Made by a program: the position numbers and the translations under genes | Assembly (NCBI GenBank): GCA_964567665.1 | Contig: CAZMNN010000005.1 | Coordinates: 13,752 to 77,751 of the forward strand | Length of the DNA stretch: 64,000 nucleotides | Direction: 5' to 3' | Origin: an uncultured Lentisphaeraceae bacterium | GTDB taxonomy: Bacteria; Verrucomicrobiota; Kiritimatiellia; RFP12; UBA1067 | In this document: positions 1 through 64,000 of the stretch, in pieces | How positions within the stretch are numbered: position 1 is the stretch's first letter | Layout of the letters: every line of letters begins with the position of its first letter | The notes under the pieces: model-generated | What the model saw: the letters and a program-made list of their open reading frames with translations, nothing else | Databases searched by the model: none | Told to the model about the DNA's origin: nothing

Positions 1-470
1 AGAACGCCGACTATTTCGAGGCTGCGGCGAAGGGGCTGGACAAGAAGACGGCCAAGGTGCTCTGCAACCTGTTCATGTCAGACGTGATGGCTCTGCTGAA
101 CTCTTCCGGAAAGCGCATTGTCGAATGTGCAATGACACCTGAGGCATTGCGCTCTCTCGTGGCGCTTCACACCAACGGGAAGATAAACGGGCCGACGCTG
201 AAGGAGCTTTTGCCGGAGCTGTTCGAGAAGGGCGGCGATCCGGAAAAGATAGTTGCCGAACGCGGTCTTGGTGCCGTAAGCGATACCGGAGCCCTTGAGG
301 CGTTTGTCGATCAGGCCATCGCGGCGAACCCGAATGTCGTTGCCGACTACAAGGCCGGAAAGAAAGCGGCGGCCGGATTCTTCGTCGGACAGGTGATGAA
401 ACTGTCGAAGGGCAAGGCAGACCCCAAGACTGTCGGGGCGATAATAGCCCGAAAGCTGGCGGCGCTGTGA
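1..470 (+). CDS. gatB: Asp/Glu-tRNA(Asn/Gln) amidotransferase subunit B, C-terminal part (5-prime truncated by window edge, reading frame 3)
   Basis: Frame 3 from nt 3 reads NADYFEAAAKGLDKKTAKVLCNLFMSDVM... into the C-terminal GatB/YqeY helical domain (KAGKKAAAGFFVGQVMK); stop TGA 468-470 overlaps the next start. Confidence 0.8.
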   Translation, partial: NADYFEAAAKGLDKKTAKVLCNLFMSDVMALLNSSGKRIVECAMTPEALRSLVALHTNGKINGPTLKELLPELFEKGGDPEKIVAERGLGAVSDTGALEAFVDQAIAANPNVVADYKAGKKAAAGFFVGQVMKLSKGKADPKTVGAIIARKLAAL

Positions 471-1033
471 GGATAGCGGGCGGCAGATATCGCGGACGCA
501 CACTCAAGGTTCCGGATGGACTTGATGTGCGTCCTACGCAGGATCGTGTGCGCGAGGCCCTGTTCAACATTCTCATGCACGACATCGCCGACGCGAAGTT
601 TCTTGATCTGTTTGCCGGTTCCGGTGCTGTGGGGCTTGAGGCGATGTCTCGCGGCGCGTCGTCGGTGACGTTCGTCGAGGCGAACCGCAAGCATATTGCG
701 TTTATCGAGGCGAATTCCGCGATGCTTGGCCTGAATCCGCAAATCGTGCGTGGCGATGCATACGGATACGTCTCAGGCTTTTCCGGCGCACCGTTCGACA
801 TTGCCTTTGCCGATCCTCCGTACGTTCTTGGTGAGACCAACGGTTTTGAAGAGCTTTTGCGCAATCTGTCGAAGAAGGATGTTGTGCGGCCGGGAGGGCT
901 TTTCATCGCCGAGACGACTTTGCGCTCTGACGTGCCTGACGTGGATGGATGGGATCTTTGCCGCGATCGCGAATACGGCAAGTCGCGCCTGATTGTGTGG
1001 AAGCGCCAGGGCGGCGTCGCGGAGGCGCAGTAG
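467..1033 (+). CDS. rsmD: 16S rRNA (guanine966-N2)-methyltransferase RsmD
   Basis: DLFAGSGAVGLEA SAM-binding motif and DPPY motif; about 188 aa; ATGA overlap with gatB stop. Confidence 0.8.
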   Translation: MRIAGGRYRGRTLKVPDGLDVRPTQDRVREALFNILMHDIADAKFLDLFAGSGAVGLEAMSRGASSVTFVEANRKHIAFIEANSAMLGLNPQIVRGDAYGYVSGFSGAPFDIAFADPPYVLGETNGFEELLRNLSKKDVVRPGGLFIAETTLRSDVPDVDGWDLCRDREYGKSRLIVWKRQGGVAEAQ

Positions 1034-1034
1034 G

Positions 1035-1526
1035 GTGGTCGTGCTTGGAATAGACACGTCTCTGCGCAGTACGGGGTTTGGTGTGCTGCGCACGGAGGGT
1101 TCATCCATGCGGGCGGTGGACATGGGGACGATCAGGAATGCCCCTAAGCTTCCTCTTTCCGCCTGTCTGCGCAACATACATGCGTCTGTCGCGGATTTGA
1201 TTGCGAAGCACAGCCCGGATGTCGTATCGATCGAGTCTGTGATCTACGGCAAGAACGCAGGCACGATGCTTGTGCTTGGCGAGGCTCGCGGAGCCGTAAT
1301 CACAGCGGCGGTGGATGCGGGCGTTCCGGTGTACGAGTACGAGCCGAGGCGCATGAAGATGGCGGTGTGCGGAAACGGTCTTGCCGAAAAGCTGCAGATA
1401 CAGCGCATGGTCAAGATGCTGCTCGCCTTGCCGGAGCTTCCGCAGAACGATGCGGCGGATGCGCTTGGCCTTGCAATCGCGCACGTGCACGGCAATTCCG
1501 CATTGAGCATGAAAGAGCCGATCTGA
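1035..1526 (+). CDS. ruvC: Holliday junction resolvase RuvC
   Basis: VVLGIDTSLRSTGFGVL N-terminus (E. coli MAIILGIDPGSRVTGYGV); GTG start 1035 preceded by GGAGG at 1021-1025; the longer ORF from 993 overlaps rsmD. Confidence 0.8.
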   Translation: MVVLGIDTSLRSTGFGVLRTEGSSMRAVDMGTIRNAPKLPLSACLRNIHASVADLIAKHSPDVVSIESVIYGKNAGTMLVLGEARGAVITAAVDAGVPVYEYEPRRMKMAVCGNGLAEKLQIQRMVKMLLALPELPQNDAADALGLAIAHVHGNSALSMKEPI

Positions 1527-1579
1527 TGCGCGTTCAGTTTTCGCTGCCCAATTCGCATTCGGCGGCAATCGGCGGCATA

Positions 1580-1588
1580 TGCTATAAT
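1580..1588 (+). promoter_or_regulatory. extended -10 box TGCTATAAT; predicted TSS about 1595-1596 coincides with ATG 1596 (leaderless candidate)
   Basis: Exact TGnTATAAT match 8 nt upstream of the ATG; no SD sequence in between. Confidence 0.5.
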
Positions 1589-1595
1589 CTGCGGC

Positions 1596-2486
1596 ATGAA
1601 CATGAAAACAGCCATGGGTGTATGCTGTGGAACTTTGATGATTTCCGCCATCGTCGTTTTGGCGGGATGCCATGTGCGGCCGCCGTCAGACGCCCTCGAT
1701 GAACCTGCCGCCGTTGAAGACGCGAACCCCACCCCGAAGAGGGTGACGAGACGGATATGTCTCCTTGAGAACGGCGACATCGGGAAGTACTGGTACACAT
1801 GGCTAAAGTCCGCACGAAAGCGCAACTGTGACACGAATGGCGTATTCACCGCTGAGGGGCGTACTCTCATGGTCAACGGGACGGACATGGGATGCGTCAC
1901 CACGCGTGATGCGTACAGTGACTACAGGCTTACACTTGAATTTCGCTATGTCGACAACGACAGGCAGTTGAACAAGAGGGCAGCCCGCGACGGCGGAATC
2001 CTGTTTCATTCAAACGGACCTGACGGGGCGTACGGAAACGGTATCTGGATGTACTCCTTCGAGTATAACATCATACAGGGGGCTGCCGGCGATCTGATTG
2101 TTGTTGGCAATGCGGCGAACCGCGCAGATGCACCGCACTATTCCTGCAAAGGGAACGTCAACCGGGGAACAATGGGGACGCCGGCTCAGCATTGGGATCC
2201 CAGCGGACCCGAAATCGTGCTGAAGGACAGTGGAAGGGTGCGTCGCTGCGACATTGATCACGAATGGAAGAATCTCATGTCGCAGCCGCTTTCACCGAAC
2301 GAAAACCCGATTGGCGAATGGAACCGAGCAGAGGTTGTGTGCCGTGGTGACAGCGCCGAGTTTTTCTTCAACGGTAAAAAGGTCGCTGAGTTCCGTGAAC
2401 TTAAGCCGTCTTCGGGACGCATCCAGCTTCAGAGCGAAGGATTCGGAATAGAGTACCGGAATATCGTGCTTGAGCCGGTGGAATGA
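1596..2486 (+). CDS. lipoprotein with DUF1080 (3-keto-disaccharide hydrolase-like, concanavalin-type) domain
   Basis: Signal peptide with lipobox LAGC; C-terminal IQLQSEGFGIEYRNIVLEP typical of DUF1080. Confidence 0.7.
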   Translation: MNMKTAMGVCCGTLMISAIVVLAGCHVRPPSDALDEPAAVEDANPTPKRVTRRICLLENGDIGKYWYTWLKSARKRNCDTNGVFTAEGRTLMVNGTDMGCVTTRDAYSDYRLTLEFRYVDNDRQLNKRAARDGGILFHSNGPDGAYGNGIWMYSFEYNIIQGAAGDLIVVGNAANRADAPHYSCKGNVNRGTMGTPAQHWDPSGPEIVLKDSGRVRRCDIDHEWKNLMSQPLSPNENPIGEWNRAEVVCRGDSAEFFFNGKKVAEFRELKPSSGRIQLQSEGFGIEYRNIVLEPVE

Positions 2487-2508
2487 CGTGAACAGGCGAA
2501 CGAAGTCC

Positions 2509-4572
2509 ATGAGGTTCATTTGCGGAGCGCGAGGCAGCCGGCTTTCCGTTGCGCAGGCGCAGGGTTGCATTGCCTTTCTTGAGGCTGCCGTCGACGGATT
2601 CCGGGCGAAGCTGCGGACGTTCAAGACGCCCGGCGACAGAGATCTTTCAACCCCGATAGAGAAAAGTGCACCGGATTTCTTCACCCGCGACCTTGACGAG
2701 GCTGTCCGGTCGGGTGCGGTGGATTTTGCTGTGCATTCCGCGAAAGATCTTCCCGACGCCATTGTCGATGACCTGGACTGGTTCTGGCTCCCGAACCGTG
2801 AAGATCCGCGTGACTGCTGGGTTGCAAGGCTTGACGGCCCGCTTGCCGATCTCGACGCAGCAAGACGGAAGGGGGCGGGAGCAAAGATCGGCGTGTCGAG
2901 CGAAAGGCGCCGCTCGTTTGCGGAATTGCGATATCCCATGGCGAATCTGTTGCCGATAAGGGGCGCAATCGATTCTCGGCTCAATCAGTTGGCGGACGGC
3001 AGATTTGATGCGGTGCTGATGGCTGTCGCCGGACTTAAACGCCTCTATCCAGGTTGGGACGGCGGGGACAGGCTTGATGTCGATGGTTGCGCCTCGTTTG
3101 CAGTGAAAACGATCGGTGTGGAGGCACTTCCGCCGCCGGAGGGGCAGGGGTGTCTCGCGGTTGTGTTCAAGAAAGGGGATGCGCGGCTTGCCGCCGTGCG
3201 CCGGAACTTTGTCAAGGCCGTTCGCTTCACGAGCGCAGGCGTCGGTGACGCCGGAACGATAACGGTGCGCGGTGCACGTGATCTGGAAGAGGCGGACGTA
3301 GTGCTTGCGGACGCTCTTTCGGGATTCGGCGGACAGCGGCGCGACGGTGCGAAATGGGTGAATGTTGGCAAGCGTTGCGGCGCGCATTCCATGGCTCAGG
3401 GAGAGATTACGCGGCTAATCTGCGATGAAGCGAGGAAGGGGAGGCGCGTCGTTCGCCTCAAAGGCGGCGACGCCGGACTGTTCGGACGGCTTGCCGAGGA
3501 GACGGCGGCGCTTGATGCACTCGGCATTCCGTATGTTGTGCGTCCGGGAGTAAGTGCGCTTGTCGCAGCCACGTCTCCGAACGGCATTCTCCTCACGAAG
3601 CGGGGCGAGGCCGGCGGGTTTGAGGTTTCCACTCCGAGATCGGCGGGCAAAAAGACGCCTAAGGTGTTTTTCATGGCAACGCGGGTTGCCGGCGAGACGT
3701 TGAAGCGGTTTCCGGCAGACGAACCGTACGCAATGGTGTGGGATGCCTGCGGGCCTCACGAACGGATTCAGACCGGAATGTGCGGGAGTCCGGAACTGCG
3801 GGCGGACGATGCTCCGGGACTGCTCGTCGTCGGCTATGCGGGCGCACCGGTTGCATCAAGGCGCATTCTTCTAACGTGTTCAGAAGCAGTGATGCCGTGC
3901 GCCGAATGTCTGTTTGAAGATAGAGGCTTCCGCGTGGTCAAATGGCCGATGATAGCGCTCAGGTTCCGCGAAAGCTGCCGTGACGCCATTTCAGATGTCG
4001 CAGGCCGGTATGATGCGATTGTGCTTACCAGCCCCAGCGCCGCCCGGATGTTCTTCTCGGAATGCAGTTGCGACCGGCGGCATCTGCCGCGCTTCTGGAC
4101 TTGCGGATCCGGCACGGACGCTGAACTTCGGCGAAACGGCGTATCGAGCGATGTTATGCCAGATGGCGATTTCTCAGCAAAAGGCCTCGTGGAGAAATTG
4201 AAGCGCAATGCCGGAATCGTGAAAGGCAGCCGCATCCTGCGTCTGCGCAGCGCGAAGGCAGGCGGCCATGTCGCCAACGCCATCAGGCGCATGGGCGGAA
4301 AGGTGGATGACGTTGTGCTTTACGACAATGTGCCTGTCGCGCACGACGAGGCCGCCATGCCGTCCTGCGACGCTGTGTTCTTTGCAAGCTCCAGCGCGGT
4401 GGAGGCGTTTGTCTCGCGGTATGGCGCGAAATCACTTTCGCGCATGGACATATACGTGATAGGCGAGCCTACGCGCCGTGCGCTTCCTTGCCGCATGAGG
4501 GGGCGGGCGACGCCTTTTTCGCTGGCGGCGTTTGAGTCCGCAGCCGGCGACACAACCAGGGAATACAGATGA
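2509..4572 (+). CDS. three-module fusion: HemC-like (porphobilinogen deaminase domains 1-2) / uroporphyrinogen-III C-methyltransferase (CobA/SUMT) / uroporphyrinogen-III synthase (HemD)
   Basis: N-term MRFICGARGSRLSVAQA and AVHSAKDLP, VGTSSxRR-like GVSSERRRSF, AVAGLKRL match HemC. Middle TSAGVGDAGTITVRGARDLEEADVV...VRLKGGDAGLFGR...VRPGVSAL matches SUMT. C-term IVLTSPSAARMF...VIGEPT matches HemD. ORF track starts at TTG 2470; ATG 2509 (or GTG 2488) is more likely. Confidence 0.75.
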   Translation: MRFICGARGSRLSVAQAQGCIAFLEAAVDGFRAKLRTFKTPGDRDLSTPIEKSAPDFFTRDLDEAVRSGAVDFAVHSAKDLPDAIVDDLDWFWLPNREDPRDCWVARLDGPLADLDAARRKGAGAKIGVSSERRRSFAELRYPMANLLPIRGAIDSRLNQLADGRFDAVLMAVAGLKRLYPGWDGGDRLDVDGCASFAVKTIGVEALPPPEGQGCLAVVFKKGDARLAAVRRNFVKAVRFTSAGVGDAGTITVRGARDLEEADVVLADALSGFGGQRRDGAKWVNVGKRCGAHSMAQGEITRLICDEARKGRRVVRLKGGDAGLFGRLAEETAALDALGIPYVVRPGVSALVAATSPNGILLTKRGEAGGFEVSTPRSAGKKTPKVFFMATRVAGETLKRFPADEPYAMVWDACGPHERIQTGMCGSPELRADDAPGLLVVGYAGAPVASRRILLTCSEAVMPCAECLFEDRGFRVVKWPMIALRFRESCRDAISDVAGRYDAIVLTSPSAARMFFSECSCDRRHLPRFWTCGSGTDAELRRNGVSSDVMPDGDFSAKGLVEKLKRNAGIVKGSRILRLRSAKAGGHVANAIRRMGGKVDDVVLYDNVPVAHDEAAMPSCDAVFFASSSAVEAFVSRYGAKSLSRMDIYVIGEPTRRALPCRMRGRATPFSLAAFESAAGDTTREYR

Positions 4573-5078
4573 ACAAACTCATAGCATCGTTTCAGGTAGA
4601 CCATACACGCATCGGCTACGGCATCTTCGTGAGCCGCCGCGATGTCGTCAACGGAGCGTACGTCACGACGTTCGACATACGCATGAAGCGTCCGAACGCG
4701 GAACCTGCCATACATCCGAACGCAATGCACACGATAGAGCATATCGTCGCGACGTATCTGCGCAACTCGTCCTTCAAGGATCATGTTGTGTACTGGGGGC
4801 CTATGGGATGCCTCACCGGGTTCTATTTCATCACGAACACAGCCCATGCGATAGAACCGCAGGAGATTGAAAAGCTCATGCGCAGCGCATTCCGGCATCT
4901 TGCGAACTATCGCGGTGAAGTACCGGGGGCGACACCCGTCAACTGCGGAAACTATCTGCTGCACGATCTGCCGATGGCGAAACTTGAGGCGCGGATGTTT
5001 CTCGACAGAGAGTGGAAGTTCCGCTACCCGCCGGCAAAGCGCATAAAATCCGGCGGCCGGACATTCTTCGATGCATAG
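4569..5078 (+). CDS. luxS: S-ribosylhomocysteine lyase
   Basis: FxVDHTR, HTIEHI metal-binding motif, PMGCLTGFY, NCGNY; ATGA overlap with upstream fusion gene. Confidence 0.85.
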   Translation: MNKLIASFQVDHTRIGYGIFVSRRDVVNGAYVTTFDIRMKRPNAEPAIHPNAMHTIEHIVATYLRNSSFKDHVVYWGPMGCLTGFYFITNTAHAIEPQEIEKLMRSAFRHLANYRGEVPGATPVNCGNYLLHDLPMAKLEARMFLDREWKFRYPPAKRIKSGGRTFFDA

Positions 5079-5373
5079 CGGATGCTATGCCATGTTCCCT
5101 TTTGCTCACGGCGTCTGCCTTTAGGTATGCTTCTTTTGACGATGCAATCATACCGGATCTGCAGGCGCCGTGGGCACTCACCCGGCCATCCCCATAGCAA
5201 CCACAAATTTTGAATTTCTTTATTTACGCGTCAACGCAGGGAGAAGACGGCACGGAGAAACGTGGATGATGGCCGCGACCTTTTTTCTTCGTGGAGCGAC
5301 GCGGCGTTCTCTTGTCTAAAACTGCGCCACGAGATATTGCAACTTCCCGTGTTGCATTTAGTTTTTTGCGGTG

Positions 5374-5402
5374 TTGCTAATGAAACCCGATTGTTGTATA
5401 CT
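5374..5402 (+). promoter_or_regulatory. sigma70-like promoter TTGCTA-N17-TATACT upstream of zinc-ribbon gene
   Basis: -35 5374-5379, -10 5397-5402, 20 nt before ATG 5423 with AAGGAGAAGGA SD. Confidence 0.45.
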
Positions 5403-5422
5403 TTGCGCCAAGGAGAAGGAAC

Positions 5423-5794
5423 ATGGCCGAGAATGAAAATCTTGATACGGAAGCTGTCGATGCGGTCGATGCTGATGCCGGCGACGCTCAGATCAACGAC
5501 ACGGACATAGTGTTCGATTGTCCGCATTGTGGACACAGCCTGTGCATCGACTATCGCGGCGCAGGTCTCCAGATTGCGTGTTCAGAATGCGGCGAGGCTG
5601 TGCTCGTGCCGATTCCAGACGGCATGAAGATTGATGATCTCGACCTTGATCCTGGCGAGATACTCAAGCAGCTGTTTGCGACGCGACGCAACCTTCAGCG
5701 TGCAGAGGCTCGTGCAGAGGCTCTTGAGGCGCGGCTTGCCGAAGTGGCGGAGAGGATTGCCGCAGTTCAGGAAATCATCGGTGAGGAAGCATGA
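5423..5794 (+). CDS. small MJ0042-type zinc-ribbon protein with C-terminal coiled coil
   Basis: FDCPHCGHSLCIDYRGAGLQIACSECGEAV (CPxC...CxxC); acidic N-terminus; Ala/Glu/Arg-rich helical C-terminus; ATGA overlap with next gene. Confidence 0.5.
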   Translation: MAENENLDTEAVDAVDADAGDAQINDTDIVFDCPHCGHSLCIDYRGAGLQIACSECGEAVLVPIPDGMKIDDLDLDPGEILKQLFATRRNLQRAEARAEALEARLAEVAERIAAVQEIIGEEA

Positions 5795-6426
5795 GGGCTC
5801 TGTCGTCAAAGGCTCTTTTCGTCAACGCGCTCACGATGTCTCGTGTTCCGCTGATCTTTGCGTACCTTGCGTTTGCCGTCATCGGAAATTTCAGCGACTC
5901 GCTGATGTATCCCGTTGTCGCGTGTGTCCTTGGTGCCGCCGCCGGGCTTACTGATCTGTTCGACGGAATGCTCGCCCGCCGCTGGGGTGTGGTGTCGGAC
6001 TTTGGCAAGATGGCCGACCCGTTGATGGACAAGGTGTACTTCATCGTTGCGTTCCCCTCGCTTGTTTGGCTTGCTGCCGTGCAGGGCGAATCCGCAGCGC
6101 ACGCAGCGTCTCTGCTGCTGTTCACGGTGCTGTGGATACTGAGGGATCAGTGGGTGACGTTCCTTCGTGCCGTTGCGTCCCTCTACCATGCAAACGTCGC
6201 GGCAATGTGGCTCGGCAAGGTGCGGACTGCGCTTTCCTTCCCCTCCGCCGGGCTGATCTACGCCTATTTGGCATTTCATCATCTTTGGCCGGAGTGCGCA
6301 GTCCGTGCAGGGCTGTACGCCTGTTTTGCGATAGAGGCGTTTCTCATGCTTCTGAACGTCTATTCGTTCGCGGTGTACACAAGGACGTATCTGCCGTATG
6401 TGCGGCGGGCGATGGGACGCGAGTAG
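5791..6426 (+). CDS. CDP-alcohol phosphatidyltransferase family protein
   Basis: DLFDGMLARRWGVVSDFGKMADPLMDKV fits D-G-x2-A-R-x8-G-x3-D-x3-D; multiple TM helices. Confidence 0.65.
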   Translation: MRALSSKALFVNALTMSRVPLIFAYLAFAVIGNFSDSLMYPVVACVLGAAAGLTDLFDGMLARRWGVVSDFGKMADPLMDKVYFIVAFPSLVWLAAVQGESAAHAASLLLFTVLWILRDQWVTFLRAVASLYHANVAAMWLGKVRTALSFPSAGLIYAYLAFHHLWPECAVRAGLYACFAIEAFLMLLNVYSFAVYTRTYLPYVRRAMGRE

Positions 6427-6430
6427 CGGA

Positions 6431-7072
6431 ATGGAAGGGAAGCGTATGCTTGAAGACGAACCGCTTGGCGGCATGGACGCAAAACGTGCGGCGGTCGCCG
6501 CCGTCGAGGAGCGTTTCGTGCGCGAGGAACGGCGTCGGCGCAGTCTGGAACGCCGTGCTGCGCTGCGCGGCTGCCTTGCGTGGCTTGCCGTCCTGTCCGT
6601 TGTCGTAGCATCCGCTGCGTATTTAGCCTGCCGCCACTACGGCATAGACTGCTCAGAGGTTGGACGGTATCTGCGCGAAGCGATAAACGGACGCAGATAC
6701 GCGAGAGCCGTCGAGCCTTTTCGCGTGTCGCCGATCGCTGATTGGAGCATGGCACCAGAATCTCTGCGTCCAGGAAAGGTTGAGACAAACACGGTCTACC
6801 ATGCAATGCTGCCCGGAGAGGATGGACATGTCTTGCTGGAGTTGACCGCAGCACCCGGCGTCTCCGGCTTCAAGGTGCGCAGGCTTTCGTCCGTCACGGA
6901 GCCGGTGGAGGTGCCGCCAGAGTCGTTCAAGGCGCTTGTCGCCAAGAATCCGTATCTCATATCCGTCAACGGATCGGTGTATTTCTGCGGCGGAAAGAAG
7001 TCCGCAGCGGCGAAGGAGGCATTCAGAAAGTCGCTGTTCTCTCCGCGCCATGCGGAGGGGCAAAGAAAATAA
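6431..7072 (+). CDS. hypothetical single-pass membrane protein
   Basis: ATG 5 nt after upstream stop; one hydrophobic helix (LAWLAVLSVVVASAAYLA); no recognised domain. Confidence 0.4.
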   Translation: MEGKRMLEDEPLGGMDAKRAAVAAVEERFVREERRRRSLERRAALRGCLAWLAVLSVVVASAAYLACRHYGIDCSEVGRYLREAINGRRYARAVEPFRVSPIADWSMAPESLRPGKVETNTVYHAMLPGEDGHVLLELTAAPGVSGFKVRRLSSVTEPVEVPPESFKALVAKNPYLISVNGSVYFCGGKKSAAAKEAFRKSLFSPRHAEGQRK

Positions 7073-7096
7073 AAAACGGCTTGACGAATTTTTCGC

Positions 7097-7125
7097 TTGA
7101 AGTTGAACACCTTTTAAGGTATCTT
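7097..7125 (+). promoter_or_regulatory. possible promoter TTGAAG-N17-TATCTT
   Basis: Located in the 76-nt gap before ATG 7149; GGAGAAAAGAG SD at 7137-7147; weak match. Confidence 0.25.
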
Positions 7126-7148
7126 ACACACCCATTGGAGAAAAGAGA

Positions 7149-8309
7149 ATGAACAAAGTACTGCATGCCATAGTGTATCTGATCCTCATCGTAGCGATTG
7201 CTGCGTTGGTTTTCGAGAACAGCCTGTTTGAAAAGCGTACGCTTCTCGGTGACAGGAACAGGGCGATGGAGGACTATATTGTGCGGCTTGCCCGTACGAT
7301 AGAGAAGGCCGATGCGCCGCGTCCCATGTCGGTGCCGGAGGCGAAGAAGGATATTTCACCGATTGAGGCGCGTCAGATCGACACCCCTGAAATGGAGAAT
7401 GTGCTTGAGGAGTATCCGGCTCAGCTGGAGGCTCAGAACCTTGAGACGTTCAACTGGGACAACTCCGCCACCCGTCTTCAGCTCCGTCAGCTCTACTATC
7501 TCGGCCCGGACGGACAGCCCATGCCCGATGCGGCCAACTACAACAAGCCGATGACGAAGGGCAAGGGGACGATGGCCGAGCTTATGGATCAGCTTTTCGA
7601 ACGCGCCAAGGCGCAGCAGGCGACGCTGAACAACACTCGTGCGGCTCTCGCGGAGGTTCGCGGGAAGCTTGAGGCGACGGTCGGCGAATACAACAAGCTG
7701 AAGCCGGATGCACGTCTTGCCAAGATGACGGAGGATGAGCTGAAGCAGAGGATAAACAAGCTTGGACAGGACAAGCAGACCCTCGAAGAGCAGGTTGCAA
7801 AGCTGAAGTCCCGCGTCGAGGAGCAGACGGGCGAGATCACAAGCGTAAAGGATGAACTTTCAACCGCAAAGGATGAGGCGGATGTCCTGAAGGAGGACAA
7901 CGCCGCCCTTGACAAGAAGATCAAGCAGCTCCAGAAGCTGATGCAGCAGATGGCTCAGCAGCAGAATCAGTCTGCCGGTGTCGCCGGTGGACTGAGTGGC
8001 ACGGCCGTTACGTCTCTGCCTGCGGGTGAGAAGGGCAAGATTGTCGCTGTCGACAATGCGCTCATGTTCTGCGTGGTGGGATTCTCCGACGAGGCGATGA
8101 AGGAGATGCTCGGCTCCGAAAGGCAGGGGCTTCTTCCTGCGCTTACGCTCTGTGTCCGCCGCAAGGGGTACAGCGGCCCGGCGGGAGAGTTTGTCGGCAA
8201 GATCAATCTCCGTCAGGCGGTTGCGGGCAAGAACTTCGTGATTGCGGACATTCTTGGCGACTGGAGTCAGGCGCCTGTCGAGAAGGGCGATGTCATATTC
8301 TCTGAATAA
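7149..8309 (+). CDS. membrane-anchored coiled-coil protein with unknown C-terminal globular domain
   Basis: N-terminal TM (AIVYLILIVAIAALVF), long heptad-rich central region, C-terminal roughly 100 aa domain; no recognised family. Confidence 0.5.
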   Translation: MNKVLHAIVYLILIVAIAALVFENSLFEKRTLLGDRNRAMEDYIVRLARTIEKADAPRPMSVPEAKKDISPIEARQIDTPEMENVLEEYPAQLEAQNLETFNWDNSATRLQLRQLYYLGPDGQPMPDAANYNKPMTKGKGTMAELMDQLFERAKAQQATLNNTRAALAEVRGKLEATVGEYNKLKPDARLAKMTEDELKQRINKLGQDKQTLEEQVAKLKSRVEEQTGEITSVKDELSTAKDEADVLKEDNAALDKKIKQLQKLMQQMAQQQNQSAGVAGGLSGTAVTSLPAGEKGKIVAVDNALMFCVVGFSDEAMKEMLGSERQGLLPALTLCVRRKGYSGPAGEFVGKINLRQAVAGKNFVIADILGDWSQAPVEKGDVIFSE

Positions 8310-8451
8310 ACTCGCGCTTATTGCCGCCCTCCTGCTTCTGGCGGGTTGCATCGCGGACACTGCTGAGGATTCGGATCTTCCGTGGGCGCGCGATCAGGGT
8401 TGGGAAGGGCAGATACCGATTCCCGGAAACGCGGCGGGCGCATATGATTGA
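8290..8451 (+). CDS. small putative lipoprotein (53 aa)
   Basis: MSYSLNKLALIAALLLLAGC lipobox; overlaps both neighbours (ATGATTGA coupling to the next gene). Confidence 0.35.
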   Translation: MSYSLNKLALIAALLLLAGCIADTAEDSDLPWARDQGWEGQIPIPGNAAGAYD

Positions 8452-9388
8452 GAATGCCCGTTTCGAGATTGAGGTTGGCGGCATCCGGTTGGATGCCGCC
8501 TTGCTTATGCGCTTTCCGTCCGTGCCGCGTTCATTTGTCAGGGAGGCCTGCGATGCCGGTGCTGTCAAGGTCAACGGGCGGCCGGCGGCGAAGGGCATGA
8601 AGGTAAAGGCCGGGGATGCGGTTGAGGTTGAACGGCTCGACGAAAACTCCGACAACCGGCCACTGCCCGATGACGGCATCCGTCCGAGGTGCATATTCGA
8701 GGATGCGTCATTGCTTGCGTTCGACAAGCCGGCAGGGATGCCTGTGCAGCCGCTTACGCGACACGAAACCGGAACGCTCATGAACGGTGTTGTCGTCCGA
8801 TGGCCGGAATGCGTCGGTGTGGGTGACAGCCCCCTCATGGCGGGTGCGCTGCATCGTATCGACGCAGGTACGTCCGGTCTTGTCCTGGTTGCCCGCAGTC
8901 CGAAGTCATTTGAAAATCTCCGTGCGCAGTTCACGTCGCACACGGTGAAGAAGACGTACCTTGCGCTTGTTGAGGGGTGCGTGTCCGATGGCGGGACGCT
9001 TGAGAACGATCTTGTGCATATGCCGGGGCTTGGCTACTGCAAGATGGTCGATCCGTCACGCGCAAGGTTGAGCGAATCTGAACGCACGTTTCTCTCCGCC
9101 AAAGCCCTCCATGCAGTGACGGCATATTCTCCGATCGGACATTTCCGTGAGGAGTGTGAAGACCGTACGCTCATAGAAGTGACGATATACACCGGAGTGA
9201 CGCATCAGATACGTGCGCAGCTGGCTCTTGCCGGAATGCACATCGTGAATGACCGCCTGTACGGTGCGTTTGCCGTCGAAGGAATGACAGGACACTGTCT
9301 GCATTCGTTTGCAGCGTCCTTCATGCATCCAGAAACAGGGAAACCGTGTGAAATCCGCACAGATGCTCCGTCCTGGGCCGTCTGTTAG
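8444..9388 (+). CDS. RluA-family 23S rRNA pseudouridine synthase with N-terminal S4 domain (RluD/RluC-like)
   Basis: HRIDAGTSGLVLVARS catalytic Asp motif; N-terminal S4-like segment; ATG 8444 in frame with the longer ORF from 8321. Confidence 0.75.
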   Translation: MIENARFEIEVGGIRLDAALLMRFPSVPRSFVREACDAGAVKVNGRPAAKGMKVKAGDAVEVERLDENSDNRPLPDDGIRPRCIFEDASLLAFDKPAGMPVQPLTRHETGTLMNGVVVRWPECVGVGDSPLMAGALHRIDAGTSGLVLVARSPKSFENLRAQFTSHTVKKTYLALVEGCVSDGGTLENDLVHMPGLGYCKMVDPSRARLSESERTFLSAKALHAVTAYSPIGHFREECEDRTLIEVTIYTGVTHQIRAQLALAGMHIVNDRLYGAFAVEGMTGHCLHSFAASFMHPETGKPCEIRTDAPSWAVC

Positions 9389-9431
9389 GCGGGCAACCGT
9401 CGCCCCCACGCACATATCCATGCGCACACCT

Positions 9432-9452
9432 TGTCCATTTATGCGATGGACA
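9432..9452. repeat. inverted repeat TGTCCAT-N7-ATGGACA
   Basis: 7-bp arms about 35 nt upstream of the fabG -10 box; possible operator or weak terminator hairpin for the upstream gene. Confidence 0.35.
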
Positions 9453-9485
9453 TGATTGCAGATCGCTCATGCGCATCCGGAAATG

Positions 9486-9494
9486 TGCTATAAT
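9486..9494 (+). promoter_or_regulatory. extended -10 box TGCTATAAT upstream of fabG
   Basis: Exact TGnTATAAT; GTG 9506 would be near-leaderless, ATG 9536 has AAAGGA SD. Confidence 0.5.
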
Positions 9495-9535
9495 CCGCCG
9501 CGTTTGTGAACAGTAACCTGAAAGGATGGAAGCAG

Positions 9536-10300
9536 ATGGGAAATCTTGACGGAAAGGTCGCGATTGTGACGGGTGCGGCGCGTGGCATCGGACAGAAGAT
9601 CGCGGTGAAGCTCGCTTTGGAGGGCGCAAAGGTCGCAGTGGTAGATCTCAAGGCCGAATGGTGTGACGAGACGGTCTCAGCCATATCCGCCGCAGGCGGC
9701 GAAGCGGCAGCGTTCGGATGCAACGTGTCGGTGTCGCAGGATGTTGACGCCTGCGTCAAGGCGGCCATCGAGAAGTTCGGCAGGGTGGACATCATGGTCA
9801 ACAATGCCGGCATAACGAAGGATGGGCTTCTGATGCGCATGAGCGATGACGACTGGGATGCAGTTATCGACGTCAACCTGAAGGGGACGTTCCTGTTCAC
9901 CCGTGCGGTGTCGCGTCCGATGATGAAGAACCGTGCGGCGGACGGCACTCAGCTCGGCGGCTCCATCGTGAACCTGGCATCCGTCGTCGGAATCATGGGC
10001 AATGCCGGACAGGCGAACTACACGGCTTCCAAGGGCGGTGTGATTGCGCTCACGAAGACGACCGCAAAGGAACTCGGCTCGCGCAACATCCGCTGCAACG
10101 CGGTCGCGCCGGGCTTCATCCAGTCCAAGATGACGGACGTGCTTCCGGACGACGTCAAGAAGGCGTATATGGATACGATTCCGCTCAAGCGGTTCGGCAC
10201 CGCCGACGACATCGCGAACTGCGTGGCTTTTCTCGTCTCTCCCGCCGCTGACTACATCACAGGGCAGATAATCTCCGTGAACGGCGGCATGATCGGCTGA
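9536..10300 (+). CDS. fabG: 3-oxoacyl-[acyl-carrier-protein] reductase
   Basis: GKVAIVTGAARGIG, NNAG, YTASKGG...APGFI, SDR catalytic Y-x3-K. Confidence 0.85.
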   Translation: MGNLDGKVAIVTGAARGIGQKIAVKLALEGAKVAVVDLKAEWCDETVSAISAAGGEAAAFGCNVSVSQDVDACVKAAIEKFGRVDIMVNNAGITKDGLLMRMSDDDWDAVIDVNLKGTFLFTRAVSRPMMKNRAADGTQLGGSIVNLASVVGIMGNAGQANYTASKGGVIALTKTTAKELGSRNIRCNAVAPGFIQSKMTDVLPDDVKKAYMDTIPLKRFGTADDIANCVAFLVSPAADYITGQIISVNGGMIG

Positions 10301-10343
10301 GTTTCATTAGGCTTATTTTTTCTCGCACCGAAAGCCGTGCAGG

Positions 10344-10352
10344 TGATATAAT
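10344..10352 (+). promoter_or_regulatory. extended -10 box TGATATAAT upstream of glgP
   Basis: Exact match about 38 nt before ATG 10391. Confidence 0.45.
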
Positions 10353-10390
10353 ACACCGCCATAAGAACAACCAACAAAAGGCTGAACAGG

Positions 10391-12853
10391 ATGAATGACG
10401 GGAAGATGGGTTCGGGTCGCGTCGAAATGAGCGTCGCCGGACTTCAGGAAGACTATGCGCACCATCTGCGCTACACGCTGGCGAAGGATGAACATACGGC
10501 TACGGCGCGTGACCGCTACATGGCGTTCGCCTTCGCGATACGCGACAGGATCACCGAACGGTGGATGGATACGCAGTCCGAGTATCACAGGCAGAACGCC
10601 AAGTACGTGTACTACCTGTCGCTGGAGTTCCTGATCGGACGGCTTCTCGGAAACAACGTCATCAACCTCAAGGCAGACGCGCTGTGCCGCGATGCGCTCC
10701 GCGCATTCGGCATCGACTGGAACACGCTGCGCGACTTCGAGACTGACGCCGGTCTCGGCAACGGCGGGCTTGGGCGGCTTGCCGCCTGCTACCTCGACTC
10801 GATGTCGACCCTCGACCTTGCCGCCATGGGCTACGGAATCCGCTACGACTACGGCATATTCCGTCAGCGCATCGTAGACGGGCAGCAGGTTGAGGATCCC
10901 GACCACTGGCTCAAGGACGGCTATCCGTGGGAGATTGCGCGACCGGAGTACGCTCAGACGGTTTCGTTCGGCGGCCATGTCGATTGCACCCACGGCGATG
11001 ACGGTTCGGTCAGGTGGGAGTGGAAGCCGGACTCCACAGTCCAGGGCGTTCCGTACGACCTGCCGATTGTCGGCTACAACCATGCGGTGAACACGCTTCG
11101 TCTCTGGAGTGCACGCGCAATCGATGAGTTCGATCTCGCCGACTTCAATCAGGGATCGTACGTCGCCGCCGTGGAGACGAAGGTGCTGGCCGAGAACCTG
11201 ACGAAAGTGCTGTACCCGAACGACAACACGATGGCCGGAAAGGAGCTGCGGCTCAAGCAGCAGTATTTCTTCGTTGCGTGTTCGCTGCGGGACATCCTGC
11301 GCCGCTTCAGGCTGAACAACGACAGCTGGGACGCTCTGCCGGACAAGGCGTTCATACACCTGAACGAGACGCATCCCGCCCTCGTAATACCCGAACTCAT
11401 GCGCATCCTCGTGGACGAAGAGGGGTTGGAGTGGAGCCGCGCCTGGAACATAACCCGCAAGGCGACTGGATACACGAACCACACAATCCTTCCGGAGGCG
11501 TTGGAGAAGTGGCCTGTGCGCATGATGGAGACGCTTCTTCCGCGTCATCTGCAGATCATCTACGAGATCAACAGCCGGTTCCTCAAGGAGCTTGTCGGCG
11601 TAGACCATGTGGATCAGGATCGTCTGGCGCGGATGTCGCTCATCGATGAGCACGGCGAACGCTACGTTAGAATGGCGAACATGTGCATAATCGGCTCCTC
11701 CTCGACAAACGGCGTGGCGAAGCTGCACTCAGAGATCCTCAAGAAGTCGCTCTTCAAGGACTTCTACGACATCTATCCGGAGCGGTTCACGAACGTGACG
11801 AACGGAATCACGCCGCGCCGCTGGCTTCTCAAGGCGAATCCGTCGCTTTCGCAGCTCATTTCCGAAACAATCGGGACGGAGTGGATCACCCGGCTCGAAG
11901 ACTTGAGGAAGCTTGAGCATCATGGGGGGGCGCCTGAATTCCTGTCCGCGCTTGAGAAGATAAAGGCGTCCAACAAGCGGTCGCTCGCCCGGTACGTGAA
12001 AGACAGTCTCGGCGTGGACATCGACCCTGCGACACTCTTCGACGTGCAGGTGAAGCGTCTGCACGAGTACAAGCGTCAGCTCATGCTTGCGCTGTATATT
12101 GTGATGCGCTACAACCGGATTGTTTCGGACGCATCCTACAATCCCGTGCCGCGCACGTTCATATTTGCGGCCAAGGCTGCGCCGGGCTACTGGATGGCGA
12201 AGCTAATCATCCGCTTCATCCATGACCTTGCCAAGGTCGTCAACGGCGATCCGCGAGTGCGTGGCCTCATCAAGGTTGTGTTCCTGCCGGACTACCGCGT
12301 GTCTCTCGCCGAGCGCATCATGCCGGCGGCTGAGATTTCGGAGCAGATATCGCTCGCCGGCATGGAGGCCTCCGGCACCGGCAACATGAAGTTCATGATC
12401 AACGGTGCCTTGACGCTCGGCACCTACGACGGCGCGAACGTGGAGATAAACGAACAGGTCGGCGACGACAACATGTTCCTCTTCGGAATGCGGGCGGATG
12501 ATGTGGCGAGGCTTCGTCCATCCTACAACTCACGCGAGTGCGCAGAGCGCGATCCGGAGATAAAGGCGGCGCTTGAGTTCGTGAAGAGCGGTGCGGTATC
12601 ACCCGGCGACCCCGTCCGCTACGAGCCGCTTCTGCGTTCGCTGCTCGACTACAACGACTACTATATGCTGCTCGCCGATCTCAGATCCTACTCCGATGCG
12701 CATGACCGTGTAGACGCCGCGTATCTTGACAGGGAAAGATGGAACCGCATGTCGCTCGTCAACATAGCGCGCAGCGGATTCTTCAGTTCTGACCGTGCAG
12801 TGGCCGAATACGCCCGCAACATCTGGCACGTTGCGCCCGTCATGTTTGGCTGA
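10391..12853 (+). CDS. glgP: glycogen/maltodextrin phosphorylase
   Basis: EFLIGRLLGNN, GLGNGGLGRLAACYLDS, PLP lysine context KFMINGALTLGTYDGANVEI; 820 aa. Confidence 0.9.
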   Translation: MNDGKMGSGRVEMSVAGLQEDYAHHLRYTLAKDEHTATARDRYMAFAFAIRDRITERWMDTQSEYHRQNAKYVYYLSLEFLIGRLLGNNVINLKADALCRDALRAFGIDWNTLRDFETDAGLGNGGLGRLAACYLDSMSTLDLAAMGYGIRYDYGIFRQRIVDGQQVEDPDHWLKDGYPWEIARPEYAQTVSFGGHVDCTHGDDGSVRWEWKPDSTVQGVPYDLPIVGYNHAVNTLRLWSARAIDEFDLADFNQGSYVAAVETKVLAENLTKVLYPNDNTMAGKELRLKQQYFFVACSLRDILRRFRLNNDSWDALPDKAFIHLNETHPALVIPELMRILVDEEGLEWSRAWNITRKATGYTNHTILPEALEKWPVRMMETLLPRHLQIIYEINSRFLKELVGVDHVDQDRLARMSLIDEHGERYVRMANMCIIGSSSTNGVAKLHSEILKKSLFKDFYDIYPERFTNVTNGITPRRWLLKANPSLSQLISETIGTEWITRLEDLRKLEHHGGAPEFLSALEKIKASNKRSLARYVKDSLGVDIDPATLFDVQVKRLHEYKRQLMLALYIVMRYNRIVSDASYNPVPRTFIFAAKAAPGYWMAKLIIRFIHDLAKVVNGDPRVRGLIKVVFLPDYRVSLAERIMPAAEISEQISLAGMEASGTGNMKFMINGALTLGTYDGANVEINEQVGDDNMFLFGMRADDVARLRPSYNSRECAERDPEIKAALEFVKSGAVSPGDPVRYEPLLRSLLDYNDYYMLLADLRSYSDAHDRVDAAYLDRERWNRMSLVNIARSGFFSSDRAVAEYARNIWHVAPVMFG

Positions 12854-12892
12854 TGGCGACTCCGAAGACATGGAAACGAAAGGGATGACACG

Positions 12893-15280
12893 ATGAAGGG
12901 TTTGCTTGCTGCGACGCTCGTTGCCGTCGCCGTTCTTCCGCTCCACGCCGTCAAGGTGGTGAGCGTATCGGCACGAAGCACGGTCGCTGGAGATGCCGAC
13001 GTATCGGACGTGACGTCGCGCTGCGAAGTGAAGGCGGGAATGGAGTACGATCCCGTTGCCTGTGCGAGGGACGTAAAGGCGCTGCGCGATTCGGCGGAGT
13101 ATGAGGACATATCGGTCGAGGCCAAGCATCTTGCCGACGGCATTGACGTGGTGTATGTGGTCACGCCCAAGCCGCGCTACCATGGTCCGTTGAACTGCAA
13201 GGGCAACGAATACTGGAACGCCTCAAAGATCGCCAAGCTTGCCGACCTCAAGGACGGCTATGCCTACGGTGAGGCTGACATTGCAGCGGCGGCGAACAGA
13301 ATCCGCGACGAATACCGCAAAAAGCAGTTCCCCGACGTGAAGGTTTCGCCGGAGGTGGAGCGTCTTCCGGGTGGCGGCGACATATCGATAACCATGGTGA
13401 TCGATGAGGGGCGGCGCTGCAAGATCAAGGAGTACCTCTTTGAGGGCAATGAACACGCCGAGGCGGACGAGCTGCGCGAGACGTTCGGCTGGTATCCGTG
13501 GTGGAATCCGATCGGCTGGTTCAACGATGATCCCGTGACGAAGCAGGATCTTGCCGAGGCTGGCGAGAAGATAGCCGCGCATTACCGCAATCTCGGATAT
13601 CTCGATGTTGAGGTTTCCGGTGGAGAGCGCGTGATGCGAGAGGATGGAGAGTCTGCGGACATCATGTTCAAGATCGCAGAGGGGCCGCGTTACCGTGTGA
13701 ACTCCATCGCGGTAAAGGGACTCAAGTCATATCCCGAAGCTGCCGCGCTTGCGTCCGTCAAGTCCATTGCCGTCGGCGACGTCGCCGGCGAGAAGGCACT
13801 GAAGGCCGCAGCCCGCGACATTGAGATATTCTGCGGTTCAGGCGCGAAGCCGCTTGCAGATACACACGCCGAAGTGATAAAGACGCCGACTGAGGCCGAC
13901 GTCGGAATGCTCGACATCGTGTTTGACGTCACGGAAGGCGTCCCGGTCACGATCGACCGCGTGCTGGTGCGCGGAAACGACTACACGAAGGACAAGGTGA
14001 TACGCCGCGAAATCTCGCTTTCGCCCGGCGATCCGATGATAGAGGACAAGGCGGAGCAGTCGAAGCGCCGTCTTGAGAATCTGCGCTACTTCGACCGTGT
14101 GCGGTTCTATCTCGAAAGAAAGACTGATGTCGCCACCAAGCCTGGCGAACCGGAGCTGCGCGACCTCGTCTACGAGGTGTCCGAAAAGAACACCGGACAG
14201 TTCATGGTCGGCGTAGGTGCGTCGAGCGTCGATTCCGTGTATGGCACGATAGAGCTTTCGGAGTCGAACTTCGACATCTTGAATCCGTGGCGCTTCAGAG
14301 GCGGTGGACAGAAGGGACGCATCCTTCTGCAGGCAGGTCCGCGCTACCAGACGTATGAGGCATCCGTCACAGAGCCGCACCTCTTCGACCGTCTGCTTGA
14401 ACTCACCGTCGAGGGATATCGCCGCCAGCGCTGGTACGATGATTACGACGTGATCCGCAACGGAGCCGCCGTTACGCTCTCCTATCCCGTCAAGTTCTGG
14501 CCGACGGCGCGTACGATGGGGCGTCTCGGGTTCCGTCTTGGCGCGGAGTTCATCGAATTCGATGACGTTGAGGATGACGAGTACTATCTCTCGGACAGCT
14601 TCGGCAGCCATAACGCAGGCGAGATGGGGCCAGTCTTCAAGTGGCAGGACGACGAGTACGGCGACAGCTGGGAGATTCCGTTCCGCATATTCTGGGAGGA
14701 TGACACCCGCGACAGCTTCAGGTTCGCGAAGCGCGGACACCGTGCGACGGTCTACGGTGACATCGTCGGCGGAGACAACAACTACTGGAAGGTCGGCTTC
14801 AACTACCGCCAGTACTTCACGATCTGGAAGAAGTACAGCCATGTGCTTGCGGTCGGCGTCCGTGGCGACACCGTTGATACGTTCTCCGACGAACTGCCGA
14901 TATACGACAAGCTGTTCCTCGGCGGACCGCGCTCGATTCGCGGCGTAGAGTACCGTGACGTTGCGCCACGCGTGTGGAGACGGTCGAACAAGAAGGGGGA
15001 CTATGCTGCCTGGGGCGGTCAGACGAGCTGGTGCATAAACGCCGAATATACGGTGCCTGTCGTCAAGTACGTGCGCGTCGCGGCGTTTTCCGATCTTGGC
15101 GCCGTCGGCGAGGACGAGTTTGACTTCAGCACGGACTTCTTCTGCTGGTCGGTAGGTCTTGGTCTCCGCCTTGACATCGAAAGCTTCCCGATACGGCTTG
15201 ACTTTGCCGTGCCGGTCGTTGAACCTGATGACGACGTTGACAAGGAATGCTTCTCGTTCACGATCGGATACGACTTCTGA
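12893..15280 (+). CDS. bamA: outer membrane protein assembly factor BamA (Omp85 family)
   Basis: Signal peptide, POTRA repeats (VRGNDYTKDKVIRREISL), C-terminal beta-barrel ending GYDF; followed by skp. Confidence 0.8.
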   Translation: MKGLLAATLVAVAVLPLHAVKVVSVSARSTVAGDADVSDVTSRCEVKAGMEYDPVACARDVKALRDSAEYEDISVEAKHLADGIDVVYVVTPKPRYHGPLNCKGNEYWNASKIAKLADLKDGYAYGEADIAAAANRIRDEYRKKQFPDVKVSPEVERLPGGGDISITMVIDEGRRCKIKEYLFEGNEHAEADELRETFGWYPWWNPIGWFNDDPVTKQDLAEAGEKIAAHYRNLGYLDVEVSGGERVMREDGESADIMFKIAEGPRYRVNSIAVKGLKSYPEAAALASVKSIAVGDVAGEKALKAAARDIEIFCGSGAKPLADTHAEVIKTPTEADVGMLDIVFDVTEGVPVTIDRVLVRGNDYTKDKVIRREISLSPGDPMIEDKAEQSKRRLENLRYFDRVRFYLERKTDVATKPGEPELRDLVYEVSEKNTGQFMVGVGASSVDSVYGTIELSESNFDILNPWRFRGGGQKGRILLQAGPRYQTYEASVTEPHLFDRLLELTVEGYRRQRWYDDYDVIRNGAAVTLSYPVKFWPTARTMGRLGFRLGAEFIEFDDVEDDEYYLSDSFGSHNAGEMGPVFKWQDDEYGDSWEIPFRIFWEDDTRDSFRFAKRGHRATVYGDIVGGDNNYWKVGFNYRQYFTIWKKYSHVLAVGVRGDTVDTFSDELPIYDKLFLGGPRSIRGVEYRDVAPRVWRRSNKKGDYAAWGGQTSWCINAEYTVPVVKYVRVAAFSDLGAVGEDEFDFSTDFFCWSVGLGLRLDIESFPIRLDFAVPVVEPDDDVDKECFSFTIGYDF

Positions 15281-15322
15281 TCACCGCGAACGGACAACCA
15301 TCAAACAGTGTGAGGAGTTGAA

Positions 15323-15871
15323 ATGAAGAACATAATCGCAACCATCTGCATAGCCGCAGCGGCGGTGGCCGGAGCCGAGATGAAGGTCGCCGTGGTCAGC
15401 CTTGAGGTACTCATAAAGAACCATCCGAACCACGAGACGAACAGGACGCTCGTGAAATCTACGGCAGACGACTACCGCAAGAAGATGGAGACGTATCAGG
15501 AACAGGCCAAGGCGCTGATGGACGAGGGGAAGAAACTTCAGTCAGACTGGCAGAACCCGATGCTCTCTGCATCGTCAAAGGCAGATCTCCAGAAGAAGCT
15601 TGAAGGAATACAGCGCAAGCTCTTCGCCGCCCAGCAGGATATGCGGGCGCAGGATCAGCGCTACCAGGATGAGCTTGCCGACCTCCAGCAGCGTCTTTTC
15701 AAGATCGAGAAGAAGGATGTCGAGGACAAGATTGCGGAATTTGCGAAAGCCGGCGGCTACGACATGATCGTTGACGTGGCGGCCTGCGGATTCGTCAAGC
15801 CTGAACACGATGTCACTGATGCGGTGCTTGCGAAGATGGGCGTTGATTCGTCAAAGAAGAAGACCGAATAG
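15323..15871 (+). CDS. skp: periplasmic chaperone Skp/OmpH
   Basis: Signal peptide, about 180 aa, Lys/Gln-rich coiled-coil tentacle region; conserved position after bamA. Confidence 0.7.
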   Translation: MKNIIATICIAAAAVAGAEMKVAVVSLEVLIKNHPNHETNRTLVKSTADDYRKKMETYQEQAKALMDEGKKLQSDWQNPMLSASSKADLQKKLEGIQRKLFAAQQDMRAQDQRYQDELADLQQRLFKIEKKDVEDKIAEFAKAGGYDMIVDVAACGFVKPEHDVTDAVLAKMGVDSSKKKTE

Positions 15872-15891
15872 CGGTCTCACCGGCCGCCAAT

Positions 15892-16764
15892 GTGCAACAT
15901 TACGTGACAGCCGTGCAGCGCGAAAAGCCGCTTGTCGAGGTGAAGGGACTGCGCATCGCGTTTGGCGATGCGGTGCCTGTCCGCGATGTTAGTTTCAGCA
16001 TTCCGCAGCATGGGCGTGTCGCGATAGTGGGCGAATCCGGATGCGGCAAGTCGCTCACGGCCCTCTCTCTCTGGAAGGATCATCCGGAGATTCGCGTTTC
16101 GTACATATTCCAGAACCCCATGGAATCGCTGAATCCCGTGATGAAGATTGGCGCACAGATACGCGAGACGCGAAAGGGGATGACGCGAGGGGAGATTGTG
16201 GAGCTTTTGCGCAGGACTGGGCTGCCAGAGCCTGAGCGCGTATACGATTCGTATCCATGCCGTCTTTCCGGAGGACAGTGCCAGCGGGCGATGATTGCCA
16301 TGGCGCTTGCGGCGAAGCCGGAACTGCTTGTCGCGGACGAGCCTACGACAGCCCTTGACGTTACGACCCAGCGGGAGGTTCTGGAACTCATCGATTCGCT
16401 CGCGGCGGAGACCGGCATGGCCGTGCTGCTCATCACGCACAACCTTGGTCTTGTCGCCGGAAGGATGGACGAGGTGAACGTGATGTACGCCGGCGTGATA
16501 GTCGAATCCGGCCCTGTGGTGGAGGTGCTTGAGCATCCGCGCCATCCTTACACCCAAGGGCTTCTCAAGGCGGTGCCGGCCCTTGATGCGCCGATGGATG
16601 CACCGCTTGCGGACATTCCCGGCACTGTGCCGCCGCCAGACGACTGGCCGTCCGGATGCGCGTTCCATCCGCGCTGTCCGTTTGCTTCTGAAATCTGTTC
16701 GCGCATTGCGCCGCCCGAAAGGAAGGTTGGTGCTGTGCGCTTCATGTGTCACAAAGGAGATTAA
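15892..16764 (+). CDS. OppD/DppD-family ABC transporter ATP-binding protein (orphan, internally shortened)
   Basis: Walker A GESGCGKS, signature LSGGQCQR, Walker B LLVADEPT, oligopeptide-type C-terminal HPYTQGLL...CAFHPRCP; about 30 residues missing between Walker A and the Q-loop relative to DppD. Confidence 0.7.
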   Translation: MQHYVTAVQREKPLVEVKGLRIAFGDAVPVRDVSFSIPQHGRVAIVGESGCGKSLTALSLWKDHPEIRVSYIFQNPMESLNPVMKIGAQIRETRKGMTRGEIVELLRRTGLPEPERVYDSYPCRLSGGQCQRAMIAMALAAKPELLVADEPTTALDVTTQREVLELIDSLAAETGMAVLLITHNLGLVAGRMDEVNVMYAGVIVESGPVVEVLEHPRHPYTQGLLKAVPALDAPMDAPLADIPGTVPPPDDWPSGCAFHPRCPFASEICSRIAPPERKVGAVRFMCHKGD

Positions 16765-16769
16765 AAGCG

Positions 16770-17438
16770 ATGCTTGACGCCTTGGCCGCACACCTTGACC
16801 AGATTGCCGCGCTTGCGCCGGTATGGGGGTATGTCTTCATTTTCGTATTCATGGCAGTTGAGAGTTCGTTCATTCCGTTTCCGAGCGAGATAGTGATGAT
16901 CCCTGCGGGATTCCTTGCGGCAAGGGGCGAACTGTCGTTCCATGCGCCGATGCCAGATCTTGCCGTTTCAATCCTGGTTGGGCTGCTTGGTTCGATCGTC
17001 GGGGCGTACGTCAACTACTTTCTTGCGGCGCATCTCGGAAAGCCATTTCTGCAGCGGTACGGCAAGTGGTTCTTTCTGTCGCCTGCGGCGCTCGACCGGG
17101 CATCGGAGGTGTTCAACCGCTACGGGAACATGGCGACGTTCGTATGCCGTCTGCTTCCCGCTATCCGGCAGCTGATATCTATTCCGGCCGGAATCGCGAA
17201 GATGCCGTTCGGCCCGTTCACATTCTACACGGCGCTTGGCGCGGGGCTGTGGACTGCGGTGCTTGCCGGAACGGGATATTGGCTGGGACGCACGGCCGGA
17301 GACATCTCGTACGGCGAACTCATCCACCGTGGCAAGGCGTTCGTGGACGGAAACCTGGTGTGGGTGGTGCTTGGCGCAGTTGCGCTTGTCGTTATCCATG
17401 TCGTCGTGTCGAAGCTTGTGATGAAGCGTCGGGGATGA
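16770..17438 (+). CDS. DedA/SNARE-associated family membrane protein
   Basis: ESSFIPFPSEIVMIPAG motif; ATG 16770 preceded by AAAGGAG; the ORF track start 16746 overlaps the upstream gene. Confidence 0.7.
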   Translation: MLDALAAHLDQIAALAPVWGYVFIFVFMAVESSFIPFPSEIVMIPAGFLAARGELSFHAPMPDLAVSILVGLLGSIVGAYVNYFLAAHLGKPFLQRYGKWFFLSPAALDRASEVFNRYGNMATFVCRLLPAIRQLISIPAGIAKMPFGPFTFYTALGAGLWTAVLAGTGYWLGRTAGDISYGELIHRGKAFVDGNLVWVVLGAVALVVIHVVVSKLVMKRRG

Positions 17439-17525
17439 CCGGCGCATATCTGATTCGTCGATTCCTTTGCCGTATCGCTTTTGCGGATTCGTGAGATGTT
17501 GCCGTTTGCCTGCGATATGCGTTTG

Positions 17526-17534
17526 TGGTAGTAT
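17526..17534 (+). promoter_or_regulatory. extended -10-like box TGGTAGTAT 12 nt before bioW-bioF ATG (near-leaderless)
   Basis: TG at -15/-14 plus TAGTAT; no SD before ATG 17547. Confidence 0.35.
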
Positions 17535-17546
17535 GCGCACTCCGTT

Positions 17547-19448
17547 ATGGCAACATCGGATCATCGGAGTCTCTTTTCGGTGAAGATGCGAGCGTCGCGC
17601 AACGGCGAGCACATCTCCGGAGCGGAGCGCATCGTCAGCGAATCGTCAATTCCGCAGCTTGTGGGCGTCATGGCGGAACGGGCACTACGCCACGCAAAGG
17701 GGAAGCCTGATTTCATAAACGTGAAGGTGGAGTCCGCCCCTGAGCCGCTTCTGCTGAAGGCCCTTCCCGTATCAACGCGCACTGTGAAGTCGCCTGAGGA
17801 GGGATGGAGCGCGGTGCGCGAGATCCTTGCTTCGGATGGCGTCACGCGCATCGACGAAATCGTCTCGCTGTTCAGGCAGACGTACGGAATGCGCGGAGCG
17901 ATGCTGCTTGACGCCGACACATTGGAGCGGCTTGAACCTGATCCGGCGAGAGGCGTAAGGGCGACGTTCATGGATGACGCCGCCAGCGCTTCGCACGGAT
18001 TCTCCAACGAGAAGAACCACTATGCGGAGGCGATTGTGCTTGCCACGAAGGTCGCGAACGCGCCGGGCATAGTCGGAGAGATATGCATGTCGGACGATCC
18101 GGACTACGTGACGGGGTATGTCGCGTCACGGCGCATCGGTTATGTGCGCATATCGTGCATGAAGCGTCCGGGAGACCCGTCGGGCGGAAGGATATTTCTC
18201 TATCGTGGACTGCGTTCGGACGTCGGAAACGCAATAGACTTCATACAGCGCAGATGCGTTCTCGTGACCGAGGTTCCGCCGCGTCCGTCGGAGATATGCA
18301 ATGCCGCGTCAAGCCGCCATTCCGAAAATCCGACGGCAGATGACATGAGGCGCGAACTGGACGACATCCGCACGGCGGGGCTATGGCGCGAAGTCCGGGA
18401 GCCCCCGTCTGGATTGAAGGCCTTTGCCGACAACGATTATCTTGGTCTCGCCGGAGATCCTCGCCTCAAGGAGGCTGCAAAGAACGCCACGGATGCGTTC
18501 GGTGCGGGAGCGGGCGCATCCCGTCTCGTGACCGGGACGCTGCCGCCGCATCTTGAGCTGGAGCGACACCTTGCGCGGTTCAAGGGAACGGAGGATGCCA
18601 TAACCTGGGCTACGGGCTACATGGCCAATCTCGGCACGATATCCGCCATTGCCGGAAAGGGCGACGCCGTGTTCAGCGACGAGCTGAACCACGCGAGCAT
18701 TGTGGACGGTTGCCGCCTTTCCAAGGCAGATGTCTTTGTGTACCGGCACAACGACATGGCTGACCTCGCCGTGAAGATTGCCGGTGCAGGGCGGCGCAGA
18801 CGGATGTTGGCGGTGTCCGATGCGGTGTTTTCAATGGATGGCGATGTGATGGATCTGCCTCGCTTCATCGATGTGTGCCGCACCGGCGGCGTAATGTCGA
18901 TGGTGGACGAAGCCCATTCCACTGGAGTTATGGGAGCGACGGGACGCGGCCTCTGCGAACATTTCGGATGCAGTCATCCCGACATTCTCATGGGGACGCT
19001 TTCAAAAGCCGCAGGAAGTGAAGGCGGATACGTGTGCGCGTCGAAGATGATTTGCGACTATCTGCGGAACAGGTCGCGTCCGTTCATCTTCTCCACGGCG
19101 TACAATCCAGGTTCGGCGGCTGCGGCGGATGCCGCGCTTTCGCTTATTGAACGCCATCCCGAACTCGCCGCAACGGTGCGGCGGAAGGCGCAGGATTTCG
19201 CGGCGATGCTCCGCGAACGCGGCATTTCCGCCAAGACGGAGAGTGCAATCGTCCCTGTCGTAATCGGTGATGAGCGCAGAGCGGTGGAGGTGTCCGGCGA
19301 ACTCCGCAGACGCGGATTTCTTGTCCCGGCGATACGCTATCCGACGGTCGCCAAAGGTGCGGCGCGTCTTCGCGTGTCGGTTTCGGCGGCGTCCCGCCAT
19401 GAAGACCTGTGTGCGCTCGCAGATGCGATTGCCGGCTGCATGAGGTAG
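17547..19448 (+). CDS. fusion of 6-carboxyhexanoate-CoA ligase (BioW) and 8-amino-7-oxononanoate synthase (BioF)
   Basis: N-terminal half aligns to B. subtilis BioW (FSVKMRASRNGEHISGAER, GKPDF, SPEEG, SDDPDYVTGYVASRRIGYVRI). C-terminal half is a class-II aminotransferase with BioF features (DNDYLGL, SMDGDVMDL, TLSKAAG PLP lysine region). Confidence 0.8.
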   Translation: MATSDHRSLFSVKMRASRNGEHISGAERIVSESSIPQLVGVMAERALRHAKGKPDFINVKVESAPEPLLLKALPVSTRTVKSPEEGWSAVREILASDGVTRIDEIVSLFRQTYGMRGAMLLDADTLERLEPDPARGVRATFMDDAASASHGFSNEKNHYAEAIVLATKVANAPGIVGEICMSDDPDYVTGYVASRRIGYVRISCMKRPGDPSGGRIFLYRGLRSDVGNAIDFIQRRCVLVTEVPPRPSEICNAASSRHSENPTADDMRRELDDIRTAGLWREVREPPSGLKAFADNDYLGLAGDPRLKEAAKNATDAFGAGAGASRLVTGTLPPHLELERHLARFKGTEDAITWATGYMANLGTISAIAGKGDAVFSDELNHASIVDGCRLSKADVFVYRHNDMADLAVKIAGAGRRRRMLAVSDAVFSMDGDVMDLPRFIDVCRTGGVMSMVDEAHSTGVMGATGRGLCEHFGCSHPDILMGTLSKAAGSEGGYVCASKMICDYLRNRSRPFIFSTAYNPGSAAAADAALSLIERHPELAATVRRKAQDFAAMLRERGISAKTESAIVPVVIGDERRAVEVSGELRRRGFLVPAIRYPTVAKGAARLRVSVSAASRHEDLCALADAIAGCMR

Positions 19449-19488
19449 ATGCGTCCGCAGATTGTTGCACCGGAACGGAAAAAGGAAA

Positions 19489-19509
19489 GGGCGCGGAATT
19501 TCCGCGCCC
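19489..19509. terminator. bidirectional rho-independent terminator hairpin GGGCGCGGAA-T-TTCCGCGCCC
   Basis: Perfect 10-bp GC-rich stem between convergent bioWF (+, ends 19448) and hup (-, ends 19538); T/A-rich flanks on both strands. Confidence 0.6.
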
Positions 19510-19537
19510 TCTCTTGTGTTCCAGAATGACTGGATCG

Positions 19538-19843
19538 TTAGCCGAGGATTGCGTCCTTGGCCGCCTTGCAAAGGCGGAATTTCGCCTTCGTGCGGGCGGG
19601 GATCTTGATCGACTCGCCGGTGAGCGGATTGCGGCCCATGCGAGCTTTGGACTTCGCCTTCATGATCTTGCCAAGACCCGGGAGCATGAGACCCTTCGGG
19701 AGCTTTGCGCCATCGTACGCGATAGCGAGGAACTTCTCGTACACGGCAACAGCCTGCTTCTTGGTGATGCCCGCCGCTTCTGCGAGGGCGACCATGATTT
19801 CACTCTTCGTAGCCGGAACTTTCTTTGCCTTTGCCTTTGCCAT
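19538..19843 (-). CDS. hup: HU-family DNA-binding protein with N-terminal Lys/Ala-rich extension
   Basis: GRNPLTGESIKIPARTKAKFR arm motif; N-terminal MAKAKAKKVPATK. Confidence 0.8.
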   Translation of the reverse strand: MAKAKAKKVPATKSEIMVALAEAAGITKKQAVAVYEKFLAIAYDGAKLPKGLMLPGLGKIMKAKSKARMGRNPLTGESIKIPARTKAKFRLCKAAKDAILG

Positions 19844-19920
19844 TTTTTTGTTTCCTTATAAGGTGTTCTTGGGATTAGTCCCCTAAACGCCGCGTAAGAT
19901 ACATCATTCGGACTTCGTTT

Positions 19921-19958
19921 GCAAGTAAAAAATTGGGGAAAACCGATTTTTTACTTGC
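19921..19958 (-). terminator. perfect 13-bp-stem hairpin GCAAGTAAAAAAT-N12-ATTTTTTACTTGC downstream of mutS
   Basis: Lies 56 nt past the mutS stop on the minus strand and upstream of the hup promoter region; U-tract is within the stem. Confidence 0.4.
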
Positions 19959-20013
19959 TGCGGCGAAAATGCCGCCATCCGTTCCGCCTCCTGCGCACAC
20001 AATGCGCCGGACG

Positions 20014-22428
20014 TCAGAACAGAGTCATCTGCCCTGGGATGTCGGAAAGCCGCCGGCGCGGTTTGCGCACAAGCTTCTGCGCATCCACGTCCAGTTCGTT
20101 CGCCTCGAGGTTCGCGAGTATCTTCCCTGCGCGGTCGACAACCGCAGGCGGAAGGCCGGCCATCGCGGCGACATGGATGCCGAACGACTTTTCGGCGACG
20201 CCCGGCGCGATTCTGCGCAGGAACACCATGCGGTCGCCATCCTGCTTCACGCGCACCGTCCAGTTCTTCACGCCGGCGAAGCGTCCCGCAAGATCGGCAA
20301 GTTCATGGTAGTGCGTGGCGAACAGTGTCTTCGCCTTGACGCGCGGATTCTCGTGGAGATACTCGGCTACGCTCCATGCGATCGATATGCCGTCGAACGT
20401 GGAGGTGCCGCGCCCGATCTCGTCCAGCACTATGAGCGATTTCGGCGTTGCGTTGTTCAGTATGTTTGCGGTCTCCTGCATTTCGACGAGGAATGTGGAG
20501 CGTCCGCGAGAGAAGTCGTCCCCGGCGCCGATGCGCGTGAATATCCTGTCGATTGCGCCGACATGGGCGCTTGCCGCCGGCACGAACGACCCCATCTGCG
20601 CCATCGCGGCTATCGTGGCGACCTGCCTGATGTACGTGGACTTGCCGGCCATGTTCGGCCCGGTGATCAGCATTATCTGGTCGGAGGAGCCGTTCAGCCG
20701 CGTCGAGTTCGGCACGAACGGCTCGGCGTCCGGCAGCTGCTCGATTATCGGATGTCTGCCGTCCTCTATGTCGAGGGTGTCCGAATCGTCCACAGTCGGG
20801 CGGACGTATCCGGCGGCGAGTGCGCGGTCGGCGAACGAAAGCACCGCATCGAGTTCGCCTATCGCCGCAGCGGTCTGCTGCACGACGGCGGTTCGGACTG
20901 CAATCTGCGCCACGATCGACCTGAAAAGCTCCTGCTCAAGGGCGAATGCCCGCTCCTGCGCACCGACGACCTTGCGTTCGTGGTCGGCCAGCTCTTCGGT
21001 GGTGTATCTTTCGCCCGCCGTGAGCGTCTGCCGCCGCACGTATTCCGGCGGTGCGAGATGCGCCTGAGATTTCGCTATTTCGATGTAGAAGCCGAACACG
21101 GAGTTGCGGCGCACCTTCAGCGTCTTTATGCCCGTGCGTTCAATCTCCTTCGCCTGATACTCCGCTATCCACCGATGTCCCTTTGCCGCCAGGTCGCGCA
21201 GTTCGTCAAGCTCCGCGCTGTAGCCGGGGGCGATGAGGTTCCCCTCCGTGAGCAGGACGTTCGGGTCTTCGGCTATACCGCGATCGACGAGCGAGATGAT
21301 CTCCGTCTCAGGAGATAGGCGGGACTGTATATCCAATGCCAGTGCGCAGGACGGGTGCATAGCGTCCTTGATTCCGGCGACTGGGCGCAGAGATTCGGCC
21401 AGAGCTTTCAGGTCTCTGGCGTTCGCCCGCCCGGAATCGACTTTTGCGATGAGCCGTTCGAGGTCGCGTACTCCGTCGAGCCGCGCTTGCAGCGTTGCGA
21501 GCCGTGTGCGGTCGTTGACGAAACACTCGACGGCGTCGAGGCGGGCGTTCACCGCTTCGGGACGCCGGAGGGGCTGCCGTATCCATGCTGCAAGGCGGCG
21601 TGCCCCCATCGGCGTCTTCGTGGCGTTGAGCGTTCCGAAGAGCGACGCTTCGCGAGACACTCCATCGCCCGGAAGAAGCGCAAGATGCCGTATCGTGCCG
21701 GCATCGAGCACAAGCGCATCCGCTGTGTCGAGAAGGCGGATCGACCTGATGTGGTCTACGGCATGGTGAAGCGTCGTGTGGACATAGTACAGAAGCGCCC
21801 CGGCGGCGCACACGATGTCTCCCTTCCCCTCCAGTCCGAAACCGTCGAGGGACATCACATTGAAGTGCCGCCGAAGCTCATCGGTGGCGGCGTCAAGCGA
21901 GAACGTCCACCTGTTCGTCTCGTCCGGCACGAGCGTTTCGGCGGGGCGGTAGCGTGACAGTGCGTCGTCAATGCGCTGTTCGGAATCGAATCCCTCCACG
22001 AGGAACTCCCCCGTTGAAAGGTCGAGAAGGGCAAGCCCGGTTCCGTAGACGGCGGCGATGTAGTTGTTCGCACATTCGTCGAGCAGCCCGTCCTCCGTCA
22101 CCGTTCCCGGCGTGACGATGCGCGTCACTTCGCGCCGGACAAGTCCCTTCGCCGTCTTCGGATCCTCCACCTGGTCGCAGAGCGCCGCCGTCATGCCGGC
22201 GCGGATTAGCTTCGCGAGATAGGCGTTCAGCGCATGGTAGGGCACTCCGCACATCGGCTGGTTCCCGCGATGTGTGAGGGTGGCACCGAGAACCGGAGAC
22301 GCCAGAACTGCGTCCTCTCCGAACATTTCGTAGAAATCGCCAAGCCGAAACATCAAAATCGCGCCCTTCGGTATCTCCGATTTGATCCTGAGATACTGGC
22401 GCATCATGGGAGTTAGTTCTTCAGACAT
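20014..22428 (-). CDS. mutS: DNA mismatch repair protein MutS
   Basis: MSEELTPMMRQYLRIK...GDFYEMFGEDA N-terminus, Walker A GPNMAGKST, 804 aa; ORF track offers an upstream Met at 22449. Confidence 0.9.
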   Translation of the reverse strand: MSEELTPMMRQYLRIKSEIPKGAILMFRLGDFYEMFGEDAVLASPVLGATLTHRGNQPMCGVPYHALNAYLAKLIRAGMTAALCDQVEDPKTAKGLVRREVTRIVTPGTVTEDGLLDECANNYIAAVYGTGLALLDLSTGEFLVEGFDSEQRIDDALSRYRPAETLVPDETNRWTFSLDAATDELRRHFNVMSLDGFGLEGKGDIVCAAGALLYYVHTTLHHAVDHIRSIRLLDTADALVLDAGTIRHLALLPGDGVSREASLFGTLNATKTPMGARRLAAWIRQPLRRPEAVNARLDAVECFVNDRTRLATLQARLDGVRDLERLIAKVDSGRANARDLKALAESLRPVAGIKDAMHPSCALALDIQSRLSPETEIISLVDRGIAEDPNVLLTEGNLIAPGYSAELDELRDLAAKGHRWIAEYQAKEIERTGIKTLKVRRNSVFGFYIEIAKSQAHLAPPEYVRRQTLTAGERYTTEELADHERKVVGAQERAFALEQELFRSIVAQIAVRTAVVQQTAAAIGELDAVLSFADRALAAGYVRPTVDDSDTLDIEDGRHPIIEQLPDAEPFVPNSTRLNGSSDQIMLITGPNMAGKSTYIRQVATIAAMAQMGSFVPAASAHVGAIDRIFTRIGAGDDFSRGRSTFLVEMQETANILNNATPKSLIVLDEIGRGTSTFDGISIAWSVAEYLHENPRVKAKTLFATHYHELADLAGRFAGVKNWTVRVKQDGDRMVFLRRIAPGVAEKSFGIHVAAMAGLPPAVVDRAGKILANLEANELDVDAQKLVRKPRRRLSDIPGQMTLF

Positions 22429-22494
22429 ATATTGCGTATTATACCACACCCCTCGGTGTACCTCAAATAAGATGTGCGGCGGCGATGCGCCTAA

Positions 22495-22523
22495 CTGACG
22501 CAGTTTGCGAATTGTGGTATAAT
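22495..22523 (+). promoter_or_regulatory. promoter CTGACG-N17-TATAAT with TG extension (TGGTATAAT)
   Basis: -10 at 22518-22523, about 40 nt before ATG 22565, which has AAAGGAG SD. Confidence 0.45.
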
Positions 22524-22564
22524 TGACAACAGTTTTCTTTCGTCACAACCAAAGGAGTATACAT

Positions 22565-24040
22565 ATGAAAAACATCGCCCTTGTGGCGGCTGGTTCGATT
22601 CTCGCCGGGTGCATCTCTGCGCCGGAGGTGAAGTGCGGATACCACTGCAAGCCTGCGGCGGAAGTTGCCGCCAACGCCGATGCCGACGGCTTTGTGCCGC
22701 TCTTCAACGGCAAAGATCTCACCGGATGGATCGGTGCGACCGGAATGTATGGTGTAGACCCCAAGGAGCCTGGCATACTGCAGTGCCTCCCCGACAGACA
22801 GGCGAAAGGCCAGCCCGGAAATCTCTGCACGGAGAAGCAGTACAGGAACTTCGTTCTCCGCTTTGAGTTCTGTATGCCGGAGAACGGCAATAACGGCCTC
22901 GGCATCCGTATGCCAAACCCCAACGTCGACTCTGCCTACGGCGGAATGTGCGAGCTGCAGCTTCTTGACGACGGCGGAAGCCAGTACTACGACGCCAATG
23001 CCGGACAGGACAAGCTTCACGGCTACCAGTACACGGGAAGCGTGTACGGCATCGTTCCGAGCCGCCGCGACAATGTCGGCAAGCAGATCTGGGGCAAGGA
23101 CAAGAACTTCACGGGAGGCGGATCCTACGTGAAGAAGCCTGGGATGTGGAACTTCGAGGAGGTTCGCGTAATCGGCAGCGAGATCGAGGTGTATCTCAAC
23201 GGCGTGCTCATCACGAAGGCGGATGTGTCGAAGTTCAAGGGCGACGGCACCGACACGCCGGACGGCAGGAAGCATCCCGGCCTCCACAACAAGATCGGAC
23301 ACATCGGCTGGCTCGGCCACGGGCACAACGTCAAGTGGCGCAACATCCGCATCAAGGAACTTCCTGAGGATGCGAAGATGGATGCGGTCTGCCCCTGCGC
23401 AGTCAAGAAATGCCCTGAAGGCTTCACAACGCTCTTCGACGGCAAGCCTGAGCAGCTCACCGCGAACTGGAAGGGCGTGACCACGCGTGAAGGGTTCGAC
23501 AACCCGATCAAGCGCCAGGCGGCCACGGACGGCAAGCGCGCCGATATGCAGAAGTTCGCCGATGAGCATATGCTCAAGCACTGGACGGTCGATCGCGGCG
23601 TCCTCCGCTTCGATGGATTGAAGGGCGGCTATTCGCTCGCCACAAAGAAGGACTACAAGGATTTCGAGATGTTTGTCGATTGGCGCATCGTCTCCGTGCA
23701 GGGCGACTCCGGGCTGTATCTGCGCGGTTCGCCGCAGGTGCAGATATGGGATGCCCACAACCAGTGGCACATCGGCTCCGGCGGCCTGTACAACAACCAG
23801 AAGAATCCGTCCAAGGCCCTCAAGATCGCGGACAACCTCGTCGGCACATGGAACACGTTCCGCATCAAGATGGTCGGCGAGAAGGTGTGGGTGTGGCTCA
23901 ACGGCGAACTCGTGGTCGACAACACCACGCTTGAGAACTACTGGGACCGCAGCCGGCCGATATTTCCGGTCGAGCAGATCGAGCTTCAGTGCCACGGCGA
24001 CCCCGTTGAATTCCGCAACATCTTCATAAAGGAACTTTGA
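22565..24040 (+). CDS. lipoprotein with two tandem DUF1080 (3-keto-disaccharide hydrolase-like) domains
   Basis: Signal peptide plus lipobox LAGC; each half ends in the DUF1080 signature (NVKWRNIRIKEL and VEFRNIFIKEL). Confidence 0.7.
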   Translation: MKNIALVAAGSILAGCISAPEVKCGYHCKPAAEVAANADADGFVPLFNGKDLTGWIGATGMYGVDPKEPGILQCLPDRQAKGQPGNLCTEKQYRNFVLRFEFCMPENGNNGLGIRMPNPNVDSAYGGMCELQLLDDGGSQYYDANAGQDKLHGYQYTGSVYGIVPSRRDNVGKQIWGKDKNFTGGGSYVKKPGMWNFEEVRVIGSEIEVYLNGVLITKADVSKFKGDGTDTPDGRKHPGLHNKIGHIGWLGHGHNVKWRNIRIKELPEDAKMDAVCPCAVKKCPEGFTTLFDGKPEQLTANWKGVTTREGFDNPIKRQAATDGKRADMQKFADEHMLKHWTVDRGVLRFDGLKGGYSLATKKDYKDFEMFVDWRIVSVQGDSGLYLRGSPQVQIWDAHNQWHIGSGGLYNNQKNPSKALKIADNLVGTWNTFRIKMVGEKVWVWLNGELVVDNTTLENYWDRSRPIFPVEQIELQCHGDPVEFRNIFIKEL

Positions 24041-24062
24041 TCAGGTTCCGCGTGACCGAGCC

Positions 24063-25085
24063 ATGAGCGCATCCATGAAAAAAGAGACGAGTCAGTTCCT
24101 CAAGAAGTCGTCGGGCGGCAAACCGCCGTCCCGAAAGGAGATCAAGAAGGGCGGTCTCGGCGGCCGTGGCGTCCTCGCACTCGTCGGGACGCCACAGCAG
24201 GCGGCGAACGTGGATGCGTTCGGCGGCGCAAGGCCGCAGACACCGGCGGTTTCGCGTCCGCCCGCCGCAGGGAACGGCGTCGTTGAGGTCGTTGCGGTCG
24301 ACATCGAGCGAAGCCCGTATCAGGCCCGTGCCGAGTTTGACGCCGAGGCTCTCAAGGAGCTTGCGGATTCCATCCGCGCAAACGGCATCGTCCAGCCGCC
24401 GGTCGTGCGCCGTCTTCCAAACGGGAAGTACCAGCTGATCGCCGGTGAGCGAAGGACGCGGGCGGCGATCCAGGCCGGGCTGAAGAAGATCCCCGTGGTT
24501 CTTGTGGACGCAAGCGACCGCAAGGCTGCGGAGATGGGCGTTGTCGAGAACATCCAGCGCAAAGACCTGAATGCGATCGAGGAGGCGGAGGGATACCGCC
24601 TCCTCAAGGATCAGTTCGGAATCACGCAGGAGGATGTCGCGGAGCGCGTCGGCAAGAGCCGTTCGGCAATAGCGAATTCCCTGCGCATCCTTGAGCTTCC
24701 CGATGAGGTCAAGCAGCTTCTGGCGCGCGGTCTGCTGTCGCCCGGACACGCGAAAGTGCTGCTCTCCGTGGAGGGCGAGCACGACCGTACGCTTCTGGCA
24801 CGCGAGTGCGTGGAGCGTTCGCTGACGGTGCGGGACCTCGAGAAGCGGGTGAAGAGGCTCACCCAGCCGGTTGTCGAGCCGAAGAAGGGTGTGCCTGACC
24901 TGCCTGAATCGTACGTACGCAGCCTTGTGGAGGAGCTTCACAGGCATCTCGGCTGCGCGGTGCGGCTTGCAAGCGGAATGAAACACGCCAACGGCAAGCA
25001 TACCAAGGGCGTTTTGGAGATAGACTTCCAGAGCAATGACGACCTTGACCGCGTATTGAATCTGATGGGTGTCAAGCTGGATTGA
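24063..25085 (+). CDS. parB: chromosome partitioning protein ParB/Spo0J
   Basis: KKGGLGGRGVLAL, ParB box GERRTRAA, HTH region and C-terminal dimerisation region; no parA in the window. Confidence 0.8.
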   Translation: MSASMKKETSQFLKKSSGGKPPSRKEIKKGGLGGRGVLALVGTPQQAANVDAFGGARPQTPAVSRPPAAGNGVVEVVAVDIERSPYQARAEFDAEALKELADSIRANGIVQPPVVRRLPNGKYQLIAGERRTRAAIQAGLKKIPVVLVDASDRKAAEMGVVENIQRKDLNAIEEAEGYRLLKDQFGITQEDVAERVGKSRSAIANSLRILELPDEVKQLLARGLLSPGHAKVLLSVEGEHDRTLLARECVERSLTVRDLEKRVKRLTQPVVEPKKGVPDLPESYVRSLVEELHRHLGCAVRLASGMKHANGKHTKGVLEIDFQSNDDLDRVLNLMGVKLD

Positions 25086-25996
25086 AGAATACGCTCTCAT
25101 CGCTGGCCGCAGCTTGCGGCATCCTGCTGTCCGCGTCCGGAGCCTCCATCGTGTTCCAGGCGTCCGATGCAAGGGAGGCGTTCGCGGTCGCCTCTGATTT
25201 CGTGAGGGACTGCACTCCTCGCGATGCCGGAACGATACGCGGGCGGATAGCGGCGAACTGGCTGATGGATCGCGCAAGCCGCACCGGCGTAGATGCATTC
25301 TTGGATTCGTTCAGGGCGGATACGCCGGACGGCGAGCGAGCGTTCGCCAACGTGATGGTGGAGTTCAAGGGCACAAGGGAGAATGCGCCGTGGGTTGTGC
25401 TCATCTCCCATTTCGACACCCCGCCGAACATCGGCAAGGGCTTCCAGGGTGCGAACGATGGAGCGTCGACGAGCGGTCTTCTCGTGGCTTTCGCCAACGC
25501 GATCCGCCGGGCGGGTCCGCAGCGCGACAACATCGCGCTCATATGGACGGATGCGGAGGAGTGCCGCTTGGCGTACTCGAAGAACGACGGACTGCAGGGG
25601 GCGAAACGCGCCGTTGCGCTGTTCAAGGAGAAAAGCCGCGCCGTCAAGGCCGCAATCGGACTTGACATGCTCGGCGACAGGGATCTTCACATCCGGATGC
25701 CGGCGAACGGGACGATGCAGCTTCAGAACGCCGTATTCAAGGCGGCGGAACGCGCAGGGCTGCAGGGGCTTGTGTCGCTCGGATCAGACACCGTGAAGGA
25801 CGACTTTTCGGTGTTCCTCGACGCCGGATGCCCGGCGGTCGATCTGATAGATTTCGATTACGGTTCCGCGCCAGGCAGGAACGACTACTGGCACACCGTG
25901 AACGACACCATGGACAAGATATGCGAGGAGTCTCTGCTGAAATCCGGAATGCTTGTCGCTGAACTGCTCAACATGTTGGAAGGCAACACGAAATGA
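25082..25996 (+). CDS. M28-family peptidase / glutaminyl-cyclase-like protein
   Basis: Signal peptide; [19 protein letters not shown] zinc-ligand motif typical of M28 and bacterial QC-like proteins. Confidence 0.6.
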
Positions 25997-28900
25997 ACAT
26001 CATCAAGATGATACTGGGCACCAAGAATGCCCGCGAACTCAAGAAACTCCGGCCGATTGTCGCCAAGATAAACCGCATCGAGGAGGAATACCAGAAAAAG
26101 GGGTTTTCCGACGAGGACTTCCCGCGCATGACGGCGGAGTTCAAGAAGCGAGTGGCGGACGGCGAATCGCTTGACGACATCCTGCCGGAGGCGTTTGCGC
26201 TTGTCAAGAACGCCTGCCGGCATCTCGTGGGGACGACTGAAGAGGTGTGCGGCCATGTGCTGAAGTGGGACATGGTTCCGTTCGACTGCCAGCTCATCGG
26301 CGGCATCGTGCTTCATCAGGGCAAGATCGCCGAGATGCAGACAGGTGAAGGCAAGACGCTCGTCGCAACGCTGCCGCTGTACCTGAACGCGCTCTCCGGC
26401 AAGAATGTGCAGCTTGTGACGGTGAACGACTATCTGGCGCTCCGCGACGCATCGTGGATGGGGCATCTCTACAGGTATCTCGGACTGACTGTCGGATGCA
26501 TCCAGAACTCCATGGATTCGGCGCAGCGCCGTGAGCAGTACAGCTGCGACATAACGTACGGAACGAACTCCGAATTCGGCTTCGACTACCTCCGCGACAA
26601 CGGCATGGCCGTGCAGCCGGAGCAGGTCGTGCAGAACGGACACAACTTCGCCATCGTGGACGAAGTGGACTCGATCCTCATCGATGAGGCGCGTACGCCG
26701 CTCATCATCTCAGGGCCGGCAACGGTGTCCACAAGTGCGCAGTACACGGCTCTCAAGCCGCTTGTCGAGTCCATCGTGCGCGTCCAGACCCAGCAGTGCA
26801 ACGAGCTTGTCTCGCAGGCGAAGAAGGCTCTTGCCGACGGCGACACGGAGGAGTGCAAGCGCAGAATATACCAGGTGTACCACTCCATGCCGAAGCACAA
26901 GCAGCTGCTGCACATGTTCGAGGATCCGAACGTGCGCAAGCTCCACGAGGACGTGGAGATGCAGATGCTTTCCGAAATGCGCAAGCAGGAGGGGATTGCC
27001 CTGCGCGAGAAGCTCTACTTCACGATTGACGAGCGCACCCGCGAGGTCGCGCTGACGGATCTCGGATGCGACAAGATGAATCCGCAGGATCCAAGGATGT
27101 TCGTGATTCCAGACCTCGCGGCGGCGATGAGCGAGCTGGACGGCGACAAATCGCTCTCCGAACAGGAGCGCATCGAGCGCAAGCGCGACATCCAGTCGTC
27201 GTTCATGGAGAGGTCTCAGCGCGTGCACGTGGTCGATCAGCTTCTCCGCGCATACTGCCTCTACGAGCGCGACGTGGACTATGTTGTGCAGGATAACCAC
27301 GTCTACATCGTGGACGAGTTCACCGGGCGCATACTTCCGGGCCGTCGCTGGTCCGACGGTCTTCATCAGGCGGTCGAGGCCAAGGAGGGCGTGGAGATCG
27401 AGAAGGAGAGCCAGACGCTCGCCACGATCACGATCCAGAACTACTTCCGCCTGTATGCGAAGCTCGCCGGCATGACCGGCACGGCGGAGACCGAGGCGCG
27501 GGAGTTCAAGGACATATACAAGCTTGGCGTCGTCTCCATACCCACGAACCGGCCTGTGCGCCGCGTTGACGGCAACGACCAGATATACCGCACACAGCGC
27601 GAGAAGTACAAGGCGATCATCGCCGACGTGACCGAACGACACGCGAAGGGGCAGCCCATCCTGCTCGGCACGATGACGGTGGACACCTCGGAGGTGCTTT
27701 CCAGAATGCTCAAGCTGGCGCACATTCCGCACGAGGTGCTGAACGCGAAGAACCACGCCCGCGAGGCGGAGATCGTCTCCATGGCCGGACAGAAGGGCGC
27801 CGTCACCATCGCCACAAACATGGCGGGGCGCGGAACGGACATCAAGCTCGGACCGGGCGTTGTGGAGCTTGGCGGTCTTCACGTGCTTGGCTCCGAGCGG
27901 CACGAGTCGCGCCGCATCGACAGGCAGCTTCGCGGACGCTGCTCGCGTCAGGGCGACCCCGGATCGTCGCAGTTCTTCATCTCGCTCGAAGACCAGCTGA
28001 TGCGCCTGTTCGGTTCGCAGAAGCTTTCCGGCATCATGCTCCGCCTCGGCCTCAAGGAGGGCGAGGTCATGGAGCACCGCTGGCTCAACAAGTCGGTTGA
28101 GACGGCGCAGAGGCGCGTGGAGCAGCAGCATTACGCGGTGCGCAAGCGTACGCTTGAATACGATGACGTGATGAACAAGCAGCGCTCCATCGTGTACGAG
28201 CTGCGCGGAACGATACTGCGCGGAGATCAGGCCGCCGTCCACAACACGATCCTGGACGTGATGAACGACCTGATCCTCACGCAGGCGGAGAAGTATCTCT
28301 TCGACGCCAAGGACGGCGATCTGTCCGCATTCTCGGATTGGCTTGGAGTCACGTTCCCGATTACGGTGACGGACGAGGAGCTGAAGCCGCTCATCGGACA
28401 GCCCCAGGCGGCGGGGGAACTTGTGATGAAGCGCGTAGAGGAGGCATATGAGGCCAAGTGCGCAGTGGAGGATCAGCAGGTTCTCCCGTACATGGAGCGA
28501 GGCGTGTTCCTTGACGCGATAGACCGGCAGTGGCAGGACTATCTCCGTGCGATGGACGACCTGCGCCAGGGCGTAAACCTCCGTGCGTACGGACAGCGCG
28601 ATCCGCTCATCGAGTACAAGCGCGAGGCGTTCCATATGTTCGAGCAGCTGATGAACGCCATCAAGACGGAAGTCGCAGTCGGCGAGTTCCGGGCCGCAAC
28701 GGCGCGGACGGTGCGCAGGATGTTCGCCGCCGCCCGCACGAACGCCGATCAGTTCGACGCTCAGGGCGAAGGGTCTGCCGACGCCTCCGCCGCATCCCAG
28801 AATCCGCCGCGCAAGAGTGCAGAACTTTCCGCGCCTGTCTCCGCAAAGGAGGCGTTTGCGGCGCTCATGGGCGTATCTCCCGACAAGGTGCGCCAGGCGG

Positions 28901-29037
28901 CGCCGCGTGGCGGTACGCAGTCTGGCGGTGCGACGGCACAGGGAGCGGCGACCATGCCGCGTGTCGGCAGGAACGATCCTTGCCCGTGCGGCAGCGGAAG
29001 GAAATACAAGAAGTGCTGCGGACGGAATCTGTTCTGA
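25993..29037 (+). CDS. secA: preprotein translocase ATPase SecA
   Basis: 1014 aa, DEAD-like motor motifs, C-terminal zinc finger [14 protein letters not shown]; ATGA overlap with upstream gene. Confidence 0.9.
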
Positions 29038-29081
29038 TTGAGCAGTTCCGCCGCGCCGACGGTCTGCAAGCGTGAAGCGCC

Positions 29082-29762
29082 ATGAACGAGCTGGCGTCGA
29101 TAGTTGTCGTGGAGGACGATGCGGTCATCCGCACCGTCCTTGAGATGGCGTTGGCCGCTGAGGGGTATCGGCAGGTGGTCGGATGCGCTCGCGGCGACGA
29201 AGGGCTTAAGACCATAAGGCTTCGCAAGCCGGATCTGGTGCTTCTTGACGTGATGCTGCCGGGGCTTGACGGCTTTTCGCTCTGCAGGAGCGTCCGCAAG
29301 GAGCCGTCGCTTTCCGGCGTAAGGATAATAATGATCACGGCGCGTACGCAGAACGACGACATCGTGCGCGGCCTCGAATGCGGCGCGGATGACTATGTGA
29401 CCAAGCCGTTTGACCGGAAGGTGCTGATGGCCCGCGTAGGAGCCGTGCTGAGGCGCGGCGCCGTCGTGTCTGCCGGCGCCGACTACGACGGGCTTGTGCT
29501 GAACGATGAAGGCCACACCGCAACGCTGCATGGCGAGGAGCTTAAGCTTCCTCTCGGCGAGTTCCGCATACTGTCGCTGCTTGCATCCCATCGCGGGCGT
29601 GTGCTGTCGCGTTCGCGGATGCTTGATTCAGTGCAGAGTGGAGACAGGCTTGCCACCGAGCGGACGATAGACGTTCAGATAGCGAACATCCGCCGCAAGC
29701 TTGGGCGCTGGGCGGAACACATAGAGACTGTTCGCGGCGTCGGATACAGGATGAAGCCATGA
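29082..29762 (+). CDS. OmpR/PhoB-family response regulator
   Basis: Receiver domain (phospho-acceptor Asp in LVLLDVMLPGLDG) plus winged-helix output domain. Confidence 0.8.
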   Translation: MNELASIVVVEDDAVIRTVLEMALAAEGYRQVVGCARGDEGLKTIRLRKPDLVLLDVMLPGLDGFSLCRSVRKEPSLSGVRIIMITARTQNDDIVRGLECGADDYVTKPFDRKVLMARVGAVLRRGAVVSAGADYDGLVLNDEGHTATLHGEELKLPLGEFRILSLLASHRGRVLSRSRMLDSVQSGDRLATERTIDVQIANIRRKLGRWAEHIETVRGVGYRMKP

Positions 29763-30979
29763 GGTTCGCCAACGCGGATTTCATTCCGTCGCTTTTCGTT
29801 GCGGCGGCGTTGGTGGGGGCGGTCTCGGTGTTCATCTCAGAAACGCGCTCATTCCGGGGTGCCGTCGCAGAATGGGCCAGACGCGACCTGGAGTCCCGCA
29901 CCGAACTGGCGGCGGCGAATCTGCGCGAGCCGCTTGAGACGGGCGATTTCAGGCGCATACACGAATTCGGCGACGTATGCTCTGATGACGGGGTTCGGCT
30001 CACCGTGTTCAGCGCACCGGGCGGCGTTGTGTTCGATTCTGTAAGGGATCCGTCCGCCCATGCGGCGTCGATCTACGCGACGCACCGGTGCGGCGAGTTC
30101 AGCGTACGGCTCGGTCTTCCCGTCGATCGCGTGTTCGCCCCGTACCGCAGGGCCAGATTCGGCTTCATCCTCGCCGCGATTGCCGGCGGCGCGGGCGTGA
30201 TGCTTGTGCTTCTCTTCACCGTAAGGCAGCGCATGAGGATGCGTGCGCTTGCGCAGGAGCGCGACGCCCAGCGCAGGCTCGTTGATGAGATGAAGAAGGT
30301 GGAGGCGTTCCGGAGGGATTTCATAGCCGATGTGTCCCATGAGATAAAGACGCCACTTACGGGGATAATAGGGGCGGTGGATCTGCTTTCGTCCGGAGCC
30401 GCCCCCGACAGTATGCGCGGTCGTCTGCTTGAGATGGTCAAGACGGAATCGGAGAGGCTCAATGCGCTTGCGCAGGGCATCCTTTCCCTTTCCCGTCTCG
30501 AACGGGACGGCGAATCCGGCGGCGTTGACAGAAAGGAGGCGGACGTATCGGGCATCGTGTGCGATGCGGTTGAACGTCTGCGCCCGTTGGCGAACGGCAA
30601 GGGCATTGAGATCAGTGTCAATGCGCCGCCGGACTGCATCGCGGTGTGCGACGGGTCGCTTGTGGAGAGTGCCGTCACAAACCTTGTTGCGAATGCAATT
30701 CGACATTCTGGCTCAAAGGACATCTCCGTCTCTGTGGCAGGTGACGGCGGCATGGTGCGGATTGCCGTTGAGGATCACGGAGTAGGCATACCGTCCGAAG
30801 AGCGCGAAAGGGTGTTCGAGCGGTTCCATCGCGTAGACAGCTCCCGCAGCGCAGATACCGGCGGCGCAGGGCTTGGTCTTGCCATTGTGCGGCGCATAGC
30901 GAAGCTGCACGGCGGGGATGTCGTTCTGGAGCCGTCCGTGCCGACAGGATGCAGGTTCATCCTTTCCGTCATGCGATAG
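29759..30979 (+). CDS. sensor histidine kinase (partner of upstream regulator)
   Basis: H-box DVSHEIKTPLT, G-boxes GGAGLGLAIV; TM N-terminus; ATGA coupling. Confidence 0.8.
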   Translation: MRFANADFIPSLFVAAALVGAVSVFISETRSFRGAVAEWARRDLESRTELAAANLREPLETGDFRRIHEFGDVCSDDGVRLTVFSAPGGVVFDSVRDPSAHAASIYATHRCGEFSVRLGLPVDRVFAPYRRARFGFILAAIAGGAGVMLVLLFTVRQRMRMRALAQERDAQRRLVDEMKKVEAFRRDFIADVSHEIKTPLTGIIGAVDLLSSGAAPDSMRGRLLEMVKTESERLNALAQGILSLSRLERDGESGGVDRKEADVSGIVCDAVERLRPLANGKGIEISVNAPPDCIAVCDGSLVESAVTNLVANAIRHSGSKDISVSVAGDGGMVRIAVEDHGVGIPSEERERVFERFHRVDSSRSADTGGAGLGLAIVRRIAKLHGGDVVLEPSVPTGCRFILSVMR

Positions 30980-31071
30980 GCACATCTTCCGGTGTGGCCA
31001 GCCATGCCGCATTTGTGCGCTTCCGTCCGCCACGCAATTCTTCTTCGTATTTCGCACCGTGAGTGGATTTG

Positions 31072-31080
31072 TGGTATACT
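31072..31080 (+). promoter_or_regulatory. extended -10 box TGGTATACT upstream of TAT-signal oxidoreductase gene
   Basis: About 32 nt before ATG 31112. Confidence 0.4.
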
Positions 31081-31111
31081 TGCGGACATAAAAGAAAGGA
31101 ATTGCTGATCC

Positions 31112-32428
31112 ATGCAAAACAGAAGAGGATTCTTGAGGAACGCTGCGGCGTTTGGCGCATTCGCCATCGTGCCTGCCCGCGTCCTGCGCGGAGCGACAGC
31201 TCCGTCCAACCAGCTCACACGCGCTCTGATCGGCTTCGGTTCGATTGCGCATTCCGCAAACCATCTCCCGTTCAAGGGGTCGCGCCTCATCGGTCTCTGC
31301 GATCCGTACGAGGCTCGCGTACAGGCAGGTCTGAAGGCCGCGCAGGACAACGGCTTCGGAAAGATTAAGGGCTACGGGAACTTCCTTGAGCTGCTTGCAG
31401 ACAAGGATGTCGATATCGTCCACATCTGCACGCCGCCGCACTGGCATGGCTGCATGAGCGTGATGGCGGCGAACGCCGGAAAGGACATCTGGTGCGAAAA
31501 GCCGATGACGCGCACCGTGGGTGAAGGAAAGCGCGTGATGGAGGTCGTAAAGGCCAAGAAGCGCATGTTCCGGCTCAACACGTGGTTCCGCTTCCAGAGC
31601 ACATTCTACGGATTCGGCACGACCGTCAAGCCTATTCGTCAGGTTGTCGAAAACGGACTTCTCGGCGAAGGTCCGATCAAGTGCACGTTCGGCGCGGGAC
31701 AGGGCTTCAGCTGGAAGTTCTTCTGGTCTGGCCGCGTCAACTCCGCGCCGGAGCCGATACCCGCCGGGTTCGATTGGGACATGTGGCTCGGTCCGGCGCC
31801 GTGGAAGCCGTACACCGCGCACCGCGCCGGCACATCCTTCCGCGGCTACTGGGACTACGATTCGGGCGGGCTTGGCGACATGGCTCAGCACTATCTCGAT
31901 CCGCTCCAGTACCTTCTCTGCAAGGACGAGACGAGTCCGGTGAAGGTCGATTACGTTGGCCCGAAGCAGCATCCGGAATCCGTCGGTCGCTTCGACCGCA
32001 TCACGCTCACGTATGCGGACGGCACGGAGGTCGTGCTGGACGGCGACGAATCGCTCAAGGGCGAACCGCTCCTTCGCGGCTCTAACGGACTGTGCGTCTA
32101 CCCGAAGGCGAAGGACGGCAAGACACTCCGCCTTGTTGACGCCAGCGGCAAGGAGCTGAACGCGGAGAAGATCCTCTCCGACCTGCCCGAGCCGGCGCCT
32201 CAGCAGACCGACTTCATCGACAGCTGCACGAACCGCAAGACGTTTGCGCTCAACGAGTCGAACGGCTTCCGCTCCTGCACGATGTTCAACCTCGGAATCG
32301 CGGCTGAGCGCCTTGGACGCGGATTCAGGTTCGACCCCGAAACGCTCCACGCCGTGGACGATCCGGCGGCAGACCGTTTCCTCTACCAGTCCATGCGCGA
32401 ACCGTGGCGCAAGGAGATGTGGGGCTGA
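31112..32428 (+). CDS. Gfo/Idh/MocA-family oxidoreductase with twin-arginine (TAT) signal
   Basis: MQNRRGFLRNAAAFGAFA TAT motif; Rossmann N-terminus and DIVHICTPPHWH region typical of the family. Confidence 0.7.
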   Translation: MQNRRGFLRNAAAFGAFAIVPARVLRGATAPSNQLTRALIGFGSIAHSANHLPFKGSRLIGLCDPYEARVQAGLKAAQDNGFGKIKGYGNFLELLADKDVDIVHICTPPHWHGCMSVMAANAGKDIWCEKPMTRTVGEGKRVMEVVKAKKRMFRLNTWFRFQSTFYGFGTTVKPIRQVVENGLLGEGPIKCTFGAGQGFSWKFFWSGRVNSAPEPIPAGFDWDMWLGPAPWKPYTAHRAGTSFRGYWDYDSGGLGDMAQHYLDPLQYLLCKDETSPVKVDYVGPKQHPESVGRFDRITLTYADGTEVVLDGDESLKGEPLLRGSNGLCVYPKAKDGKTLRLVDASGKELNAEKILSDLPEPAPQQTDFIDSCTNRKTFALNESNGFRSCTMFNLGIAAERLGRGFRFDPETLHAVDDPAADRFLYQSMREPWRKEMWG

Positions 32429-32459
32429 TTCCAGATACATGACTACCGGAGAAGCAGAA

Positions 32460-33980
32460 ATGAAGAAACTTTTTTGTGCGATGATGATTGCCGGCGCGAT
32501 GGCCGCCGGTGCGGCGGATCCCAACAAGTACGCCGACTACGGAGCGGGCATGGCGCCGGACAAGACCTACCCGATGGCGGTGGAATGGCACGCCGCCAAC
32601 CGCGCCGCGATCGAGACGGAGACCTCGGACGACAAGCTTGCCGGGTTCGTGGCGGATTCGGCAAGCGCGAAGGCTCTGCTCGCCAAGGTCAAGCCGGCGT
32701 ACGACACCGACCCGATGGTGGCTGCGCAGGTCGCCGCAGCGAGCCAGTACGTGATGCGCACCGAACCGTCGTGGTGGGAGTTCTGGGCATGGTTCTCGGA
32801 CTCCGATCGTGACGTCTGGACTGCTGCGCTGCTCGAAGCGGCGGCTGACGCGAAGGACGCATACTGCAAGATGCTGTTCCTCGACCAGCTGCGCTGGTGC
32901 GGGCGGCAGGATCAGGCGGCGAACGTCCTTGAGATCGGAAAGGCGTCAAACGACAGGGGCGTGATGCAGTTCGCCGACATGGTGGCGGCGGAACTCGATC
33001 CTGAAGCCGGATGCGCGAAGGCCTGCTGCAAGGTCAATTGCCCGTACGGCAGCTGGGCGCTGACGCTTCCGTTCGATGCGATGAACGCCGGACACCTCAT
33101 CCTGTCGAAGGGCGCGGACGGCAAGCCCACGGCCACGCTGCTGTGGCGCTGGGGAAGTCCGTTCACCGTCGCCGGTGATGACCTCAAGGTCTGCAAGGAC
33201 GGCTTCACCCTCACGTTCGGCAACCACAAGCCGAAGGATCTGCCGCAGGACAAGAGCGCATGGCGCAGCGACCGCGTGATCGCGAAGATCTGCGGGGACT
33301 GGGCGGCCTGCACCCTCCAGAAGGTGGACGGCAACGGCAAGGTCGTCGGCGCGGTGCAGACGTTCTCCGCAAAGCGCAATCCGCCGATCGGTCCGAAGCC
33401 GGACCTCGCGAAGGCCGTGCGCGGCACTCCGGTGAACATCCTGGGCGGGACGATCGACGACTTTGAGTTAATGGAGAAGTCACTGACGAACGGCTGGACG
33501 CTGAAGGACGGAGTGCTCTCCAACCGCATTATGCGCGACACCAACGGCAAGTCGCTCCACAAGAACGGAAACCTCCGCACGAAGCGCACCGATTTCTTTG
33601 ACTTCAACCTCAAGTACGAAGTGCGCGTCCTTCCGGGCTGCAACTCCGGCGTGTATCTGCGCGGCATCTACGAGATTCAGGTGCTCGACAGCTACGGCAA
33701 GCCGGTCGACTGCCACAACATGGCGGCGTACTACGGCCGCGTTACGCCCCGCGTTGCGGCAGAGAAGAAGGCCGGCGAATGGCAGACGGTTGACGTCACG
33801 CTCTACAAGCGGCATCTCACGGTTGTCCTGAACGGCGTGAACATCATCGACAACGTGCCGGTCGTCGGAATCACCGGCGGCGCAATGACGGCGAACGAAT
33901 TCACGCCGGGACCGCTCTACATCCAGGGCGACCACTCTGACGCCGACTTCCGCAACATGGTGCTCACACCGTTGAAGTGA
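32460..33980 (+). CDS. secreted protein with C-terminal DUF1080 domain
   Basis: ATG 32460 with signal peptide MKKLFCAMMIAGAMAAGAA; C-terminal roughly 170 aa match the DUF1080 pattern (YLRGIYEIQVLDS...ADFRNMVLTP); the ORF track start 32244 overlaps the upstream gene. Confidence 0.6.
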   Translation: MKKLFCAMMIAGAMAAGAADPNKYADYGAGMAPDKTYPMAVEWHAANRAAIETETSDDKLAGFVADSASAKALLAKVKPAYDTDPMVAAQVAAASQYVMRTEPSWWEFWAWFSDSDRDVWTAALLEAAADAKDAYCKMLFLDQLRWCGRQDQAANVLEIGKASNDRGVMQFADMVAAELDPEAGCAKACCKVNCPYGSWALTLPFDAMNAGHLILSKGADGKPTATLLWRWGSPFTVAGDDLKVCKDGFTLTFGNHKPKDLPQDKSAWRSDRVIAKICGDWAACTLQKVDGNGKVVGAVQTFSAKRNPPIGPKPDLAKAVRGTPVNILGGTIDDFELMEKSLTNGWTLKDGVLSNRIMRDTNGKSLHKNGNLRTKRTDFFDFNLKYEVRVLPGCNSGVYLRGIYEIQVLDSYGKPVDCHNMAAYYGRVTPRVAAEKKAGEWQTVDVTLYKRHLTVVLNGVNIIDNVPVVGITGGAMTANEFTPGPLYIQGDHSDADFRNMVLTPLK

Positions 33981-33993
33981 CTGCACTGAAATG

Positions 33994-34027
33994 GCCGGTT
34001 TGCCGTCTTGCCGGACGGTGAACCGGC
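33994..34027 (+). terminator. nested hairpin GCCGGTT...CCGTC-N6-GACGG...AACCGGC after the DUF1080 gene
   Basis: 14 nt after the stop at 33980; followed by TTGTG; weak U-tract. Confidence 0.35.
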
Positions 34028-34095
34028 TTGTGCGAAATAGAAAGACAACTGCGCGGGGACGAACCGGACGCGGTCAGCAGAAAAGGGGGAGAGAA

Positions 34096-34172
34096 TGGTC
34101 GGAGCGACGAGATTTGAACTCGTGACCTTTTGCACCCCAAGCAAACGCGCTACCAGACTGCGCTACGCCCCG
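34096..34172 (-). tRNA. tRNA-Pro (anticodon GGG)
   Basis: Reverse complement folds as CGGGGCG-TA-GCGC-AGTCTGGTA-GCGC-G-TTTGC-TTGGGGT-GCAAA-AGGTC-ACGAG-TTCAAAT-CTCGT-CGCTCCG-A-CCA (77 nt, encoded CCA). Confidence 0.85.
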
Positions 34173-34193
34173 ACGAGGTGAAAAACGGCGCAA

Positions 34194-34202
34194 ATTATAT
34201 CA
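34194..34202 (-). promoter_or_regulatory. tRNA promoter, extended -10 TGATATAAT followed by GC-rich discriminator CGCCG
   Basis: Minus-strand reading TGATATAATTTGCGCCGTTTTTCACCTCGTCG then the tRNA 5-prime end. Confidence 0.5.
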
Positions 34203-34266
34203 AAACGGATTTGACTGTGCAAGTGGACGGAAACGACCTTGCCAAACACCACAGGAGAGACAAACG

Positions 34267-35502
34267 ATGAGCTATCAGGAAGCGAAAAAGAAATACGCCG
34301 TGCTCGGCGTAGACACCGAAGCGGCGATAAAGTCGCTGCAGAAGGTTTCCATATCGATGCACTGCTGGCAGGGTGATGACGTCGGCGGGTTCGAGAACGA
34401 TCTCGGCGCGACTGGCGGCATCCAGGCCACGGGCAACTATCCGGGTAAGGCGCGTACGCCGGAGGAGCTTATGGCGGATATCGACAAGGCCCTGTCCCTG
34501 ATTCCCGGCAAGCACCGCATCAACCTTCACGCCTGCTATGCGATCTTCGAGGACGGCAAGAAGGTGGACCGCAACAAGCTTGAGCCGAAGCATTTCAGGA
34601 AGTGGGTGGAATTTGCGAAGAAGCGCGGTCTCGGCCTTGACTTCAATCCGACGTTCTTCTCGCATCCGCTGGCCGACGGGCTTACGCTTGCAAGCGAAGA
34701 TCCCAAGGTTCGCAAGTTCTGGATCGAGCACGGCATCGCGAGCCTCAAGATCGCCGAGTATTTCGGCAAGGAGCTTGGTACGCCCTGCACGGTGAACTTC
34801 TGGGTGCCGGATGGCTTCAAGGATGAACCGTCCGACCGCTTCGGGCCGCGCAAGCGCCTCAAGGAATCGTACGACAAGATCTTCAAGTACAGGTACAACA
34901 GGAAGCTCTGCGTACCTACCATAGAGTCGAAGCTCTTCGGCATCGGGGTTGAGAGTTGCACACCCGGCTCCCACGAGTTCTACATGTGCTACGCCATGAA
35001 GAACAACATCCTCTGTCTGCTTGACACCGGCCATTTCCACATCTCCGAGAACGTCGCGGACAAGATAAGTTCGCTTCTGCTCTTCTCGGGCAAGGTGGCA
35101 TTCCACGTATCGCGTCCCGTCCGCTGGGACTCCGACCACGTAATCCGTCTTGACGACTCCGTCATTGCCTGTGCGCATGAGATTGTGCGGAACGGTGTGG
35201 AGAACTTCATCATCGCCCTCGACTACTTCGATGCGTCCATCAACCGCATTGCGGCCTGGGTGCTTGGAATGCGCAACATGCAGAAGGCTCTTCTTCAGGC
35301 GATGCTTGAGCCAAGCGAGACGCTCAAGGCGCTGCAGGATGCCCGCCAGTTCACGGAGCAGCTTGTCCTTCAGGAGGAGCTTAAGGCCTATCCGTGGCAG
35401 GAGGTCTGGAAGGAGTTCTGCTCAAGGGCGAAGCTTCCGGCCGATGAATGCTGGATGGCGGAGGTGCTGAAGTACGAACGCGATGTGCTTTCCAGGCGCT
35501 GA
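34267..35502 (+). CDS. rhaA: L-rhamnose isomerase
   Basis: Near-collinear match to E. coli RhaA (VSMHCWQGDDV.GFEN, TGGIQATGNYPGKAR, LGLDFNP.FFSHP, ESKLFGIGVES, VSRPVRWDSDHV, DFFDASINRIAAWV). Confidence 0.9.
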   Translation: MSYQEAKKKYAVLGVDTEAAIKSLQKVSISMHCWQGDDVGGFENDLGATGGIQATGNYPGKARTPEELMADIDKALSLIPGKHRINLHACYAIFEDGKKVDRNKLEPKHFRKWVEFAKKRGLGLDFNPTFFSHPLADGLTLASEDPKVRKFWIEHGIASLKIAEYFGKELGTPCTVNFWVPDGFKDEPSDRFGPRKRLKESYDKIFKYRYNRKLCVPTIESKLFGIGVESCTPGSHEFYMCYAMKNNILCLLDTGHFHISENVADKISSLLLFSGKVAFHVSRPVRWDSDHVIRLDDSVIACAHEIVRNGVENFIIALDYFDASINRIAAWVLGMRNMQKALLQAMLEPSETLKALQDARQFTEQLVLQEELKAYPWQEVWKEFCSRAKLPADECWMAEVLKYERDVLSRR

Positions 35503-35605
35503 GCGGAAAAGATTCGCGGCTGAGGACGCGCCAAAAAAGGGATTGCGTTTTCAGACGCGAAATGAGATAATCCAAAACCAATCGAACCAATTAGGAGACA
35601 CAGAA

Positions 35606-36352
35606 ATGAAGACTTCAAAAAAAGGATTTACGCTCGTCGAGCTGCTCGTTGTGATCGGCATTCTCGGCATTCTCATGGGTGCGCTGTTTCCGGCGATCTC
35701 GTCCGCGATGATCAAGGCGAACCTTTCGGCCTGCGGTATGCGCGGGCGCAACCTGTTCGTGGCCATCACGTCCGCCAACACCGAGCGTGAAGCTCTTGGT
35801 CTCGGCAATGTGTGGCCGAAGACGCAGGCGGAGGAGGGTGCGGATACTAACACCGATCCGCTTTCCGGCGCGGTCAGCTCCGGCGCGGACTACTTCACCT
35901 ATCTGTTCGACATGGCGAAGATCTCGGATTCCACTGCGTGGAAGCCGTATGTGACTGGCGTGGATCTTTCGGTGCTTAACGGCGCCGGCGTCCCGGCCAT
36001 TCCGAACGGAGCCACGAAGATCGACGGCAAGAACCTGCTCTGGTGCGTTGCCGCGAACGTGACGGACGAGATTTCCGACGTCTACCCCGTCCTCTTCTCG
36101 CGCAACATCCCCGTCAGCGCGATGAAGACGTACGAGAAGACCTATGACGGCGGCTCCACCGAAATCAAGATCGGCAAGAGCAACGGCGCCAAGTACGACA
36201 CCCCGTTCTCCAACAAGGCGTTCGTGCTGATCCGCAAGGGTGGCGCGGTGATTACGCAGACGGCCAAGTACGCACTCTCGTCCGTGATGTTCAACAAGCA
36301 GCCGTACACCATCGACGCCGATCCTGCACCGCAGTTCCTCGATGTCGAATAA
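35606..36352 (+). CDS. prepilin-type N-terminal cleavage/methylation domain protein (type II secretion / type IV pilin-like)
   Basis: MKTSKKGFTLVELLVVIGILGILMGALFPAI class-III signal and N-methylation motif. Confidence 0.7.
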   Translation: MKTSKKGFTLVELLVVIGILGILMGALFPAISSAMIKANLSACGMRGRNLFVAITSANTEREALGLGNVWPKTQAEEGADTNTDPLSGAVSSGADYFTYLFDMAKISDSTAWKPYVTGVDLSVLNGAGVPAIPNGATKIDGKNLLWCVAANVTDEISDVYPVLFSRNIPVSAMKTYEKTYDGGSTEIKIGKSNGAKYDTPFSNKAFVLIRKGGAVITQTAKYALSSVMFNKQPYTIDADPAPQFLDVE

Positions 36353-36364
36353 CAGCACGTTGGC

Positions 36365-38599
36365 GTGTTTGTAAAGGTCGCGATAGACCTTGCCCTCGAC
36401 CGGCTCTTCACCTATGAAGTGCCGGTCGAACTGTCTGGGGACATCCGCGTAGGGCAGCTGCTCCGGGTTCCGTTCGGACATCGCGAAGCGAGAGGGTTTG
36501 CGCTGTCCGTCGAATCTGCGAACGGCGAAGGCGGCGGGAAGCCGTCGTCTGTGCCGTACAGGATCAAGCCGATACTTGGCATTGCAGATCCTGCTCCGTT
36601 CTTTTCGCCGGAGATGCTGCGGCTTGTCAGGTGGATATCGGCATACACCTGCTCCCCTATCGAGATGTGCCTCAAGGCTGCGGTTCCGGCGGCGGTGCTG
36701 AAGCCGAACGCAAGGCCGAAGGAACTGCTGTTTGTCGAGCCGGTTGACGGCTGCAAGGCGGATTTGACGGCGTACCAGAGAAAGCTGCTTGATAACATCG
36801 TGCGCGTGGGTGGCGGCTGGATGCAGCCACTTTGCCGCGAATTTTCGACTACGCCCGCAACCATGCGTACGCTTGCCGGGAAGGGCGCGTTGCGCATTGC
36901 GCCGCGTGCGCAGCGACGCGACCCGCTCGCCGGACGCAATGTGCTGGCGTCCAAGCCGCTTGAGCTGAACGATATGCAGCGTGAGGCTCTGAAAGCAATC
37001 ACAGGGTGTGAGGACGGCGCATCCGCAGACGACACAAGCCGGGCGCAGGGCGTTCCGCGCCCAATTCTTCTGCATGGCGTCACCGGATCCGGAAAGACCG
37101 AGGTCTATCTTCAGGCGATTGCGCACGGGCTTTCATGCGGACGCGGCGCGATAGTCCTGGTGCCGGAGATATCGCTTACGCCGCAGACTGTCCGCAGGTT
37201 CGCCGGGCGCTTTGGCGGACAGGTTGCGGTGCTGCATTCAGCGCTTTCCGACGGTGAGCGGTACGACGAATGGCATCGCATCCGCACGGGGGACGCAAGG
37301 GTTGTCGTCGGGCCGAGAAGTGCGGTGTTTGCGCCGGTCAGAAACCTTGGGCTGATTGTCGTGGACGAAGAGCATGACATGAGCTACAAGCAGGACGAAA
37401 CGCCGCGCTACAATGCGCGTGACGTCGCCGTGATGCGCGGTGCGTTCGAGCGGTGCGCGGTCGTGCTTGGTTCGGCAACGCCTTCGCTTGAGACGTGGCA
37501 CAACGTCCAGTGCGGCAAGTACGGGTTGGCATCGATGGCATCCCGCGTCGCTGGACATCCTATGCCGGTCGTCCATCTCGTCAATCTTGAGGAGGAATGT
37601 GAGGCGTACGCCTCTGCGCCCATATTCTCAAAGTTCCTGCTTGATGCCATCGCCGAACGGATCAGGCGCGGAGAGCAGACGATCCTGTTCCTGAACAGGC
37701 GGGGCTATTCGCGTGTGTACGAATGCAGAGGCTGCGGCGGTGTTATGACCTGTCCGAACTGTAGTGTCGCGTACACGTACCATTCGGCGGACAGATGTCT
37801 CAGATGCCACATCTGCGGCGGTTGGATGCTTCCGCCGGCATCGTGTCCTGACTGCGGTGCGCGTGATTTCTCGTGCGTCGGCGTGGGTACGCAACGTGCA
37901 GAGCAGGCGCTCGTAAAGTGCTTTCCGTCCGCCCGCATACTTCGCATGGACGCAGATTCGACGTCGCGAAAGAACTCCCACGATGACATACTGTCGAAGT
38001 TCCGTTCACGCGAGGCGGATATCCTGATAGGAACGCAGATGATTGCGAAGGGGCTAGACTTCCCGAACGTAACACTTGTCGGTGTCCTGAACGCCGATGC
38101 ATCGCTGAACATGCCGGATTTCCGGGCGGCGGAGCGAACCTTCCAGCTGATAGCGCAGGTTTCGGGAAGGGCTGGACGCGCAGAGAAGCCGGGCGAGGTG
38201 TTCATCCAGACGTTCCACCCAGACGAGTTCTCGATACGAGCGGCGGCAGATGCCGATTTCGTGAGGTTTGCGGAGGCGGAGTTGAAGGAGCGGAGGCTGG
38301 CCGCTCTTCCACCCTACATGAAGTTCGCCACGGCCGTGTTCCGGTCAAAGGACTGCGGACAGGCTCAACGCTGGGCAGATCTATACTCCAAGTCGCTTGC
38401 GAAGTGCCATGGACTTACCGTGACGGAGGCCATTCCGCCGGCTCTTGAAAAAGCGGATGGGTGGTACCGGTTCATGGTGCAGATCAGGTCTGAGGCATCC
38501 AAGAGCATCGCAGCCGCATGGCGATGGATAACGGATGCCCGTCCGTTGCCGAAGGATGTACGCGCCGCAATCGACATTGATGCGTTAAACGTGATGTAG
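36365..38599 (+). CDS. priA: primosomal protein N-prime (replication restart helicase PriA)
   Basis: Walker A LLHGVTGSGKTEVYLQAI, DEEH box, Cys-rich zinc-binding insert (CPNCSV...CLRCHICGG...CPDCGA); GTG start. Confidence 0.85.
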   Translation: MFVKVAIDLALDRLFTYEVPVELSGDIRVGQLLRVPFGHREARGFALSVESANGEGGGKPSSVPYRIKPILGIADPAPFFSPEMLRLVRWISAYTCSPIEMCLKAAVPAAVLKPNARPKELLFVEPVDGCKADLTAYQRKLLDNIVRVGGGWMQPLCREFSTTPATMRTLAGKGALRIAPRAQRRDPLAGRNVLASKPLELNDMQREALKAITGCEDGASADDTSRAQGVPRPILLHGVTGSGKTEVYLQAIAHGLSCGRGAIVLVPEISLTPQTVRRFAGRFGGQVAVLHSALSDGERYDEWHRIRTGDARVVVGPRSAVFAPVRNLGLIVVDEEHDMSYKQDETPRYNARDVAVMRGAFERCAVVLGSATPSLETWHNVQCGKYGLASMASRVAGHPMPVVHLVNLEEECEAYASAPIFSKFLLDAIAERIRRGEQTILFLNRRGYSRVYECRGCGGVMTCPNCSVAYTYHSADRCLRCHICGGWMLPPASCPDCGARDFSCVGVGTQRAEQALVKCFPSARILRMDADSTSRKNSHDDILSKFRSREADILIGTQMIAKGLDFPNVTLVGVLNADASLNMPDFRAAERTFQLIAQVSGRAGRAEKPGEVFIQTFHPDEFSIRAAADADFVRFAEAELKERRLAALPPYMKFATAVFRSKDCGQAQRWADLYSKSLAKCHGLTVTEAIPPALEKADGWYRFMVQIRSEASKSIAAAWRWITDARPLPKDVRAAIDIDALNVM

Positions 38600-38626
38600 A
38601 ACAGACAGGCGAACAATGCCGGGAAA

Positions 38627-38703
38627 TGGTCGGAGCGGAGGGATTTGAACCCTCGGCCTTTTGGTCCCGAACCAAACGCGCTACCAGACTGCGCTACGCT
38701 CCG
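38627..38703 (-). tRNA. tRNA-Pro (anticodon CGG)
   Basis: Reverse complement CGGAGCG-TA-GCGC-AGTCTGGTA-GCGC-G-TTTGG-TTCGGGA-CCAAA-AGGCC-GAGGG-TTCAAAT-CCCTC-CGCTCCG-A-CCA (77 nt). Confidence 0.85.
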
Positions 38704-38741
38704 AAAACACAGGATAGACATCTGTGTCAAAAACGGCGCGA

Positions 38742-38750
38742 AGTATATCA
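38742..38750 (-). promoter_or_regulatory. tRNA promoter, extended -10 TGATATACT followed by discriminator CGCGCCG
   Basis: Same architecture as the promoter of the other tRNA-Pro; leader contains hairpin ACACAG-N10-CTGTGT (38706-38727). Confidence 0.45.
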
Positions 38751-38925
38751 CTTGCGGCATTTGAAGTCAATACGGAATTTTGCGTAAAAGCATGGCGCGT
38801 GAAGTCTGGCCGAGCCAAGGCCAACAGGCGTTCTGGCGGGGAGCCGCGCAATGAGGTAAATGCCCATACGCCGTGCGCGTCGGGCGATGCCATCGGACGG
38901 GAATGCGTAGGTGGCTTCTTTTTGT

Positions 38926-38956
38926 TTGCGCAACTGATGGCGCGATGTGATATAAT
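38926..38956 (+). promoter_or_regulatory. promoter TTGCGC-N19-TATAAT with TG extension (TGATATAAT)
   Basis: -10 at 38951-38956, about 40 nt before ATG 38998. Confidence 0.4.
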
Positions 38957-38997
38957 TGTGCCGTTTTGTCTCATTTGGTTGAGCCAAAGGTTGCGTG

Positions 38998-40044
38998 ATG
39001 AGCATTTTCTACGACAAGGTGGCCGACAGGATCGGCAAACTCGATGCAGAGGGGTTGCGTCGTCAATATAAGGCGTTAACGGACGAAATAGGCTTTTTCG
39101 AGTCTGTTTTTGATTCGTTAGACGAGGGTATTGTCGCCCTTGACGAAAAGGGCGATGTCAAGTACGCCAATGCCGCCGGTCACGAACTCATGCCGCTGCT
39201 CGGCTTAGACAAGGAGTTTGCCTCTGACGCTCGCATTGCGGACGGAATATCCGTCAGGGAGATGGAGATAACCTACCCTGAACACAGGATCGTCGAGGTA
39301 AAGCGAATCGGCAACATAATCAAGCTTCGGGATGTGACCGCAAAGCGGGCGAAGGATGCCGATGCGATAGAGAGCGGACGCGCCGATGCCGTAGGGGAGA
39401 TGGCGGCATCGATGGCGCATGAGATCGGTAATCCGCTGAATGCGCTTTCTCTCAACCTGCAGCTGCTGAAGCGCAGATACCCGGAAGAGCCGGATCTTGC
39501 GATTGCGCAGCGCGAGCTGGAGCGTCTGAACGGAATCATAAGGGAGTTCCTCGGTGCATTCCGTCCGGCCAAGGCCAAGCTTGCTCCGGGATCTGCCGCA
39601 GATTCGCTGAAGGACGCCCTTGCGGCGCTGAAGAACGTGTTTGAGGATCGTCGCATCAGCGTCGCGCTTGACCTTCCGAGGACGCTTCCCGCAGTCGCCA
39701 TCGACCGCGCACAGATGGAGCAGGTGTTCTTCAACCTGATGAAGAACGCCCTTGAGGCGATGAAGGACGGCGGCAGCCTTTCGATCGAGATTGTGCCGGA
39801 CGACACTTCGGTGTCGATTGCGTTCCGCGATTCGGGCGCCGGCATGAGCGACGAAACGCTTGCGCGGCTGTTCGAGCCGTACCGTACGACGAAGAGAAAG
39901 GGCACCGGTCTCGGACTTATGATATCGCGGCGCATCGTCGCCGCGCATGGCGGCGAGATAGCGGTTTCAAGCGAGGCGGGCAAGGGAACCACGTTTACGG
40001 TGCGTCTGCCGCGTCTTGAGAAGCGTGTGAGGGAATTGACATGA
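38998..40044 (+). CDS. sensor histidine kinase (PAS plus HisKA plus HATPase), NtrB-like
   Basis: H-box MAHEIGNPLNAL, N/G boxes (FNLMKNALEAM, GTGLGLMISRRIV); no TM segments; coupled to the downstream NtrC-type regulator. Confidence 0.75.
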   Translation: MSIFYDKVADRIGKLDAEGLRRQYKALTDEIGFFESVFDSLDEGIVALDEKGDVKYANAAGHELMPLLGLDKEFASDARIADGISVREMEITYPEHRIVEVKRIGNIIKLRDVTAKRAKDADAIESGRADAVGEMAASMAHEIGNPLNALSLNLQLLKRRYPEEPDLAIAQRELERLNGIIREFLGAFRPAKAKLAPGSAADSLKDALAALKNVFEDRRISVALDLPRTLPAVAIDRAQMEQVFFNLMKNALEAMKDGGSLSIEIVPDDTSVSIAFRDSGAGMSDETLARLFEPYRTTKRKGTGLGLMISRRIVAAHGGEIAVSSEAGKGTTFTVRLPRLEKRVRELT

Positions 40045-41366
40045 AGGACAGGATACTGATTGTTGACGACGAAAAGGACACACGCGATTTCATGGCGCGT
40101 GCGCTTTCCGTGAAATATGAAGTGGTGACGGCCGCAGATGCCGAGCTGGCGATGCGTCAGTTTGAGGCGGATGCATCGATCCGCCTTCTGCTCTCCGACG
40201 TGCGTATGCCCGGCGAAGACGGAATTACGCTGATGAAGGCGGCGAAGGCCTCCCATCCGAATCTCGCCGTAGTGCTGCTCACGGCGTTCGGATCGATAGA
40301 TCAGGCCGTCGCCGCGATGAAGGACGGGGCGGACGACTTTCTGACGAAGCCGGTTGATTTGGATCAGCTGGAGCTGAGGGTCGAAAAGGCGCTCAAGGCC
40401 CACAAACTTGAGGCTGAGGTCGAAGGGCTTAAGGCGCAGCTTGACGAAAAGTACGGGCTTGGCGGAATCGTGGGCAACTCCCCGGCGATGCAAAAGGTGT
40501 TCCGCATGGTGAAGCAGGCGGCTCCGACAGATGCGACGGTGCTGCTTGAAGGCCCGAGCGGAACGGGCAAGGAACTTGTCGCCCATGCCATACACAACCT
40601 CTCCTCACGGGCAAAAGGGCCGTTTGTGGCGGTTGAGTTTGCGGCGATAAGCCCGTCGCTGCTCGAATCCGAACTGTTCGGACACGAGAAGGGGGCGTTC
40701 ACCGGCGCCGTGTCGAGACGGCTTGGACGCTTCGAGGCCGCCAACCACGGCACGATATTCCTGGACGAGATATCGGAGATGCCTCTCGAACTTCAGGTCA
40801 AGCTTCTCCGGGTGCTGCAGGAGCGTGAGTTCCAGCGCGTCGGATCGAACGACACGGTAAAGACCGACATCCGCATAGTCGCGGCGACGAACCGCGATCT
40901 TGCCGCCTACGTCCGTGCCGGAAAGTTCCGTGAGGATCTGTACTACCGCCTCAATGTGATAGACATCCATCTGCCTGCGCTGAAGGAACGCGAAGGGGAC
41001 ATACCGCTTCTTGTCGGACGCTTCCTCAAGGAGTTCGGCGGCAAGACGATTTCGCCCGATGCCATGAAGCTGCTTGCGTCCTATCCATGGCCGGGCAACG
41101 TGCGCGAACTCCGCAACGCGGTGGAGAAGATGTGCGTTCTTTCGTCCACCGGCGAAATCGGAGTGGATGACGTGCCGGATGAAATGAGACGCGGCGGCGC
41201 ACAGGCCATTTCCGCGACCGGTACGCTTGAAGAGACTGAAAAGGCGAAGATACGCGCCGTGCTTGACGAAGTCGGCGGCAATCTCACCAAGGCCGCGCAG
41301 CGTCTCGGCATAGCCCGCCGCACCATCTACCGGAAACTTGAGAAGTACGGCATCAAGGCCGATTGA
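40041..41366 (+). CDS. sigma-54-dependent response regulator (NtrC/AtoC family)
   Basis: Receiver domain, AAA+ sigma54-interaction domain (GPSGTGKELVAHAIH, GAFTGA, ESELFGHEKGAFTGA), C-terminal Fis-type HTH. Confidence 0.85.
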   Translation: MKDRILIVDDEKDTRDFMARALSVKYEVVTAADAELAMRQFEADASIRLLLSDVRMPGEDGITLMKAAKASHPNLAVVLLTAFGSIDQAVAAMKDGADDFLTKPVDLDQLELRVEKALKAHKLEAEVEGLKAQLDEKYGLGGIVGNSPAMQKVFRMVKQAAPTDATVLLEGPSGTGKELVAHAIHNLSSRAKGPFVAVEFAAISPSLLESELFGHEKGAFTGAVSRRLGRFEAANHGTIFLDEISEMPLELQVKLLRVLQEREFQRVGSNDTVKTDIRIVAATNRDLAAYVRAGKFREDLYYRLNVIDIHLPALKEREGDIPLLVGRFLKEFGGKTISPDAMKLLASYPWPGNVRELRNAVEKMCVLSSTGEIGVDDVPDEMRRGGAQAISATGTLEETEKAKIRAVLDEVGGNLTKAAQRLGIARRTIYRKLEKYGIKAD

Positions 41367-41423
41367 GTTTAAGGCCGGAGAACGATACCGGCGGGAAACG
41401 GCGATTCGCGCCAGTGCGCCGAA

Positions 41424-41765
41424 TCACTTCCTCTTTGCGCCGACGCTCTCCGGCGTCACGCCGTTGGCCTCAAAGCCCGCCTTGGCGATGGCCATCTCTA
41501 TGTTCTTCTTGGCGAGCTGCATGGAATCGTAGCGCAACGCAAGCTTTCCGGACTTCCTGTCAAACTTGAGGGACGACTTCTCGATTCCGCCGAACATCGC
41601 AAGAGACTGGCGTATCGCAGGCTCGGTCTCCGCCGACAGCGCCGGGATGGAAACCTCGAAGTCGCGCACGTCCGTGCGGCGGCATCCGGCGAAGACCATG
41701 ACTGTGGCCGCAGCGGATGCCGTCATCACGGCGCGGAAGATGCGGGAGGTTGTCTGGGCTTTCAT
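41424..41765 (-). CDS. small lipoprotein (114 aa), hypothetical
   Basis: MKAQTTSRIFRAVMTASAAATVMVFAGC lipobox; AAGGA SD; the ORF track gives a longer N-terminally extended ORF that is unlikely to be real. Confidence 0.4.
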   Translation of the reverse strand: MKAQTTSRIFRAVMTASAAATVMVFAGCRRTDVRDFEVSIPALSAETEPAIRQSLAMFGGIEKSSLKFDRKSGKLALRYDSMQLAKKNIEMAIAKAGFEANGVTPESVGAKRK

Positions 41766-41821
41766 TGTCTGCGCGTCCTTTCGTTTTTTCCTGTTGACCG
41801 AGCGTTCCGCCGTGGCGGATG

Positions 41822-43348
41822 TCATTGCCTTGCCGTGAATATCGCCGTAACTGCGTAGTACGGGTCGCTTGTGTAGCGGCAGCCGAGACGGCGAAGCCCC
41901 GCCTCGTCGCCAGGCGTTGCCATGTGCGTCATGTGGACTTCGCATCCGCGAAGTTCGTTCAGCCTTTCTGCGGCAATCGCCGCCGCCGGGTTTGTGGCGC
42001 ACGATATGGCCAGGCCAATCAGGGCCTCATCAAGGTTCAGCGACGTGTAGCCGCCCTTGAGGATGTCGTGCTTGACGTGCGTGATCGAGCGGATGATTGA
42101 TTGCGCGATGAGCGGAATCTGCTCCGGAATGCCAGCCAGAAGCTTTATGGCGTTCAGCATCATCGCTGCGCAGGCGTGGAGATCGTCGGAGTTTCGTCCA
42201 GTCACTATGCGCCCGTCCTTGAGCTGTATGGCTGCGCCGGAGACGATGTTTCCGCCGGCCTTGCCCTTGCCCGCGTCCTTCGCCGTCTGCGCCGCCTGTC
42301 GCGCCGCCACAACCGGAATGCGGTCTTCCGTCTTGAGGTTGAGTTTGCGCATCAGAGCCTCGGCACGGTTCATTGAATCGCGGTCTACGCGTCCGTCGGT
42401 GAAGTCGCACTGGTAGCGGAGGAACCTGCGGATGACCTCCTGCTTTGACGCTTCGCACACAATCCTGTCGTCGATGATGCCGAACCCTATGCGGTTCACG
42501 CCCATGTCCGTGGGTGACTTGTACGGACATTCACCTTTCGTCATGCGCTCCCATATCGCCTTGAGCAGGGGATATGCATCAACGTCGCGGTTGTAGTTGA
42601 CGGTCGTCTTCCCGTACGCCTGAAGATGGTACGGGTCGATCATGTTGCAGTCCTTGAGGTCAATCGTCGCCGCCTCGTACGCCACGTTCAGCGGGTGCTC
42701 AAGCGGCAGGTTCCACACGGGGAACGTCTCGAACTTTGCGTACCCGGCTCTCGCCCCGCGGCGGTATTCGTGGTATATCTGCGAAAGGCACGTGGCGAAC
42801 TTGCCGGAGCCGGGGCCGGGGGCTGTCACAACCACGATGGGACGCTCCACGGGCACGTACTCGTTCTTGCCGTAGCCCGCCTCGGAGACGATCGTCTCGA
42901 CGTCAGCGGGATACCCCTGCGTCACGTAGTGGTACCATACGCTTATGCCCTGCATCTCAAGACGTCTGCGGAACTGCTGAGCCGCGATCTCCCCGGTGTA
43001 GCGCGTAATCACGACTCCGCGCACGAGAAGCCCCAGCGTCTTCAGGTCGCCGATCAGCTTCAGTGCGTCGTCGGCGTAGGATATCCCGAAGTCGGCGCGC
43101 ATCTTCTTGTGTTCGATGTCGCCGGCGTAGATGGCAAGGATGATCTCGGCCTGATCCTTGAGCGACTGCAGAAGGCGGAGCTTCACGTTCGGGTCGTATC
43201 CCGGAAGACACCTGGCCGCATGGAAGTCGTTCATCAGCTTGCCGCCGAACTCAAGGTAGAGCTTGCCGAGCTTTTCCGCTCGGCGGCGAATCTCGTCTCC
43301 CTGCTCGCGCAGGTACTTCTCGTTGTCAAATCCCAGTTTCATAGACAT
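41822..43348 (-). CDS. DUF1846 (UPF0371) family protein
   Basis: N-terminus MKLGFDNEKYL...LYLEFGGKL...DFHAARCLPGYDP resembles UPF0371 proteins as I recall them; 508 aa; function unknown. Confidence 0.55.
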   Translation of the reverse strand: MSMKLGFDNEKYLREQGDEIRRRAEKLGKLYLEFGGKLMNDFHAARCLPGYDPNVKLRLLQSLKDQAEIILAIYAGDIEHKKMRADFGISYADDALKLIGDLKTLGLLVRGVVITRYTGEIAAQQFRRRLEMQGISVWYHYVTQGYPADVETIVSEAGYGKNEYVPVERPIVVVTAPGPGSGKFATCLSQIYHEYRRGARAGYAKFETFPVWNLPLEHPLNVAYEAATIDLKDCNMIDPYHLQAYGKTTVNYNRDVDAYPLLKAIWERMTKGECPYKSPTDMGVNRIGFGIIDDRIVCEASKQEVIRRFLRYQCDFTDGRVDRDSMNRAEALMRKLNLKTEDRIPVVAARQAAQTAKDAGKGKAGGNIVSGAAIQLKDGRIVTGRNSDDLHACAAMMLNAIKLLAGIPEQIPLIAQSIIRSITHVKHDILKGGYTSLNLDEALIGLAISCATNPAAAIAAERLNELRGCEVHMTHMATPGDEAGLRRLGCRYTSDPYYAVTAIFTARQ

Positions 43349-43395
43349 GGTTCAAAGTGCAGGGAGTTCAGTGTTTCGCGACGCAGGACGGGGCG

Positions 43396-43962
43396 TCAGC
43401 GGGCGTTGAGTTCGTCGAGTATCTTCTGTATCTTCGTCTTGCACCGGCCGCATCCGCCGCCGGCCTTGGTGAAGTTCGTGACCTCTTCGACCGTCGTGAG
43501 GCCGTTCTCCGTGATCACTCGCCGGACTTCGTTCTCGCTCACGTTGTAGCAGGTGCACAGAATCTCGTCCTCAAGGTTGCGGTCGGCGTTGTCGCCCGTC
43601 TCGTAGTTCTTGATTGCGGCCTCAAGCGCTTCACGCCCCATCACGGAGCAGTGCATCTTCTGCGGAGGCAGCCCCCCAAGATAGTCGGCTATGTTCTGGT
43701 TCGTTATCTTCTTGGCTTCCTCAAGCGTCTTGCCGATCACCATTTCGGTGAGCGCCGAACTGGACGCAATCGCGGATGCGCAGCCGAACGTCTGGAATTT
43801 CGCGTCCTTTATCCGCCCCGCCTCATCCAGCTTGAACTGGAACGTAAGCGCATCTCCGCAGGCGAGCGAGCCGACAGTCGCCGTTCCGTCGGGATTGTCC
43901 ATCTTCCCCATGTTCCGCGGATTGCGGAAGTGGTCAAGCGTCTTCTCAGTGTAGTTCCACAT
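43396..43962 (-). CDS. nifU: NifU-type Fe-S cluster scaffold (IscU-like domain plus BFD-like [2Fe-2S] domain)
   Basis: GSLACGDALTFQ, FGCASAIASS, HCSV cysteine triad; central CTCYNVSE...GGGCGRCK. Confidence 0.75.
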   Translation of the reverse strand: MWNYTEKTLDHFRNPRNMGKMDNPDGTATVGSLACGDALTFQFKLDEAGRIKDAKFQTFGCASAIASSSALTEMVIGKTLEEAKKITNQNIADYLGGLPPQKMHCSVMGREALEAAIKNYETGDNADRNLEDEILCTCYNVSENEVRRVITENGLTTVEEVTNFTKAGGGCGRCKTKIQKILDELNAR

Positions 43963-44086
43963 TTTCTGTTAACCTCAAAGCACACGATTATACCAAAACG
44001 CCATTTCGTTTTAAAGCGTCGCATGGACGCTGGCGGCGTTCCGCATTCGCCGTTGTCGCTGGCGGCGAATGCACGGTCTTGCCGGC

Positions 44087-45778
44087 CTACTGATCCTCCG
44101 TCACGCGCATGATCTCCCTGACGGACGTCACGCCCTTGAACGCCTTGTGCCAGCCGTCCTCGCGAAGGGTCTTCATGCCTTTCGCAAGGGAGAGTTCACG
44201 GATCTGCGTCGCGTTCTGCCGCTTGATGATCGCCGACTCGATCTCGTCGTCAACCTCAAGCACCTCGAATATCGCCCGCCGTCCCTTGTAGCCGGTCTTT
44301 GAGCAGTGTTCGCATCCGACCGGCTCGAACACGGTGTCTTTCTCCGGCGGATACGGGAGGTCGTAGTACTTCATGTTCAGCGGCGCCTCCTTCATGCATT
44401 CCGGACACAGCCTTCGGGTGAGACGCTGCCCCATCACGCCGGCCACGGCGGAGGCGATGAGGAACGGCTCCACGCCCATGTCGGTAAGACGCGGGAACGC
44501 GCCTGCGGCGTCGTTCGTGTGCAGGGTCGAGAACACCATGTGACCCGTAAGCGAGGCGTTGATTGCGATTTCGGCCGTCTCCCTGTCGCGGATTTCGCCG
44601 ACCATTATCTTGTCCGGATCCTGTCGCAGGAATGCGCGGAGCGTGCGGGCGAAGTCCAGACCGATATCCTTGTTCATCTGCACCTGGATGATGCCGTCCA
44701 TCTGGTATTCGATCGGATCTTCGGCTGTGAGAATGCGCACATCCATCGTGTTCACTTCGTGCAGGAAGGAGTAGAGCGACGTCGACTTGCCAGAACCCGT
44801 CGGGCCGGTCACGAGAAAGATGCCGTTCGGACGGCGTATGATCTTGTCCACAACGGCGAAGTCGCGCTCGGAGAACCCGAGATCCTTCATTTTCACGAAG
44901 CTTCCGCTCTTTGCGAGCAGACGGAGGGAGATGGATTCGCCCCACGCTCCCGGCATCGTCGATACGCGGATGTCGATGTCCTCTCCGCCGATGCGGATGC
45001 CGATGCGTCCGTCCATAGGCAGTCTCTTCTCGGCGATGTCGAGGTTGGACATCACCTTGATTCGCGAAATGATTGCGCTCTTCAGCCTGTTGAGCTGCGG
45101 CGGCACATCCACCTTGTGCAACATTCCGTCGATGCGGTACCGTATGCGCAGCTCCGTCTCCTGCGGCTCGATGTGGATGTCCGTTGCGCCCTGCCTGTCC
45201 GCCTCGGCGATGATCCTGTTCACGAACTTTACGATGCTCGCCTCTTCGCCTTCGGCACCGACGTCGATCTTCGAGATGGCGGCATCCATGTCGTCCACGG
45301 AGTATCTGCCGTCCTCAAGCATCTTCTCGACCGCCTCTGCGCCGACGCCATAGAACTTCTTCACGGCCTTGTCGATGTCCTCGGCCGGGGCGAGCGCGAT
45401 GTGCACCGGGCATCCGGCCGCAAGGCGCAGACCGTCGGCGATCGCCGTGTTGAACGGATCCGCCGCCGCGATGGTCAAGGCATTGCCGTCGAACCTGATC
45501 GGAAGTGCGTTGTACTGATACACCGCCGACGCCGGAAGCTTTGCGATGACGTCCGGACGCGGCTGGATCTTTTCGATGTCCACGTATTCCAGCCCAAGGA
45601 CGGACGCGATCTTTTCGAGGAACAGCGTCTCCTTCTCTCCGCCGAACTTCAATATGCCCTCAAGCAAAGGCATCCCCGGATTTGCCGCCAATCCGTCGTC
45701 TATGCGCCCAAGGGCGACATCGGAATATAGACCGGTGGCCTTGAGCAGCCCCTCGGCCAGTTTTGAAACCTGTTTCAT
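44087..45778 (-). CDS. type II secretion / type IV pilus assembly ATPase (GspE/PilB family)
   Basis: Walker A GPTGSGKST, Asp box, His box, tetracysteine CPEC...CEHC motif, N-terminal T2SSE_N domain; no gspF or gspD adjacent. Confidence 0.85.
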   Translation of the reverse strand: MKQVSKLAEGLLKATGLYSDVALGRIDDGLAANPGMPLLEGILKFGGEKETLFLEKIASVLGLEYVDIEKIQPRPDVIAKLPASAVYQYNALPIRFDGNALTIAAADPFNTAIADGLRLAAGCPVHIALAPAEDIDKAVKKFYGVGAEAVEKMLEDGRYSVDDMDAAISKIDVGAEGEEASIVKFVNRIIAEADRQGATDIHIEPQETELRIRYRIDGMLHKVDVPPQLNRLKSAIISRIKVMSNLDIAEKRLPMDGRIGIRIGGEDIDIRVSTMPGAWGESISLRLLAKSGSFVKMKDLGFSERDFAVVDKIIRRPNGIFLVTGPTGSGKSTSLYSFLHEVNTMDVRILTAEDPIEYQMDGIIQVQMNKDIGLDFARTLRAFLRQDPDKIMVGEIRDRETAEIAINASLTGHMVFSTLHTNDAAGAFPRLTDMGVEPFLIASAVAGVMGQRLTRRLCPECMKEAPLNMKYYDLPYPPEKDTVFEPVGCEHCSKTGYKGRRAIFEVLEVDDEIESAIIKRQNATQIRELSLAKGMKTLREDGWHKAFKGVTSVREIMRVTEDQ

Positions 45779-45899
45779 TGCCGCAGATTATCCCATAATC
45801 CTCCGCCGAACGCAACCGCCGCGAAAAACTTCCGTCCGTCGGCAGATTTGCCGCAAGAAAGCCGGACTGCGAAATGAAAGAAAGTTGATGATTTTGCTT

Positions 45900-45913
45900 G
45901 CGCATGGATGCGC
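45900..45913. repeat. palindrome GCGCATGGATGCGC just upstream of a TATGAT -10-like hexamer (45916-45921)
   Basis: In the divergent intergenic region between gspE and the low-GC gene; operator-like; second palindrome CCCTCGCGAGGG at 45951-45962 in the 5-prime UTR. Confidence 0.3.
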
Positions 45914-46004
45914 GATATGATACCTTTCCCTCCGTCAACAGAAGAGTCGGCCCTCGCGAGGGGCGGACTTTCCGTCGTTCGCGGGAAAAGCAAAGGAAAA
46001 CACA

Positions 46005-47798
46005 ATGAAAACATTGAAGTCTATGCTTGCAGTGGCGACGGCTGTCGGCCTTGCCACCGCAGTTCAGGCCGTGCAAGACAAGTACGTATCTACCGGCTTT
46101 GAAAAGCTGGATCAGGGAGACCCGGTGACGACGGGAGTTAAGGATAACAGCAATGGCGATTCTTACTTCTATTTTGCCGGTAGCAATGACGATGACAATG
46201 AATCGACAATTGTCGCTTTTGAGGACAATGGATCGCCTGTAGCACGTCCGAAAGGTGTGTCACGATTCACTGATGCCGACAGTACGGCCAGGACAAATGC
46301 ATTGCAGGTCAGCACGGGTACCGATCCTCTCCTTCGCACTTTCCTTCCAGCTCCGATTAGCAACAGCGGAACTCTTTCACAATCTCCGATTGAGGAGGTG
46401 ACGTACATTGATACATTGGTTCAATTCACCGTCACTCCGTCAACGGACAATGTGACTCCAGGTGAAGATGACAAGTTGATGATCTATCTCAAAGAAAGCA
46501 TAGTGTCCAACAATACTGATGTTGCGTCCGATGGCACTGATGCTGAAAGTGGTGAACCTGCCAGTACTCCACCGGTAACCAACCTTGTGGTGCTTGCCGG
46601 TTTTCATGGTGCGGAAGGTGTGGTTTCTTACGAATACAATGTCATGAATCCTGGACTTTCGGTTGTTCCCGGAAAGTGGTATCGCCTTACCGTAAAGGTA
46701 ATACCCGATGTCACGCTTTATGTTGATGAAGAAACTAAGGAATACGCCCATGCCGATTTAAGCCATGTAGGGTTCTCCGTCTATATCGATGGCATTCAGT
46801 GCGTATTTGACAAGATGATTTACGATGAGACGATAGAGACGGAGGATGCTCCAGGTTATCTGTATATTGATTCCGTGTACAACAGTGAAGCGAATGGAGC
46901 GCAGATTGATAATAAGGCGATATTGCTCTCATTGCTCGCTGAAAATGGTAAAAGCTTGAACGATTCTAACCAGCCTGTGCTTTACGCTGTAGGTTTTGCC
47001 GGTGAAGGCATGGTGGACGATTTGGTGTATACCACGTCAGATCCTTTCGCATCAACGGTTGATTTCACGCTTGCTTTCGGTGCCGACAATACGATTTCAA
47101 GTGTTGAATATACGGTTGGTGAAACGGTGGGCACCATACAGAACCGGACATTTGAGGATGTTGTGGTTGGTTCGCTTGTGGAAATCAAAGACATTGGATT
47201 CGCTGATGGCTACGAGTTTGACAAATTTACCCTTGCAGGGGTGACGCAGGAGGCTACGACGACAGATGGATCTGTTGCGACGTTTAAGATCAATGATGAT
47301 GCGACAGGTAATGTCAGCCTCACGATTGTGGCGAAGGAAAAGGCCGCTACGTATCCGACATATGTCGATACAAATGACACGACCAGCGCGAGCAAATATG
47401 TTGCATGGTTAGAGGATGTCAGCGGTATTGCCGCAGGCGGGGATGCCTCTGCATATGAGAAGCAGTTCCTCTTGAATCAGGCGATCAGCAAGGCAATCGC
47501 CGACAATGCGCTTGTCATCAAGTCCATCACGGAGAACGCGAACGGCGGCTGGGATATCGTCATCGGCTGCTCGGTTGAGGGTGTTGGTCTCTCGACCACT
47601 GAAGGTGAAAATGCACAGGTTTGCAACGGCTACCTCGCGGTCAGCTACACTTCGGATCTCTCCGGCACCTGGACGACGGAGAACATCAATGTCACGGCTG
47701 GCACCGAGAACGGTACGGTCAAGGTGAACGTCAACAAGAGTGGTGCGAAGTTCATGAAGGTTTCGCTCAAGGCGGCGAAGGAGCCTACGCAGGAGTAA
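46005..47798 (+). CDS. secreted hypothetical protein (597 aa) in an anomalously low-GC patch
   Basis: Signal peptide MKTLKSMLAVATAVGLATAVQA; Thr/Val/Asp/Gly-rich; no recognised domain; GC about 42-50% over 46000-47400 versus about 60-65% elsewhere. Confidence 0.5.
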   Translation: MKTLKSMLAVATAVGLATAVQAVQDKYVSTGFEKLDQGDPVTTGVKDNSNGDSYFYFAGSNDDDNESTIVAFEDNGSPVARPKGVSRFTDADSTARTNALQVSTGTDPLLRTFLPAPISNSGTLSQSPIEEVTYIDTLVQFTVTPSTDNVTPGEDDKLMIYLKESIVSNNTDVASDGTDAESGEPASTPPVTNLVVLAGFHGAEGVVSYEYNVMNPGLSVVPGKWYRLTVKVIPDVTLYVDEETKEYAHADLSHVGFSVYIDGIQCVFDKMIYDETIETEDAPGYLYIDSVYNSEANGAQIDNKAILLSLLAENGKSLNDSNQPVLYAVGFAGEGMVDDLVYTTSDPFASTVDFTLAFGADNTISSVEYTVGETVGTIQNRTFEDVVVGSLVEIKDIGFADGYEFDKFTLAGVTQEATTTDGSVATFKINDDATGNVSLTIVAKEKAATYPTYVDTNDTTSASKYVAWLEDVSGIAAGGDASAYEKQFLLNQAISKAIADNALVIKSITENANGGWDIVIGCSVEGVGLSTTEGENAQVCNGYLAVSYTSDLSGTWTTENINVTAGTENGTVKVNVNKSGAKFMKVSLKAAKEPTQE

Positions 47799-47843
47799 AG
47801 GTTTGAAATAGAACCTGCTGTCGGCGGGAATGTCGCCGCAGCG

Positions 47844-47886
47844 AAGCGGGAGCCGGATGCCATCATGGCGTTCGGCTTCCGCTTTT
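47844..47886 (+). terminator. rho-independent terminator AAGCGGGAGCCG-loop-CGGCTTCCGCTT followed by TTTT
   Basis: 12-bp stem with one G-U pair, 46 nt after the stop of the low-GC gene; abuts the next promoter. Confidence 0.5.
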
Positions 47887-47894
47887 GATATAAT
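47886..47894 (+). promoter_or_regulatory. extended -10 box TGATATAAT upstream of GH16 gene
   Basis: Exact match; ATG 48014 lies about 120 nt downstream. Confidence 0.4.
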
Positions 47895-48013
47895 CCTGCA
47901 CTGGATGTTGATGTGTTCGACATTCAGACGGGCATGGTGATTTGCGGACAGATCAAGTCTGCAGAAAGGATGATGCAGGTATGGTGATGATGGAAGTAAA
48001 CGGCGGCGGAAAC

Positions 48014-49012
48014 ATGAACAGGTTTATGGTTGGCCTTGCGGTGGTTTTTTCATCTGCGATGCTGTTTGCCGCGAACGACGGGACGCAGGTTCTGCAGGCG
48101 TCAGGGAAGAAGCAGCAGGGAAAAGTCTACCGGGAGATAGCCGATCTGCCGGTCGTCTGCCGGTCTGAGGTGTCCGTACCGGGTGAGGAACCCTCGTTCT
48201 TGCCGAACGGGCGGGCATTCCGGCTTGTATGGCACGACGAGTTCGGCGGGACTTCCCTTGACACGACAAAGTGGGGCTACCGCACGAACTTCTGGGGACG
48301 CTCCGCGCACTGGTTCGCGAAGCCGGAGGATAACGCAGTCGAAGTGCGTGACGGACTTCTGCGCCTGAAGCTTGTCAAGCGTCCCGACGGGCAGTTCGTC
48401 TCGCCACAGTTGCAGACGGGTGAGCTGCTTTGGGACTTTCCGGCGGAGGCGAATCCGTCCGGATTCTGGCCGTTAGGCAAACGGGAGAAGCCGAAGTTCC
48501 TCAAGAAATACGGCTATTTCGAATGTCGCGCCCGTCTGCAGCAGCATCCCGGCTGGTGGAGTGCGTTCTGGATGCAGACCGAGGCTCAGGGCGCAACGCT
48601 CGATCCGGCGGTCTCCGGTATCGAGCACGACATCATGGAGTCGTTTGACCCCGGCGAGGTTCTTCCGGCCTGTTTCCACTACAACGGCTACGGAGCGGAC
48701 TACAAGGGCTTCCGCATACCCGACGTCGCGAAAAACGACGAAGCGATCCTGAAGGTGGACACCGAGACGTTCCACACATACGGCTTTCTCTGGACGCCTG
48801 AAGGCTATGAGGTGTACGTCGATGGCCGTCTGCGCGGGCGGAGCGCACGTGCCGTCTCGCACGTCCCGGAGTTCGTGCTGCTTACGACAGAGACGAAGTG
48901 GTACCGCAACGGGCGCATGACGGGGAAGGGCGTTCCGGAGCTTGAGGCCTCGGCAAAGGCCGGGGATGAATTTCTTGTGGACTATGTGCGCGTCTACGAT
49001 CTCGTGCCGTGA
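48014..49012 (+). CDS. glycoside hydrolase family 16 (laminarinase/beta-glucanase-like), secreted
   Basis: Signal peptide; catalytic motif GIEHDIMES (E-x-D-x-x-E), WSAFWM; ORF track start 47942 is probably too early. Confidence 0.7.
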   Translation: MNRFMVGLAVVFSSAMLFAANDGTQVLQASGKKQQGKVYREIADLPVVCRSEVSVPGEEPSFLPNGRAFRLVWHDEFGGTSLDTTKWGYRTNFWGRSAHWFAKPEDNAVEVRDGLLRLKLVKRPDGQFVSPQLQTGELLWDFPAEANPSGFWPLGKREKPKFLKKYGYFECRARLQQHPGWWSAFWMQTEAQGATLDPAVSGIEHDIMESFDPGEVLPACFHYNGYGADYKGFRIPDVAKNDEAILKVDTETFHTYGFLWTPEGYEVYVDGRLRGRSARAVSHVPEFVLLTTETKWYRNGRMTGKGVPELEASAKAGDEFLVDYVRVYDLVP

Positions 49013-49110
49013 GGCTGTCCATCGTGCATATGGATTGCTGCGGTTCTGTTGACGCCGCAGACAGTTTGTCTCCCGAAATCCGCCGTTGATGTCGGCAGGC
49101 GGATGATATT

Positions 49111-49119
49111 TGGTATAAT
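49111..49119 (+). promoter_or_regulatory. extended -10 box TGGTATAAT upstream of gmd
   Basis: About 47 nt before ATG 49166. Confidence 0.45.
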
Positions 49120-49165
49120 GTCGCCAACAACAATCTCAAATGGCGCAAGTGAAGGAAATACGCAG

Positions 49166-50173
49166 ATGAAGAAAGCGTTGATCACCGGAATCACCGGACA
49201 GGACGGAAGCTATCTCGCAGAGCTGCTTCTTGAAAAGGGCTATGAGGTGCATGGCGTGATACGCCGTGCATCGACATTCAACACGCAGCGCATCGACGCC
49301 CTCTACCAGGATCCGCACGTCAACGGCGTGAAGATGTTCCTCCACTACGGCGACATGACGGATTCCAGCTGTCTTGTGAGGCTTGTGCATGAAATCAGAC
49401 CGGACGAGGTGTACAACCTTGCGGCGCAGAGCCATGTGAGGGTGTCGTTCGACAGCCCGGAGTTCACCGGAGACGTGGATGCCCTCGGCACGATGCGGCT
49501 TCTTGAGGCGATCCGCGAGACGGGGCGGGAGAAGGCGATACGCTTCTATCAGGCGTCCACATCGGAACTGTACGGCAAGGTGCAGGAGGTTCCGCAGCGT
49601 GAGACTACGCCGTTCTATCCGCGTTCGCCGTACGCCGTGGCGAAACTGTATGCGTTCTGGGCGGTGAAGAACTACCGCGAGGCGTACGGCATGTTCACAT
49701 CGAACGGCATTCTCTTCAACCACGAGTCCCCGCGTCGCGGAGAGACGTTCGTGACGCGCAAGATCACCCGCGCCGTCGGGCGCATCAAGTACGGTCTCCA
49801 GAGCGATCTTTACATGGGGAACATCAACGCCCTGCGCGACTGGGGATACGCCGGCGACTACGTGGAGGGGATGTGGCGCATCCTTCAGCACGATTCGCCC
49901 GACGATTTCGTGCTTGCCACCGGCGAGATGCACACCGTGAAGGAGTTCCTTGAGGCTGCGTTCGGCCATGCCGGGCTTGACTGGGAGAAATACACGCACC
50001 ACGATTCGCGCTACGACCGCCCGTCGGAGGTCGATCAGCTTCTCGGCGATCCGACGAAAGCCCGTGAGACGCTCGGCTGGGAGCCGAAGGTCAAGTTCGA
50101 CCAGCTGGTCAAGATGATGGTCGATGCCGATCTTGAACTTGCCCGCAAGGAGGCGGCGCTCGCAAATGCATAA
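49166..50173 (+). CDS. gmd: GDP-mannose 4,6-dehydratase
   Basis: [33 protein letters not shown]-x3-K (YAVAKLYA). Confidence 0.9.
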
Positions 50174-51113
50174 GTCTGACAGAATCTACGTGGCCGGGCA
50201 TCGCGGCATGGTCGGCAGCGCGGTGGTGCGCGCACTGAACGCGGCGGGTTACGGCAACATCGCGACCCGTACGCACCGCGAGCTTGACCTGCTCGATCCG
50301 GCGGCGGTCCGCGAATTCTACCGTTCGGAGAGGCCGGACGTGGCCGTGATATGCGCGGCGCGTGTCGGCGGAATCGGCGCGAACTCCGCCGGAAACTCCA
50401 CGTTCCTCTACGAGAACGTCCTCATAGCCATGAACACCGTAATGGGTGCGTACGAGGCCGGCGTGAAGCGTCTTCTGTTCCTTGGCTCCACGTGCATATA
50501 TCCGCGCATGGCGCCGCAGCCGATTCCGGAATCCGCGCTTCTCACCTCACCGCTCGAAAAGACGAACGAAGGATATGCGCTCGCCAAGATCTCAGGGCTG
50601 AAGCTCTGCGAGTTCCTGCGGCGCGACCGTGGCGTGACATACCATTCCCTGATGCCGACGAACCTCTACGGGACTGGGGACAACTACGATGTCGTCGGCG
50701 GACACGTGCTGCCAACCATGATCCGGAAGTTCGAGACCGCCCGCGTCAACGGCGACGCATCCGTGCCGCTCTGGGGGTCGGGTACACCTCTCCGCGAGTT
50801 TCTGCACGTCGACGACCTTGCCGCCGCGTGTCTGTTCATGCTTGAGATGGAGAATCCGCCGGATCTTGTGAACGTCGGCTCAGGAGTGGAGATATCCATC
50901 CGCGAGCTTGCCGAAAAGGTCAAGGCGGCGACGGGATGCCCTGCGGAGATATCGTGGGACAGCACTAAGCCTGACGGCACACCGCGCAAGCTTTGCGACA
51001 CTTCGCTGATACGTTCGCTCGGATGGACGCCGAAGATAGGTCTTGATGAGGGCCTATCCAGGACGATATCCGAATATCGCGCCGCCGTGGCCGACGGAAC
51101 CGTGCGCATCTGA
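50166..51113 (+). CDS. fcl: GDP-L-fucose synthase (GDP-4-keto-6-deoxymannose 3,5-epimerase/4-reductase)
   Basis: [29 protein letters not shown]; overlaps gmd stop (ATGCATAA). Confidence 0.85.
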
Positions 51114-51115
51114 CG

Positions 51116-51138
51116 GCGTCGCCGTCGGCGACGCTTTG
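51116..51138 (+). terminator. hairpin GCGTCGCCG-T-CGGCGACGC followed by TTTG
   Basis: Starts 3 nt after the fcl stop; GC-rich 9-bp arms. Confidence 0.45.
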
Positions 51139-51192
51139 CACCGGCAAGGCGTCCGCCGCACATCCATATTACACACCCAAGGAGCATAATCC

Positions 51193-52950
51193 ATGAAAAC
51201 AGCTTTAGCCCCCATGTTCATCGCTGCATCGACGTTCTCCGCATTCGCCGCCGCAGGCGATCTCAACTGGAACGTCGATACATACGAGCCGCGCACACCG
51301 ATGATCACCGGATCGGTTGCCTCCGGCTTCCACGGTTCGGTGTCCCCGATGCGACGTGCCGACATATATCTCGTCAACTCGCTTTCGGACGCCAACCGCA
51401 GCTGGAGCGGCGTGGCGTGGCGCAACGAGCGCGTCAACGCCCAGTTTGTGCTTTGGACGCGGGAGGGTGCGGAGCAGGTTCGCATCCATGCGTCAGACCT
51501 TGTGTCGAAGTCCGGCGGCAGAATTTCGTCGGAGGCGTGCAAATTGCGCTTCGTCCGGTACGTGCTCTCCTCACAGGTCAACCAGTCCGGACAGGTGGTG
51601 CATCCCGAGGCGCTCATCGGCGACTGTCTCGACACGGCGGAGCGTGTGGATATGCCGCCGAACAGCTACCGTCCGTTCTGGCTCACGGTGGACGTTCCGG
51701 AGAAGGCCGAACCCGGTAGCTATTCGGGTACCGTCACTGCCGTGGCCCAGGGCGGACGCAGGATCGTCTTTGACGTCTCGTTGGAGGTGCAGGGACGGAC
51801 GCTTCCCTCGCCGAAGGACTGGAAGTTCTTCCTTGACCTCTGGCAGCATCCGTTCGCGGTCGCCCGCTACCACGGCGTAAAGCTGTGGTCAAAGGAACAC
51901 TATTCGCTCATGCGTCCGCTCCTGACGGAACTGGCGGGAATCGGGCAGAAGACAATCACCGCCACGCTTACCGACCTTCCGTGGAACCACCAGAACTTCG
52001 ATCCGTACTACACGATGGTGGAGCACGTGAAGGGTGCGGACGGCAAGTTCACGCACGACTATTCGCTGTTCGACGAATGGGTGGAGTTCGCGCAGTCCTG
52101 CGGACTTGGTCCGCAGATACACTGCTACACGATGGTGACGTGGGGCAACCTCGTCCATTACGTTGACGGCGCGACGGGCGACAAGGTTGCGGAGAAGCTG
52201 ATTCCCGGCACGCCTGAACACGAGGCGTTCTGGGGGCCGTTCCTCGCCGACTTTGAAAGGCATGTCGACAAGAAGGGGTGGCTGGGGCGCGTCTACGTCG
52301 CAATCGACGAACGCAGCCGCGAAGAGCTGATTGCGTCCGCCGCCATCCTGAAGAAATATGCGCCCGGCCTCAAGATTCAGATGGCGGGCAACAGGCCGCC
52401 AAGCACGTTCGAGGGGATTGAGATCCACAACTATTCGCAGGGGATGCGGGCGGACTACGTCTCCCCGGAGTTCAAGGAGGAGGTTAAGGAACGCCGCGCC
52501 AAGGGATGCGTGACGACCACCTACATCTGCTGCAATCCGGCCCGCCCGAACACGTTCACGTATTCGCCGTACGCCGAGCAGCAGTGGCTTGGGCTTTACG
52601 CCGCCGCGCAGGGATTTGACGGAATGCTGCGCTGGGCCGCGTTCAACTGGCCGCGTGATCCGTTCTTTGACACATCCTTCAATCCCCACCACGGCTCGTG
52701 GGCGCCGGGCGACACATTCCTTGTGTACCCAGGCCCGCGCCTGTCTGTCCGCTGGGAGAACCTGCGCGATTCGATCGAAAACTTCGAGAAGATCCGCATC
52801 CTGCGCGAAAGCGGCGCCGCCACCCCGCGTCTTGAGAAGGCGCTTGCCGGGATCGACTACACGAAGGAGGCGGCGAACGGCAGGGAGGAGTACTTCATCT
52901 CCCGCGTTGCCGCCGTCACGGACGCGATCGCGGAGGCGTCCGCAAAGTAG
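51193..52950 (+). CDS. secreted DUF4091-type putative glycoside hydrolase
   Basis: Signal peptide MKTALAPMFIAASTFSAFAAA; overall length and organisation recall the DUF4091 (glycoside-hydrolase-like) family; recollection only. Confidence 0.45.
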   Translation: MKTALAPMFIAASTFSAFAAAGDLNWNVDTYEPRTPMITGSVASGFHGSVSPMRRADIYLVNSLSDANRSWSGVAWRNERVNAQFVLWTREGAEQVRIHASDLVSKSGGRISSEACKLRFVRYVLSSQVNQSGQVVHPEALIGDCLDTAERVDMPPNSYRPFWLTVDVPEKAEPGSYSGTVTAVAQGGRRIVFDVSLEVQGRTLPSPKDWKFFLDLWQHPFAVARYHGVKLWSKEHYSLMRPLLTELAGIGQKTITATLTDLPWNHQNFDPYYTMVEHVKGADGKFTHDYSLFDEWVEFAQSCGLGPQIHCYTMVTWGNLVHYVDGATGDKVAEKLIPGTPEHEAFWGPFLADFERHVDKKGWLGRVYVAIDERSREELIASAAILKKYAPGLKIQMAGNRPPSTFEGIEIHNYSQGMRADYVSPEFKEEVKERRAKGCVTTTYICCNPARPNTFTYSPYAEQQWLGLYAAAQGFDGMLRWAAFNWPRDPFFDTSFNPHHGSWAPGDTFLVYPGPRLSVRWENLRDSIENFEKIRILRESGAATPRLEKALAGIDYTKEAANGREEYFISRVAAVTDAIAEASAK

Positions 52951-52956
52951 CCGGAT

Positions 52957-52972
52957 GCGTCATGGCGTCATG
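52957..52972. repeat. tandem direct 8-mer GCGTCATG GCGTCATG over the -35 region of the etfB-like promoter
   Basis: Exact tandem copy at 52957-52964 and 52965-52972, immediately upstream of TGGTATAAT. Confidence 0.4.
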
Positions 52973-52976
52973 TTTG

Positions 52977-52985
52977 TGGTATAAT
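52977..52985 (+). promoter_or_regulatory. extended -10 box TGGTATAAT upstream of etfB-like gene
   Basis: Exact match about 40 nt before ATG 53026. Confidence 0.45.
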
Positions 52986-53025
52986 GCCGCGCTTTGAGTC
53001 AACAGACAACACAGGTGATAGAGAA

Positions 53026-53826
53026 ATGTCAAAACCGCTGAACATAGTCGTATGCGGATCGCTCGTTCCGGATCCGCTCCAGACACTTGAACCGGTTCAG
53101 ACTCCGCAGGGTCCGGGGCTGAAGAATGAGCAGATGCTTCCGTCGGTGCTTGATCCGTGGGCGGCGTGTGCGCTCTACGAGGCCGCCGCTCTCGCCAAGA
53201 CCCGCCCCGGCTCGAAGGTCACGCTTGTCGCGCTTGGGCCGAAGGCCAAGCTCCAGCAGCTTATGATGACCGTGGCGCAGAAGGTTCCGTTCGAACTTGT
53301 AGCCGTGAACGCCTCTGCAGGCGGCTTCACGGATGCGAAGGCCACGGCGACGGAGCTTGCGAAGGCGATAAAGGCGATGCCGACGGCCCCTGACTTCATC
53401 TTCGGCGGATGCGCAAGCGCATCCCGCGACGCTGGCGTCACTCTTCAGTTCGTTGCGGAGATGCTTGGGATCACCGAGTTCTTCAACGCGGTCGACGAGC
53501 TTAAGCTCGCCGATGACGACGCATTCACGGTCAAGGAGCGCGTGGAGGGCGGCAAGTACCTTTCGTCCACGTGCAGCGGATTCCCTGCGGTCATCGGCTG
53601 GGCGACGGGAAGCCTGCCTGAGCCGCCGAACAACCCGCAGACGGGCATGATGAACATGCGCGGGGTGATGCCGGCTCTCATGAAGGCGCCCATGGCCAAT
53701 GTCGGCGCGGGCGGAATCGCATGGGAGAAGGCCGAAATCCCCGCGTCAAGGCGCGATACGGTTGTCAAGAAGGATATGTCCGTTGAGGATATCGCCAAGG
53801 AAATAGTGGAGTGGGTGAAATCATGA
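53026..53826 (+). CDS. electron-transfer-flavoprotein beta-subunit-like protein (EtfB/FixA family, divergent)
   Basis: LNIVVCGSLVPDP (ETF-beta KILVCVKxVPD), LDPWAACALYEAAALAK, VTLVALGP; collinear with ETFB over the whole length at low identity. Confidence 0.65.
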   Translation: MSKPLNIVVCGSLVPDPLQTLEPVQTPQGPGLKNEQMLPSVLDPWAACALYEAAALAKTRPGSKVTLVALGPKAKLQQLMMTVAQKVPFELVAVNASAGGFTDAKATATELAKAIKAMPTAPDFIFGGCASASRDAGVTLQFVAEMLGITEFFNAVDELKLADDDAFTVKERVEGGKYLSSTCSGFPAVIGWATGSLPEPPNNPQTGMMNMRGVMPALMKAPMANVGAGGIAWEKAEIPASRRDTVVKKDMSVEDIAKEIVEWVKS

Positions 53827-54656
53827 GGATCGTAGCGTTCAGGATTGACGGCAACGGGACTTTTGCGCAGGACGTACCGGCGTTCGCGCAGGCGATCAAG
53901 GACAGCGGGGCGGATATTGTGATTCTCCCCGGCAATTCCCGCGTGAAGCGTTCCGCCGCTGCGGCGGCGCTCCGTGCCGGCGGCGAGGTGGACACCAACG
54001 TGGTGGAGCTTGAGGTTGCGGACGGCAAGGCCGTCGCGAGCCGATGGGTGTACAGGCAGCGCATCTTCACGAAGTTCACGCGCACCGCAAAGCCGTGGGT
54101 CATCGTGGCCGACCCCTCGCTGTTCCAGGGGATGTGCGAGTCGGTCAACGCCGAGATGCAGACGCTTGACGTTCAGCCGGCGGCATCCCGCACCGTCGTC
54201 AACGGTGTCGAGAACGCCGGAACGGGCGGCGAATCAACGATACGCCCCGATGCGGAGCTGCTGTTCGTCGCCGGCGCGGGCTGGACGAAGAAGCAGGCGG
54301 ACGGCGCACTTCATTTAGACGATGCCGCCGCGACGATCACCGGCTTCCTCGCGAAGTCCGGCGCGTCTCTCGGCTCCTCGAAGTCGCTTGTGGACATGCC
54401 GGAGGCGGCGGAGGTGTTCAAGTTCATGAGCCACATGAACCAGGTCGGCCAGACCGGCTCCACTCCGCGTCACAAGAAGGGGCTTTCGACGTGCTGCCAC
54501 GGCGAGGAGCCGCATGTGGTCGGCTGGAGATTCGTCAACGAACGCAGGGCGGTCAACCTTGACGCAAACTGCGGCTGGGCGCAGGGCAAGGCCGATGTGG
54601 TGTATGTCGCCGATGCCTTTGCGGTCATGAAGAAGGTGAATGAGCTTCTTGGCTGA
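53823..54656 (+). CDS. electron-transfer-flavoprotein alpha-subunit-like protein (EtfA/FixB family, strongly divergent)
   Basis: AELLFVAGAGW and QVGQTGSTP resemble ETF-alpha, but the downstream FAD-binding signature (GISGAIQH) is not recognisable; ATGA coupling to the etfB-like gene. Confidence 0.5.
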   Translation: MRIVAFRIDGNGTFAQDVPAFAQAIKDSGADIVILPGNSRVKRSAAAAALRAGGEVDTNVVELEVADGKAVASRWVYRQRIFTKFTRTAKPWVIVADPSLFQGMCESVNAEMQTLDVQPAASRTVVNGVENAGTGGESTIRPDAELLFVAGAGWTKKQADGALHLDDAAATITGFLAKSGASLGSSKSLVDMPEAAEVFKFMSHMNQVGQTGSTPRHKKGLSTCCHGEEPHVVGWRFVNERRAVNLDANCGWAQGKADVVYVADAFAVMKKVNELLG

Positions 54657-54658
54657 CG

Positions 54659-55714
54659 ATGGCGGTCTCTGACGAAGTGTCTGTTGGAATCGTCGGGTGC
54701 GGCAGATGCACGACATTCGGGCATCTGCCGGCTCTCGCGAAGCTCAAGGGTATGTACCACATCGCCGCAGTGTGCGATGTGGTCAAGTCCAGGCGGGACT
54801 GCATCAGCGCAGAGTTTCCGGATGCGCGCCACTACCGCAGAATCGAGGACATGGTGGATGCGCCGGACATCAACCTTGTGCTGGTGGCGACGCCGACCCT
54901 TGAGCATGAAAGCATCGTCCTTGAATGTCTCAACCGTGGGCTGTGGACGGTGTGCGAGACGCCTGTCGCGGTGTCCCACGACGGGACACTTGTCCTTCGC
55001 GGGGCGTCCGTCAAGGTCGGCCGCAAGCTGATTGCGGCTACGCCGGCCCTCTTCTCGAACGAGTTCAGGCTCGCCATGATGGCGCGTTCGCTGCGCAAGA
55101 TAGGCAGGCTTTACGACATCCGCATCCGCAAATCGACCTATCAAAGGCGCATGGATTGGCAGGCGACGGCGAAGCGCGCTGGCGGGGCTGCGCATTTCGC
55201 CGCCCAGGAGCCGACGCTCCAGGCGCTCACGATACTTGGTGCGCCGCCCGTGCAGATGTGGAGCGAAACCAAGAAGCTTGTCGCGCTCGGCGATGCTGAG
55301 GACTACGTCCGTCTTCTGATGCGGACTGCGGACGGTGTGACGGCCGACATTGAGACCAACTCGGCCGTCGTGAGGACCGGCGAGCCTGAGATCATGCTTC
55401 GTGGCACACGCGGCTCGTTCTCCATATTCCCCGGAACGACGATAGGGCGCTATGCCATAATCGATCCGGCGCAGCACCTTCCGAACAAGCGCAGCAGCGT
55501 GGCGCTTCCGCCGCTTGAGGCGCAGACGGAAAACATACGCGTGGCGTATGACGAACTTGCGCTTCCCGATCCGATGCCGCCGTACGAGGCCTTCTGGAAG
55601 GCGGTGTACAGGACTGTCGTTCTCGGAGAGCAGTTCCCTGTGGATTTCGACCTTGTGGTCGAGATGTCACGGTACATCGGAATCGTCCGCAAGTCCATCC
55701 CGATCGCCATTTGA
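54659..55714 (+). CDS. Gfo/Idh/MocA-family NAD(P)-dependent oxidoreductase (cytoplasmic)
   Basis: VGIVGCGRCTTFGHLPAL Rossmann N-terminus and family-typical EHE region; starts 3 nt after the etfA-like stop. Confidence 0.65.
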   Translation: MAVSDEVSVGIVGCGRCTTFGHLPALAKLKGMYHIAAVCDVVKSRRDCISAEFPDARHYRRIEDMVDAPDINLVLVATPTLEHESIVLECLNRGLWTVCETPVAVSHDGTLVLRGASVKVGRKLIAATPALFSNEFRLAMMARSLRKIGRLYDIRIRKSTYQRRMDWQATAKRAGGAAHFAAQEPTLQALTILGAPPVQMWSETKKLVALGDAEDYVRLLMRTADGVTADIETNSAVVRTGEPEIMLRGTRGSFSIFPGTTIGRYAIIDPAQHLPNKRSSVALPPLEAQTENIRVAYDELALPDPMPPYEAFWKAVYRTVVLGEQFPVDFDLVVEMSRYIGIVRKSIPIAI

Positions 55715-55767
55715 GGCATCCAGCCTTGGGACGGTCTTCGCCGATGTGCCGTCAAGCGGATTTTGCA

Positions 55768-55796
55768 TTGCGTTTCGGATTGCGAAATGATATAAT
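55768..55796 (+). promoter_or_regulatory. promoter TTGCGT-N17-TATAAT with TG extension upstream of rpmH
   Basis: -35 at 55768-55773, -10 at 55791-55796, about 38 nt before ATG 55835. Confidence 0.5.
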
Positions 55797-55834
55797 TTCA
55801 ACTCAATTTTTTTGAAGACGAAAGGAACAAAGAC

Positions 55835-55972
55835 ATGAAGATGATGTGGCAGCCCTCGAAGGTTAAACGTGCACGCAAGATTGGATTCCGCGCCCGCAAG
55901 GCGACGAAGGGCGGACGCAAGGTCTTGGCTGCTCGCCGTGCGAAGGGGCGCAAGCGCCTGACGCAGGTCTGA
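55835..55972 (+). CDS. rpmH: 50S ribosomal protein L34
   Basis: [45 protein letters not shown] matches the L34 consensus; absent from the ORF track because only 45 codons. Confidence 0.85.
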
Positions 55973-55983
55973 GGGACGATGTA

Positions 55984-56301
55984 ATGTCTACGCGGCTTCC
56001 CGGCGCGAAGTACAAGAGCGTCTTCGGTTCGGGGCGCGTCCTTAAGGGGCGTCTTATGTCCGCGTGGGTGCTTAGGCATCCTGACGCCGGCCGAAAAGCC
56101 GGCGTTGTCGTTTCCAAGAAGAGCTTCCACGACGCCGTCGACCGCAATCGCGCAAAGCGGCTCATGCGTGAGGCGTTTCGGCTTTTGGCCGACAAGGTGC
56201 CGCCGGACAGCGATTGGGTGCTTGTCGGAAGGTCAAGTCTTCGCGGCCGCAAGGTGCAGGACGTCGTGGCCGAACTGAGGTGGATGTGCGGACGCTTCTG
56301 A
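55984..56301 (+). CDS. rnpA: ribonuclease P protein component
   Basis: Basic 105-aa protein with the RnpA pattern directly after rpmH. Confidence 0.8.
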   Translation: MSTRLPGAKYKSVFGSGRVLKGRLMSAWVLRHPDAGRKAGVVVSKKSFHDAVDRNRAKRLMREAFRLLADKVPPDSDWVLVGRSSLRGRKVQDVVAELRWMCGRF

Positions 56302-56528
56302 TACTTGCGGTTCGCGCCTATCAGGTGACGCTGAGTCCTCTCTTTTCGGGATGCTGCCGGTTCGAGCCGAGCTGCTCAAACTACATGATAGAGGCTCTGC
56401 GGATCCACGGCGCGTTCAAGGGGACGATACTTGGCGCATGGCGGGTGTTGAGGTGCCATCCGTTCGGCAGGAGCGGATACGATCCGGTGCCGCCGAAGGG
56501 AAGATGGAAATCATTTGTTGAAGGTTGA
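56280..56528 (+). CDS. yidD: membrane protein insertion efficiency factor YidD
   Basis: YQVTLSPL...CRFEPSCSNYMIEAL...GAWRVLRCHPFGRSGYDPVP motif; GTG start overlapping rnpA 3-prime end. Confidence 0.7.
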   Translation: MDVRTLLILAVRAYQVTLSPLFSGCCRFEPSCSNYMIEALRIHGAFKGTILGAWRVLRCHPFGRSGYDPVPPKGRWKSFVEG

Positions 56529-56537
56529 TTCAGAGAG

Positions 56538-58316
56538 ATGAACAAGCAGGAAAAGTTTATTGCGGTTCTGCTCGGCCTGTGTCTGGCCGGGTGGCTTTGG
56601 TATTCGGTTGATCAGCAGAGAAAGGCCGCCGCGGCCAATCGCGAAGCGATGGCGCAGGCAGCGGCGGCCGCAGCGGACAGGCCGGCGGAGGCGACGCCGA
56701 AGGCCGGTGCGGTTCAAGCGGAAAAGACTTCAGTGCAGAACGATGCCTCCGTGCAGAGCCAGGATGCGAACGCTGTCGGCGGAAAGGCGGCGAAGCGTTT
56801 CGTCTACGCAACGCCGGAGAGGTTTGTGACGCTCTCTAACGCGCAGGAGGTGGTCGTCCTCAGCACACACGGCGCGGCGGTCAAGAGCGTCACGCTGCTT
56901 GGCTATGCGCAGAACTGCGGAGCGGTCTCTCCGGACAATCCGCCGGTCGTGCTTGATTTTGAGGAGAATCCCGCGCTTGCCTCGGGCGAAGACTTCGAGG
57001 TTGTCGAATCTGGCGCCGATCACGTTCTCTTTCGCGGTGCGACGATGGAGCGCAAGGTGACGCTCTGCGGCGACTACGGAATTGCGGTCAGCGAGAAGTC
57101 CGTCGCATCGAACGCCCTGCCCGCATCCGTTTCGATCGGTGTGATGTCCATGGGTGCCGGCGACAACGACCTTCTCTCCGTCGATGCTTGGGCGCATGAT
57201 CCGAACGGCGGCAAGGTGATGCACTATGGCGAGGAGGAGCCGCTCAAGAGCTATCTCGTTTCGTCCGCCGGCGGATGCTCAGGCAAGAAGAGCGCGGCGG
57301 GTCTGCCCATAACGAGCGAAGTGCCGGTTCCCGGCGCCTGCACGTGGGTGGCGGTAAAGAACCGTTTCTTCGTCACGGCGATATGCGGCATGAGCGGTGC
57401 GGCCAAGGGGTTCACCGCATCGATGACGCGAGACGGCGACGTGCAGGACTATTCGCTGAAGAGCGTTTCTGCGAGCGTGGATCTGGGCGAGGCCGCCGGC
57501 GAGCGCTCCTACACCTTCTACGCCGGGCCGAAGAAGCAGACGCTTCTGTGGAATCTCGGCATGAAGGACGTAATGGAGTTCGGAATGTGGCGCTGGGTCT
57601 GCTATCCGCTCGTGTGGATACTGAACGTGTTCCATTCGTGGATTCCGAGCTTCGGCGTCGGCATCATACTTCTCACCGTCCTGGTGCGTCTCGTCTTCTG
57701 GCCGCTGACGCACAAGTCGACCATCTCCATGCGCCGCATGAGTGAGCTTCAGCCGAAGATGAAGGAGCTGCGCGAGAGGTTCAAGGACAACCCCCAGCGG
57801 CTCCAGCAGGAGACGTGGGCGCTGTATCGCGACAACAAGGTGAACCCGATGGCGAGCTGCCTTCCGATGCTCGTCCAGATACCGGTGTTCATTGCGCTTT
57901 TCACAGTGCTCCGCTCGGCCGTGGAGCTTCGCTATGCGCCGTTCCTCTGGATTGCCGACCTTTCCGAGCCTGAAAACCTTTTCCCGAACATATTCCCGTT
58001 CGGCGGCCTCAACATACTGCCCATTCTCATGGCCGTCACCATGGCGCTGCAGTCTGCGCTTACGCCGTCTACCGGCGACAAGCAGCAGCAGCGCATGATG
58101 ATGGTGATGATGCCGGTGATGATGCTTGTGATGTTCTATTCGTTCCCGTCCGCGCTGTCGCTGTACTGGACGCTCAGTCAGGTGCTTTCGATCGCGCAGA
58201 TGTGGTACATACGCAAGAGGTACACCCCCGCGCCGGTCGCTGCATCGGGAGATACGGTCGAGGCGACGGTCGTAACGCGCCAGATGAGACGCCACGGCGG
58301 CCATGACGCGAACTGA
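56538..58316 (+). CDS. yidC: membrane protein insertase YidC
   Basis: N-terminal TM, large periplasmic domain, C-terminal 60KD_IMP core (PKMKELRERFKDNPQRLQQE, CLPMLVQIPVFIALF). Confidence 0.85.
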   Translation: MNKQEKFIAVLLGLCLAGWLWYSVDQQRKAAAANREAMAQAAAAAADRPAEATPKAGAVQAEKTSVQNDASVQSQDANAVGGKAAKRFVYATPERFVTLSNAQEVVVLSTHGAAVKSVTLLGYAQNCGAVSPDNPPVVLDFEENPALASGEDFEVVESGADHVLFRGATMERKVTLCGDYGIAVSEKSVASNALPASVSIGVMSMGAGDNDLLSVDAWAHDPNGGKVMHYGEEEPLKSYLVSSAGGCSGKKSAAGLPITSEVPVPGACTWVAVKNRFFVTAICGMSGAAKGFTASMTRDGDVQDYSLKSVSASVDLGEAAGERSYTFYAGPKKQTLLWNLGMKDVMEFGMWRWVCYPLVWILNVFHSWIPSFGVGIILLTVLVRLVFWPLTHKSTISMRRMSELQPKMKELRERFKDNPQRLQQETWALYRDNKVNPMASCLPMLVQIPVFIALFTVLRSAVELRYAPFLWIADLSEPENLFPNIFPFGGLNILPILMAVTMALQSALTPSTGDKQQQRMMMVMMPVMMLVMFYSFPSALSLYWTLSQVLSIAQMWYIRKRYTPAPVAASGDTVEATVVTRQMRRHGGHDAN

Positions 58317-58344
58317 GGGAATTTGAGTTCATCACAGAGAGGAG

Positions 58345-61300
58345 ATGTCCAAGATGTTCAAGCCGGTTTCAAACAAGGTCGCATTTCCGAAGATGGAGGA
58401 GTATGTTCTTGCGTTCTGGGAGAAGGACGGAACGTTCAAGAAGTCTTTGGCGAAGAACGAGGGTGGCGAACGCTACAAGTTCTATGACGGCCCTCCGTTC
58501 GCCACCGGTCTGCCGCACTACGGACATCTTCTCGCCGGCACGATCAAGGACATAGTGCCGCGCTACCAGACGATGCGCGGCAAGTACGTGGAGCGCCGCT
58601 TCGGCTGGGATACGCACGGCCTTCCGATAGAGGCGCTCGCGCAGGATGCGCTCGGCGTCGCCGGCGTTCCGGAGATCAAGGCGCTCGGTGTGGACAAGTT
58701 CAACGAGCAGTGCCGCTCCATGGTGCTCAAGTACGTGGGCGAATGGCGCAGAACCGTCACGCGCATGGGTCGTTGGGTCGATTTCGACAACGACTACAAG
58801 ACCATGGAGCCGGAGTTCATGGAGACGATCTGGTGGGTGTTCAAGCAGCTGTGGAACCAGAACCGCGTCTACAGAAGCCACCGCATTATGCCGTACTCCT
58901 GGAAGCTCTCCACTCCGCTCTCGAACTTCGAGGCCGGAAGCAACTACAAGGACATCCAGGCGCAGACGGTGACTGTGCGCACGAAGGCGCTTTCGGCGGA
59001 GAGCGATGAGATGAAGGCTCTGCTCGCTGCCGAGCCTACGGTCTATCTTCTCATCTGGACGACTACGCCGTGGACGCTTCCTGAAAACCTCATGATGTGC
59101 GTCGGCGCCGACATCGACTACGTGGCGGTGCGGGATCTCACGGACGATGCGCGGCCAGTGTATCTGCTGGCCGAGGCGCGTCTGCAGCACGTCTTCAAGA
59201 AGCCGGAGCAGTATGAGATCGTCGCGAAGTGCAAGGGTTCGGCGCTGAAGGGGATGTCGTACGAGCCTATCTTCCCGTACTATGCGGACAAGAAGGCGGA
59301 AGGTGCGTTCCGGGTGCTCAACGACGGCTACGTCTCCACATCCGACGGCGTCGGCATCGTCCACATCGCCCCGGCATACGGCGAAGACGACTTCCGCGTA
59401 TGCCAGGAGGCCGGGCTGAAGGCGTTCGCCGATCCGTTAGACGCATCCTGCAGGTTCACCGCCGAGATTCCGGAGTATGAAGGCCGGTTCTGCATGGACT
59501 GCGACAAGGACATCATCCGCCGCCTGAAGGCCGAGGGCAAGCTTGTCCATCAGGCTACCATCGTCCATGCCTATCCGTTCTGCGACCGTACCGACACGCC
59601 GCTCGTGTACCGTGCGATCGACGCCTGGTACGTGCGCGTCGAAGACCTCCATGACAGGCTGTCGGCCAACAACGCAAAAGTCCACTGGACGCCAGACTAC
59701 GTGGGCGAAAAGCGTTTCGGCAACTGGCTCAAGGACGCCCGCGACTGGAACATCTCGCGCAACCGCTTCTGGGGCAGCTGCATACCGGTGTGGATAAACG
59801 ACGAAGATCCGCAGGACATGATATGCGTCGGATCCGTCAAGGAGCTTGAGGAGCTTTCCGGCGAGAAGGTGACCGATCTGCACAAGCACTTCATCGACAG
59901 GATTGCGATCCGCAAGGACGGCAAGACATACCACCGCACCCCTGAGGTGCTTGACTGCTGGTTCGAGTCCGGCTCGATGCCGTATGCGCAGCAGCACTAC
60001 ATGGGCGGTGCGGACGGAAAGCCGGATCTGCAGGGCTTTGCCGACCATTTCCCTGCGGACTTCATCGCGGAGGGGCTTGACCAGACACGCGGCTGGTTCT
60101 ACACGCTCATGCTCCTCGGAACGATGCTCTTCGGCGAATCCCCGTACAAGAACGTGGTCGTAAACGGTCTCGTCCTCGCGGAGGACGGCAAGAAGATGTC
60201 CAAGCGCCTGAAGAACTATCCCGATCCGACGAAGATGCTTGACACCTACGGCGCGGATGCGATACGCCTTTACATGATCTATTCGCCGGTCGTACGCGCC
60301 GAGAACCTGAAGTTCTCGGAGAACGGCGTGAAGCAGATCATGCGCGATCTCCTGATTCCGTGGTGGAATGCGTATTCGTTCTTCGTAACCTATGCAAACG
60401 TAGACGGGTTCAGCGACGCAGAGGTCGCGTATCCCGAATCGGAGAATGTGCTGGACAGGTGGATCGTGTCGTCGATGGAGACGTTGATCGCGGACGTGAC
60501 GGCGGCGATGGACGCCTACGACCTGCAGAGGTCGGTGCGTCCTTTCGTCAAGTTTGTGGAGGATCTGACGAACTGGTACATCCGCCGGTCCCGCCGGCGC
60601 TTCTGGAAGTCGCAGAACGACGGCGACAAGATCTGCGCGTACCGTACGCTTCGCTACGTGCTTGTGCAGCTGGCGAAGGTCGCCGCGCCGTTCACGCCGT
60701 TCATCGCGGAGGAGATATACCGCAACCTGAAGGGCGAGAGCGATCCGGAGTCCGTCCACCTCTGCGACTTCCCGTCGGCGAACGCCGCCGCCCGCGACCT
60801 TGCGCTCGAAAGGCGCATGGCGGACGTGCAGGTCGCTGTCGAGCTTGGCCGCCGTCTCCGCGCAGACAACGACCTGAAGGTGCGTCAGCCGCTTTCCGTC
60901 CTCAAGATCGCCGGTGGCGACGTGGCCGGACTTGAAAGCCTGATAGAGGATGAGCTGAACGTCAAGTCGGTGATGTTTGTGCAGGACGAAACGGATCTGT
61001 GCGACATATCCTGCAAGGCCAACTTCAAGACGCTCGGCAGGAAGTGCGGGCCGAAGATGAAAGCCGTCGCCGCCGCGATTGCGTCCGGCGCATCCGGTGT
61101 TGCGGCTCTCCATGCGAACGGGGCGCAGACCGCCCCAGTCGTCATTGAGGGGATCGAGATCACCGCCGAGGATGTGCTTGTCACGCGGACGCCGAAGGCG
61201 GGGCTTGTCGTTGCGTCGCAGGGCGCGGTCGTCGTGGGGCTTGAGACTGCGCTCACGCCTGAGCTTGTAGCAGAGGGGCTTGCCCGCGAGTTCGTGTCGC

Positions 61301-61515
61301 GTGTCCAGGCCATGCGCAAGGAGGCGGACTTCGAGGTCACGCAGCGCATAGAGGTGCGTGTCGCGTGCGACGGCGAGATGAAGTCGGCTCTTGAGGCTCA
61401 CCGCGACTACGTGATGAACGAGACGCTTGCCGTCGCACTCGCCTTCGACGGCGCGGACGGTGCGTCCGTAGACCTGAACGGCCATGCGACGAAAATCGCC
61501 GTCACGAAGGCCTGA
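58345..61515 (+). CDS. ileS: isoleucyl-tRNA synthetase, type 2 (eukaryote/archaea-like)
   Basis: PPFATGLPHYGHLL HIGH motif and KMSKRL motif; 1056 aa. Confidence 0.9.
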   Translation: MSKMFKPVSNKVAFPKMEEYVLAFWEKDGTFKKSLAKNEGGERYKFYDGPPFATGLPHYGHLLAGTIKDIVPRYQTMRGKYVERRFGWDTHGLPIEALAQDALGVAGVPEIKALGVDKFNEQCRSMVLKYVGEWRRTVTRMGRWVDFDNDYKTMEPEFMETIWWVFKQLWNQNRVYRSHRIMPYSWKLSTPLSNFEAGSNYKDIQAQTVTVRTKALSAESDEMKALLAAEPTVYLLIWTTTPWTLPENLMMCVGADIDYVAVRDLTDDARPVYLLAEARLQHVFKKPEQYEIVAKCKGSALKGMSYEPIFPYYADKKAEGAFRVLNDGYVSTSDGVGIVHIAPAYGEDDFRVCQEAGLKAFADPLDASCRFTAEIPEYEGRFCMDCDKDIIRRLKAEGKLVHQATIVHAYPFCDRTDTPLVYRAIDAWYVRVEDLHDRLSANNAKVHWTPDYVGEKRFGNWLKDARDWNISRNRFWGSCIPVWINDEDPQDMICVGSVKELEELSGEKVTDLHKHFIDRIAIRKDGKTYHRTPEVLDCWFESGSMPYAQQHYMGGADGKPDLQGFADHFPADFIAEGLDQTRGWFYTLMLLGTMLFGESPYKNVVVNGLVLAEDGKKMSKRLKNYPDPTKMLDTYGADAIRLYMIYSPVVRAENLKFSENGVKQIMRDLLIPWWNAYSFFVTYANVDGFSDAEVAYPESENVLDRWIVSSMETLIADVTAAMDAYDLQRSVRPFVKFVEDLTNWYIRRSRRRFWKSQNDGDKICAYRTLRYVLVQLAKVAAPFTPFIAEEIYRNLKGESDPESVHLCDFPSANAAARDLALERRMADVQVAVELGRRLRADNDLKVRQPLSVLKIAGGDVAGLESLIEDELNVKSVMFVQDETDLCDISCKANFKTLGRKCGPKMKAVAAAIASGASGVAALHANGAQTAPVVIEGIEITAEDVLVTRTPKAGLVVASQGAVVVGLETALTPELVAEGLAREFVSRVQAMRKEADFEVTQRIEVRVACDGEMKSALEAHRDYVMNETLAVALAFDGADGASVDLNGHATKIAVTKA

Positions 61516-61544
61516 TTGCGCCGAAGTCTCCGCCGGATGATTTG

Positions 61545-61553
61545 TGATATAAT
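61545..61553 (+). promoter_or_regulatory. extended -10 box TGATATAAT upstream of ilvE
   Basis: Exact match about 28 nt before ATG 61581. Confidence 0.45.
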
Positions 61554-61580
61554 CCGCGAACTGAAAGAAGGTTGTAAACA

Positions 61581-62597
61581 ATGCCAAACATTGACTGGAA
61601 AAATCTTGGATTCGGCTTCTCGGACGTGAACTGCCACGTTCGCTACGTCTGGAAGGACGGCGCGTGGGGCGAAGCCCAGTTCGTGAAGGATCCTTACATA
61701 ACGATGCACATCGGGGCAAGCTGCCTCCACTACGGGCAGGAGTGCTTTGAGGGGATGAAGGCTTTCCGCCAGAAGGATGGCAAGGTCGTGATATTCCGTC
61801 CTGACGAGAACGCCAGGCGGATGGCCCGCACCGCAGTGCGCACCGTAATGCCGCCGGTGCCGGAGGAGATGTTCATCGACGCCGCCGAAAAGGTCGTAAA
61901 GGCCAACATCGAGTTTGTGCCGCCGTACGGAACCGGCGGATCGCTCTATCTGCGTCCGCTTCTCATCGGCACTGGTCCGCAGATCGGCGTCGCGCCGGCG
62001 AAGGAGTACACCTTCATGATCATGGTGATGCCGGTTGGAGCGTACTACAAGGGCGGACTCAAGCCCGTCCGCGCTGTGATCCTCGACGACTGGGATCGCG
62101 CCGCGCCGCATGGCATGGGAGACGTGAAGGTCGGAGGAAACTACGCCGCTTCGCTCTTCGCCCATGAGAAGGCGAAGCATGACGGCTGGCCGGTGGAGCT
62201 GTATCTCGACGCAAAGGAGCACAAGTACGTTGAGGAGTTCTCCACATCGAACTTCATCGGCATAAAGGCCGACGGGACGTATGTCACCCCCGACAGCCAT
62301 TCCGTGCTGCCGTCTGTCACAAACATGTCACTGAAGCAGTGCGCCGCCGATCTTGGATGGAAGGTGGAGTGCCGTCAGGTTCCGTACGAGGAGATACGCG
62401 AGTTTGCGGAGGTCGCCGCGTGCGGCACGGCCGTGGTTGTGACGCCCGTATGGGAGATAACGCGGGGCGAAGAGGTAATCAAGATCAGCGAGCCGGACGC
62501 AGTCGGGTCGCACCTCCAGCAGCTTTTCGACATGGTGCAGGGCATCCAGTACGGTGTGCTGCCTGATGCGCATGGCTGGTGCCACGAGGTGAAGTAG
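61581..62597 (+). CDS. ilvE: branched-chain amino acid aminotransferase (class IV)
   Basis: LHYGQECFEGMKAF, ERNARRM-like, GTGGSLYLRP, EVAACGTAVVVTPV. Confidence 0.85.
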   Translation: MPNIDWKNLGFGFSDVNCHVRYVWKDGAWGEAQFVKDPYITMHIGASCLHYGQECFEGMKAFRQKDGKVVIFRPDENARRMARTAVRTVMPPVPEEMFIDAAEKVVKANIEFVPPYGTGGSLYLRPLLIGTGPQIGVAPAKEYTFMIMVMPVGAYYKGGLKPVRAVILDDWDRAAPHGMGDVKVGGNYAASLFAHEKAKHDGWPVELYLDAKEHKYVEEFSTSNFIGIKADGTYVTPDSHSVLPSVTNMSLKQCAADLGWKVECRQVPYEEIREFAEVAACGTAVVVTPVWEITRGEEVIKISEPDAVGSHLQQLFDMVQGIQYGVLPDAHGWCHEVK

Positions 62598-62601
62598 CCC
62601 G

Positions 62602-62994
62602 ATGGCCGAGGAGACGGTGTCCGTGGCGGCGCTTGCCGAAGAGCGCCTCAAGCTCGAACGCGAAGCGTTTGAGCTTGAGCGGAGCCGTCTCGAATCCGCA
62701 CGTGCAAGGGCTGAAGCGGAGCTTAAGGCCGCACGTGCGGGTCATCCGTTCCTCGTGTATGCGTCCGTCGCGCTGCTTGCGCTCGCGTCCTTCTCCGGCG
62801 GTATGTTGCTGGGCGTCTCCGTGAACGAAGGACGCCATCAGCGGCAGCGCGAAGCTCGTCTCAGGGATGCGCTTTCGCAGCTCGGCGGATTGACGGACGT
62901 GGCTGATGCCGCTGCGACGACAAATGCCGTATCGGTCAGGTCTGGTCAGAAGATCATGCAGGGGCGAAGCGTCTCCGTGGTTGTTCTCCAATGA
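62602..62994 (+). CDS. hypothetical membrane protein (coiled-coil N-terminus plus one TM helix)
   Basis: Starts 5 nt after ilvE; ATGA overlap with the downstream BatD-like gene. Confidence 0.35.
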   Translation: MAEETVSVAALAEERLKLEREAFELERSRLESARARAEAELKAARAGHPFLVYASVALLALASFSGGMLLGVSVNEGRHQRQREARLRDALSQLGGLTDVADAAATTNAVSVRSGQKIMQGRSVSVVVLQ

Positions 62995-64000
62995 ATCTTC
63001 GCCTCGCTCTGCTGACGGCGGCTTTGCCGCTTTTCGCCGCCGCGTTCACTCCGCAGGTCTCGCTCACCGTCACTCCGGACGACATTGTGCTTACGGAGTC
63101 TGCGGAGGCGGAGCTGCAGATTGTCACCCCTCGCCCCTTTCGTAGAAATCCGACCATAGCGGCGGATTTCATTCCGCAGGACGCCAGGCTCTCGATGGAA
63201 AGGGATCGCGTTTCTTTTGACGGGACGAACACGGCATGGCGGTATGTTGTAAAGATTCCCTTTACGCCGGACAGTCCCGGCGTGAGAACTTTGGGCCCGG
63301 TCACGGTCTCCGTGCCGACGCGCACCGATTTCTTCGGTTTTGTTTCACAGACTGCGGACTACCGCTCGGATACGGTGACGCTCAAGGTTGTTGCGCCGCC
63401 TGACAGGGACGTCCCGAAATCGTATTGCGGCGCAATCTCCAGAAATCTGGAGGTTTCGGCGTCGCTGGATGCGAACGTATGCACCGCAGGGGATCCTTTG
63501 ATCTTCACCTTGGAGATAGGCGGTGCGACGGATTTTTCGATGGTGTACGCGCCTCCCGTCAAGAGCGCTCTTCCATCCGGTTCTCCTTTCAGGCTTGACC
63601 TGGCCTCCCTCAAGACGGAGACGCTTGATGCGTCGAAGCGCTTCACGTGGCGCATACGGGCGCTGAAGGCCGGCACCGTTGAGTTTCCGTCAATTGATGT
63701 TTCGTATTTTGACATTGCATCCCGCACATATCGCACGGTAAGGACTGAGCCGATTCCGGTTCAGGTGAAGGCGGGAGAGCAGGCTGTGCTCGGAATGGCT
63801 GAAGCCATGGACGATGATGATGCGTTTCCGATGCCGGACGGATTGGAAATCCCTTTCGCCGTCAGGAACTTTACGCTCAAGCACGCGCTTTCCCTTGCTT
63901 TCAGGGCTGAGACGGAGGCGGACTTCGCCGCTGCCGCCGAACGGTACGCCGCGTTTGTCGATGCCGTCGACGCAAGGCCAGCGGACGGTGTAGAGGATGG
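62991..64000 (+). CDS. BatD-like (aerotolerance-operon-type) secreted protein, 3-prime truncated by window edge
   Basis: Open frame from ATG 62991 to the window end (not in ORF track, no stop); signal peptide MNLRLALLTAALPLFAAAF; beta-rich repeats reminiscent of the BatD family. Confidence 0.4.
   Translation, partial: MNLRLALLTAALPLFAAAFTPQVSLTVTPDDIVLTESAEAELQIVTPRPFRRNPTIAADFIPQDARLSMERDRVSFDGTNTAWRYVVKIPFTPDSPGVRTLGPVTVSVPTRTDFFGFVSQTADYRSDTVTLKVVAPPDRDVPKSYCGAISRNLEVSASLDANVCTAGDPLIFTLEIGGATDFSMVYAPPVKSALPSGSPFRLDLASLKTETLDASKRFTWRIRALKAGTVEFPSIDVSYFDIASRTYRTVRTEPIPVQVKAGEQAVLGMAEAMDDDDAFPMPDGLEIPFAVRNFTLKHALSLAFRAETEADFAAAAERYAAFVDAVDARPADGVED

Follow-up and report, generated by a model that had tools for sequence, protein, structure and literature searches.

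A HemC–SUMT–HemD fusion protein with a HemC module that lacks domain 3 and the cofactor cysteine

The window (the whole 64-kb stretch of DNA) encodes a 687-residue polypeptide (2509..4572, forward strand) in which domains 1 and 2 of hydroxymethylbilane synthase (HMBS, HemC) are joined directly to a uroporphyrinogen-III C-methyltransferase (SUMT, CobA-like) and a uroporphyrinogen-III synthase (HemD), and in which domain 3 of HemC, with the cysteine that anchors the dipyrromethane cofactor, is absent. From the conservation of its active-site residues and the gene context of its relatives, this fusion is probably an active enzyme that converts porphobilinogen (PBG) into precorrin-2, with an HMBS module that would work without the canonical, cysteine-linked dipyrromethane cofactor. 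To our knowledge, every HMBS characterised so far has this cofactor, thioether-linked to a cysteine of domain 3. Both the accepted mechanism of HMBS and the interpretation of the mutations of acute intermittent porphyria hinge on this cofactor. In the Escherichia coli enzyme, the attachment site is Cys242, and its loss abolishes activity, which counts against an active HMBS without domain 3. A description of a natural HMBS of this kind was not found in the full-text literature that was searched, which does not by itself prove novelty.

Modules and neighbors of the fusion gene

The start of the fusion gene is assigned to the ATG at 2509. Upstream start codons (TTG at 2470 and GTG at 2488) would extend the protein to 700 and 694 residues, respectively, and lengths of 687, 694 or 700 residues are given to identical contigs by different gene callers; the conservation of the family begins at CGARGSRLS, which fits with the ATG at 2509. 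The Pfam matches are PF01379 (Porphobil_deam, residues 5–227), PF00590 (TP_methylase, residues 242–423) and PF02602 (HEM4, residues 468–659), in agreement with the order HemC, SUMT, HemD in a single open reading frame that a sequence-only reading of this DNA had proposed. None of the three modules reaches its NCBIfam equivalog cut-off. As judged from the mean pairwise identities between homologues (65% for HemC, 69% for SUMT and 62% for HemD), the HemC module is constrained as strongly as the other two, and the AF2 model of the fusion (pLDDT 83.7, pTM 0.83) suggests a compact three-module assembly.

The HemC module (residues 1–232; 2509..3204, forward strand) is delimited by PF01379, by alignments with HMBS structures, by column statistics and by Foldseek. 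The PF01379 match (E 1.4e-43) covers profile positions 3–205 of 207, such that domains 1 and 2, with their two-lobe fold resembling that of periplasmic binding proteins, are present. The model of domain 3, PF03900, has no match in the open reading frame, and the hemC model TIGR00212 is matched only at positions 3–212 of 293, with a score of 148.8 bits, below the equivalog cut-off of 164 bits. When aligned with 47 canonical HemC sequences, the methyltransferase is seen to start about 20 residues past the GQG motif, at the position where domain 3, the bearer of the GGC cofactor motif, starts in the canonical proteins. An HMM of the canonical domain 3, for which the positive control has 53 matches, yields no match across the frames of the window, where the best E value is 0.97. 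In the Foldseek comparison of the AF2 model with solved HMBS structures, about 230 columns are aligned, with a TM score of about 0.61 relative to the target, corresponding to HemC domains 1 and 2 only; the matches to 1AH5, 1PDA and 4HTG have a probability of 1.00 and an rmsd of 2–3 Å. At the junction between the modules (RRNFVKAVRF, 3199..3228, forward strand), the model has a helix (residues 225–231) followed by a strand (residues 238–244); the methyltransferase thus starts, with its first strand, straight after the final helix of HemC domain 1, and this junction is kept throughout the family. The column of E. coli Cys242 is a cysteine in all 28 canonical sequences that were compared, and this cysteine is absent from both classes of domain-3-less modules described below (class A and class B). 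The sequence-only reading had claimed that the HemC module ends after domain 2, that the cofactor-bearing cysteine is lost and that the methyltransferase directly replaces domain 3; the profile alignment that it had proposed as a check, with PF03900 and the custom domain-3 HMM both being negative, the TIGR00212 match and the two alignments bear out each of these points.

An insert after AVAGLKRL, for which a length of about 20 residues had been estimated, is indeed present between AGLKRL and the PPEGQG strand (residues 180–205; 3046..3123, forward strand), but it is smaller, being about 13–17 residues when compared with the E. coli and Bacillus megaterium enzymes. It is variable in length and poorly conserved (43% pairwise identity, versus 65% for the whole HemC module), and its cysteine is not conserved among the aligned homologues.

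The SUMT module (residues 237–447; 3217..3849, forward strand) matches PF00590 with E 5e-24 and can be aligned end to end with residues 220–443 of CysG, including the SAGVGD, LADAL, VGKR, KGGDA and FFMA motifs; the motifs expected for SUMT (GxGxGD, VGKR and GGD) are all found. It has the complete two-subdomain fold, with a deletion of about 20 residues in the C-terminal subdomain. Because of this shortening, the profile match ends near position 165 of 240–250, and the scores (121.9 and 138 bits) are below the cut-offs of TIGR01469 and NF004790 (185 and 198 bits, respectively). Asp268, Lys288 and Met389, each at least 95% conserved, are the equivalents of Asp248, Lys270 and Met382 of CysG, presumably with the same roles. 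The HemD module (residues 451–665; 3859..4503, forward strand) matches positions 6–210 of 231 of PF02602 (E 2.7e-30), its scores being below its NCBIfam equivalog cut-offs.

The start of luxS (S-ribosylhomocysteine lyase; 4569..5078, forward strand) overlaps the stop of the fusion gene in an ATGA, and the upstream gene (1596..2486, forward strand) encodes a protein that matches PF06439 (3-keto-disaccharide hydrolase, DUF1080) and has an LAGC lipobox, both in line with the earlier reading. The view that this is an odd operon partnership is not sustained. As an upstream neighbor of the fusion, the DUF1080 gene is confined to this species, and the two are probably unrelated in function, whereas luxS is conserved as the downstream partner throughout this clade. 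It follows the fusion in four distinct contexts, which indicates that the pairing is selected. This pairing has a plausible logic, since SUMT yields two S-adenosylhomocysteine molecules per turnover. A TATAAT sequence is present 7 nt before the ATG of the DUF1080 gene, where the promoter scan called no full sigma-70 site, so that the leaderless-type promoter suggested for this gene is only putative. Downstream of luxS (5261..5356, forward strand), the terminator scan found two hairpins with T tracts that resemble terminators; the transcription unit may end there, although the hairpin count is not above the shuffled expectation. As neither promoter nor terminator counts exceed this expectation, they provide no support for or against cotranscription.

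Family, distribution and gene context

More than 120 homologues, with 55–97% identity to the window protein, share its three Pfam domains, and PF03900 is missing from all of them. At 50% identity, the domain-3-less fusion architecture is found in about 70 clusters, from Kiritimatiellia, Lentisphaeria and Verrucomicrobiota MAGs. This group is defined here as class A, being HemC–SUMT–HemD fusions of about 650–740 residues with PF01379, PF00590 and PF02602, without PF03900, and with the signature TPGDRDL..PDFFTRDLD and the junction R..F.K.V.F..G.G, all of which are present in the window protein. Class B consists of Planctomycetota proteins (P0209 and about 12 relatives) in which SirC and HemA are fused to a HemC module without domain 3, and which have a conserved tail, PLDLGDRxxxPW, at the C terminus. 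Domain 3 is thus missing from two differing fusion architectures, across phyla. The addition of HemC to a CobA–HemD fusion had been considered unusual, but HemC–SUMT–HemD reading frames with PF03900 also exist in Clostridia/Lachnospiraceae and Treponema, and the fusions without domain 3 form a large family of their own.

Separately, the search for representatives returned stand-alone HemC-like matches of 243–264 residues; these are on contigs of only 1.4–3.4 kb and are for this reason taken as fragments. A homologue search with the HemC of Roseibacillus returned only Verrucomicrobiae-named matches and none from Kiritimatiellia or Lentisphaeria, for which this search is uninformative.

In the relatives, the fusion takes the slot that is usually occupied by hemC and cobA/hemD (sirC-hemA-fusion-hemB-hemL), as can be seen from the canonical order in Thermobrachium celere, which is hemA-sirC-hemC-cobA/hemD-hemB-hemL. 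These clusters adjoin genes of sirohaem-dependent sulfite reductase, CbiK or Ahb haem synthesis. At one locus (L015), a sulfite reductase/TusA region precedes a SirC–HemA fusion, the fusion gene, hemB and hemL, and at another (L010), the same four genes follow an AhbA/B-like gene. A third (L012) has the order hemA, two radical SAM/SPASM genes, an AhbA/B-like gene, sirC, fusion and hemB, and a fourth (L006) has CbiK, sirC, fusion, hemB and hemL. In a relative that is 57% identical to the window protein, hemL is two genes upstream of the fusion. The class B loci of Planctomycetota (L084–L086) have PAPS reductase, sulfite reductase, the SirC–HemA–HemC protein without domain 3, CobA–HemD, hemB and hemL. 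No second hemC is found inside the clusters of the relatives, which otherwise cover the pathway from glutamyl-tRNA to sirohaem or haem, and the domain-3-less HemC module is the only HMBS candidate seen there.

In the 64 kb of the window, tblastn searches with HemA, HemB, HemL and HemC reveal no hemA, hemB or hemL, and outside the fusion, no tetrapyrrole gene is detected by Pfam (30 further open reading frames), tblastn or the domain-3 HMM, nor is a cobalamin riboswitch detected by Rfam, which was run together with a tRNA scan. Kiritimatiellaeota are listed among the predicted haem auxotrophs (PMC11139205), and the tetrapyrrole pathway may therefore be partial in the organism of the window.

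The domain 1–2 cleft and the proposed route

The catalytic set of HMBS is kept in the HemC module, being Arg8, Ser10, Gln16, Asp43, Phe58, Ser77, Lys79, Asp80, Arg133, Arg134, Arg151, Arg157, Arg178, Gln213 and Gly214. Asp80 corresponds to the catalytic aspartate, Asp84, of the E. coli enzyme, and the residues that bind the pyrrole side chains in E. coli (Arg11, Ser13, Gln19, Ser81, Lys83, Arg131, Arg132, Arg149, Arg155, Arg176 and Gln198) correspond to Arg8, Ser10, Gln16, Ser77, Lys79, Arg133, Arg134, Arg151, Arg157, Arg178 and Gln213. Across the 58 class A and 11 class B modules that were compared, these catalytic and pyrrole-binding residues are at least 90% conserved, most of them 100%, with the same conservation in the 28 canonical HemC sequences; within the clade of the window, they are invariant. 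In the column statistics, at Asp56 (codon 2674..2676, forward strand), the equivalent of Gly60 of E. coli, 98–100% of the domain-3-less modules have an aspartate, whereas 89% of the canonical sequences have a glycine. This residue is part of the signature TPGDRDL..TP....PDFFTRDLD that the domain-3-less modules have in common, and it is located beside the conserved Phe57-Phe58 pair, of which Phe58 is Phe62 of E. coli.

It is probable, as stated above, that the fusion would catalyze a trifunctional route from porphobilinogen to precorrin-2, by HMBS, then uroporphyrinogen-III synthase and then SUMT, the product supplying sirohaem and, in relatives, also sirohaem-dependent (Ahb) haem synthesis. 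The fusion probably originated from the common gene order of hemC followed by cobA/hemD, by a deletion in which domain 3 of HemC was lost and the methyltransferase came to follow domain 1 directly. The HemC module, with its whole domain 1–2 cleft, would then be the working HMBS of the pathway, and the gene context supports its predicted conversion of four porphobilinogen molecules into hydroxymethylbilane. It would be unable to hold the canonical dipyrromethane cofactor on a domain-3 cysteine; we infer that the tetrapyrrole may instead be assembled on a noncovalently held primer, or without a primer, the usual pyrrole sites of the cofactor (Lys79, Ser131, Arg133, Arg134 and Arg157) holding the growing chain. 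The unstable hydroxymethylbilane could be channelled straight to the HemD and SUMT modules of the same polypeptide, and the downstream luxS may help to clear the S-adenosylhomocysteine made by SUMT.

An alternative, which we consider unlikely, is that the module is an active HMBS with a dipyrromethane that is covalently bound to another nucleophile, for which the candidates are the lineage-specific cysteines Cys103, Cys290, Cys305 and Cys457, Asp56, which is specific to the family, or a residue belonging to a partner protein. All of the cofactor-binding arginines are kept, as would be expected in this case, and Cys290, Cys305 and Cys457 are invariant, and Cys103 nearly so, in the clade of the window, the Cys103 position also being a cysteine in 100% of the class B modules. 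In the wider class A family, on the other hand, cysteine occurs in only 19% (position 103), 32% (position 290) and 46% (position 457) of the sequences, and no cysteine column is more than 75% conserved across 57 diverse full-length members; 13 of these 57 have no cysteine at any of the three semiconserved positions of the HemC module (73, 103 and 138), and one has a HemC module entirely without cysteine. The occurrence of Asp56 next to the phenylalanine pair in nearly all domain-3-less modules agrees with such an anchor, but an aspartyl ester would be chemically labile. As family-wide anchors, the replacement cysteines that were considered (DGC of the insert, GQGC, Cys103, Cys290, Cys305 and Cys457) are rejected, their conservation being too low.

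Less probable still is the proposal that the HemC module is noncatalytic, being a scaffold that binds porphobilinogen or bilane, as in the sequence-only reading, or a regulatory domain, with a separate canonical HemC producing the hydroxymethylbilane. The absence of domain 3 and of the cofactor cysteine is compatible with this proposal, as is the TIGR00212 score below the cut-off, but it is disfavored by the retention of Asp80 and of all substrate- and cofactor-binding arginine, serine, lysine and glutamine residues down to 30% identity, by a constraint on the module equal to that on SUMT and HemD, by its position in the hemC slot of otherwise complete clusters without another hemC and by the occurrence of the same domain-3 loss in two fusion architectures.

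The sequence-only reading also suggested a supply of domain 3 in trans; in that case, a small, separately encoded protein would dock onto the domain 1–2 module. Domain 3 is an autonomous fold in the solved HMBS structures, and the PLDLGDRxxxPW tail of class B could be a docking motif. This is nevertheless very improbable, as the HMM that recovers the 53 canonical domains finds no domain-3-like open reading frame, in six frames, in the window or within about 10 kb on either side of 17 class A loci (best E 0.97), and no PF03900 gene is annotated adjacent to the fusion at the three class B loci. Finally, the possibility that a frameshift or a chimeric assembly has obscured a true hemC followed by cobA/hemD is ruled out, and the domain-3-less architecture of the gene is not an artefact, since the same gene structure is present in four independent assemblies, the junction is common to the more than 120 homologues and the about 70 clusters at 50% identity and no frame contains a remnant of domain 3.

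The preferred reading, in which the module is an active HMBS without a covalent cofactor, could tentatively be extended to PVC bacteria (Kiritimatiellia, Lentisphaeria, some Verrucomicrobiota and Planctomycetota, and possibly Chlamydiae), which might use an HMBS without domain 3 or covalent dipyrromethane, polymerising porphobilinogen on a noncovalent primer or on none and delivering the bilane straight to a HemD–SUMT that is fused to it or translationally coupled. If this is true, then a covalent primer is not obligatory for HMBS, and a minimal two-domain HMBS becomes available for mechanistic work. Pathway-completeness tools that need a full-length HemC model may wrongly score such PVC lineages as devoid of this step, and hence as tetrapyrrole or haem auxotrophs, and a single polypeptide from porphobilinogen to precorrin-2 could serve the engineering of the B12, sirohaem and haem pathways.

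Comparison with known tetrapyrrole enzymes

The window protein resembles the bifunctional CobA/HemD (SUMT–UroS) fusions, which are known from Desulfovibrio vulgaris, Clostridium josui, Selenomonas ruminantium and Lactobacillus reuteri, and which were found here in T. celere (L020) and Planctomycetota (L084), in having SUMT before HemD. The T. celere protein (486 residues) is 29.6% identical to it over 460 aligned positions (residues 4–456 of the T. celere protein), which span the SUMT and HemD modules. The CobA/HemD fusions are located directly after hemC in the hem operon, and the domain-3-less fusion has the equivalent operon position in the relatives. Unlike these proteins, it bears HemC domains 1 and 2 at its N terminus, and the C-terminal subdomain of its SUMT module is about 20 residues shorter. 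CysG is also a multifunctional tetrapyrrole enzyme with an SUMT half that aligns end to end, but it joins SUMT to the downstream dehydrogenase/ferrochelatase, whereas the window protein joins it to the upstream enzymes HemC and HemD.

The triple fusions of Clostridia/Lachnospiraceae and Treponema (L017, L019, L039 and L057; 805–883 residues) have the same module order in one open reading frame, but PF03900 is intact in them, as is the G(G)C motif with the cofactor cysteine. They are only 28–30% identical to the window protein and belong to different phyla, and for these reasons, they appear to be independent fusions.

The NF002202/PRK01066 family, which we take to be the stand-alone HemC of Chlamydia of about 241 residues, has a profile of 241 positions that is curated as hydroxymethylbilane synthase and, like the window module, is too short for domain 3; if chlamydial, it would represent another PVC lineage. 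The window module is not a member of this family, scoring 108.7 bits against a cut-off of 251, at profile positions 24–190 of 241.

With the canonical HMBS structures and sequences (E. coli HemC 1PDA, human HMBS, and the B. megaterium and Arabidopsis thaliana enzymes), the window module shares the domain 1–2 fold (rmsd 2–3 Å, about 230 columns) and all active-site residues of the cleft. It differs from them in lacking domain 3 and the Cys242 equivalent, and in having an aspartate in place of Gly60, together with the PDFFTRDLD signature of the domain-3-less modules. A sister form is seen in the class B proteins of the Planctomycetota, which have the same domain-3-less module with the signature residues Pro41, Asp45, Asp56, Phe57, Asp61, Asp63, Gln160 and Asp162, encoded immediately upstream of cobA/hemD in the sirohaem operon. 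In class B, HemC is fused to the upstream enzymes (SirC–HemA), and CobA–HemD is a separate open reading frame, the start of which overlaps the stop of the SirC–HemA–HemC fusion, whereas in the window protein, HemC is fused to the downstream enzymes.

Domain 3 and the junction of the fusion

The fusion is encoded on the forward strand by one ORF, which starts at 2470 (TTG), 2488 (GTG) or 2509 (ATG) and ends at 4572. When read from the ATG, the protein has 687 residues, with the Pfam domains Porphobil_deam (PF01379, residues 5–227), TP_methylase (PF00590, residues 242–423) and HEM4 (PF02602, residues 468–659). The ORF call, the domains and the neighbouring genes match the sequence-only reading, which had described a HemC-like, a uroporphyrinogen-III C-methyltransferase (SUMT) and a HemD module in one gene, and this observation is therefore correct as to content and position.

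The reading also proposed that the HemC module lacks domain 3, which holds the cofactor cysteine in canonical hydroxymethylbilane synthase (HMBS), and this is confirmed by several analyses. The Pfam scan finds no PF03900 (Porphobil_deamC) in the ORF, and the match with the NCBIfam profile TIGR00212 (hemC) is confined to positions 3–212 of 293. In an alignment of the HemC part with 47 canonical HemCs from other genomes, the GQG strand of the canonical proteins is followed by one helix and then by domain 3, which holds the G(G)C motif of the cofactor cysteine; the window protein and its relatives instead pass at once into the methyltransferase, beginning with its first strand, (R)..FVKAVRF..AG.G. 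An HMM made from the aligned canonical domain 3 sequences, which recovered 53 positive controls, matches none of the reading frames of the window or of 17 related loci (best E 0.97). In Foldseek alignments, about 230 columns of the AlphaFold2 model of the fusion (77-sequence alignment, pLDDT 83.7, pTM 0.83) are matched by solved HMBS structures (rmsd 2–3 Å, target-normalised TM about 0.61), an extent that, in this predicted structure, corresponds to HMBS domains 1 and 2 only. A frameshift or chimera as the source of the junction is ruled out, since four independent metagenome assemblies have the identical gene arrangement. The insert noted after AVAGLKRL is present, but it measures about 13–17 residues instead of about 20. 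It differs in length among the homologues and shows little conservation (43% versus 65% for the HemC module), and the cysteine within it is not retained across them.

Neighbouring genes and other features of the window

The luxS gene (4569–5078) follows the fusion, its ATG overlapping the TGA of the fusion as ATGA, in agreement with the earlier reading. It is also found directly 3' of the fusion in three related loci, L003 (12063–12572), L091 (8235–8744) and L092 (8053–8562). The upstream genes differ in all four contexts, so that fusion and luxS form a pair conserved in this Kiritimatiellia clade; in more distant relatives luxS does not directly follow the fusion. SUMT gives off two S-adenosylhomocysteine molecules per product and LuxS is part of the route by which this compound is recycled, which is a plausible reason for the pairing. 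The PF06439/DUF1080-type gene upstream (1596–2486), having a LAGC lipobox, is beside the fusion only in same-species assemblies. TATAAT is located 7 nt upstream of its ATG, and promoter and terminator scans are not above background. The PF06439 family has more than one copy in the window, a second such domain (DUF1080/3-keto-disaccharide hydrolase) forming the C-terminus of a 578-residue protein (32244–33980, forward strand). No other tetrapyrrole genes are found within the 64-kb window.

Several other features were observed. A forward-strand ORF of 123 residues (5423–5794) contains two CxxC pairs (CPHCGH...CSECGE) and has a tail resembling a coiled coil; it matches no Pfam family and keeps its position in the same-species contigs L087–L090. 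The 633-residue ORF at 17547–19448 (forward strand) has a BioW domain (6-carboxyhexanoate-CoA ligase, PF03744) and a BioF-like class I/II aminotransferase domain, and appears to be a BioW–BioF fusion. Two tRNA-Pro genes (anticodons GGG and CGG) on the reverse strand, at 34096–34172 and 38627–38703, are 4.5 kb apart, with rhaA, priA and a pilin-like gene between them. At 52984–54656 (forward strand), two ETF-domain genes (280 and 281 residues) stand side by side, next to genes of a GFO/IDH/MocA oxidoreductase and a GH123 glycosidase; an electron-transfer flavoprotein would not usually be expected in such surroundings.

Distribution and sister architecture

The domain-3-less fusion is a large family rather than a single oddity. 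The homologue search finds more than 120 proteins (55–97% identity), one of them named Kiritimatiellae bacterium; the three Pfam domains of the fusion occur in every one of these proteins, and PF03900 in none. With the HemC module by itself as query, an exhaustive HMMER search gives 74 clusters at 50% identity (E < 1e-30), nearly all consisting of proteins of about 650–740 residues with the HemC module at the N-terminus. Among GTDB species representatives, these class A fusions (40–53% identity) occur in Kiritimatiellia, Lentisphaerales, Victivallales, Candidatus Spyradenecus and unclassified Verrucomicrobiota MAGs. A divergent HemC–SUMT–HemD fusion (30% identity), likewise without domain 3, is encoded by a Verrucomicrobia MAG (L018, 4676–6748); the N-terminal glycine motif of its SUMT is changed (LLGCPADF versus GAGPGD), and the fusion may have arisen independently or be strongly derived.

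In a second architecture, class B, HemC domains 1–2 are preceded by SirC (NAD_binding_7) and HemA (GlutR_N). It comprises about 13 proteins of 690–746 residues from Planctomycetota and 'Ca. Brocadiia' MAGs (L084 10001–12145, L086 10001–12133, P0192, P0209, P0242, P0224 and relatives), which extend 16–23 residues beyond the HemC module with a conserved PLDLGDRxxxPW tail. The stop codon overlaps the cobA/hemD start, and the operon includes PAPS reductase and sirohaem-dependent sulfite reductase. The HemC module always directly precedes SUMT–HemD in both architectures. Classes A and B have in common the derived residues P41, D45, D56, F57, D61, D63, Q160 and D162 (numbered as in the window protein), absent from canonical HemCs, which suggests that the domain-3-less module arose once inside the PVC group. 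The NCBIfam equivalog NF002202 (241 positions, 'hydroxymethylbilane synthase') is presumably chlamydial HemC, which would make it a third PVC lineage. Judged from the alignments, the conserved D56, at the position of E. coli G60, stands out most among the differences near the active site; it is beside the conserved F57–F58 (F58 being E. coli F62).

Predicted activity of the module and relation to known enzymes

The residues in domains 1–2 of E. coli HMBS that take part in catalysis or bind acetate and propionate side chains, both of the cofactor and of the substrate, are R11, S13, Q19, F62, S81, K83, D84, R131, R132, R149, R155, R176, Q198 and G199. All are kept at ≥90%, most at 100%, in every class compared (class A, n = 58; class B, n = 11; canonical, n = 28). 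The mean pairwise identity is 65% for the HemC module, 69% for SUMT and 62% for HemD, and the HemC module is under the same constraint as the other two. The gene clusters are sulfite reductase/TusA–[SirC-HemA]–fusion–hemB–hemL in L015 (Kiritimatiellia), NirDL/AhbAB-like sirohaem decarboxylase–[SirC-HemA]–fusion–hemB–hemL in L010 (Lentisphaerales), hemA–two radical SAM/SPASM genes (AhbC/D-like)–AhbAB-like–SirC–fusion–hemB in L012 (Victivallales), CbiK–SirC–fusion–hemB–hemL in L006, and PAPS reductase–sulfite reductase–[SirC-HemA-HemC without domain 3]–[CobA-HemD, start overlapping stop]–hemB–hemL in L084–L086 (Planctomycetota). These clusters cover all steps from glutamyl-tRNA to sirohaem, or to haem via the sirohaem-dependent route, and their sole HemC is the domain-3-less one. 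In the window's own clade, a 57%-identical relative has a full-length hemL two genes upstream of the fusion. The first gene of the L015 cluster (6142–8496), directly upstream of the sirohaem genes, encodes a sulfite/nitrite reductase (NIR_SIR) with a C-terminal TusA sulfurtransferase domain.

The domain-3-less module is most likely a working HMBS, as predicted from these comparisons. The supply of domain 3 in trans, as the sequence-only reading had suggested, is disfavoured by the negative HMM search of the window and related loci; a canonical hemC may lie elsewhere in these genomes, beyond the loci read. Its other suggestion, a scaffold or substrate-binding domain, is disfavoured by the residues, the constraint and the gene context. 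The cofactor column (C242 in E. coli) is cysteine in 100% of the canonical sequences and is absent from classes A and B. As substitutes, C290, C305 and C457 (invariant) and C103 (nearly invariant) are rejected, being conserved in the window's close clade and not across class A. No cysteine column is conserved above 75% across 57 diverse class A proteins (30–69% identity), 13 of which have no cysteine at the semi-conserved HemC-module positions 73, 103 and 138, and the HemC module of P0185 (class A) has no cysteine at all; a conserved thioether anchor is thus unlikely.

For the working HMBS, it is proposed that an ancestral deletion over the 3' end of hemC joined domains 1–2 to cobA/hemD, and that in the sister lineage the same deletion left them at the C-terminal end of sirC-hemA-hemC, with translational coupling to cobA/hemD. 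Porphobilinogen deamination and condensation would take place in the retained domain 1–2 cleft. Without the domain 3 tether, the usual cofactor-ring sites are probably filled by the nascent chain or by a non-covalently bound dipyrrole, and hydrolytic release from a cofactor would then not be required. The HemC–SUMT junction is six residues, which, together with the high pTM of the model, suggests that the methyltransferase packs at the site that domain 3 would occupy, such that the unstable bilane would be handed straight to HemD and then to SUMT. The product would be precorrin-2, which would serve sirohaem formation (for sulfite reduction of the assimilatory kind) and, among the relatives, in some cases also Ahb-type haem synthesis. 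Kiritimatiellaeota are among the predicted haem auxotrophs (PMC11139205); this is compatible with a sirohaem-only role, and the prediction could also stem from tools missing the domain-3-less HemC.

In the literature searched, whose coverage was incomplete, no natural HMBS without domain 3 is described. The addition of HemC, which the earlier reading considered unusual, is known from other groups: Candidatus Merdivicinus, Blautia, Lachnospiraceae and Treponema have single-ORF HemC–SUMT–HemD proteins of 805–883 residues with PF03900 intact. The order hemC then cobA/hemD is also standard in operons, such as hemA-sirC-hemC-cobA/hemD-hemB-hemL of Thermobrachium celere. The distinctive feature of the window fusion is the loss of domain 3, rather than the addition of HemC.

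Follow-up and report, generated by a model that had tools for sequence, protein, structure and literature searches.

The window analysed here, the whole stretch of DNA of 64,000 nucleotides, carries on its forward strand a single uninterrupted ORF of 633 codons plus stop that begins with ATG. Its product is predicted to be a natural bifunctional fusion, hereafter BioWF, of a pimeloyl-CoA synthetase (BioW) to an 8-amino-7-oxononanoate synthase (AONS, BioF). The genes upstream code for BamA, Skp, an ABC ATPase and a DedA/VTT protein. On the downstream side, bioWF is followed by a convergent HU-family gene (19538..19843 on the - strand; PF00216) and mutS. The features of the locus are collected in Table 1.

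Table 1. Features of the bioWF locus (coordinates are those of the window)
Feature	Coordinates	Strand	Basis
bioWF CDS	17547..19448	+	ORF; Pfam and NCBIfam domains; architecture common to 120/120 best homologues
BioW domain, residues 10-240	17574..18266	+	PF03744 full length; alignment to 5FLG and 5TV5; AF2 pLDDT ~83-94
Inter-domain linker, ~residues 241-261, VPPRPSEICNAASSRHSENPT	18267..18329	+	AF2 pLDDT; divergence among relatives
BioF (AONS) domain, ~residues 262-628	18330..19430	+	TIGR00858, PF00155; alignment to solved AOS/BioF chains
Putative extended -10, TGGTAGTAT	17526..17534	+	Recurrent-motif statistics; conserved in L001
Candidate -35, TTGCCT	17506-17511	+	17-nt spacer to the -10; inferred from sequence
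GATTCGT direct repeat	17452..17492	+	Copies at 17452-17458 and 17486-17492; judged a chance feature
GC-rich hairpin between bioWF (+) and the HU-family gene (-)	19485..19513	both	Terminator scan and RNA folding

Translation can begin only at the ATG at 17547, as the in-frame TAG at 17529-17531 excludes upstream starts and the next methionine (M14) falls within the invariant KMRA strand. None of the Shine-Dalgarno (SD) cores GGAG, GAGG, AGGA and AAGG occurs at positions -18 to -4, and such a core is missing in 21 of the 43 genes of the window. The preliminary description had already pointed to the lack of an SD and to a TGGTAGTAT box ending 12 nt before the ATG, and both stood up to sequence inspection and the SD-core scan. 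The hexamer of this putative extended -10 (TAGTAT) matches only four of the six consensus positions, and a standard sigma-70 scan of 17300-19950 (threshold 9/12 matches) returned no promoter; the promoter call therefore rests on genome-specific motif statistics. The core of the box, TTGTGGTA, is found four times in the window against 0.36 expected, a count reached in 0 of 100 shuffles, and all four copies are on the + strand directly upstream of gene starts (17547, 22523, 31112 and 52984); for TGNTANNAT the count is 18, where 7.9 would be expected. A TATAAT-like box, matching at 5/6 positions or more, also lies 7-11 nt from the start of at least three other genes (1596, 9506 and 45778 on the - strand), against 0.31 expected. 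A similar box arrangement is present at the mutS N-terminus. In the closest relative (L001, 91% identical at the amino acid level) a 29-nt block that includes TGGTAGTAT (17519-17547) is identical. Given this conserved, recurrent -10 and the SD-less start, a short-leader or leaderless mRNA is plausible, with the start of transcription predicted ~5-8 nt before the ATG. Short-leader transcripts look like a genome-wide habit and not a peculiarity of bioWF.

The gene might instead be co-transcribed with the BamA-Skp-ABC-DedA genes, which have the same orientation and end 108 nt upstream, and be translated by SD-independent internal initiation. As no terminator-like site separates the DedA gene from bioWF (17439-17546), read-through transcription is possible, and the lack of an SD core in about half of the genes of the window suggests that SD-less internal initiation is tolerated. 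Against this, the strong enrichment of TTGTGGTA exclusively in front of genes, its perfect conservation in L001 and the comparable boxes near other gene starts, including the mutS arrangement, argue for a dedicated promoter, and we regard co-transcription as the less probable arrangement, albeit one with a real chance of being correct. Under the preferred reading, transcription of bioWF would be driven by an extended -10 promoter of its own and yield an SD-less mRNA with a very short leader. This transcript would end at the hairpin common to the convergent HU gene, which a terminator scan calls in both directions; of the two, the - strand has the better U-tract. The predicted folds reach -32.8 and -32.9 kcal/mol (z -3.2 on the + strand and -5.6 on the - strand), in agreement with the bidirectional terminator that had been proposed at this site.

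The two halves of the protein are assigned by profile searches and by alignment to solved structures. The Pfam BioW profile (PF03744) matches from position 1 to 239 of 239 (E 1e-75; 254.9 bits against a cutoff of 25), and the NCBIfam BioW equivalog NF002360 (6-carboxyhexanoate-CoA ligase) scores 242.7 bits, over its cutoff of 226, while TIGR01204 reaches 186.6 bits, slightly below its cutoff of 193.55. The same N-terminal half aligns with the solved BioW proteins of B. subtilis (5FLG, 2e-43) and A. aeolicus (5TV5, 1e-38). In the C-terminal half, PF00155 (Aminotran_1_2, the class I/II aminotransferase fold) covers residues 293-628 (E 4e-51), and solved AONS, KBL and AOS enzymes can be aligned to this region. 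Among the alpha-oxoamine synthase models the bioF model TIGR00858 scores best, at 418.6 bits just below its trusted cutoff of 426.45, and leads the others by ~60 bits (BioF/Kbl-related, 359; KBL, 356). The first 20 positions of this profile are unmatched because the N-terminal hairpin of the BioF domain is short, being 6-12 residues shorter in the clade of the window protein than in other BioFs; the N-terminal helix of the domain spans residues 262-276. The linker is the most divergent segment in comparison with L001 and other relatives, and an AF2 model built on a 42-sequence alignment renders residues 248-260 as disordered (pLDDT ~30). The HMM searches thus corroborate the earlier reading of this ORF, from its letters, as a BioW followed in the same frame by an 8-amino-7-oxononanoate synthase.

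Every catalytic or substrate-binding residue known for these enzymes is retained in its domain. The HISGAE motif (residues 22-27) is part of the nucleotide motif HISGAER, which extends from His22 to Arg28. Alignment to 5FLG and 5TV5 places Tyr187, Tyr199 and Arg201 at the positions of B. subtilis BioW Tyr199, Tyr211 and Arg213, which bind the distal carboxylate of pimelate (PMC9544090), and these residues are accordingly predicted to form the triad for the pimelate omega-carboxylate. No variation is seen across 42 aligned fused homologues in the triad, in HISGAE or in the PLP residues His382, Ser429, Asp454, His457 and Lys487. In the BioF domain, His382 (in NHAS), Ser429 (in FSMDGD) and Asp454 and His457 (both in DEAH) are presumably PLP contacts by analogy with EcBioF; Thr484 belongs to the same set of PLP residues and is likewise invariant. 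The Schiff-base lysine, Lys487 in the motif TLSKA (codon AAA at 19005-19007), was assigned after the mapping in PMC9544090, where its counterpart is EcBioF Lys236. From the conservation of the triad and of the PLP residues we expect the BioW domain to be specific for pimelate and the AONS domain to be catalytically competent.

The preliminary description saw no other bio genes next to bioWF, and this holds for the entire 64 kb: Pfam searches of 50 ORFs detected no bioA, bioB, bioD, birA or bioY, and phmmer searches of the six-frame ORFs with BioB, BioD and BioA of a relative (L010) found no match in the window. We further compared 80 loci from species-representative genomes, using stop-to-stop ORFs. 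The closest relatives (L001-L006, together with L081) have no such bio genes within 8-10 kb. The Kiritimatiellia-type neighborhoods differ from one another, with bioWF placed after QueH-FolB (L004), after IspF and a flavoprotein (L005), or after a PALP-family gene downstream of a glycosyltransferase cluster (L081). In relatives of 54-58% identity labelled Lentisphaerae/Victivallales, bioWF closes the bio operon, in the order bioB-bioD-bioA-bioWF in L010 and bioD-bioA-bioWF in L007-L009. Linkage to bio operons is also seen in the fused loci L014, L015, L019 and L021, with the order bioWF-bioB-bioD-bioA in Lachnospiraceae and bioWF-bioD-bioA in Fusobacterium. For an assignment to BioF such linkage counts as supportive and is not strictly required. 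A biotin function of the window gene is therefore supported by orthology to clade members that reside in bio operons, and bioWF has probably left the bio operon in the lineage of the window.

A more elaborate interpretation would make BioWF an autonomous, constitutive module of gut Kiritimatiellia. Its position outside a bio operon, its operator-free leader, its leaderless-type promoter and the clade-specific short BioF hairpin would then mark either obligate scavenging of pimelate with channelling or the formation of a non-biotin alpha-aminoketone product; we consider this unlikely. Still less probable, in our view, is that the enzyme is promiscuous, activating other mono- or di-acids and yielding another alpha-aminoketone, or that it works without the downstream BioA/D/B pathway. 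The missing bio linkage in every Kiritimatiellia-type context seen (the window, where bioWF follows the DedA gene, L004, L005 and L081), the TIGR00858 score slightly under the equivalog cutoff, the shortened BioF hairpin and the promiscuity of the BioWF of C. amycolatum (CaBioWF; PMC9544090) would all fit such an enzyme. However, the promiscuity of CaBioWF was traced to a phenylalanine in place of a triad tyrosine (PMC9544090), and both tyrosines and the arginine are invariant in the homologues of the window protein. The complete bio operons of clade relatives and the ~60-bit lead of the bioF model likewise speak for the biotin role.

The 108-nt leader contains, as had been noted, the heptamer GATTCGT twice, the copies standing 34 nt apart from start to start. 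The repeat itself is thus real, but it does not rise above chance: two repeated heptamers are observed in the leader against a simulated mean of 1.4 (P=0.36), and the second copy reads GATCCGC in L001. A biotin-responsive operator for BirA, BioQ, BioR or a new regulator, made up of the GATTCGT and TTGCCGT repeats or of an inverted repeat, could be read into two collinear heptamer pairs (GATTCGT-N8/N6-TTGCCGT, at 17452-17473 and 17486-17505) and a 9-nt inverted repeat (17495-17503 / 17549-17557) that spans the start codon. On the other side, each of the two copies has one mutated heptamer in L001, and the identity of the leader (89%) equals that of the CDS (88%). The operator search that the preliminary description had proposed, run with regular expressions allowing mismatches, located no BirA, BioR or BioQ consensus in 17300-17700, and the leader has no short-spaced inverted repeat. 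All of these operator readings were rejected, and an operator in the leader is very improbable. A riboswitch or otherwise structured leader was also rejected, as the fold of the leader RNA is not significant (z -0.45) and the leader has no Rfam match. Expression of bioWF would accordingly proceed without a recognisable biotin operator, and the gene is predicted to lack regulation by biotin.

The fused architecture is widespread among the relatives of the protein. In a search of a 5.8-billion-protein collection, all of the best 120 matches (59-98% identity, from many independent assemblies) are proteins of 590-680 aa with both Pfam domains. The CDS of L001 has the identical length of 1902 nt and 88% nucleotide identity, with no indels. 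In the sample of 80 loci, stop-to-stop ORFs show the BioW and BioF domains sharing a frame in L001-L015, L019 and L021. The BioW domain alone, searched against 1.84 billion cluster representatives, recovered 503 family members, and 23 of the best 150 (~15%) have the order BioW then BioF, as Pfam confirmed on examples. The earlier impression that such fusions are noted only sporadically does not agree with this proportion, nor with the two published precedents discussed below.

In a neighbor-joining tree of the concatenated BioW and BioF domains, the window protein falls in a deep clade whose members are all fused, comprising Kiritimatiellia-type MAGs, MAGs labelled Lentisphaeraceae/Victivallales, two Planctomycetes and one Desulfovibrio. 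This distribution, for which the preliminary description had suggested a survey of PVC genomes, indicates that the clade is old and has remained stably fused across Kiritimatiellia, Lentisphaerae/Victivallales, Planctomycetes and a Desulfovibrio. Outside this clade, fused forms in Lachnospiraceae branch among split ones to which they are 93-95% identical, and Fusobacterium constitutes a separate fused lineage, and hence fusion and fission have taken place repeatedly. Peptococcaceae relatives in the locus sample (L017, L020 and L042) are split. The split junctions of Firmicutes use TAA, TAG or TGA, and at other loci the two genes are in different frames; where some Firmicutes have only one in-frame stop separating bioW from bioF, read-through or recoding was considered and rejected in favor of ordinary stop/SD/start junctions, some of which happen to be in frame by chance. 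That an assembly or sequencing error merged adjacent bioW and bioF genes through a lost stop or a frameshift, as the preliminary description had allowed for, is conceivable in principle, given that adjacent split genes occur in many Firmicutes, some with only one in-frame stop between them, and that one base change could switch the state of the closely similar Lachnospiraceae forms, but it is excluded for practical purposes by the independent assemblies of the 120 fused homologues, the uniformly fused PVC/Desulfovibrio clade, the intact CDS of L001 and a linker that in the clade of the window protein has neither an SD nor a start codon for a separate bioF.

Taken together, these observations make it highly probable that the locus encodes a natural BioWF enzyme of an old fused clade, with a role in biotin synthesis and, apparently, its own extended -10 promoter. 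The N-terminal domain would convert free pimelate, ATP and CoA to pimeloyl-CoA, and the C-terminal PLP domain would catalyse the decarboxylative condensation of pimeloyl-CoA and L-alanine. The product, 8-amino-7-oxononanoate, is the first committed intermediate on the way to the biotin ring. A flexible linker of ~20 residues would join the two domains, and the fusion would guarantee their 1:1 stoichiometry and proximity. Direct channelling of pimeloyl-CoA between the domains, as the preliminary description proposed, is possible. The AF2 model speaks neither for nor against it, as it gives high confidence to the BioW domain, low confidence to the BioF half and an undefined inter-domain arrangement (pTM 0.45); as a monomer model it is also uninformative about quaternary structure. 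A Foldseek search with this model retrieves the AOS family with poor superposition (TM ~0.43, rmsd ~17 A) because the BioF half is modelled at low confidence, and this comparison was set aside. In the literature, channelling is backed by a modelled tunnel only (PMC9544090).

A literature search on Kiritimatiellota and biotin returned nothing relevant. The prediction that a PVC lineage enters biotin synthesis through pimelate and BioW, with a fused enzyme, is one point of interest of the locus. A second is that the fusion is common, both among the best 150 BioW representatives and as a deep clade across PVC phyla. The recurrence of an extended -10 at 7-12 nt from start codons further suggests that leaderless or short-leader mRNAs are widespread in this little-studied group. 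The practical value of the window BioWF is limited, but its intact Tyr/Tyr/Arg triad would provide a BioWF of the pimelate-specific type for comparison with the promiscuous CaBioWF in biocatalysis.

BioWF fusions have already been published and tested elsewhere, and the window protein adds a gut-type PVC (Kiritimatiellia-like) example. The best characterised is CaBioWF of C. amycolatum SK46 (UniProt E2MUP3; Richardson et al. 2022), a purified homodimer that makes AON from pimelate, ATP, CoA and L-Ala (PMC9544090). Compared by its published description, it has the same order of BioW, disordered linker and BioF in ~630 aa. The PLP lysine is kept (CaBioWF Lys484, window Lys487). BioW activity needs a complete beta-strand at the N-terminus, ahead of the first conserved motif (PMC9544090), and the window protein has it. 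The two differ in lineage, Actinobacteria versus a PVC bacterium, and at the triad: CaBioWF has Phe192 at a triad tyrosine, which accounts for its promiscuity, and the change F192Y restored specificity (PMC9544090). With Tyr187, Tyr199 and Arg201 all in place, the window protein is predicted, unlike CaBioWF, to be pimelate-specific. The BioWF of Desulfosporosinus orientis (Manandhar and Cronan 2018, AEM 84:e02084-17), as it is summarised in PMC9544090, is likewise a natural fusion of BioW to BioF; it complements an E. coli bioF auxotroph on pimelate, with both halves functional. Its host is a Firmicute, a group in which fused and split forms interconvert readily, whereas the clade of the window protein is uniformly fused. 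The stand-alone BioW proteins of B. subtilis (5FLG/5FLL) and A. aeolicus (5TV5-5TVA), which work alongside a separately encoded, pimeloyl-CoA-dependent BioF, share the chemistry from pimelate through pimeloyl-CoA to AON and the active-site residues; in that arrangement there are two polypeptides, from a bio operon (bioWAFDBI) under BirA control, whereas the window encodes one polypeptide outside a bio operon and with no recognisable operator.

The extended -10 motif TGnTAnnAT, frequently in the form tTTGTGGTAtAAT, occurs 18 times in the 64-kb window as against 7.9 expected occurrences, and from these counts appears to be a genome-wide motif. It often lies just 7-12 nt from a start codon, as at the genes starting at 1596, 9506, 17547 (the biotin-synthesis fusion gene bioWF) and 45778 (-). 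This enrichment and spacing suggest that the source PVC bacterium commonly makes mRNAs with no leader or a very short one. The longest mutS ORF opens with a GTG and contains a TGGTATAAT box within its first codons. Judged from the sequence, translation probably begins in fact at the ATG that follows this box by nine nt (Met8, MSEELTPMM...), which would make mutS another near-leaderless gene. The 5' ends of the ORFs at 22523, 49049 and 52984 may be over-extended in the same way.

Coordinates of features in the window
Feature	Position	Strand	Remark
Extended -10 motif sites	1580-1588, 9486-9494, 17526-17534, 22515-22523, 31072-31080, 45787-45792 (-), 49111-49119, 52977-52985, 61545-61553 and others		
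TGGTATAAT box	22438-22449	-	
GTG of longest mutS ORF	22449	-	
Shortened BioF segment	18375-18431		residues 277-295
PF06439 paralogues	1596..2486, 22523..24040, 32244..33980	+	
Three-enzyme tetrapyrrole ORF	2470..4572	+	700 aa; HemC + CobA/SUMT-like + HemD

In the Kiritimatiellia-type clade of fused proteins (the window protein and its relatives L001-L006), the stretch from the BioF N-terminal helix (GLWR) to the NDYLG motif spans only 13-14 residues, whereas it spans 19-25 residues in other BioFs, fused or split. The first 20 positions of the bioF profile TIGR00858 are without a match in the window protein, and the alignment is consistent with the loss of part of the BioF N-terminal β-hairpin in this clade. 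Two of its members, L002 and L003, lie on contigs named 'Clostridium sp. CAG:138' and 'Limosilactobacillus gorillae' in the database; their bioWF genes are of the Kiritimatiellia type, sister to L004 and 76% identical to that of the window, and the names probably reflect binning contamination or mislabelling.

Among the Lachnospiraceae, fused BioWF and split bioW + bioF from sister MAGs (L015/L019 versus L034; L014 versus L047) are 93-95% identical, representing either very recent fusion or fission, or else MAG sequencing errors. Three representatives from the BioW-domain search (P0266, P0127 and P0219) show non-standard architectures: an FMO-like monooxygenase and an α/β-hydrolase joined to BioW (1046 aa), a Mur-ligase with BioW (680 aa) and a shikimate-kinase-like domain with BioW (417 aa). 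The first could be a pimelate-generating module joined to its own ligase; alternatively, all three architectures could be gene-calling artefacts.

Elsewhere in the window, three paralogous proteins with PF06439 (3-keto-disaccharide hydrolase) domains, together with genes for GH16, GH123, GFO/IDH/MocA oxidoreductases and a rhamnose isomerase, make up a glycan-degrading repertoire. A further multi-enzyme ORF combines porphobilinogen deaminase (HemC; PF01379), CobA/SUMT-like tetrapyrrole methylase (PF00590) and uroporphyrinogen-III synthase (HemD; PF02602) domains. Fusions of CobA with HemD are common, and the added HemC looks less usual than CobA-HemD alone.

Follow-up and report, generated by a model that had tools for sequence, protein, structure and literature searches.

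Within the window, as we term the whole 64-kb stretch of DNA analyzed, which comes from an uncultured gut bacterium of the Kiritimatiellae, one gene encoding a 597-residue protein differs sharply in base composition from its neighbors, which are housekeeping genes. The question is what produced this difference and what the gene is for. The initial annotation offered two explanations, horizontal acquisition or strong selection for different expression. Our analysis points to another one: the gene is probably a recombining, diversifying locus for a surface or extracellular protein, and the low-GC part of its open reading frame (ORF) is the module that is exchanged. Coordinates below are those of the window, and features lie on the forward strand unless stated otherwise.

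The compositional anomaly is real. GC content is 0.44–0.50 across about 46000–47350 versus 0.57–0.64 in the flanks (300-nt windows), and in 1-kb windows (mean 0.597, s.d. 0.028) the minimum of the entire stretch is 0.47 at 46251. The dip had been placed from 45840 onward; its onset lies nearer 46000, with GC at 0.53–0.55 over 45700–46149. The shift in codon usage that had been noticed by eye was borne out by the statistics. The ORF (46005–47798, defined by the ORF call and by homologs) is the strongest codon-usage outlier among the 35 genes of the window, with a third-position GC content (GC3) of 0.534 versus a mean of 0.764 (s.d. 0.046) for the 34 other genes (z = −5.0) and a CAI-like index at z = −4.2. 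Since the amino acids of the ORF and the native codon table together predict a GC3 of 0.768, the anomaly is synonymous. Along the ORF, GC3 is 0.46 for residues 37–382, 0.50 for residues 383–450 and 0.71 for residues 451–597, the native value being 0.76, and the deficit is restricted to the N-terminal two-thirds. A low-GC3 N-terminal part joined to a native C-terminal part recurs in all eight full-length family loci (8/8), and among 22 family loci with an estimable coding background, the N-terminal domain has a GC3 lower than that background in 20.

Comparison with the strain L001/L029 indicated what the dip corresponds to. Its flanks are 99.0–99.4% identical in nucleotide sequence to the window on both sides, and four of its flanking proteins (GspE, NifU, DUF1846 and GH16) match those of the window at 100%. 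Between these flanks lies, at 46113–47235 (the 3′ end is approximate), an allelic cassette that has been exchanged and that makes up the center of the GC dip. Relative to the L001/L029 allele this cassette is unalignable or only 15–77% identical in nucleotides, and over residues 37–382 the proteins are 32–58% identical. L018, a more distant strain, gives the reverse picture: its flanks are only about 96% identical, yet it shares the allele of the window at 96–99%, and allele and flank relationships are incongruent. In a single sample series, alleles of two classes, A and B, both occur beside the same GspE protein sequence. The classes are 43–56% identical to each other, and the C-terminal modules (C-modules) reassort freely. 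A second species displays the same pattern with at least four alleles at one locus, and some segments are common to genomes whose flanks are only about 67% identical.

The gene also evolves differently from its surroundings. Against L018, dN/dS is 1.05 for the 597-residue gene versus 0.06 for GspE and 0.10 for GH16, and in the L017 pair it is 0.56 versus 0.05 and 0.22 for the flanks; these ratios are based on few substitutions, and small recombination tracts can inflate them. The C-module has a dN/dS of 2.5, and a search for compensating frameshifts found none. Within it, allele comparison revealed a short hypervariable patch at residues ~453–472 (47360–47419), where identity to L001 falls to 68%, against 97–100% in the surrounding region. 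The patch is also unlike that of L018, from which it differs by scattered nonsynonymous changes and no frameshift. When proteins are clustered at 90% identity, the cluster of the neighboring ATPase holds 186 members versus six for the 597-residue protein.

We propose that the variable N-terminal part is swapped between strains and lineages by homologous recombination, with the promoter, leader and signal-peptide region serving as one stretch of homology and the conserved downstream sequence as the other, and that the C-module is swapped independently. The outcome is several deeply divergent allele classes, held at one fixed chromosomal site under diversifying selection. Other devices for generating variants, namely a DGR, silent cassettes or an invertible segment, were considered and rejected, as every part of the locus occurs just once in the window; neither a reverse transcriptase nor a recombinase is found among the annotated neighbors. 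Neither L017 nor the second species has the 17-nt inverted repeat seen at 45972/48065.

The low GC3 of the exchanged module could reflect foreign origin or mutational decay of rarely recombining alleles. Under decay, balanced alleles that seldom recombine would be shielded from GC-biased gene conversion or from codon selection, and their composition would shift gradually toward AT. Such decay is possible, and it is the alternative that fares best, though we would not call it probable. The deficit is family-wide and follows the variable modules, the conserved modules keep native GC3, and the divergence of the allele classes marks them as old. On the other side, segments are demonstrably exchanged between lineages, and such exchange would equally account for a shared non-native composition. 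Decay concerns the cause of the dip alone and is compatible with a recombining, diversifying locus.

The product of the ORF appears to be a Sec-exported, acidic protein composed of three modules, a concanavalin-A (ConA)-like beta-sandwich, an Ig-like domain and the C-module. The mature protein is ~61 kDa with a pI of 4.1, rich in Val, Thr, Ala, Asp, Ser and Gly and poor in Arg (1.0%), His (0.5%) and Met (0.9%), with three Cys. As the initial annotation had reported, a signal peptide can be read in the letters themselves (MKTLKSMLAVATAVGLATAVQA, followed by VQ); this putative Sec-type peptide covers residues 1–22 (46005–46070), with predicted cleavage after VQA. It is the most conserved segment of the family, the majority-residue fraction being 0.80 over residues 1–20 versus 0.17–0.6 elsewhere, and the region contains neither a lipobox Cys nor an N_methyl motif. 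The S-layer-like traits of the protein (acidic, Cys-poor, rich in Thr, Val, Ala, Asp and Gly and, judging from the signal peptide, exported) are only weakly diagnostic.

The N-terminal domain, residues ~25–345 (46077–47039), is a ConA-like (LamG-like) beta-sandwich with hypervariable loops at residues 161–180 and 241–320. Its invariant core motifs include DTLVQFT, W-Y-R-L and GFAGEGxVDD, which we take to correspond to the structural strands of LamG-like domains. The invariant residues R111, D136, W225, R227 and D338 are candidates only for a carbohydrate or Ca2+ site. The Ig-like beta-sandwich follows at residues ~350–445 (47052–47339; GC3 0.50), as indicated by the secondary structure of the AF2 model (pLDDT 83–94). 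The C-module, residues 451–597 (47355–47795; GC3 0.71), consists of a helix, a low-confidence linker and a small beta domain. It is kept within a species and reassorts separately from the N-terminal module. Modeled alone it gave a poor structure (pLDDT 55), and a search with it alone returned only five fragments, one of them half of a split gene. The C-module may be the cell-attachment part that holds the protein to the cell; no anchoring or sorting module (SLH, CWB2 and the like) was found in the protein (Pfam, NCBIfam) or in 63 scanned family members (Pfam).

Contrary to what had been supposed, the protein is no orphan. A first homology search gave 232 matches and a profile search 1,267 clusters (50% identity); gut or rumen metagenomes of the Kiritimatiellae type are the source of every homolog found. 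The remark that it has no recognizable domain holds for curated families: the protein has no match in Pfam (E ≤ 0.1) or NCBIfam, the family profile has none among PDB sequences at E ≤ 1, and none of the 63 scanned members matches a Laminin_G_3, legume-lectin-like, GH16 or CAZyme-type Pfam family. Structure prediction, suggested earlier as a check for beta-helix or Ig-like adhesin folds, did recover an Ig-like domain; the N-terminal domain is predicted to be a curved two-sheet beta-sandwich (jelly-roll), which places it in the ConA-like lectin/glucanase superfamily. The best Foldseek match (E = 2.4e-5, probability 0.98–0.99) is YwfG (PDB 7yl4/7yl6), at 10–11% identity and low whole-chain TM scores, and such matches fall in a very broad superfamily that includes enzymes (GH16, PL7, GH131). 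YwfG, a surface protein of Lactococcus lactis, carries a ConA-like L-type-lectin domain and binds mannose (PMC9815576). The predicted model shares with it the ConA-like domain; YwfG, unlike our protein, is an LPXTG-type Gram-positive protein, and sugar binding by the 597-residue protein is only putative.

Most likely the protein would act as an exposed, lectin-like ligand-binding protein at the cell surface or outside the cell, with its variable face the presumed target of phages and/or host immunity. The same fold would also suit an exported carbohydrate-active enzyme, either a glycoside hydrolase or a polysaccharide lyase built as a beta-jelly-roll, which diversifies with its substrate and not as an antigenic surface protein. 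We consider this unlikely. The protein has no GH16 ExDxxE or ExDxE motif, the CAZyme-type Pfam families went unmatched (0/63), and its invariant motifs match LamG-like structural strands. A dN/dS near 1 and allele classes as divergent as those found within one species would, moreover, be unusual for an enzyme.

The neighboring ATPase gene (44087–45778, reverse strand) is divergent to the 597-residue gene and belongs to the GspE/PilB family, with an MshEN N-terminal domain (Pfam T2SSE 5.9e-136, MshEN 1.3e-19), and it reaches neither the GspE nor the PilB cut-off of NCBIfam. The initial annotation rightly described it as isolated, as neither gspD nor gspF occurs in the 64-kb window. Apart from one N_methyl gene at 35483–36352, 9.7 kb from the ATPase, no platform, secretin or pseudopilin genes are present. 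This ATPase might power a type II secretion or type IV pilus-like machine, with the 597-residue protein as its dedicated cargo or accessory. A T2SSE-family ATPase does lie within 2 kb of a family gene in both best-sampled species, which keeps a functional link conceivable. We nevertheless regard the cargo role as quite improbable, given the classical Sec signal peptide in place of a prepilin N_methyl motif and the missing gspD and gspF. Between the two species the ATPases share only 41–44% identity and are therefore not obviously orthologous, and T2SSE ATPases are absent from the retrieved flanks of L009, L014, L015, L027 and L028 (within 10 kb in L009, L014 and L015). An obligate linkage of the family to GspE, raised as a question in the initial annotation, is thus rejected, the adjacency being found in two species only. 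In most other lineages the conserved neighbor is a giant secreted protein (~2,700 residues) encoded after the family gene; it is absent from the 64-kb window. The divergent ATPase is most likely merely a neighbor. PilC (PDB 7oa7/7oa8), a minor pilin that in Streptococcus sanguinis carries a grafted lectin module, differs in the same respects, as the 597-residue protein lacks a pilin N-terminus and the linkage of its family to an ATPase is not conserved.

The most constant part of the locus lies upstream of the ORF. A promoter-like element at 45898–45926 has a −35 hexamer TTGCGC (45898–45903), a 17-nt spacer, an extended −10 TG (45918–45919) and TACCTT (45921–45926). Its activity is suggested by its conserved architecture: an A/T-rich tract, CTTGC[AG], a spacer and TGnTAYnnT are kept in 19 of 19 family loci, and the composite pattern has 29 occurrences in 373 kb, each before a family gene. 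A generic sigma-70 scan did not detect it. The two palindromes reported previously are both present, and neither is quite what it seemed. The first, GCGCAT-GG-ATGCGC (45900–45913), is imperfect, with 6-nt arms and a 2-nt spacer; it sits inside the −35/spacer region and is lineage-specific. The second, CCCTCGCGAGGG (45951–45962), forms the 5′ arm of a longer hairpin and does not stand alone, a local hairpin for CCCTCGCGAGGG being less well supported than the long one.

This hairpin (45953–45985), recognized by covariation, has an 8-bp outer stem, a bulge and a 6-bp inner stem, and it lies within a probable 5′ untranslated leader of ~71 nt (45934–46004). Conservation suggests where transcription probably starts: past the discriminator region, which varies, it restarts exactly at the 5′ end of the leader, whose first nucleotides form the invariant block GTCAACAGAAGAGTCGGC (45934–45951). 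The leader is 85–93% identical in nucleotides between lineages in which the first 120 protein residues are 37–64% identical. Across 16 sequences, 96.4% of the hairpin cells are paired and compensatory double changes occur in 6 of 14 pairs; none of 500 shuffles did as well, and slid controls were at most 54% paired. With a divergent clade added, double changes affect 7 of 14 pairs (26 cells), the outer stem changing from CCCTCGYGAG/TTCRCGGG to TTCCGAAG/CTTCGGAA. The z-score of the single-sequence minimum free energy is only −1.45. A covariance model built on the hairpin, R1, gave 24 solid matches (E ≤ 3.5e-4), including five loci outside its training set, all directly 5′ of family genes. Hairpin and promoter occur before every family gene and nowhere else in the 373 kb. 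Rfam 15 has no covariance-model match at E ≤ 1 in 45700–48000, and the structured leader is both conserved and previously undescribed. Downstream of it, a Shine-Dalgarno-like AAGGA (45993–45997) can be read 7 nt before the ATG, and AAAGGAAAA is kept in all aligned leaders.

At the other end of the gene, the clean terminator noted earlier was confirmed by folding. It has a perfect 20-bp stem, a 3-nt loop and a U-run (47843–47885), and it is preceded by two smaller hairpins (47799–47842). The region 47796–47900 folds at −59 kcal/mol (z = −7.7), and 0 of 200 shuffles were as stable. A simple scan had missed it because some of the short T-run is paired within the stem base, and the T that remain beyond the stem are too few for the scan's tail criterion. 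With its own promoter, leader and terminator, the gene appears to be transcribed alone. Stabilizing or regulatory stem-loops occur in the 5′ untranslated regions of mRNAs for abundant envelope proteins, such as ompA and several S-layer genes. The locus resembles these in its long leader, in a conserved hairpin upstream of the Shine-Dalgarno sequence and in a monocistronic gene for a presumed envelope protein, and it differs in the invariant 18-nt 5′ block, the restriction to one protein family and the lack of an Rfam match.

Many contigs of ~2 kb contain the gene only, and a reading of these as assembled transcripts, which would imply high expression, was rejected, as repeats explain the contig ends. 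The L016 contig (2,007 nt) begins 203 nt upstream of the ATG inside arrays of heptamer repeats, and such contigs are therefore better read as assembly breaks at repeats. Heptamer arrays also flank the gene in L004 and L006.

Horizontal acquisition, as first suggested, thus stands in part: the low-GC portion is not an inserted island but an allelic module that homologous recombination moves between strains and lineages. A one-off event, in which a foreign island from a low-GC donor was recently inserted, would agree with the strongly atypical composition and codon usage and with the window allele having the lowest GC3 in its species (0.46 versus 0.56–0.57 for the class B allele). We judge it very unlikely. 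The gene, with conserved ends, occupies the same site in all nine contigs that carry an identical ATPase (9/9) and in more distant strains, and neither mobility genes nor flanking repeats accompany it, the nearest tRNA being 7.3 kb away. The homologs all come from the same bacterial group, each with the family-specific leader, none was found on viral contigs, and low GC3 is a family trait not peculiar to this genome. A phage origin was rejected as well, given the lack of homologs on viral contigs and the generic ConA-like nature of the viral fold matches. The other initial suggestion, that selection on the expression level of an abundant protein, or on the kinetics of its translation, shaped codon usage, would suit a gene with its own conserved promoter, structured leader and strong terminator, but it is highly improbable because ribosomal-protein genes of related genomes are high in GC3 (L35 0.85, L20 0.82, L34 0.76), the C-terminal third of the same mRNA is near native and the CAI-like index reaches its minimum, 0.435, in the exchanged module.

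A recombining, diversifying locus of this kind has parallels elsewhere. In flagellin and type IV pilin genes, conserved termini serve assembly or export and anchor recombination, and the exposed middle is hypervariable and often compositionally atypical. The 597-residue gene shares the conserved ends and hypervariable middle. In contrast, the promoter, leader and signal peptide anchor it on the 5′ side in place of a structural N-terminal helix, and the protein has no filament-forming domain and no N_methyl motif. The slpA-region cassette of Clostridioides difficile is similar in that divergent surface-protein alleles are swapped at a fixed locus independently of the genome background; its variable S-layer protein acts as an antigen and probably also as a receptor for phages (PMC7677006, PMC8809339). 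The two systems have no sequence or domain relationship, CWB2 and SLH being absent here. Our host is, unlike C. difficile, a diderm bacterium of the PVC group and the swap breakpoints lie inside one gene; a likeness in lattice formation or abundance is not implied.

A more far-reaching picture can be drawn only tentatively, and we hold it to be rather doubtful. The promoter and leader hairpin might form a new class of cis-regulatory RNA that controls an unrecognized structure on the cell surface of Kiritimatiellae from gut and rumen, composed of the lectin-like protein and the giant ~2,700-residue protein. The N-terminal module would then sit exposed as a tip or adaptor, subject to balancing selection by phages or the host, and the GC3 deficit the footprint of long-suppressed recombination in balanced alleles, not of foreign origin.

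Variable surface proteins are a familiar kind of system, of which this protein is probably a new example. For genome scanning, the locus illustrates that a GC dip within a gene marked an exchangeable module and not an inserted island. The family is large, and neither the protein nor its structured leader RNA has a curated model. Almost nothing is known of the surface of gut and rumen Kiritimatiellae, a largely uncultured group, and literature searches on an S-layer, pilins or type II secretion in this group found nothing relevant. As allele classes co-circulate in otherwise about 99%-identical genomes, the locus is a marker for strain typing and population genetics, and the 597-residue protein is a candidate receptor or adhesin for studies of phage–host and host–microbe interaction.

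The initial annotation had described a low-GC patch with a shift in codon usage, and this observation is confirmed, while its interpretation holds only in part. In 300-nt windows, GC is 0.44–0.50 over about 46000–47350 and 0.57–0.64 on either side. The dip is the most extreme in the window, with a 1-kb minimum of 0.47 at 46251 (mean 0.597, sd 0.028); just one further 1-kb window, 4501–5500 (0.542), is lower than the mean by over 2 sd. The ORF encoding the 597-aa protein, at 46005–47798 (+), has a GC3 of 0.534 against a mean of 0.764 (sd 0.046) in 34 other window genes (z = −5.0), and its CAI-like index lies at z = −4.2 relative to window genes. Because the same protein written with the native codon table would have a GC3 of 0.768, the codon anomaly is synonymous. 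GC3 is 0.46 for aa 37–382, 0.50 for aa 383–450, and 0.71 for aa 451–597, so the anomaly is limited to the N-terminal two-thirds of the gene.

This low-GC3 N-terminal part is an exchanged cassette. A strain carrying another allele, class B (contigs L001/L029), is 99.0–99.4% identical to the window on both flanks, and the GspE, NifU, DUF1846, and GH16 proteins show 100% identity between the two. The alignment is broken at 46113–47149, with the proteins 32–58% identical across the break, and recovers fully at about 47235, except for a 60-nt hypervariable patch at 47360–47419. In a more distant strain, L018, the flanks are ~96% identical to the window, yet the allele is the window's own at 96–99% identity. 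Nine contigs from one sample series encode an identical ATPase, beside which L031–L034 have the window's allele and L029 and L030 the other; over 8.7 kb, L031 matches the window at 100%. Allele and genome background are mismatched. L030 (ERZ27271040 k141_89928), compared with window ~41846–46112, encodes the identical GspE protein and has the class B allele. As its left flank is 91% identical and its gene content differs, with Glycos_transf_2 and Peptidase_M24 beyond DUF1846 in place of a 113-aa ORF and a sigma-54 regulator, the L030 region is mosaic beyond the cassette.

At least six N-domain classes, 43–56% identical to each other, occur in the window's species-level group, within which C-modules reassort freely: the family protein P0002 shares its C-module at 100% identity with P0005 and P0009, and the N-domains are 45–49% identical. 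A second species, from the Hadza gut, has at least four alleles at one locus with flanks about 98.5% identical, and two genomes with ~67%-identical flanks have an 881-nt segment of the family gene in common at 93.8%. Against L018, dN/dS is 1.05 for the family gene, 0.06 for GspE, and 0.10 for GH16; a frameshift artefact as the source of the high C-module dN/dS was checked and ruled out. At 90% identity, the ATPase cluster holds 186 member sequences and that of the 597-aa protein 6.

Two causes of the low GC3 remain, which are not mutually exclusive and may both apply. The variable modules may move from lineage to lineage without ever reaching equilibrium with host composition, or divergent balanced alleles may be drifting toward AT, out of reach of GC-biased conversion or codon selection. 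A low GC3 peculiar to the window genome is ruled out, as a low N-module and a native C-module are found in 8 of 8 full-length loci and, in 20 of the 22 loci with an estimable coding background, the N-domain has a lower GC3 than that background. The suggested horizontal acquisition survives as segment exchange between strains and lineages but not as an inserted island, for which there is no presence/absence polymorphism, mobility gene, flanking repeat, or adjacent tRNA. Selection for different expression, also suggested, fails as a high-expression codon set since ribosomal genes have a GC3 of 0.76–0.85. A DGR template, silent cassettes, and a conserved invertible segment were looked for at the locus and not found. 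A 17-nt inverted repeat (94% complementary) at 45972–45988 and 48065–48081 brackets the whole family gene, one arm coinciding with the hairpin's 3′ arm in the leader and the second falling within the GH16 gene. L001 and L018 also have the repeat, but L017 and the second species lack it, so it is probably due to chance.

The least expected result of the analysis is a conserved promoter and leader. Every family gene examined is preceded by an A/T-rich tract, a −35 element CTTGC[AG], a 17-nt spacer, an extended −10 element TGnTAYnnT, a short variable stretch, and a leader that starts with the invariant block GTCA(A/G)CAG. Leader nucleotide identity between lineages is 85–93%, whereas the first 120 protein residues are only 37–64% identical. 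The leader holds a 34-nt hairpin at 45953–45985. In 16 sequences, 96.4% of cells are paired, against at most 54% in register-shifted controls, and 6 of 14 pairs show compensatory double changes, a level reached in 0 of 500 shuffles. A covariance model built on these sequences gave 24 solid matches in 325 kb, each immediately 5′ of a family gene, five of these loci being outside the training set. In this divergent clade, the outer stem is wholly rewritten yet complementary; with this clade included, double changes occur in 7 of 14 pairs (26 cells). In 373 kb, promoter and leader combined into one pattern gave 29 matches, one for each family gene and none elsewhere. The leader has no match in Rfam and is a candidate new RNA motif. 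Judged from sequence, the upstream elements would act as a promoter with a putative transcription start at ~45934, and the leader would be functional.

Both palindromes noticed earlier in the 5′ region are present: the one at 45951–45962 makes up the hairpin's 5′ arm, and that at 45900–45913 lies in the −35/spacer region and is lineage-specific. The terminator described downstream is likewise confirmed as a perfect 20-bp hairpin at 47843–47885 (region fold z = −7.7).

The 597-aa protein is no orphan, as it had been called. Nearly all of the 232 matches from a first homolog search are metagenomic proteins without a name, mostly 550–600 aa long and in some cases about 950 aa. A profile search of 1.84 billion representatives gave 1,267 clusters at E ≤ 1e-3, of which 549 reached E ≤ 1e-30. 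In species-representative genomes, the family loci belong to gut and rumen MAGs that bear the label Kiritimatiellae or Kiritimatiellaeota or, for some bins, Lentisphaerae, Verrucomicrobia, or Bacteroidia; among the sources are Hadza human gut, rumen, yak, and sheep. The viral contigs searched held no homolog. The family is uncurated, and the reported absence of a recognisable domain agrees with our searches of Pfam, NCBIfam, and PDB sequences, which gave no match even with 63 members or the family profile. The signal peptide is present as described. An AlphaFold2 model from a 63-sequence alignment (pLDDT 78, pTM 0.72) gives a large beta-sandwich (aa ~25–345) and an Ig-like sandwich (aa ~350–445), followed by a helix, a low-confidence linker, and a small beta domain (aa 503–589).

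Many family members of 800–1,400 aa have extra C-terminal segments. L028 carries two tandem family genes, 1500–3185 (561 aa) and 3635–6484 (949 aa), with a leader before each, and in L027 a 933-aa member (2688–5489) directly follows rplA-rplJ-rplL. The gene in L019 (2664–4165) is broken into 306-aa and 194-aa ORFs with a 4-nt overlap, the leader still in front, and is a frameshifted pseudogene or an assembly error.

The window is core chromosome, encoding among others HemCD, glycogen phosphorylase, BamA, MutS, ParB, SecA, RhaA, PriA, YidC, and IleRS. Scattered among these housekeeping genes, two genes for 3-keto-disaccharide-hydrolase-domain proteins and two for GFO/IDH/MocA oxidoreductases (22523–24040, 31112–32428, 32244–33980, and 54659–55714) suggest oxidative glycoside-cleavage pathways. 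The window also has two tRNA-Pro genes, at 34096–34172 and 38627–38703 (−), with GGG and CGG anticodons and 4.5 kb between them. When L001 was compared with the window, an 80-nt stretch of L001 at the site of the CGG gene aligned with the GGG gene at 85% identity, which puts the two genes at about 85% identity to each other.

The divergent neighbour at 44087–45778 (−) is an ATPase of the GspE/PilB family with an N-terminal MshEN domain; its scores fall slightly short of the NCBIfam cut-offs for GspE and for PilB. As first noted, it lacks gspD and gspF partners, neither of which was found in the window. Same-strand NifU (43396–43962) and DUF1846 (41822–43348) genes follow, a possible operon that is unusual for a secretion ATPase. 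Adjacency to such ATPases is not a constant feature of the family: it was seen in only two species, whose ATPases are 41–44% identical, and the fetched flanks of L009, L014, L015, L027, and L028 contain no T2SSE ATPase.

The neighbour conserved across lineages is a gene for a homologous giant secreted protein of about 2,200–2,750 aa, 1–6 kb downstream and on the same strand in most lineages, often with an AAA_14/DUF4143 or ATPase_2 gene in between. It starts rightward at L004 16417, L022/L023 14171, L007 4081, L027 7775, and L028 6855, with diverged versions at L019 8625, L014 ~15620, and L015 ~17161; the 64-kb window has no homolog. Past the signal peptide the protein begins AEDYTYQSLTNLGP..., and it has no Pfam match save a Gly_rich_2 domain in one branch. 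The upstream regions (L022 ~14060–14170, L004 ~16300–16416, and L027 ~7660–7774) have a promoter of the family-gene type (CTTGCR, ~17 nt, TATGRTAT), whereas the conserved leader is particular to the giant genes and includes GGGTATGGGCGAACTGTACCC, likely a hairpin. The family-leader model gave a marginal match (E 0.4) upstream of the L014 giant gene, at 15329–15423. All intergenic gaps of L004 8200–16500 are filled with composite dispersed repeats, made up of heptamer arrays GGTAGWT and TTTRCGA and a 50-nt GC-rich palindrome (GCGCCCTCGCC...GGCGAGGGCGC); the same type lies upstream of the family gene in L006, L016, L020, and L021. These repeats are probably why many public contigs are ~2-kb and gene-only.

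We propose that the family gene would be a monocistronic unit comprising the conserved promoter, structured leader, Sec signal peptide, ConA-like and Ig-like variable modules, a species-conserved C-module, and a strong terminator. DNA from other strains or lineages would recombine in and swap the variable module, with the conserved 5′ region and conserved downstream sequence supplying homology, and the product would be under diversifying selection. We infer that it most likely lies exposed at the surface or outside the cell, binds a ligand, and is a target of phages and/or host immunity; no known anchoring domain is found in the 597-aa protein. The locus behaves like flagellin and pilin genes, which have conserved ends and variable middles. 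It is also similar in behaviour to the C. difficile S-layer cassette (PMC7677006, PMC8809339), and the fold of the N-domain resembles that of lectin-domain surface proteins, for example YwfG (PMC9815576), although by sequence the protein belongs to none of these families. The locus, found in an unstudied bacterial group, is of a well-known kind, that of recombining, diversifying surface-protein loci; along with it come an uncurated protein family and a leader that is a candidate for a new RNA motif.
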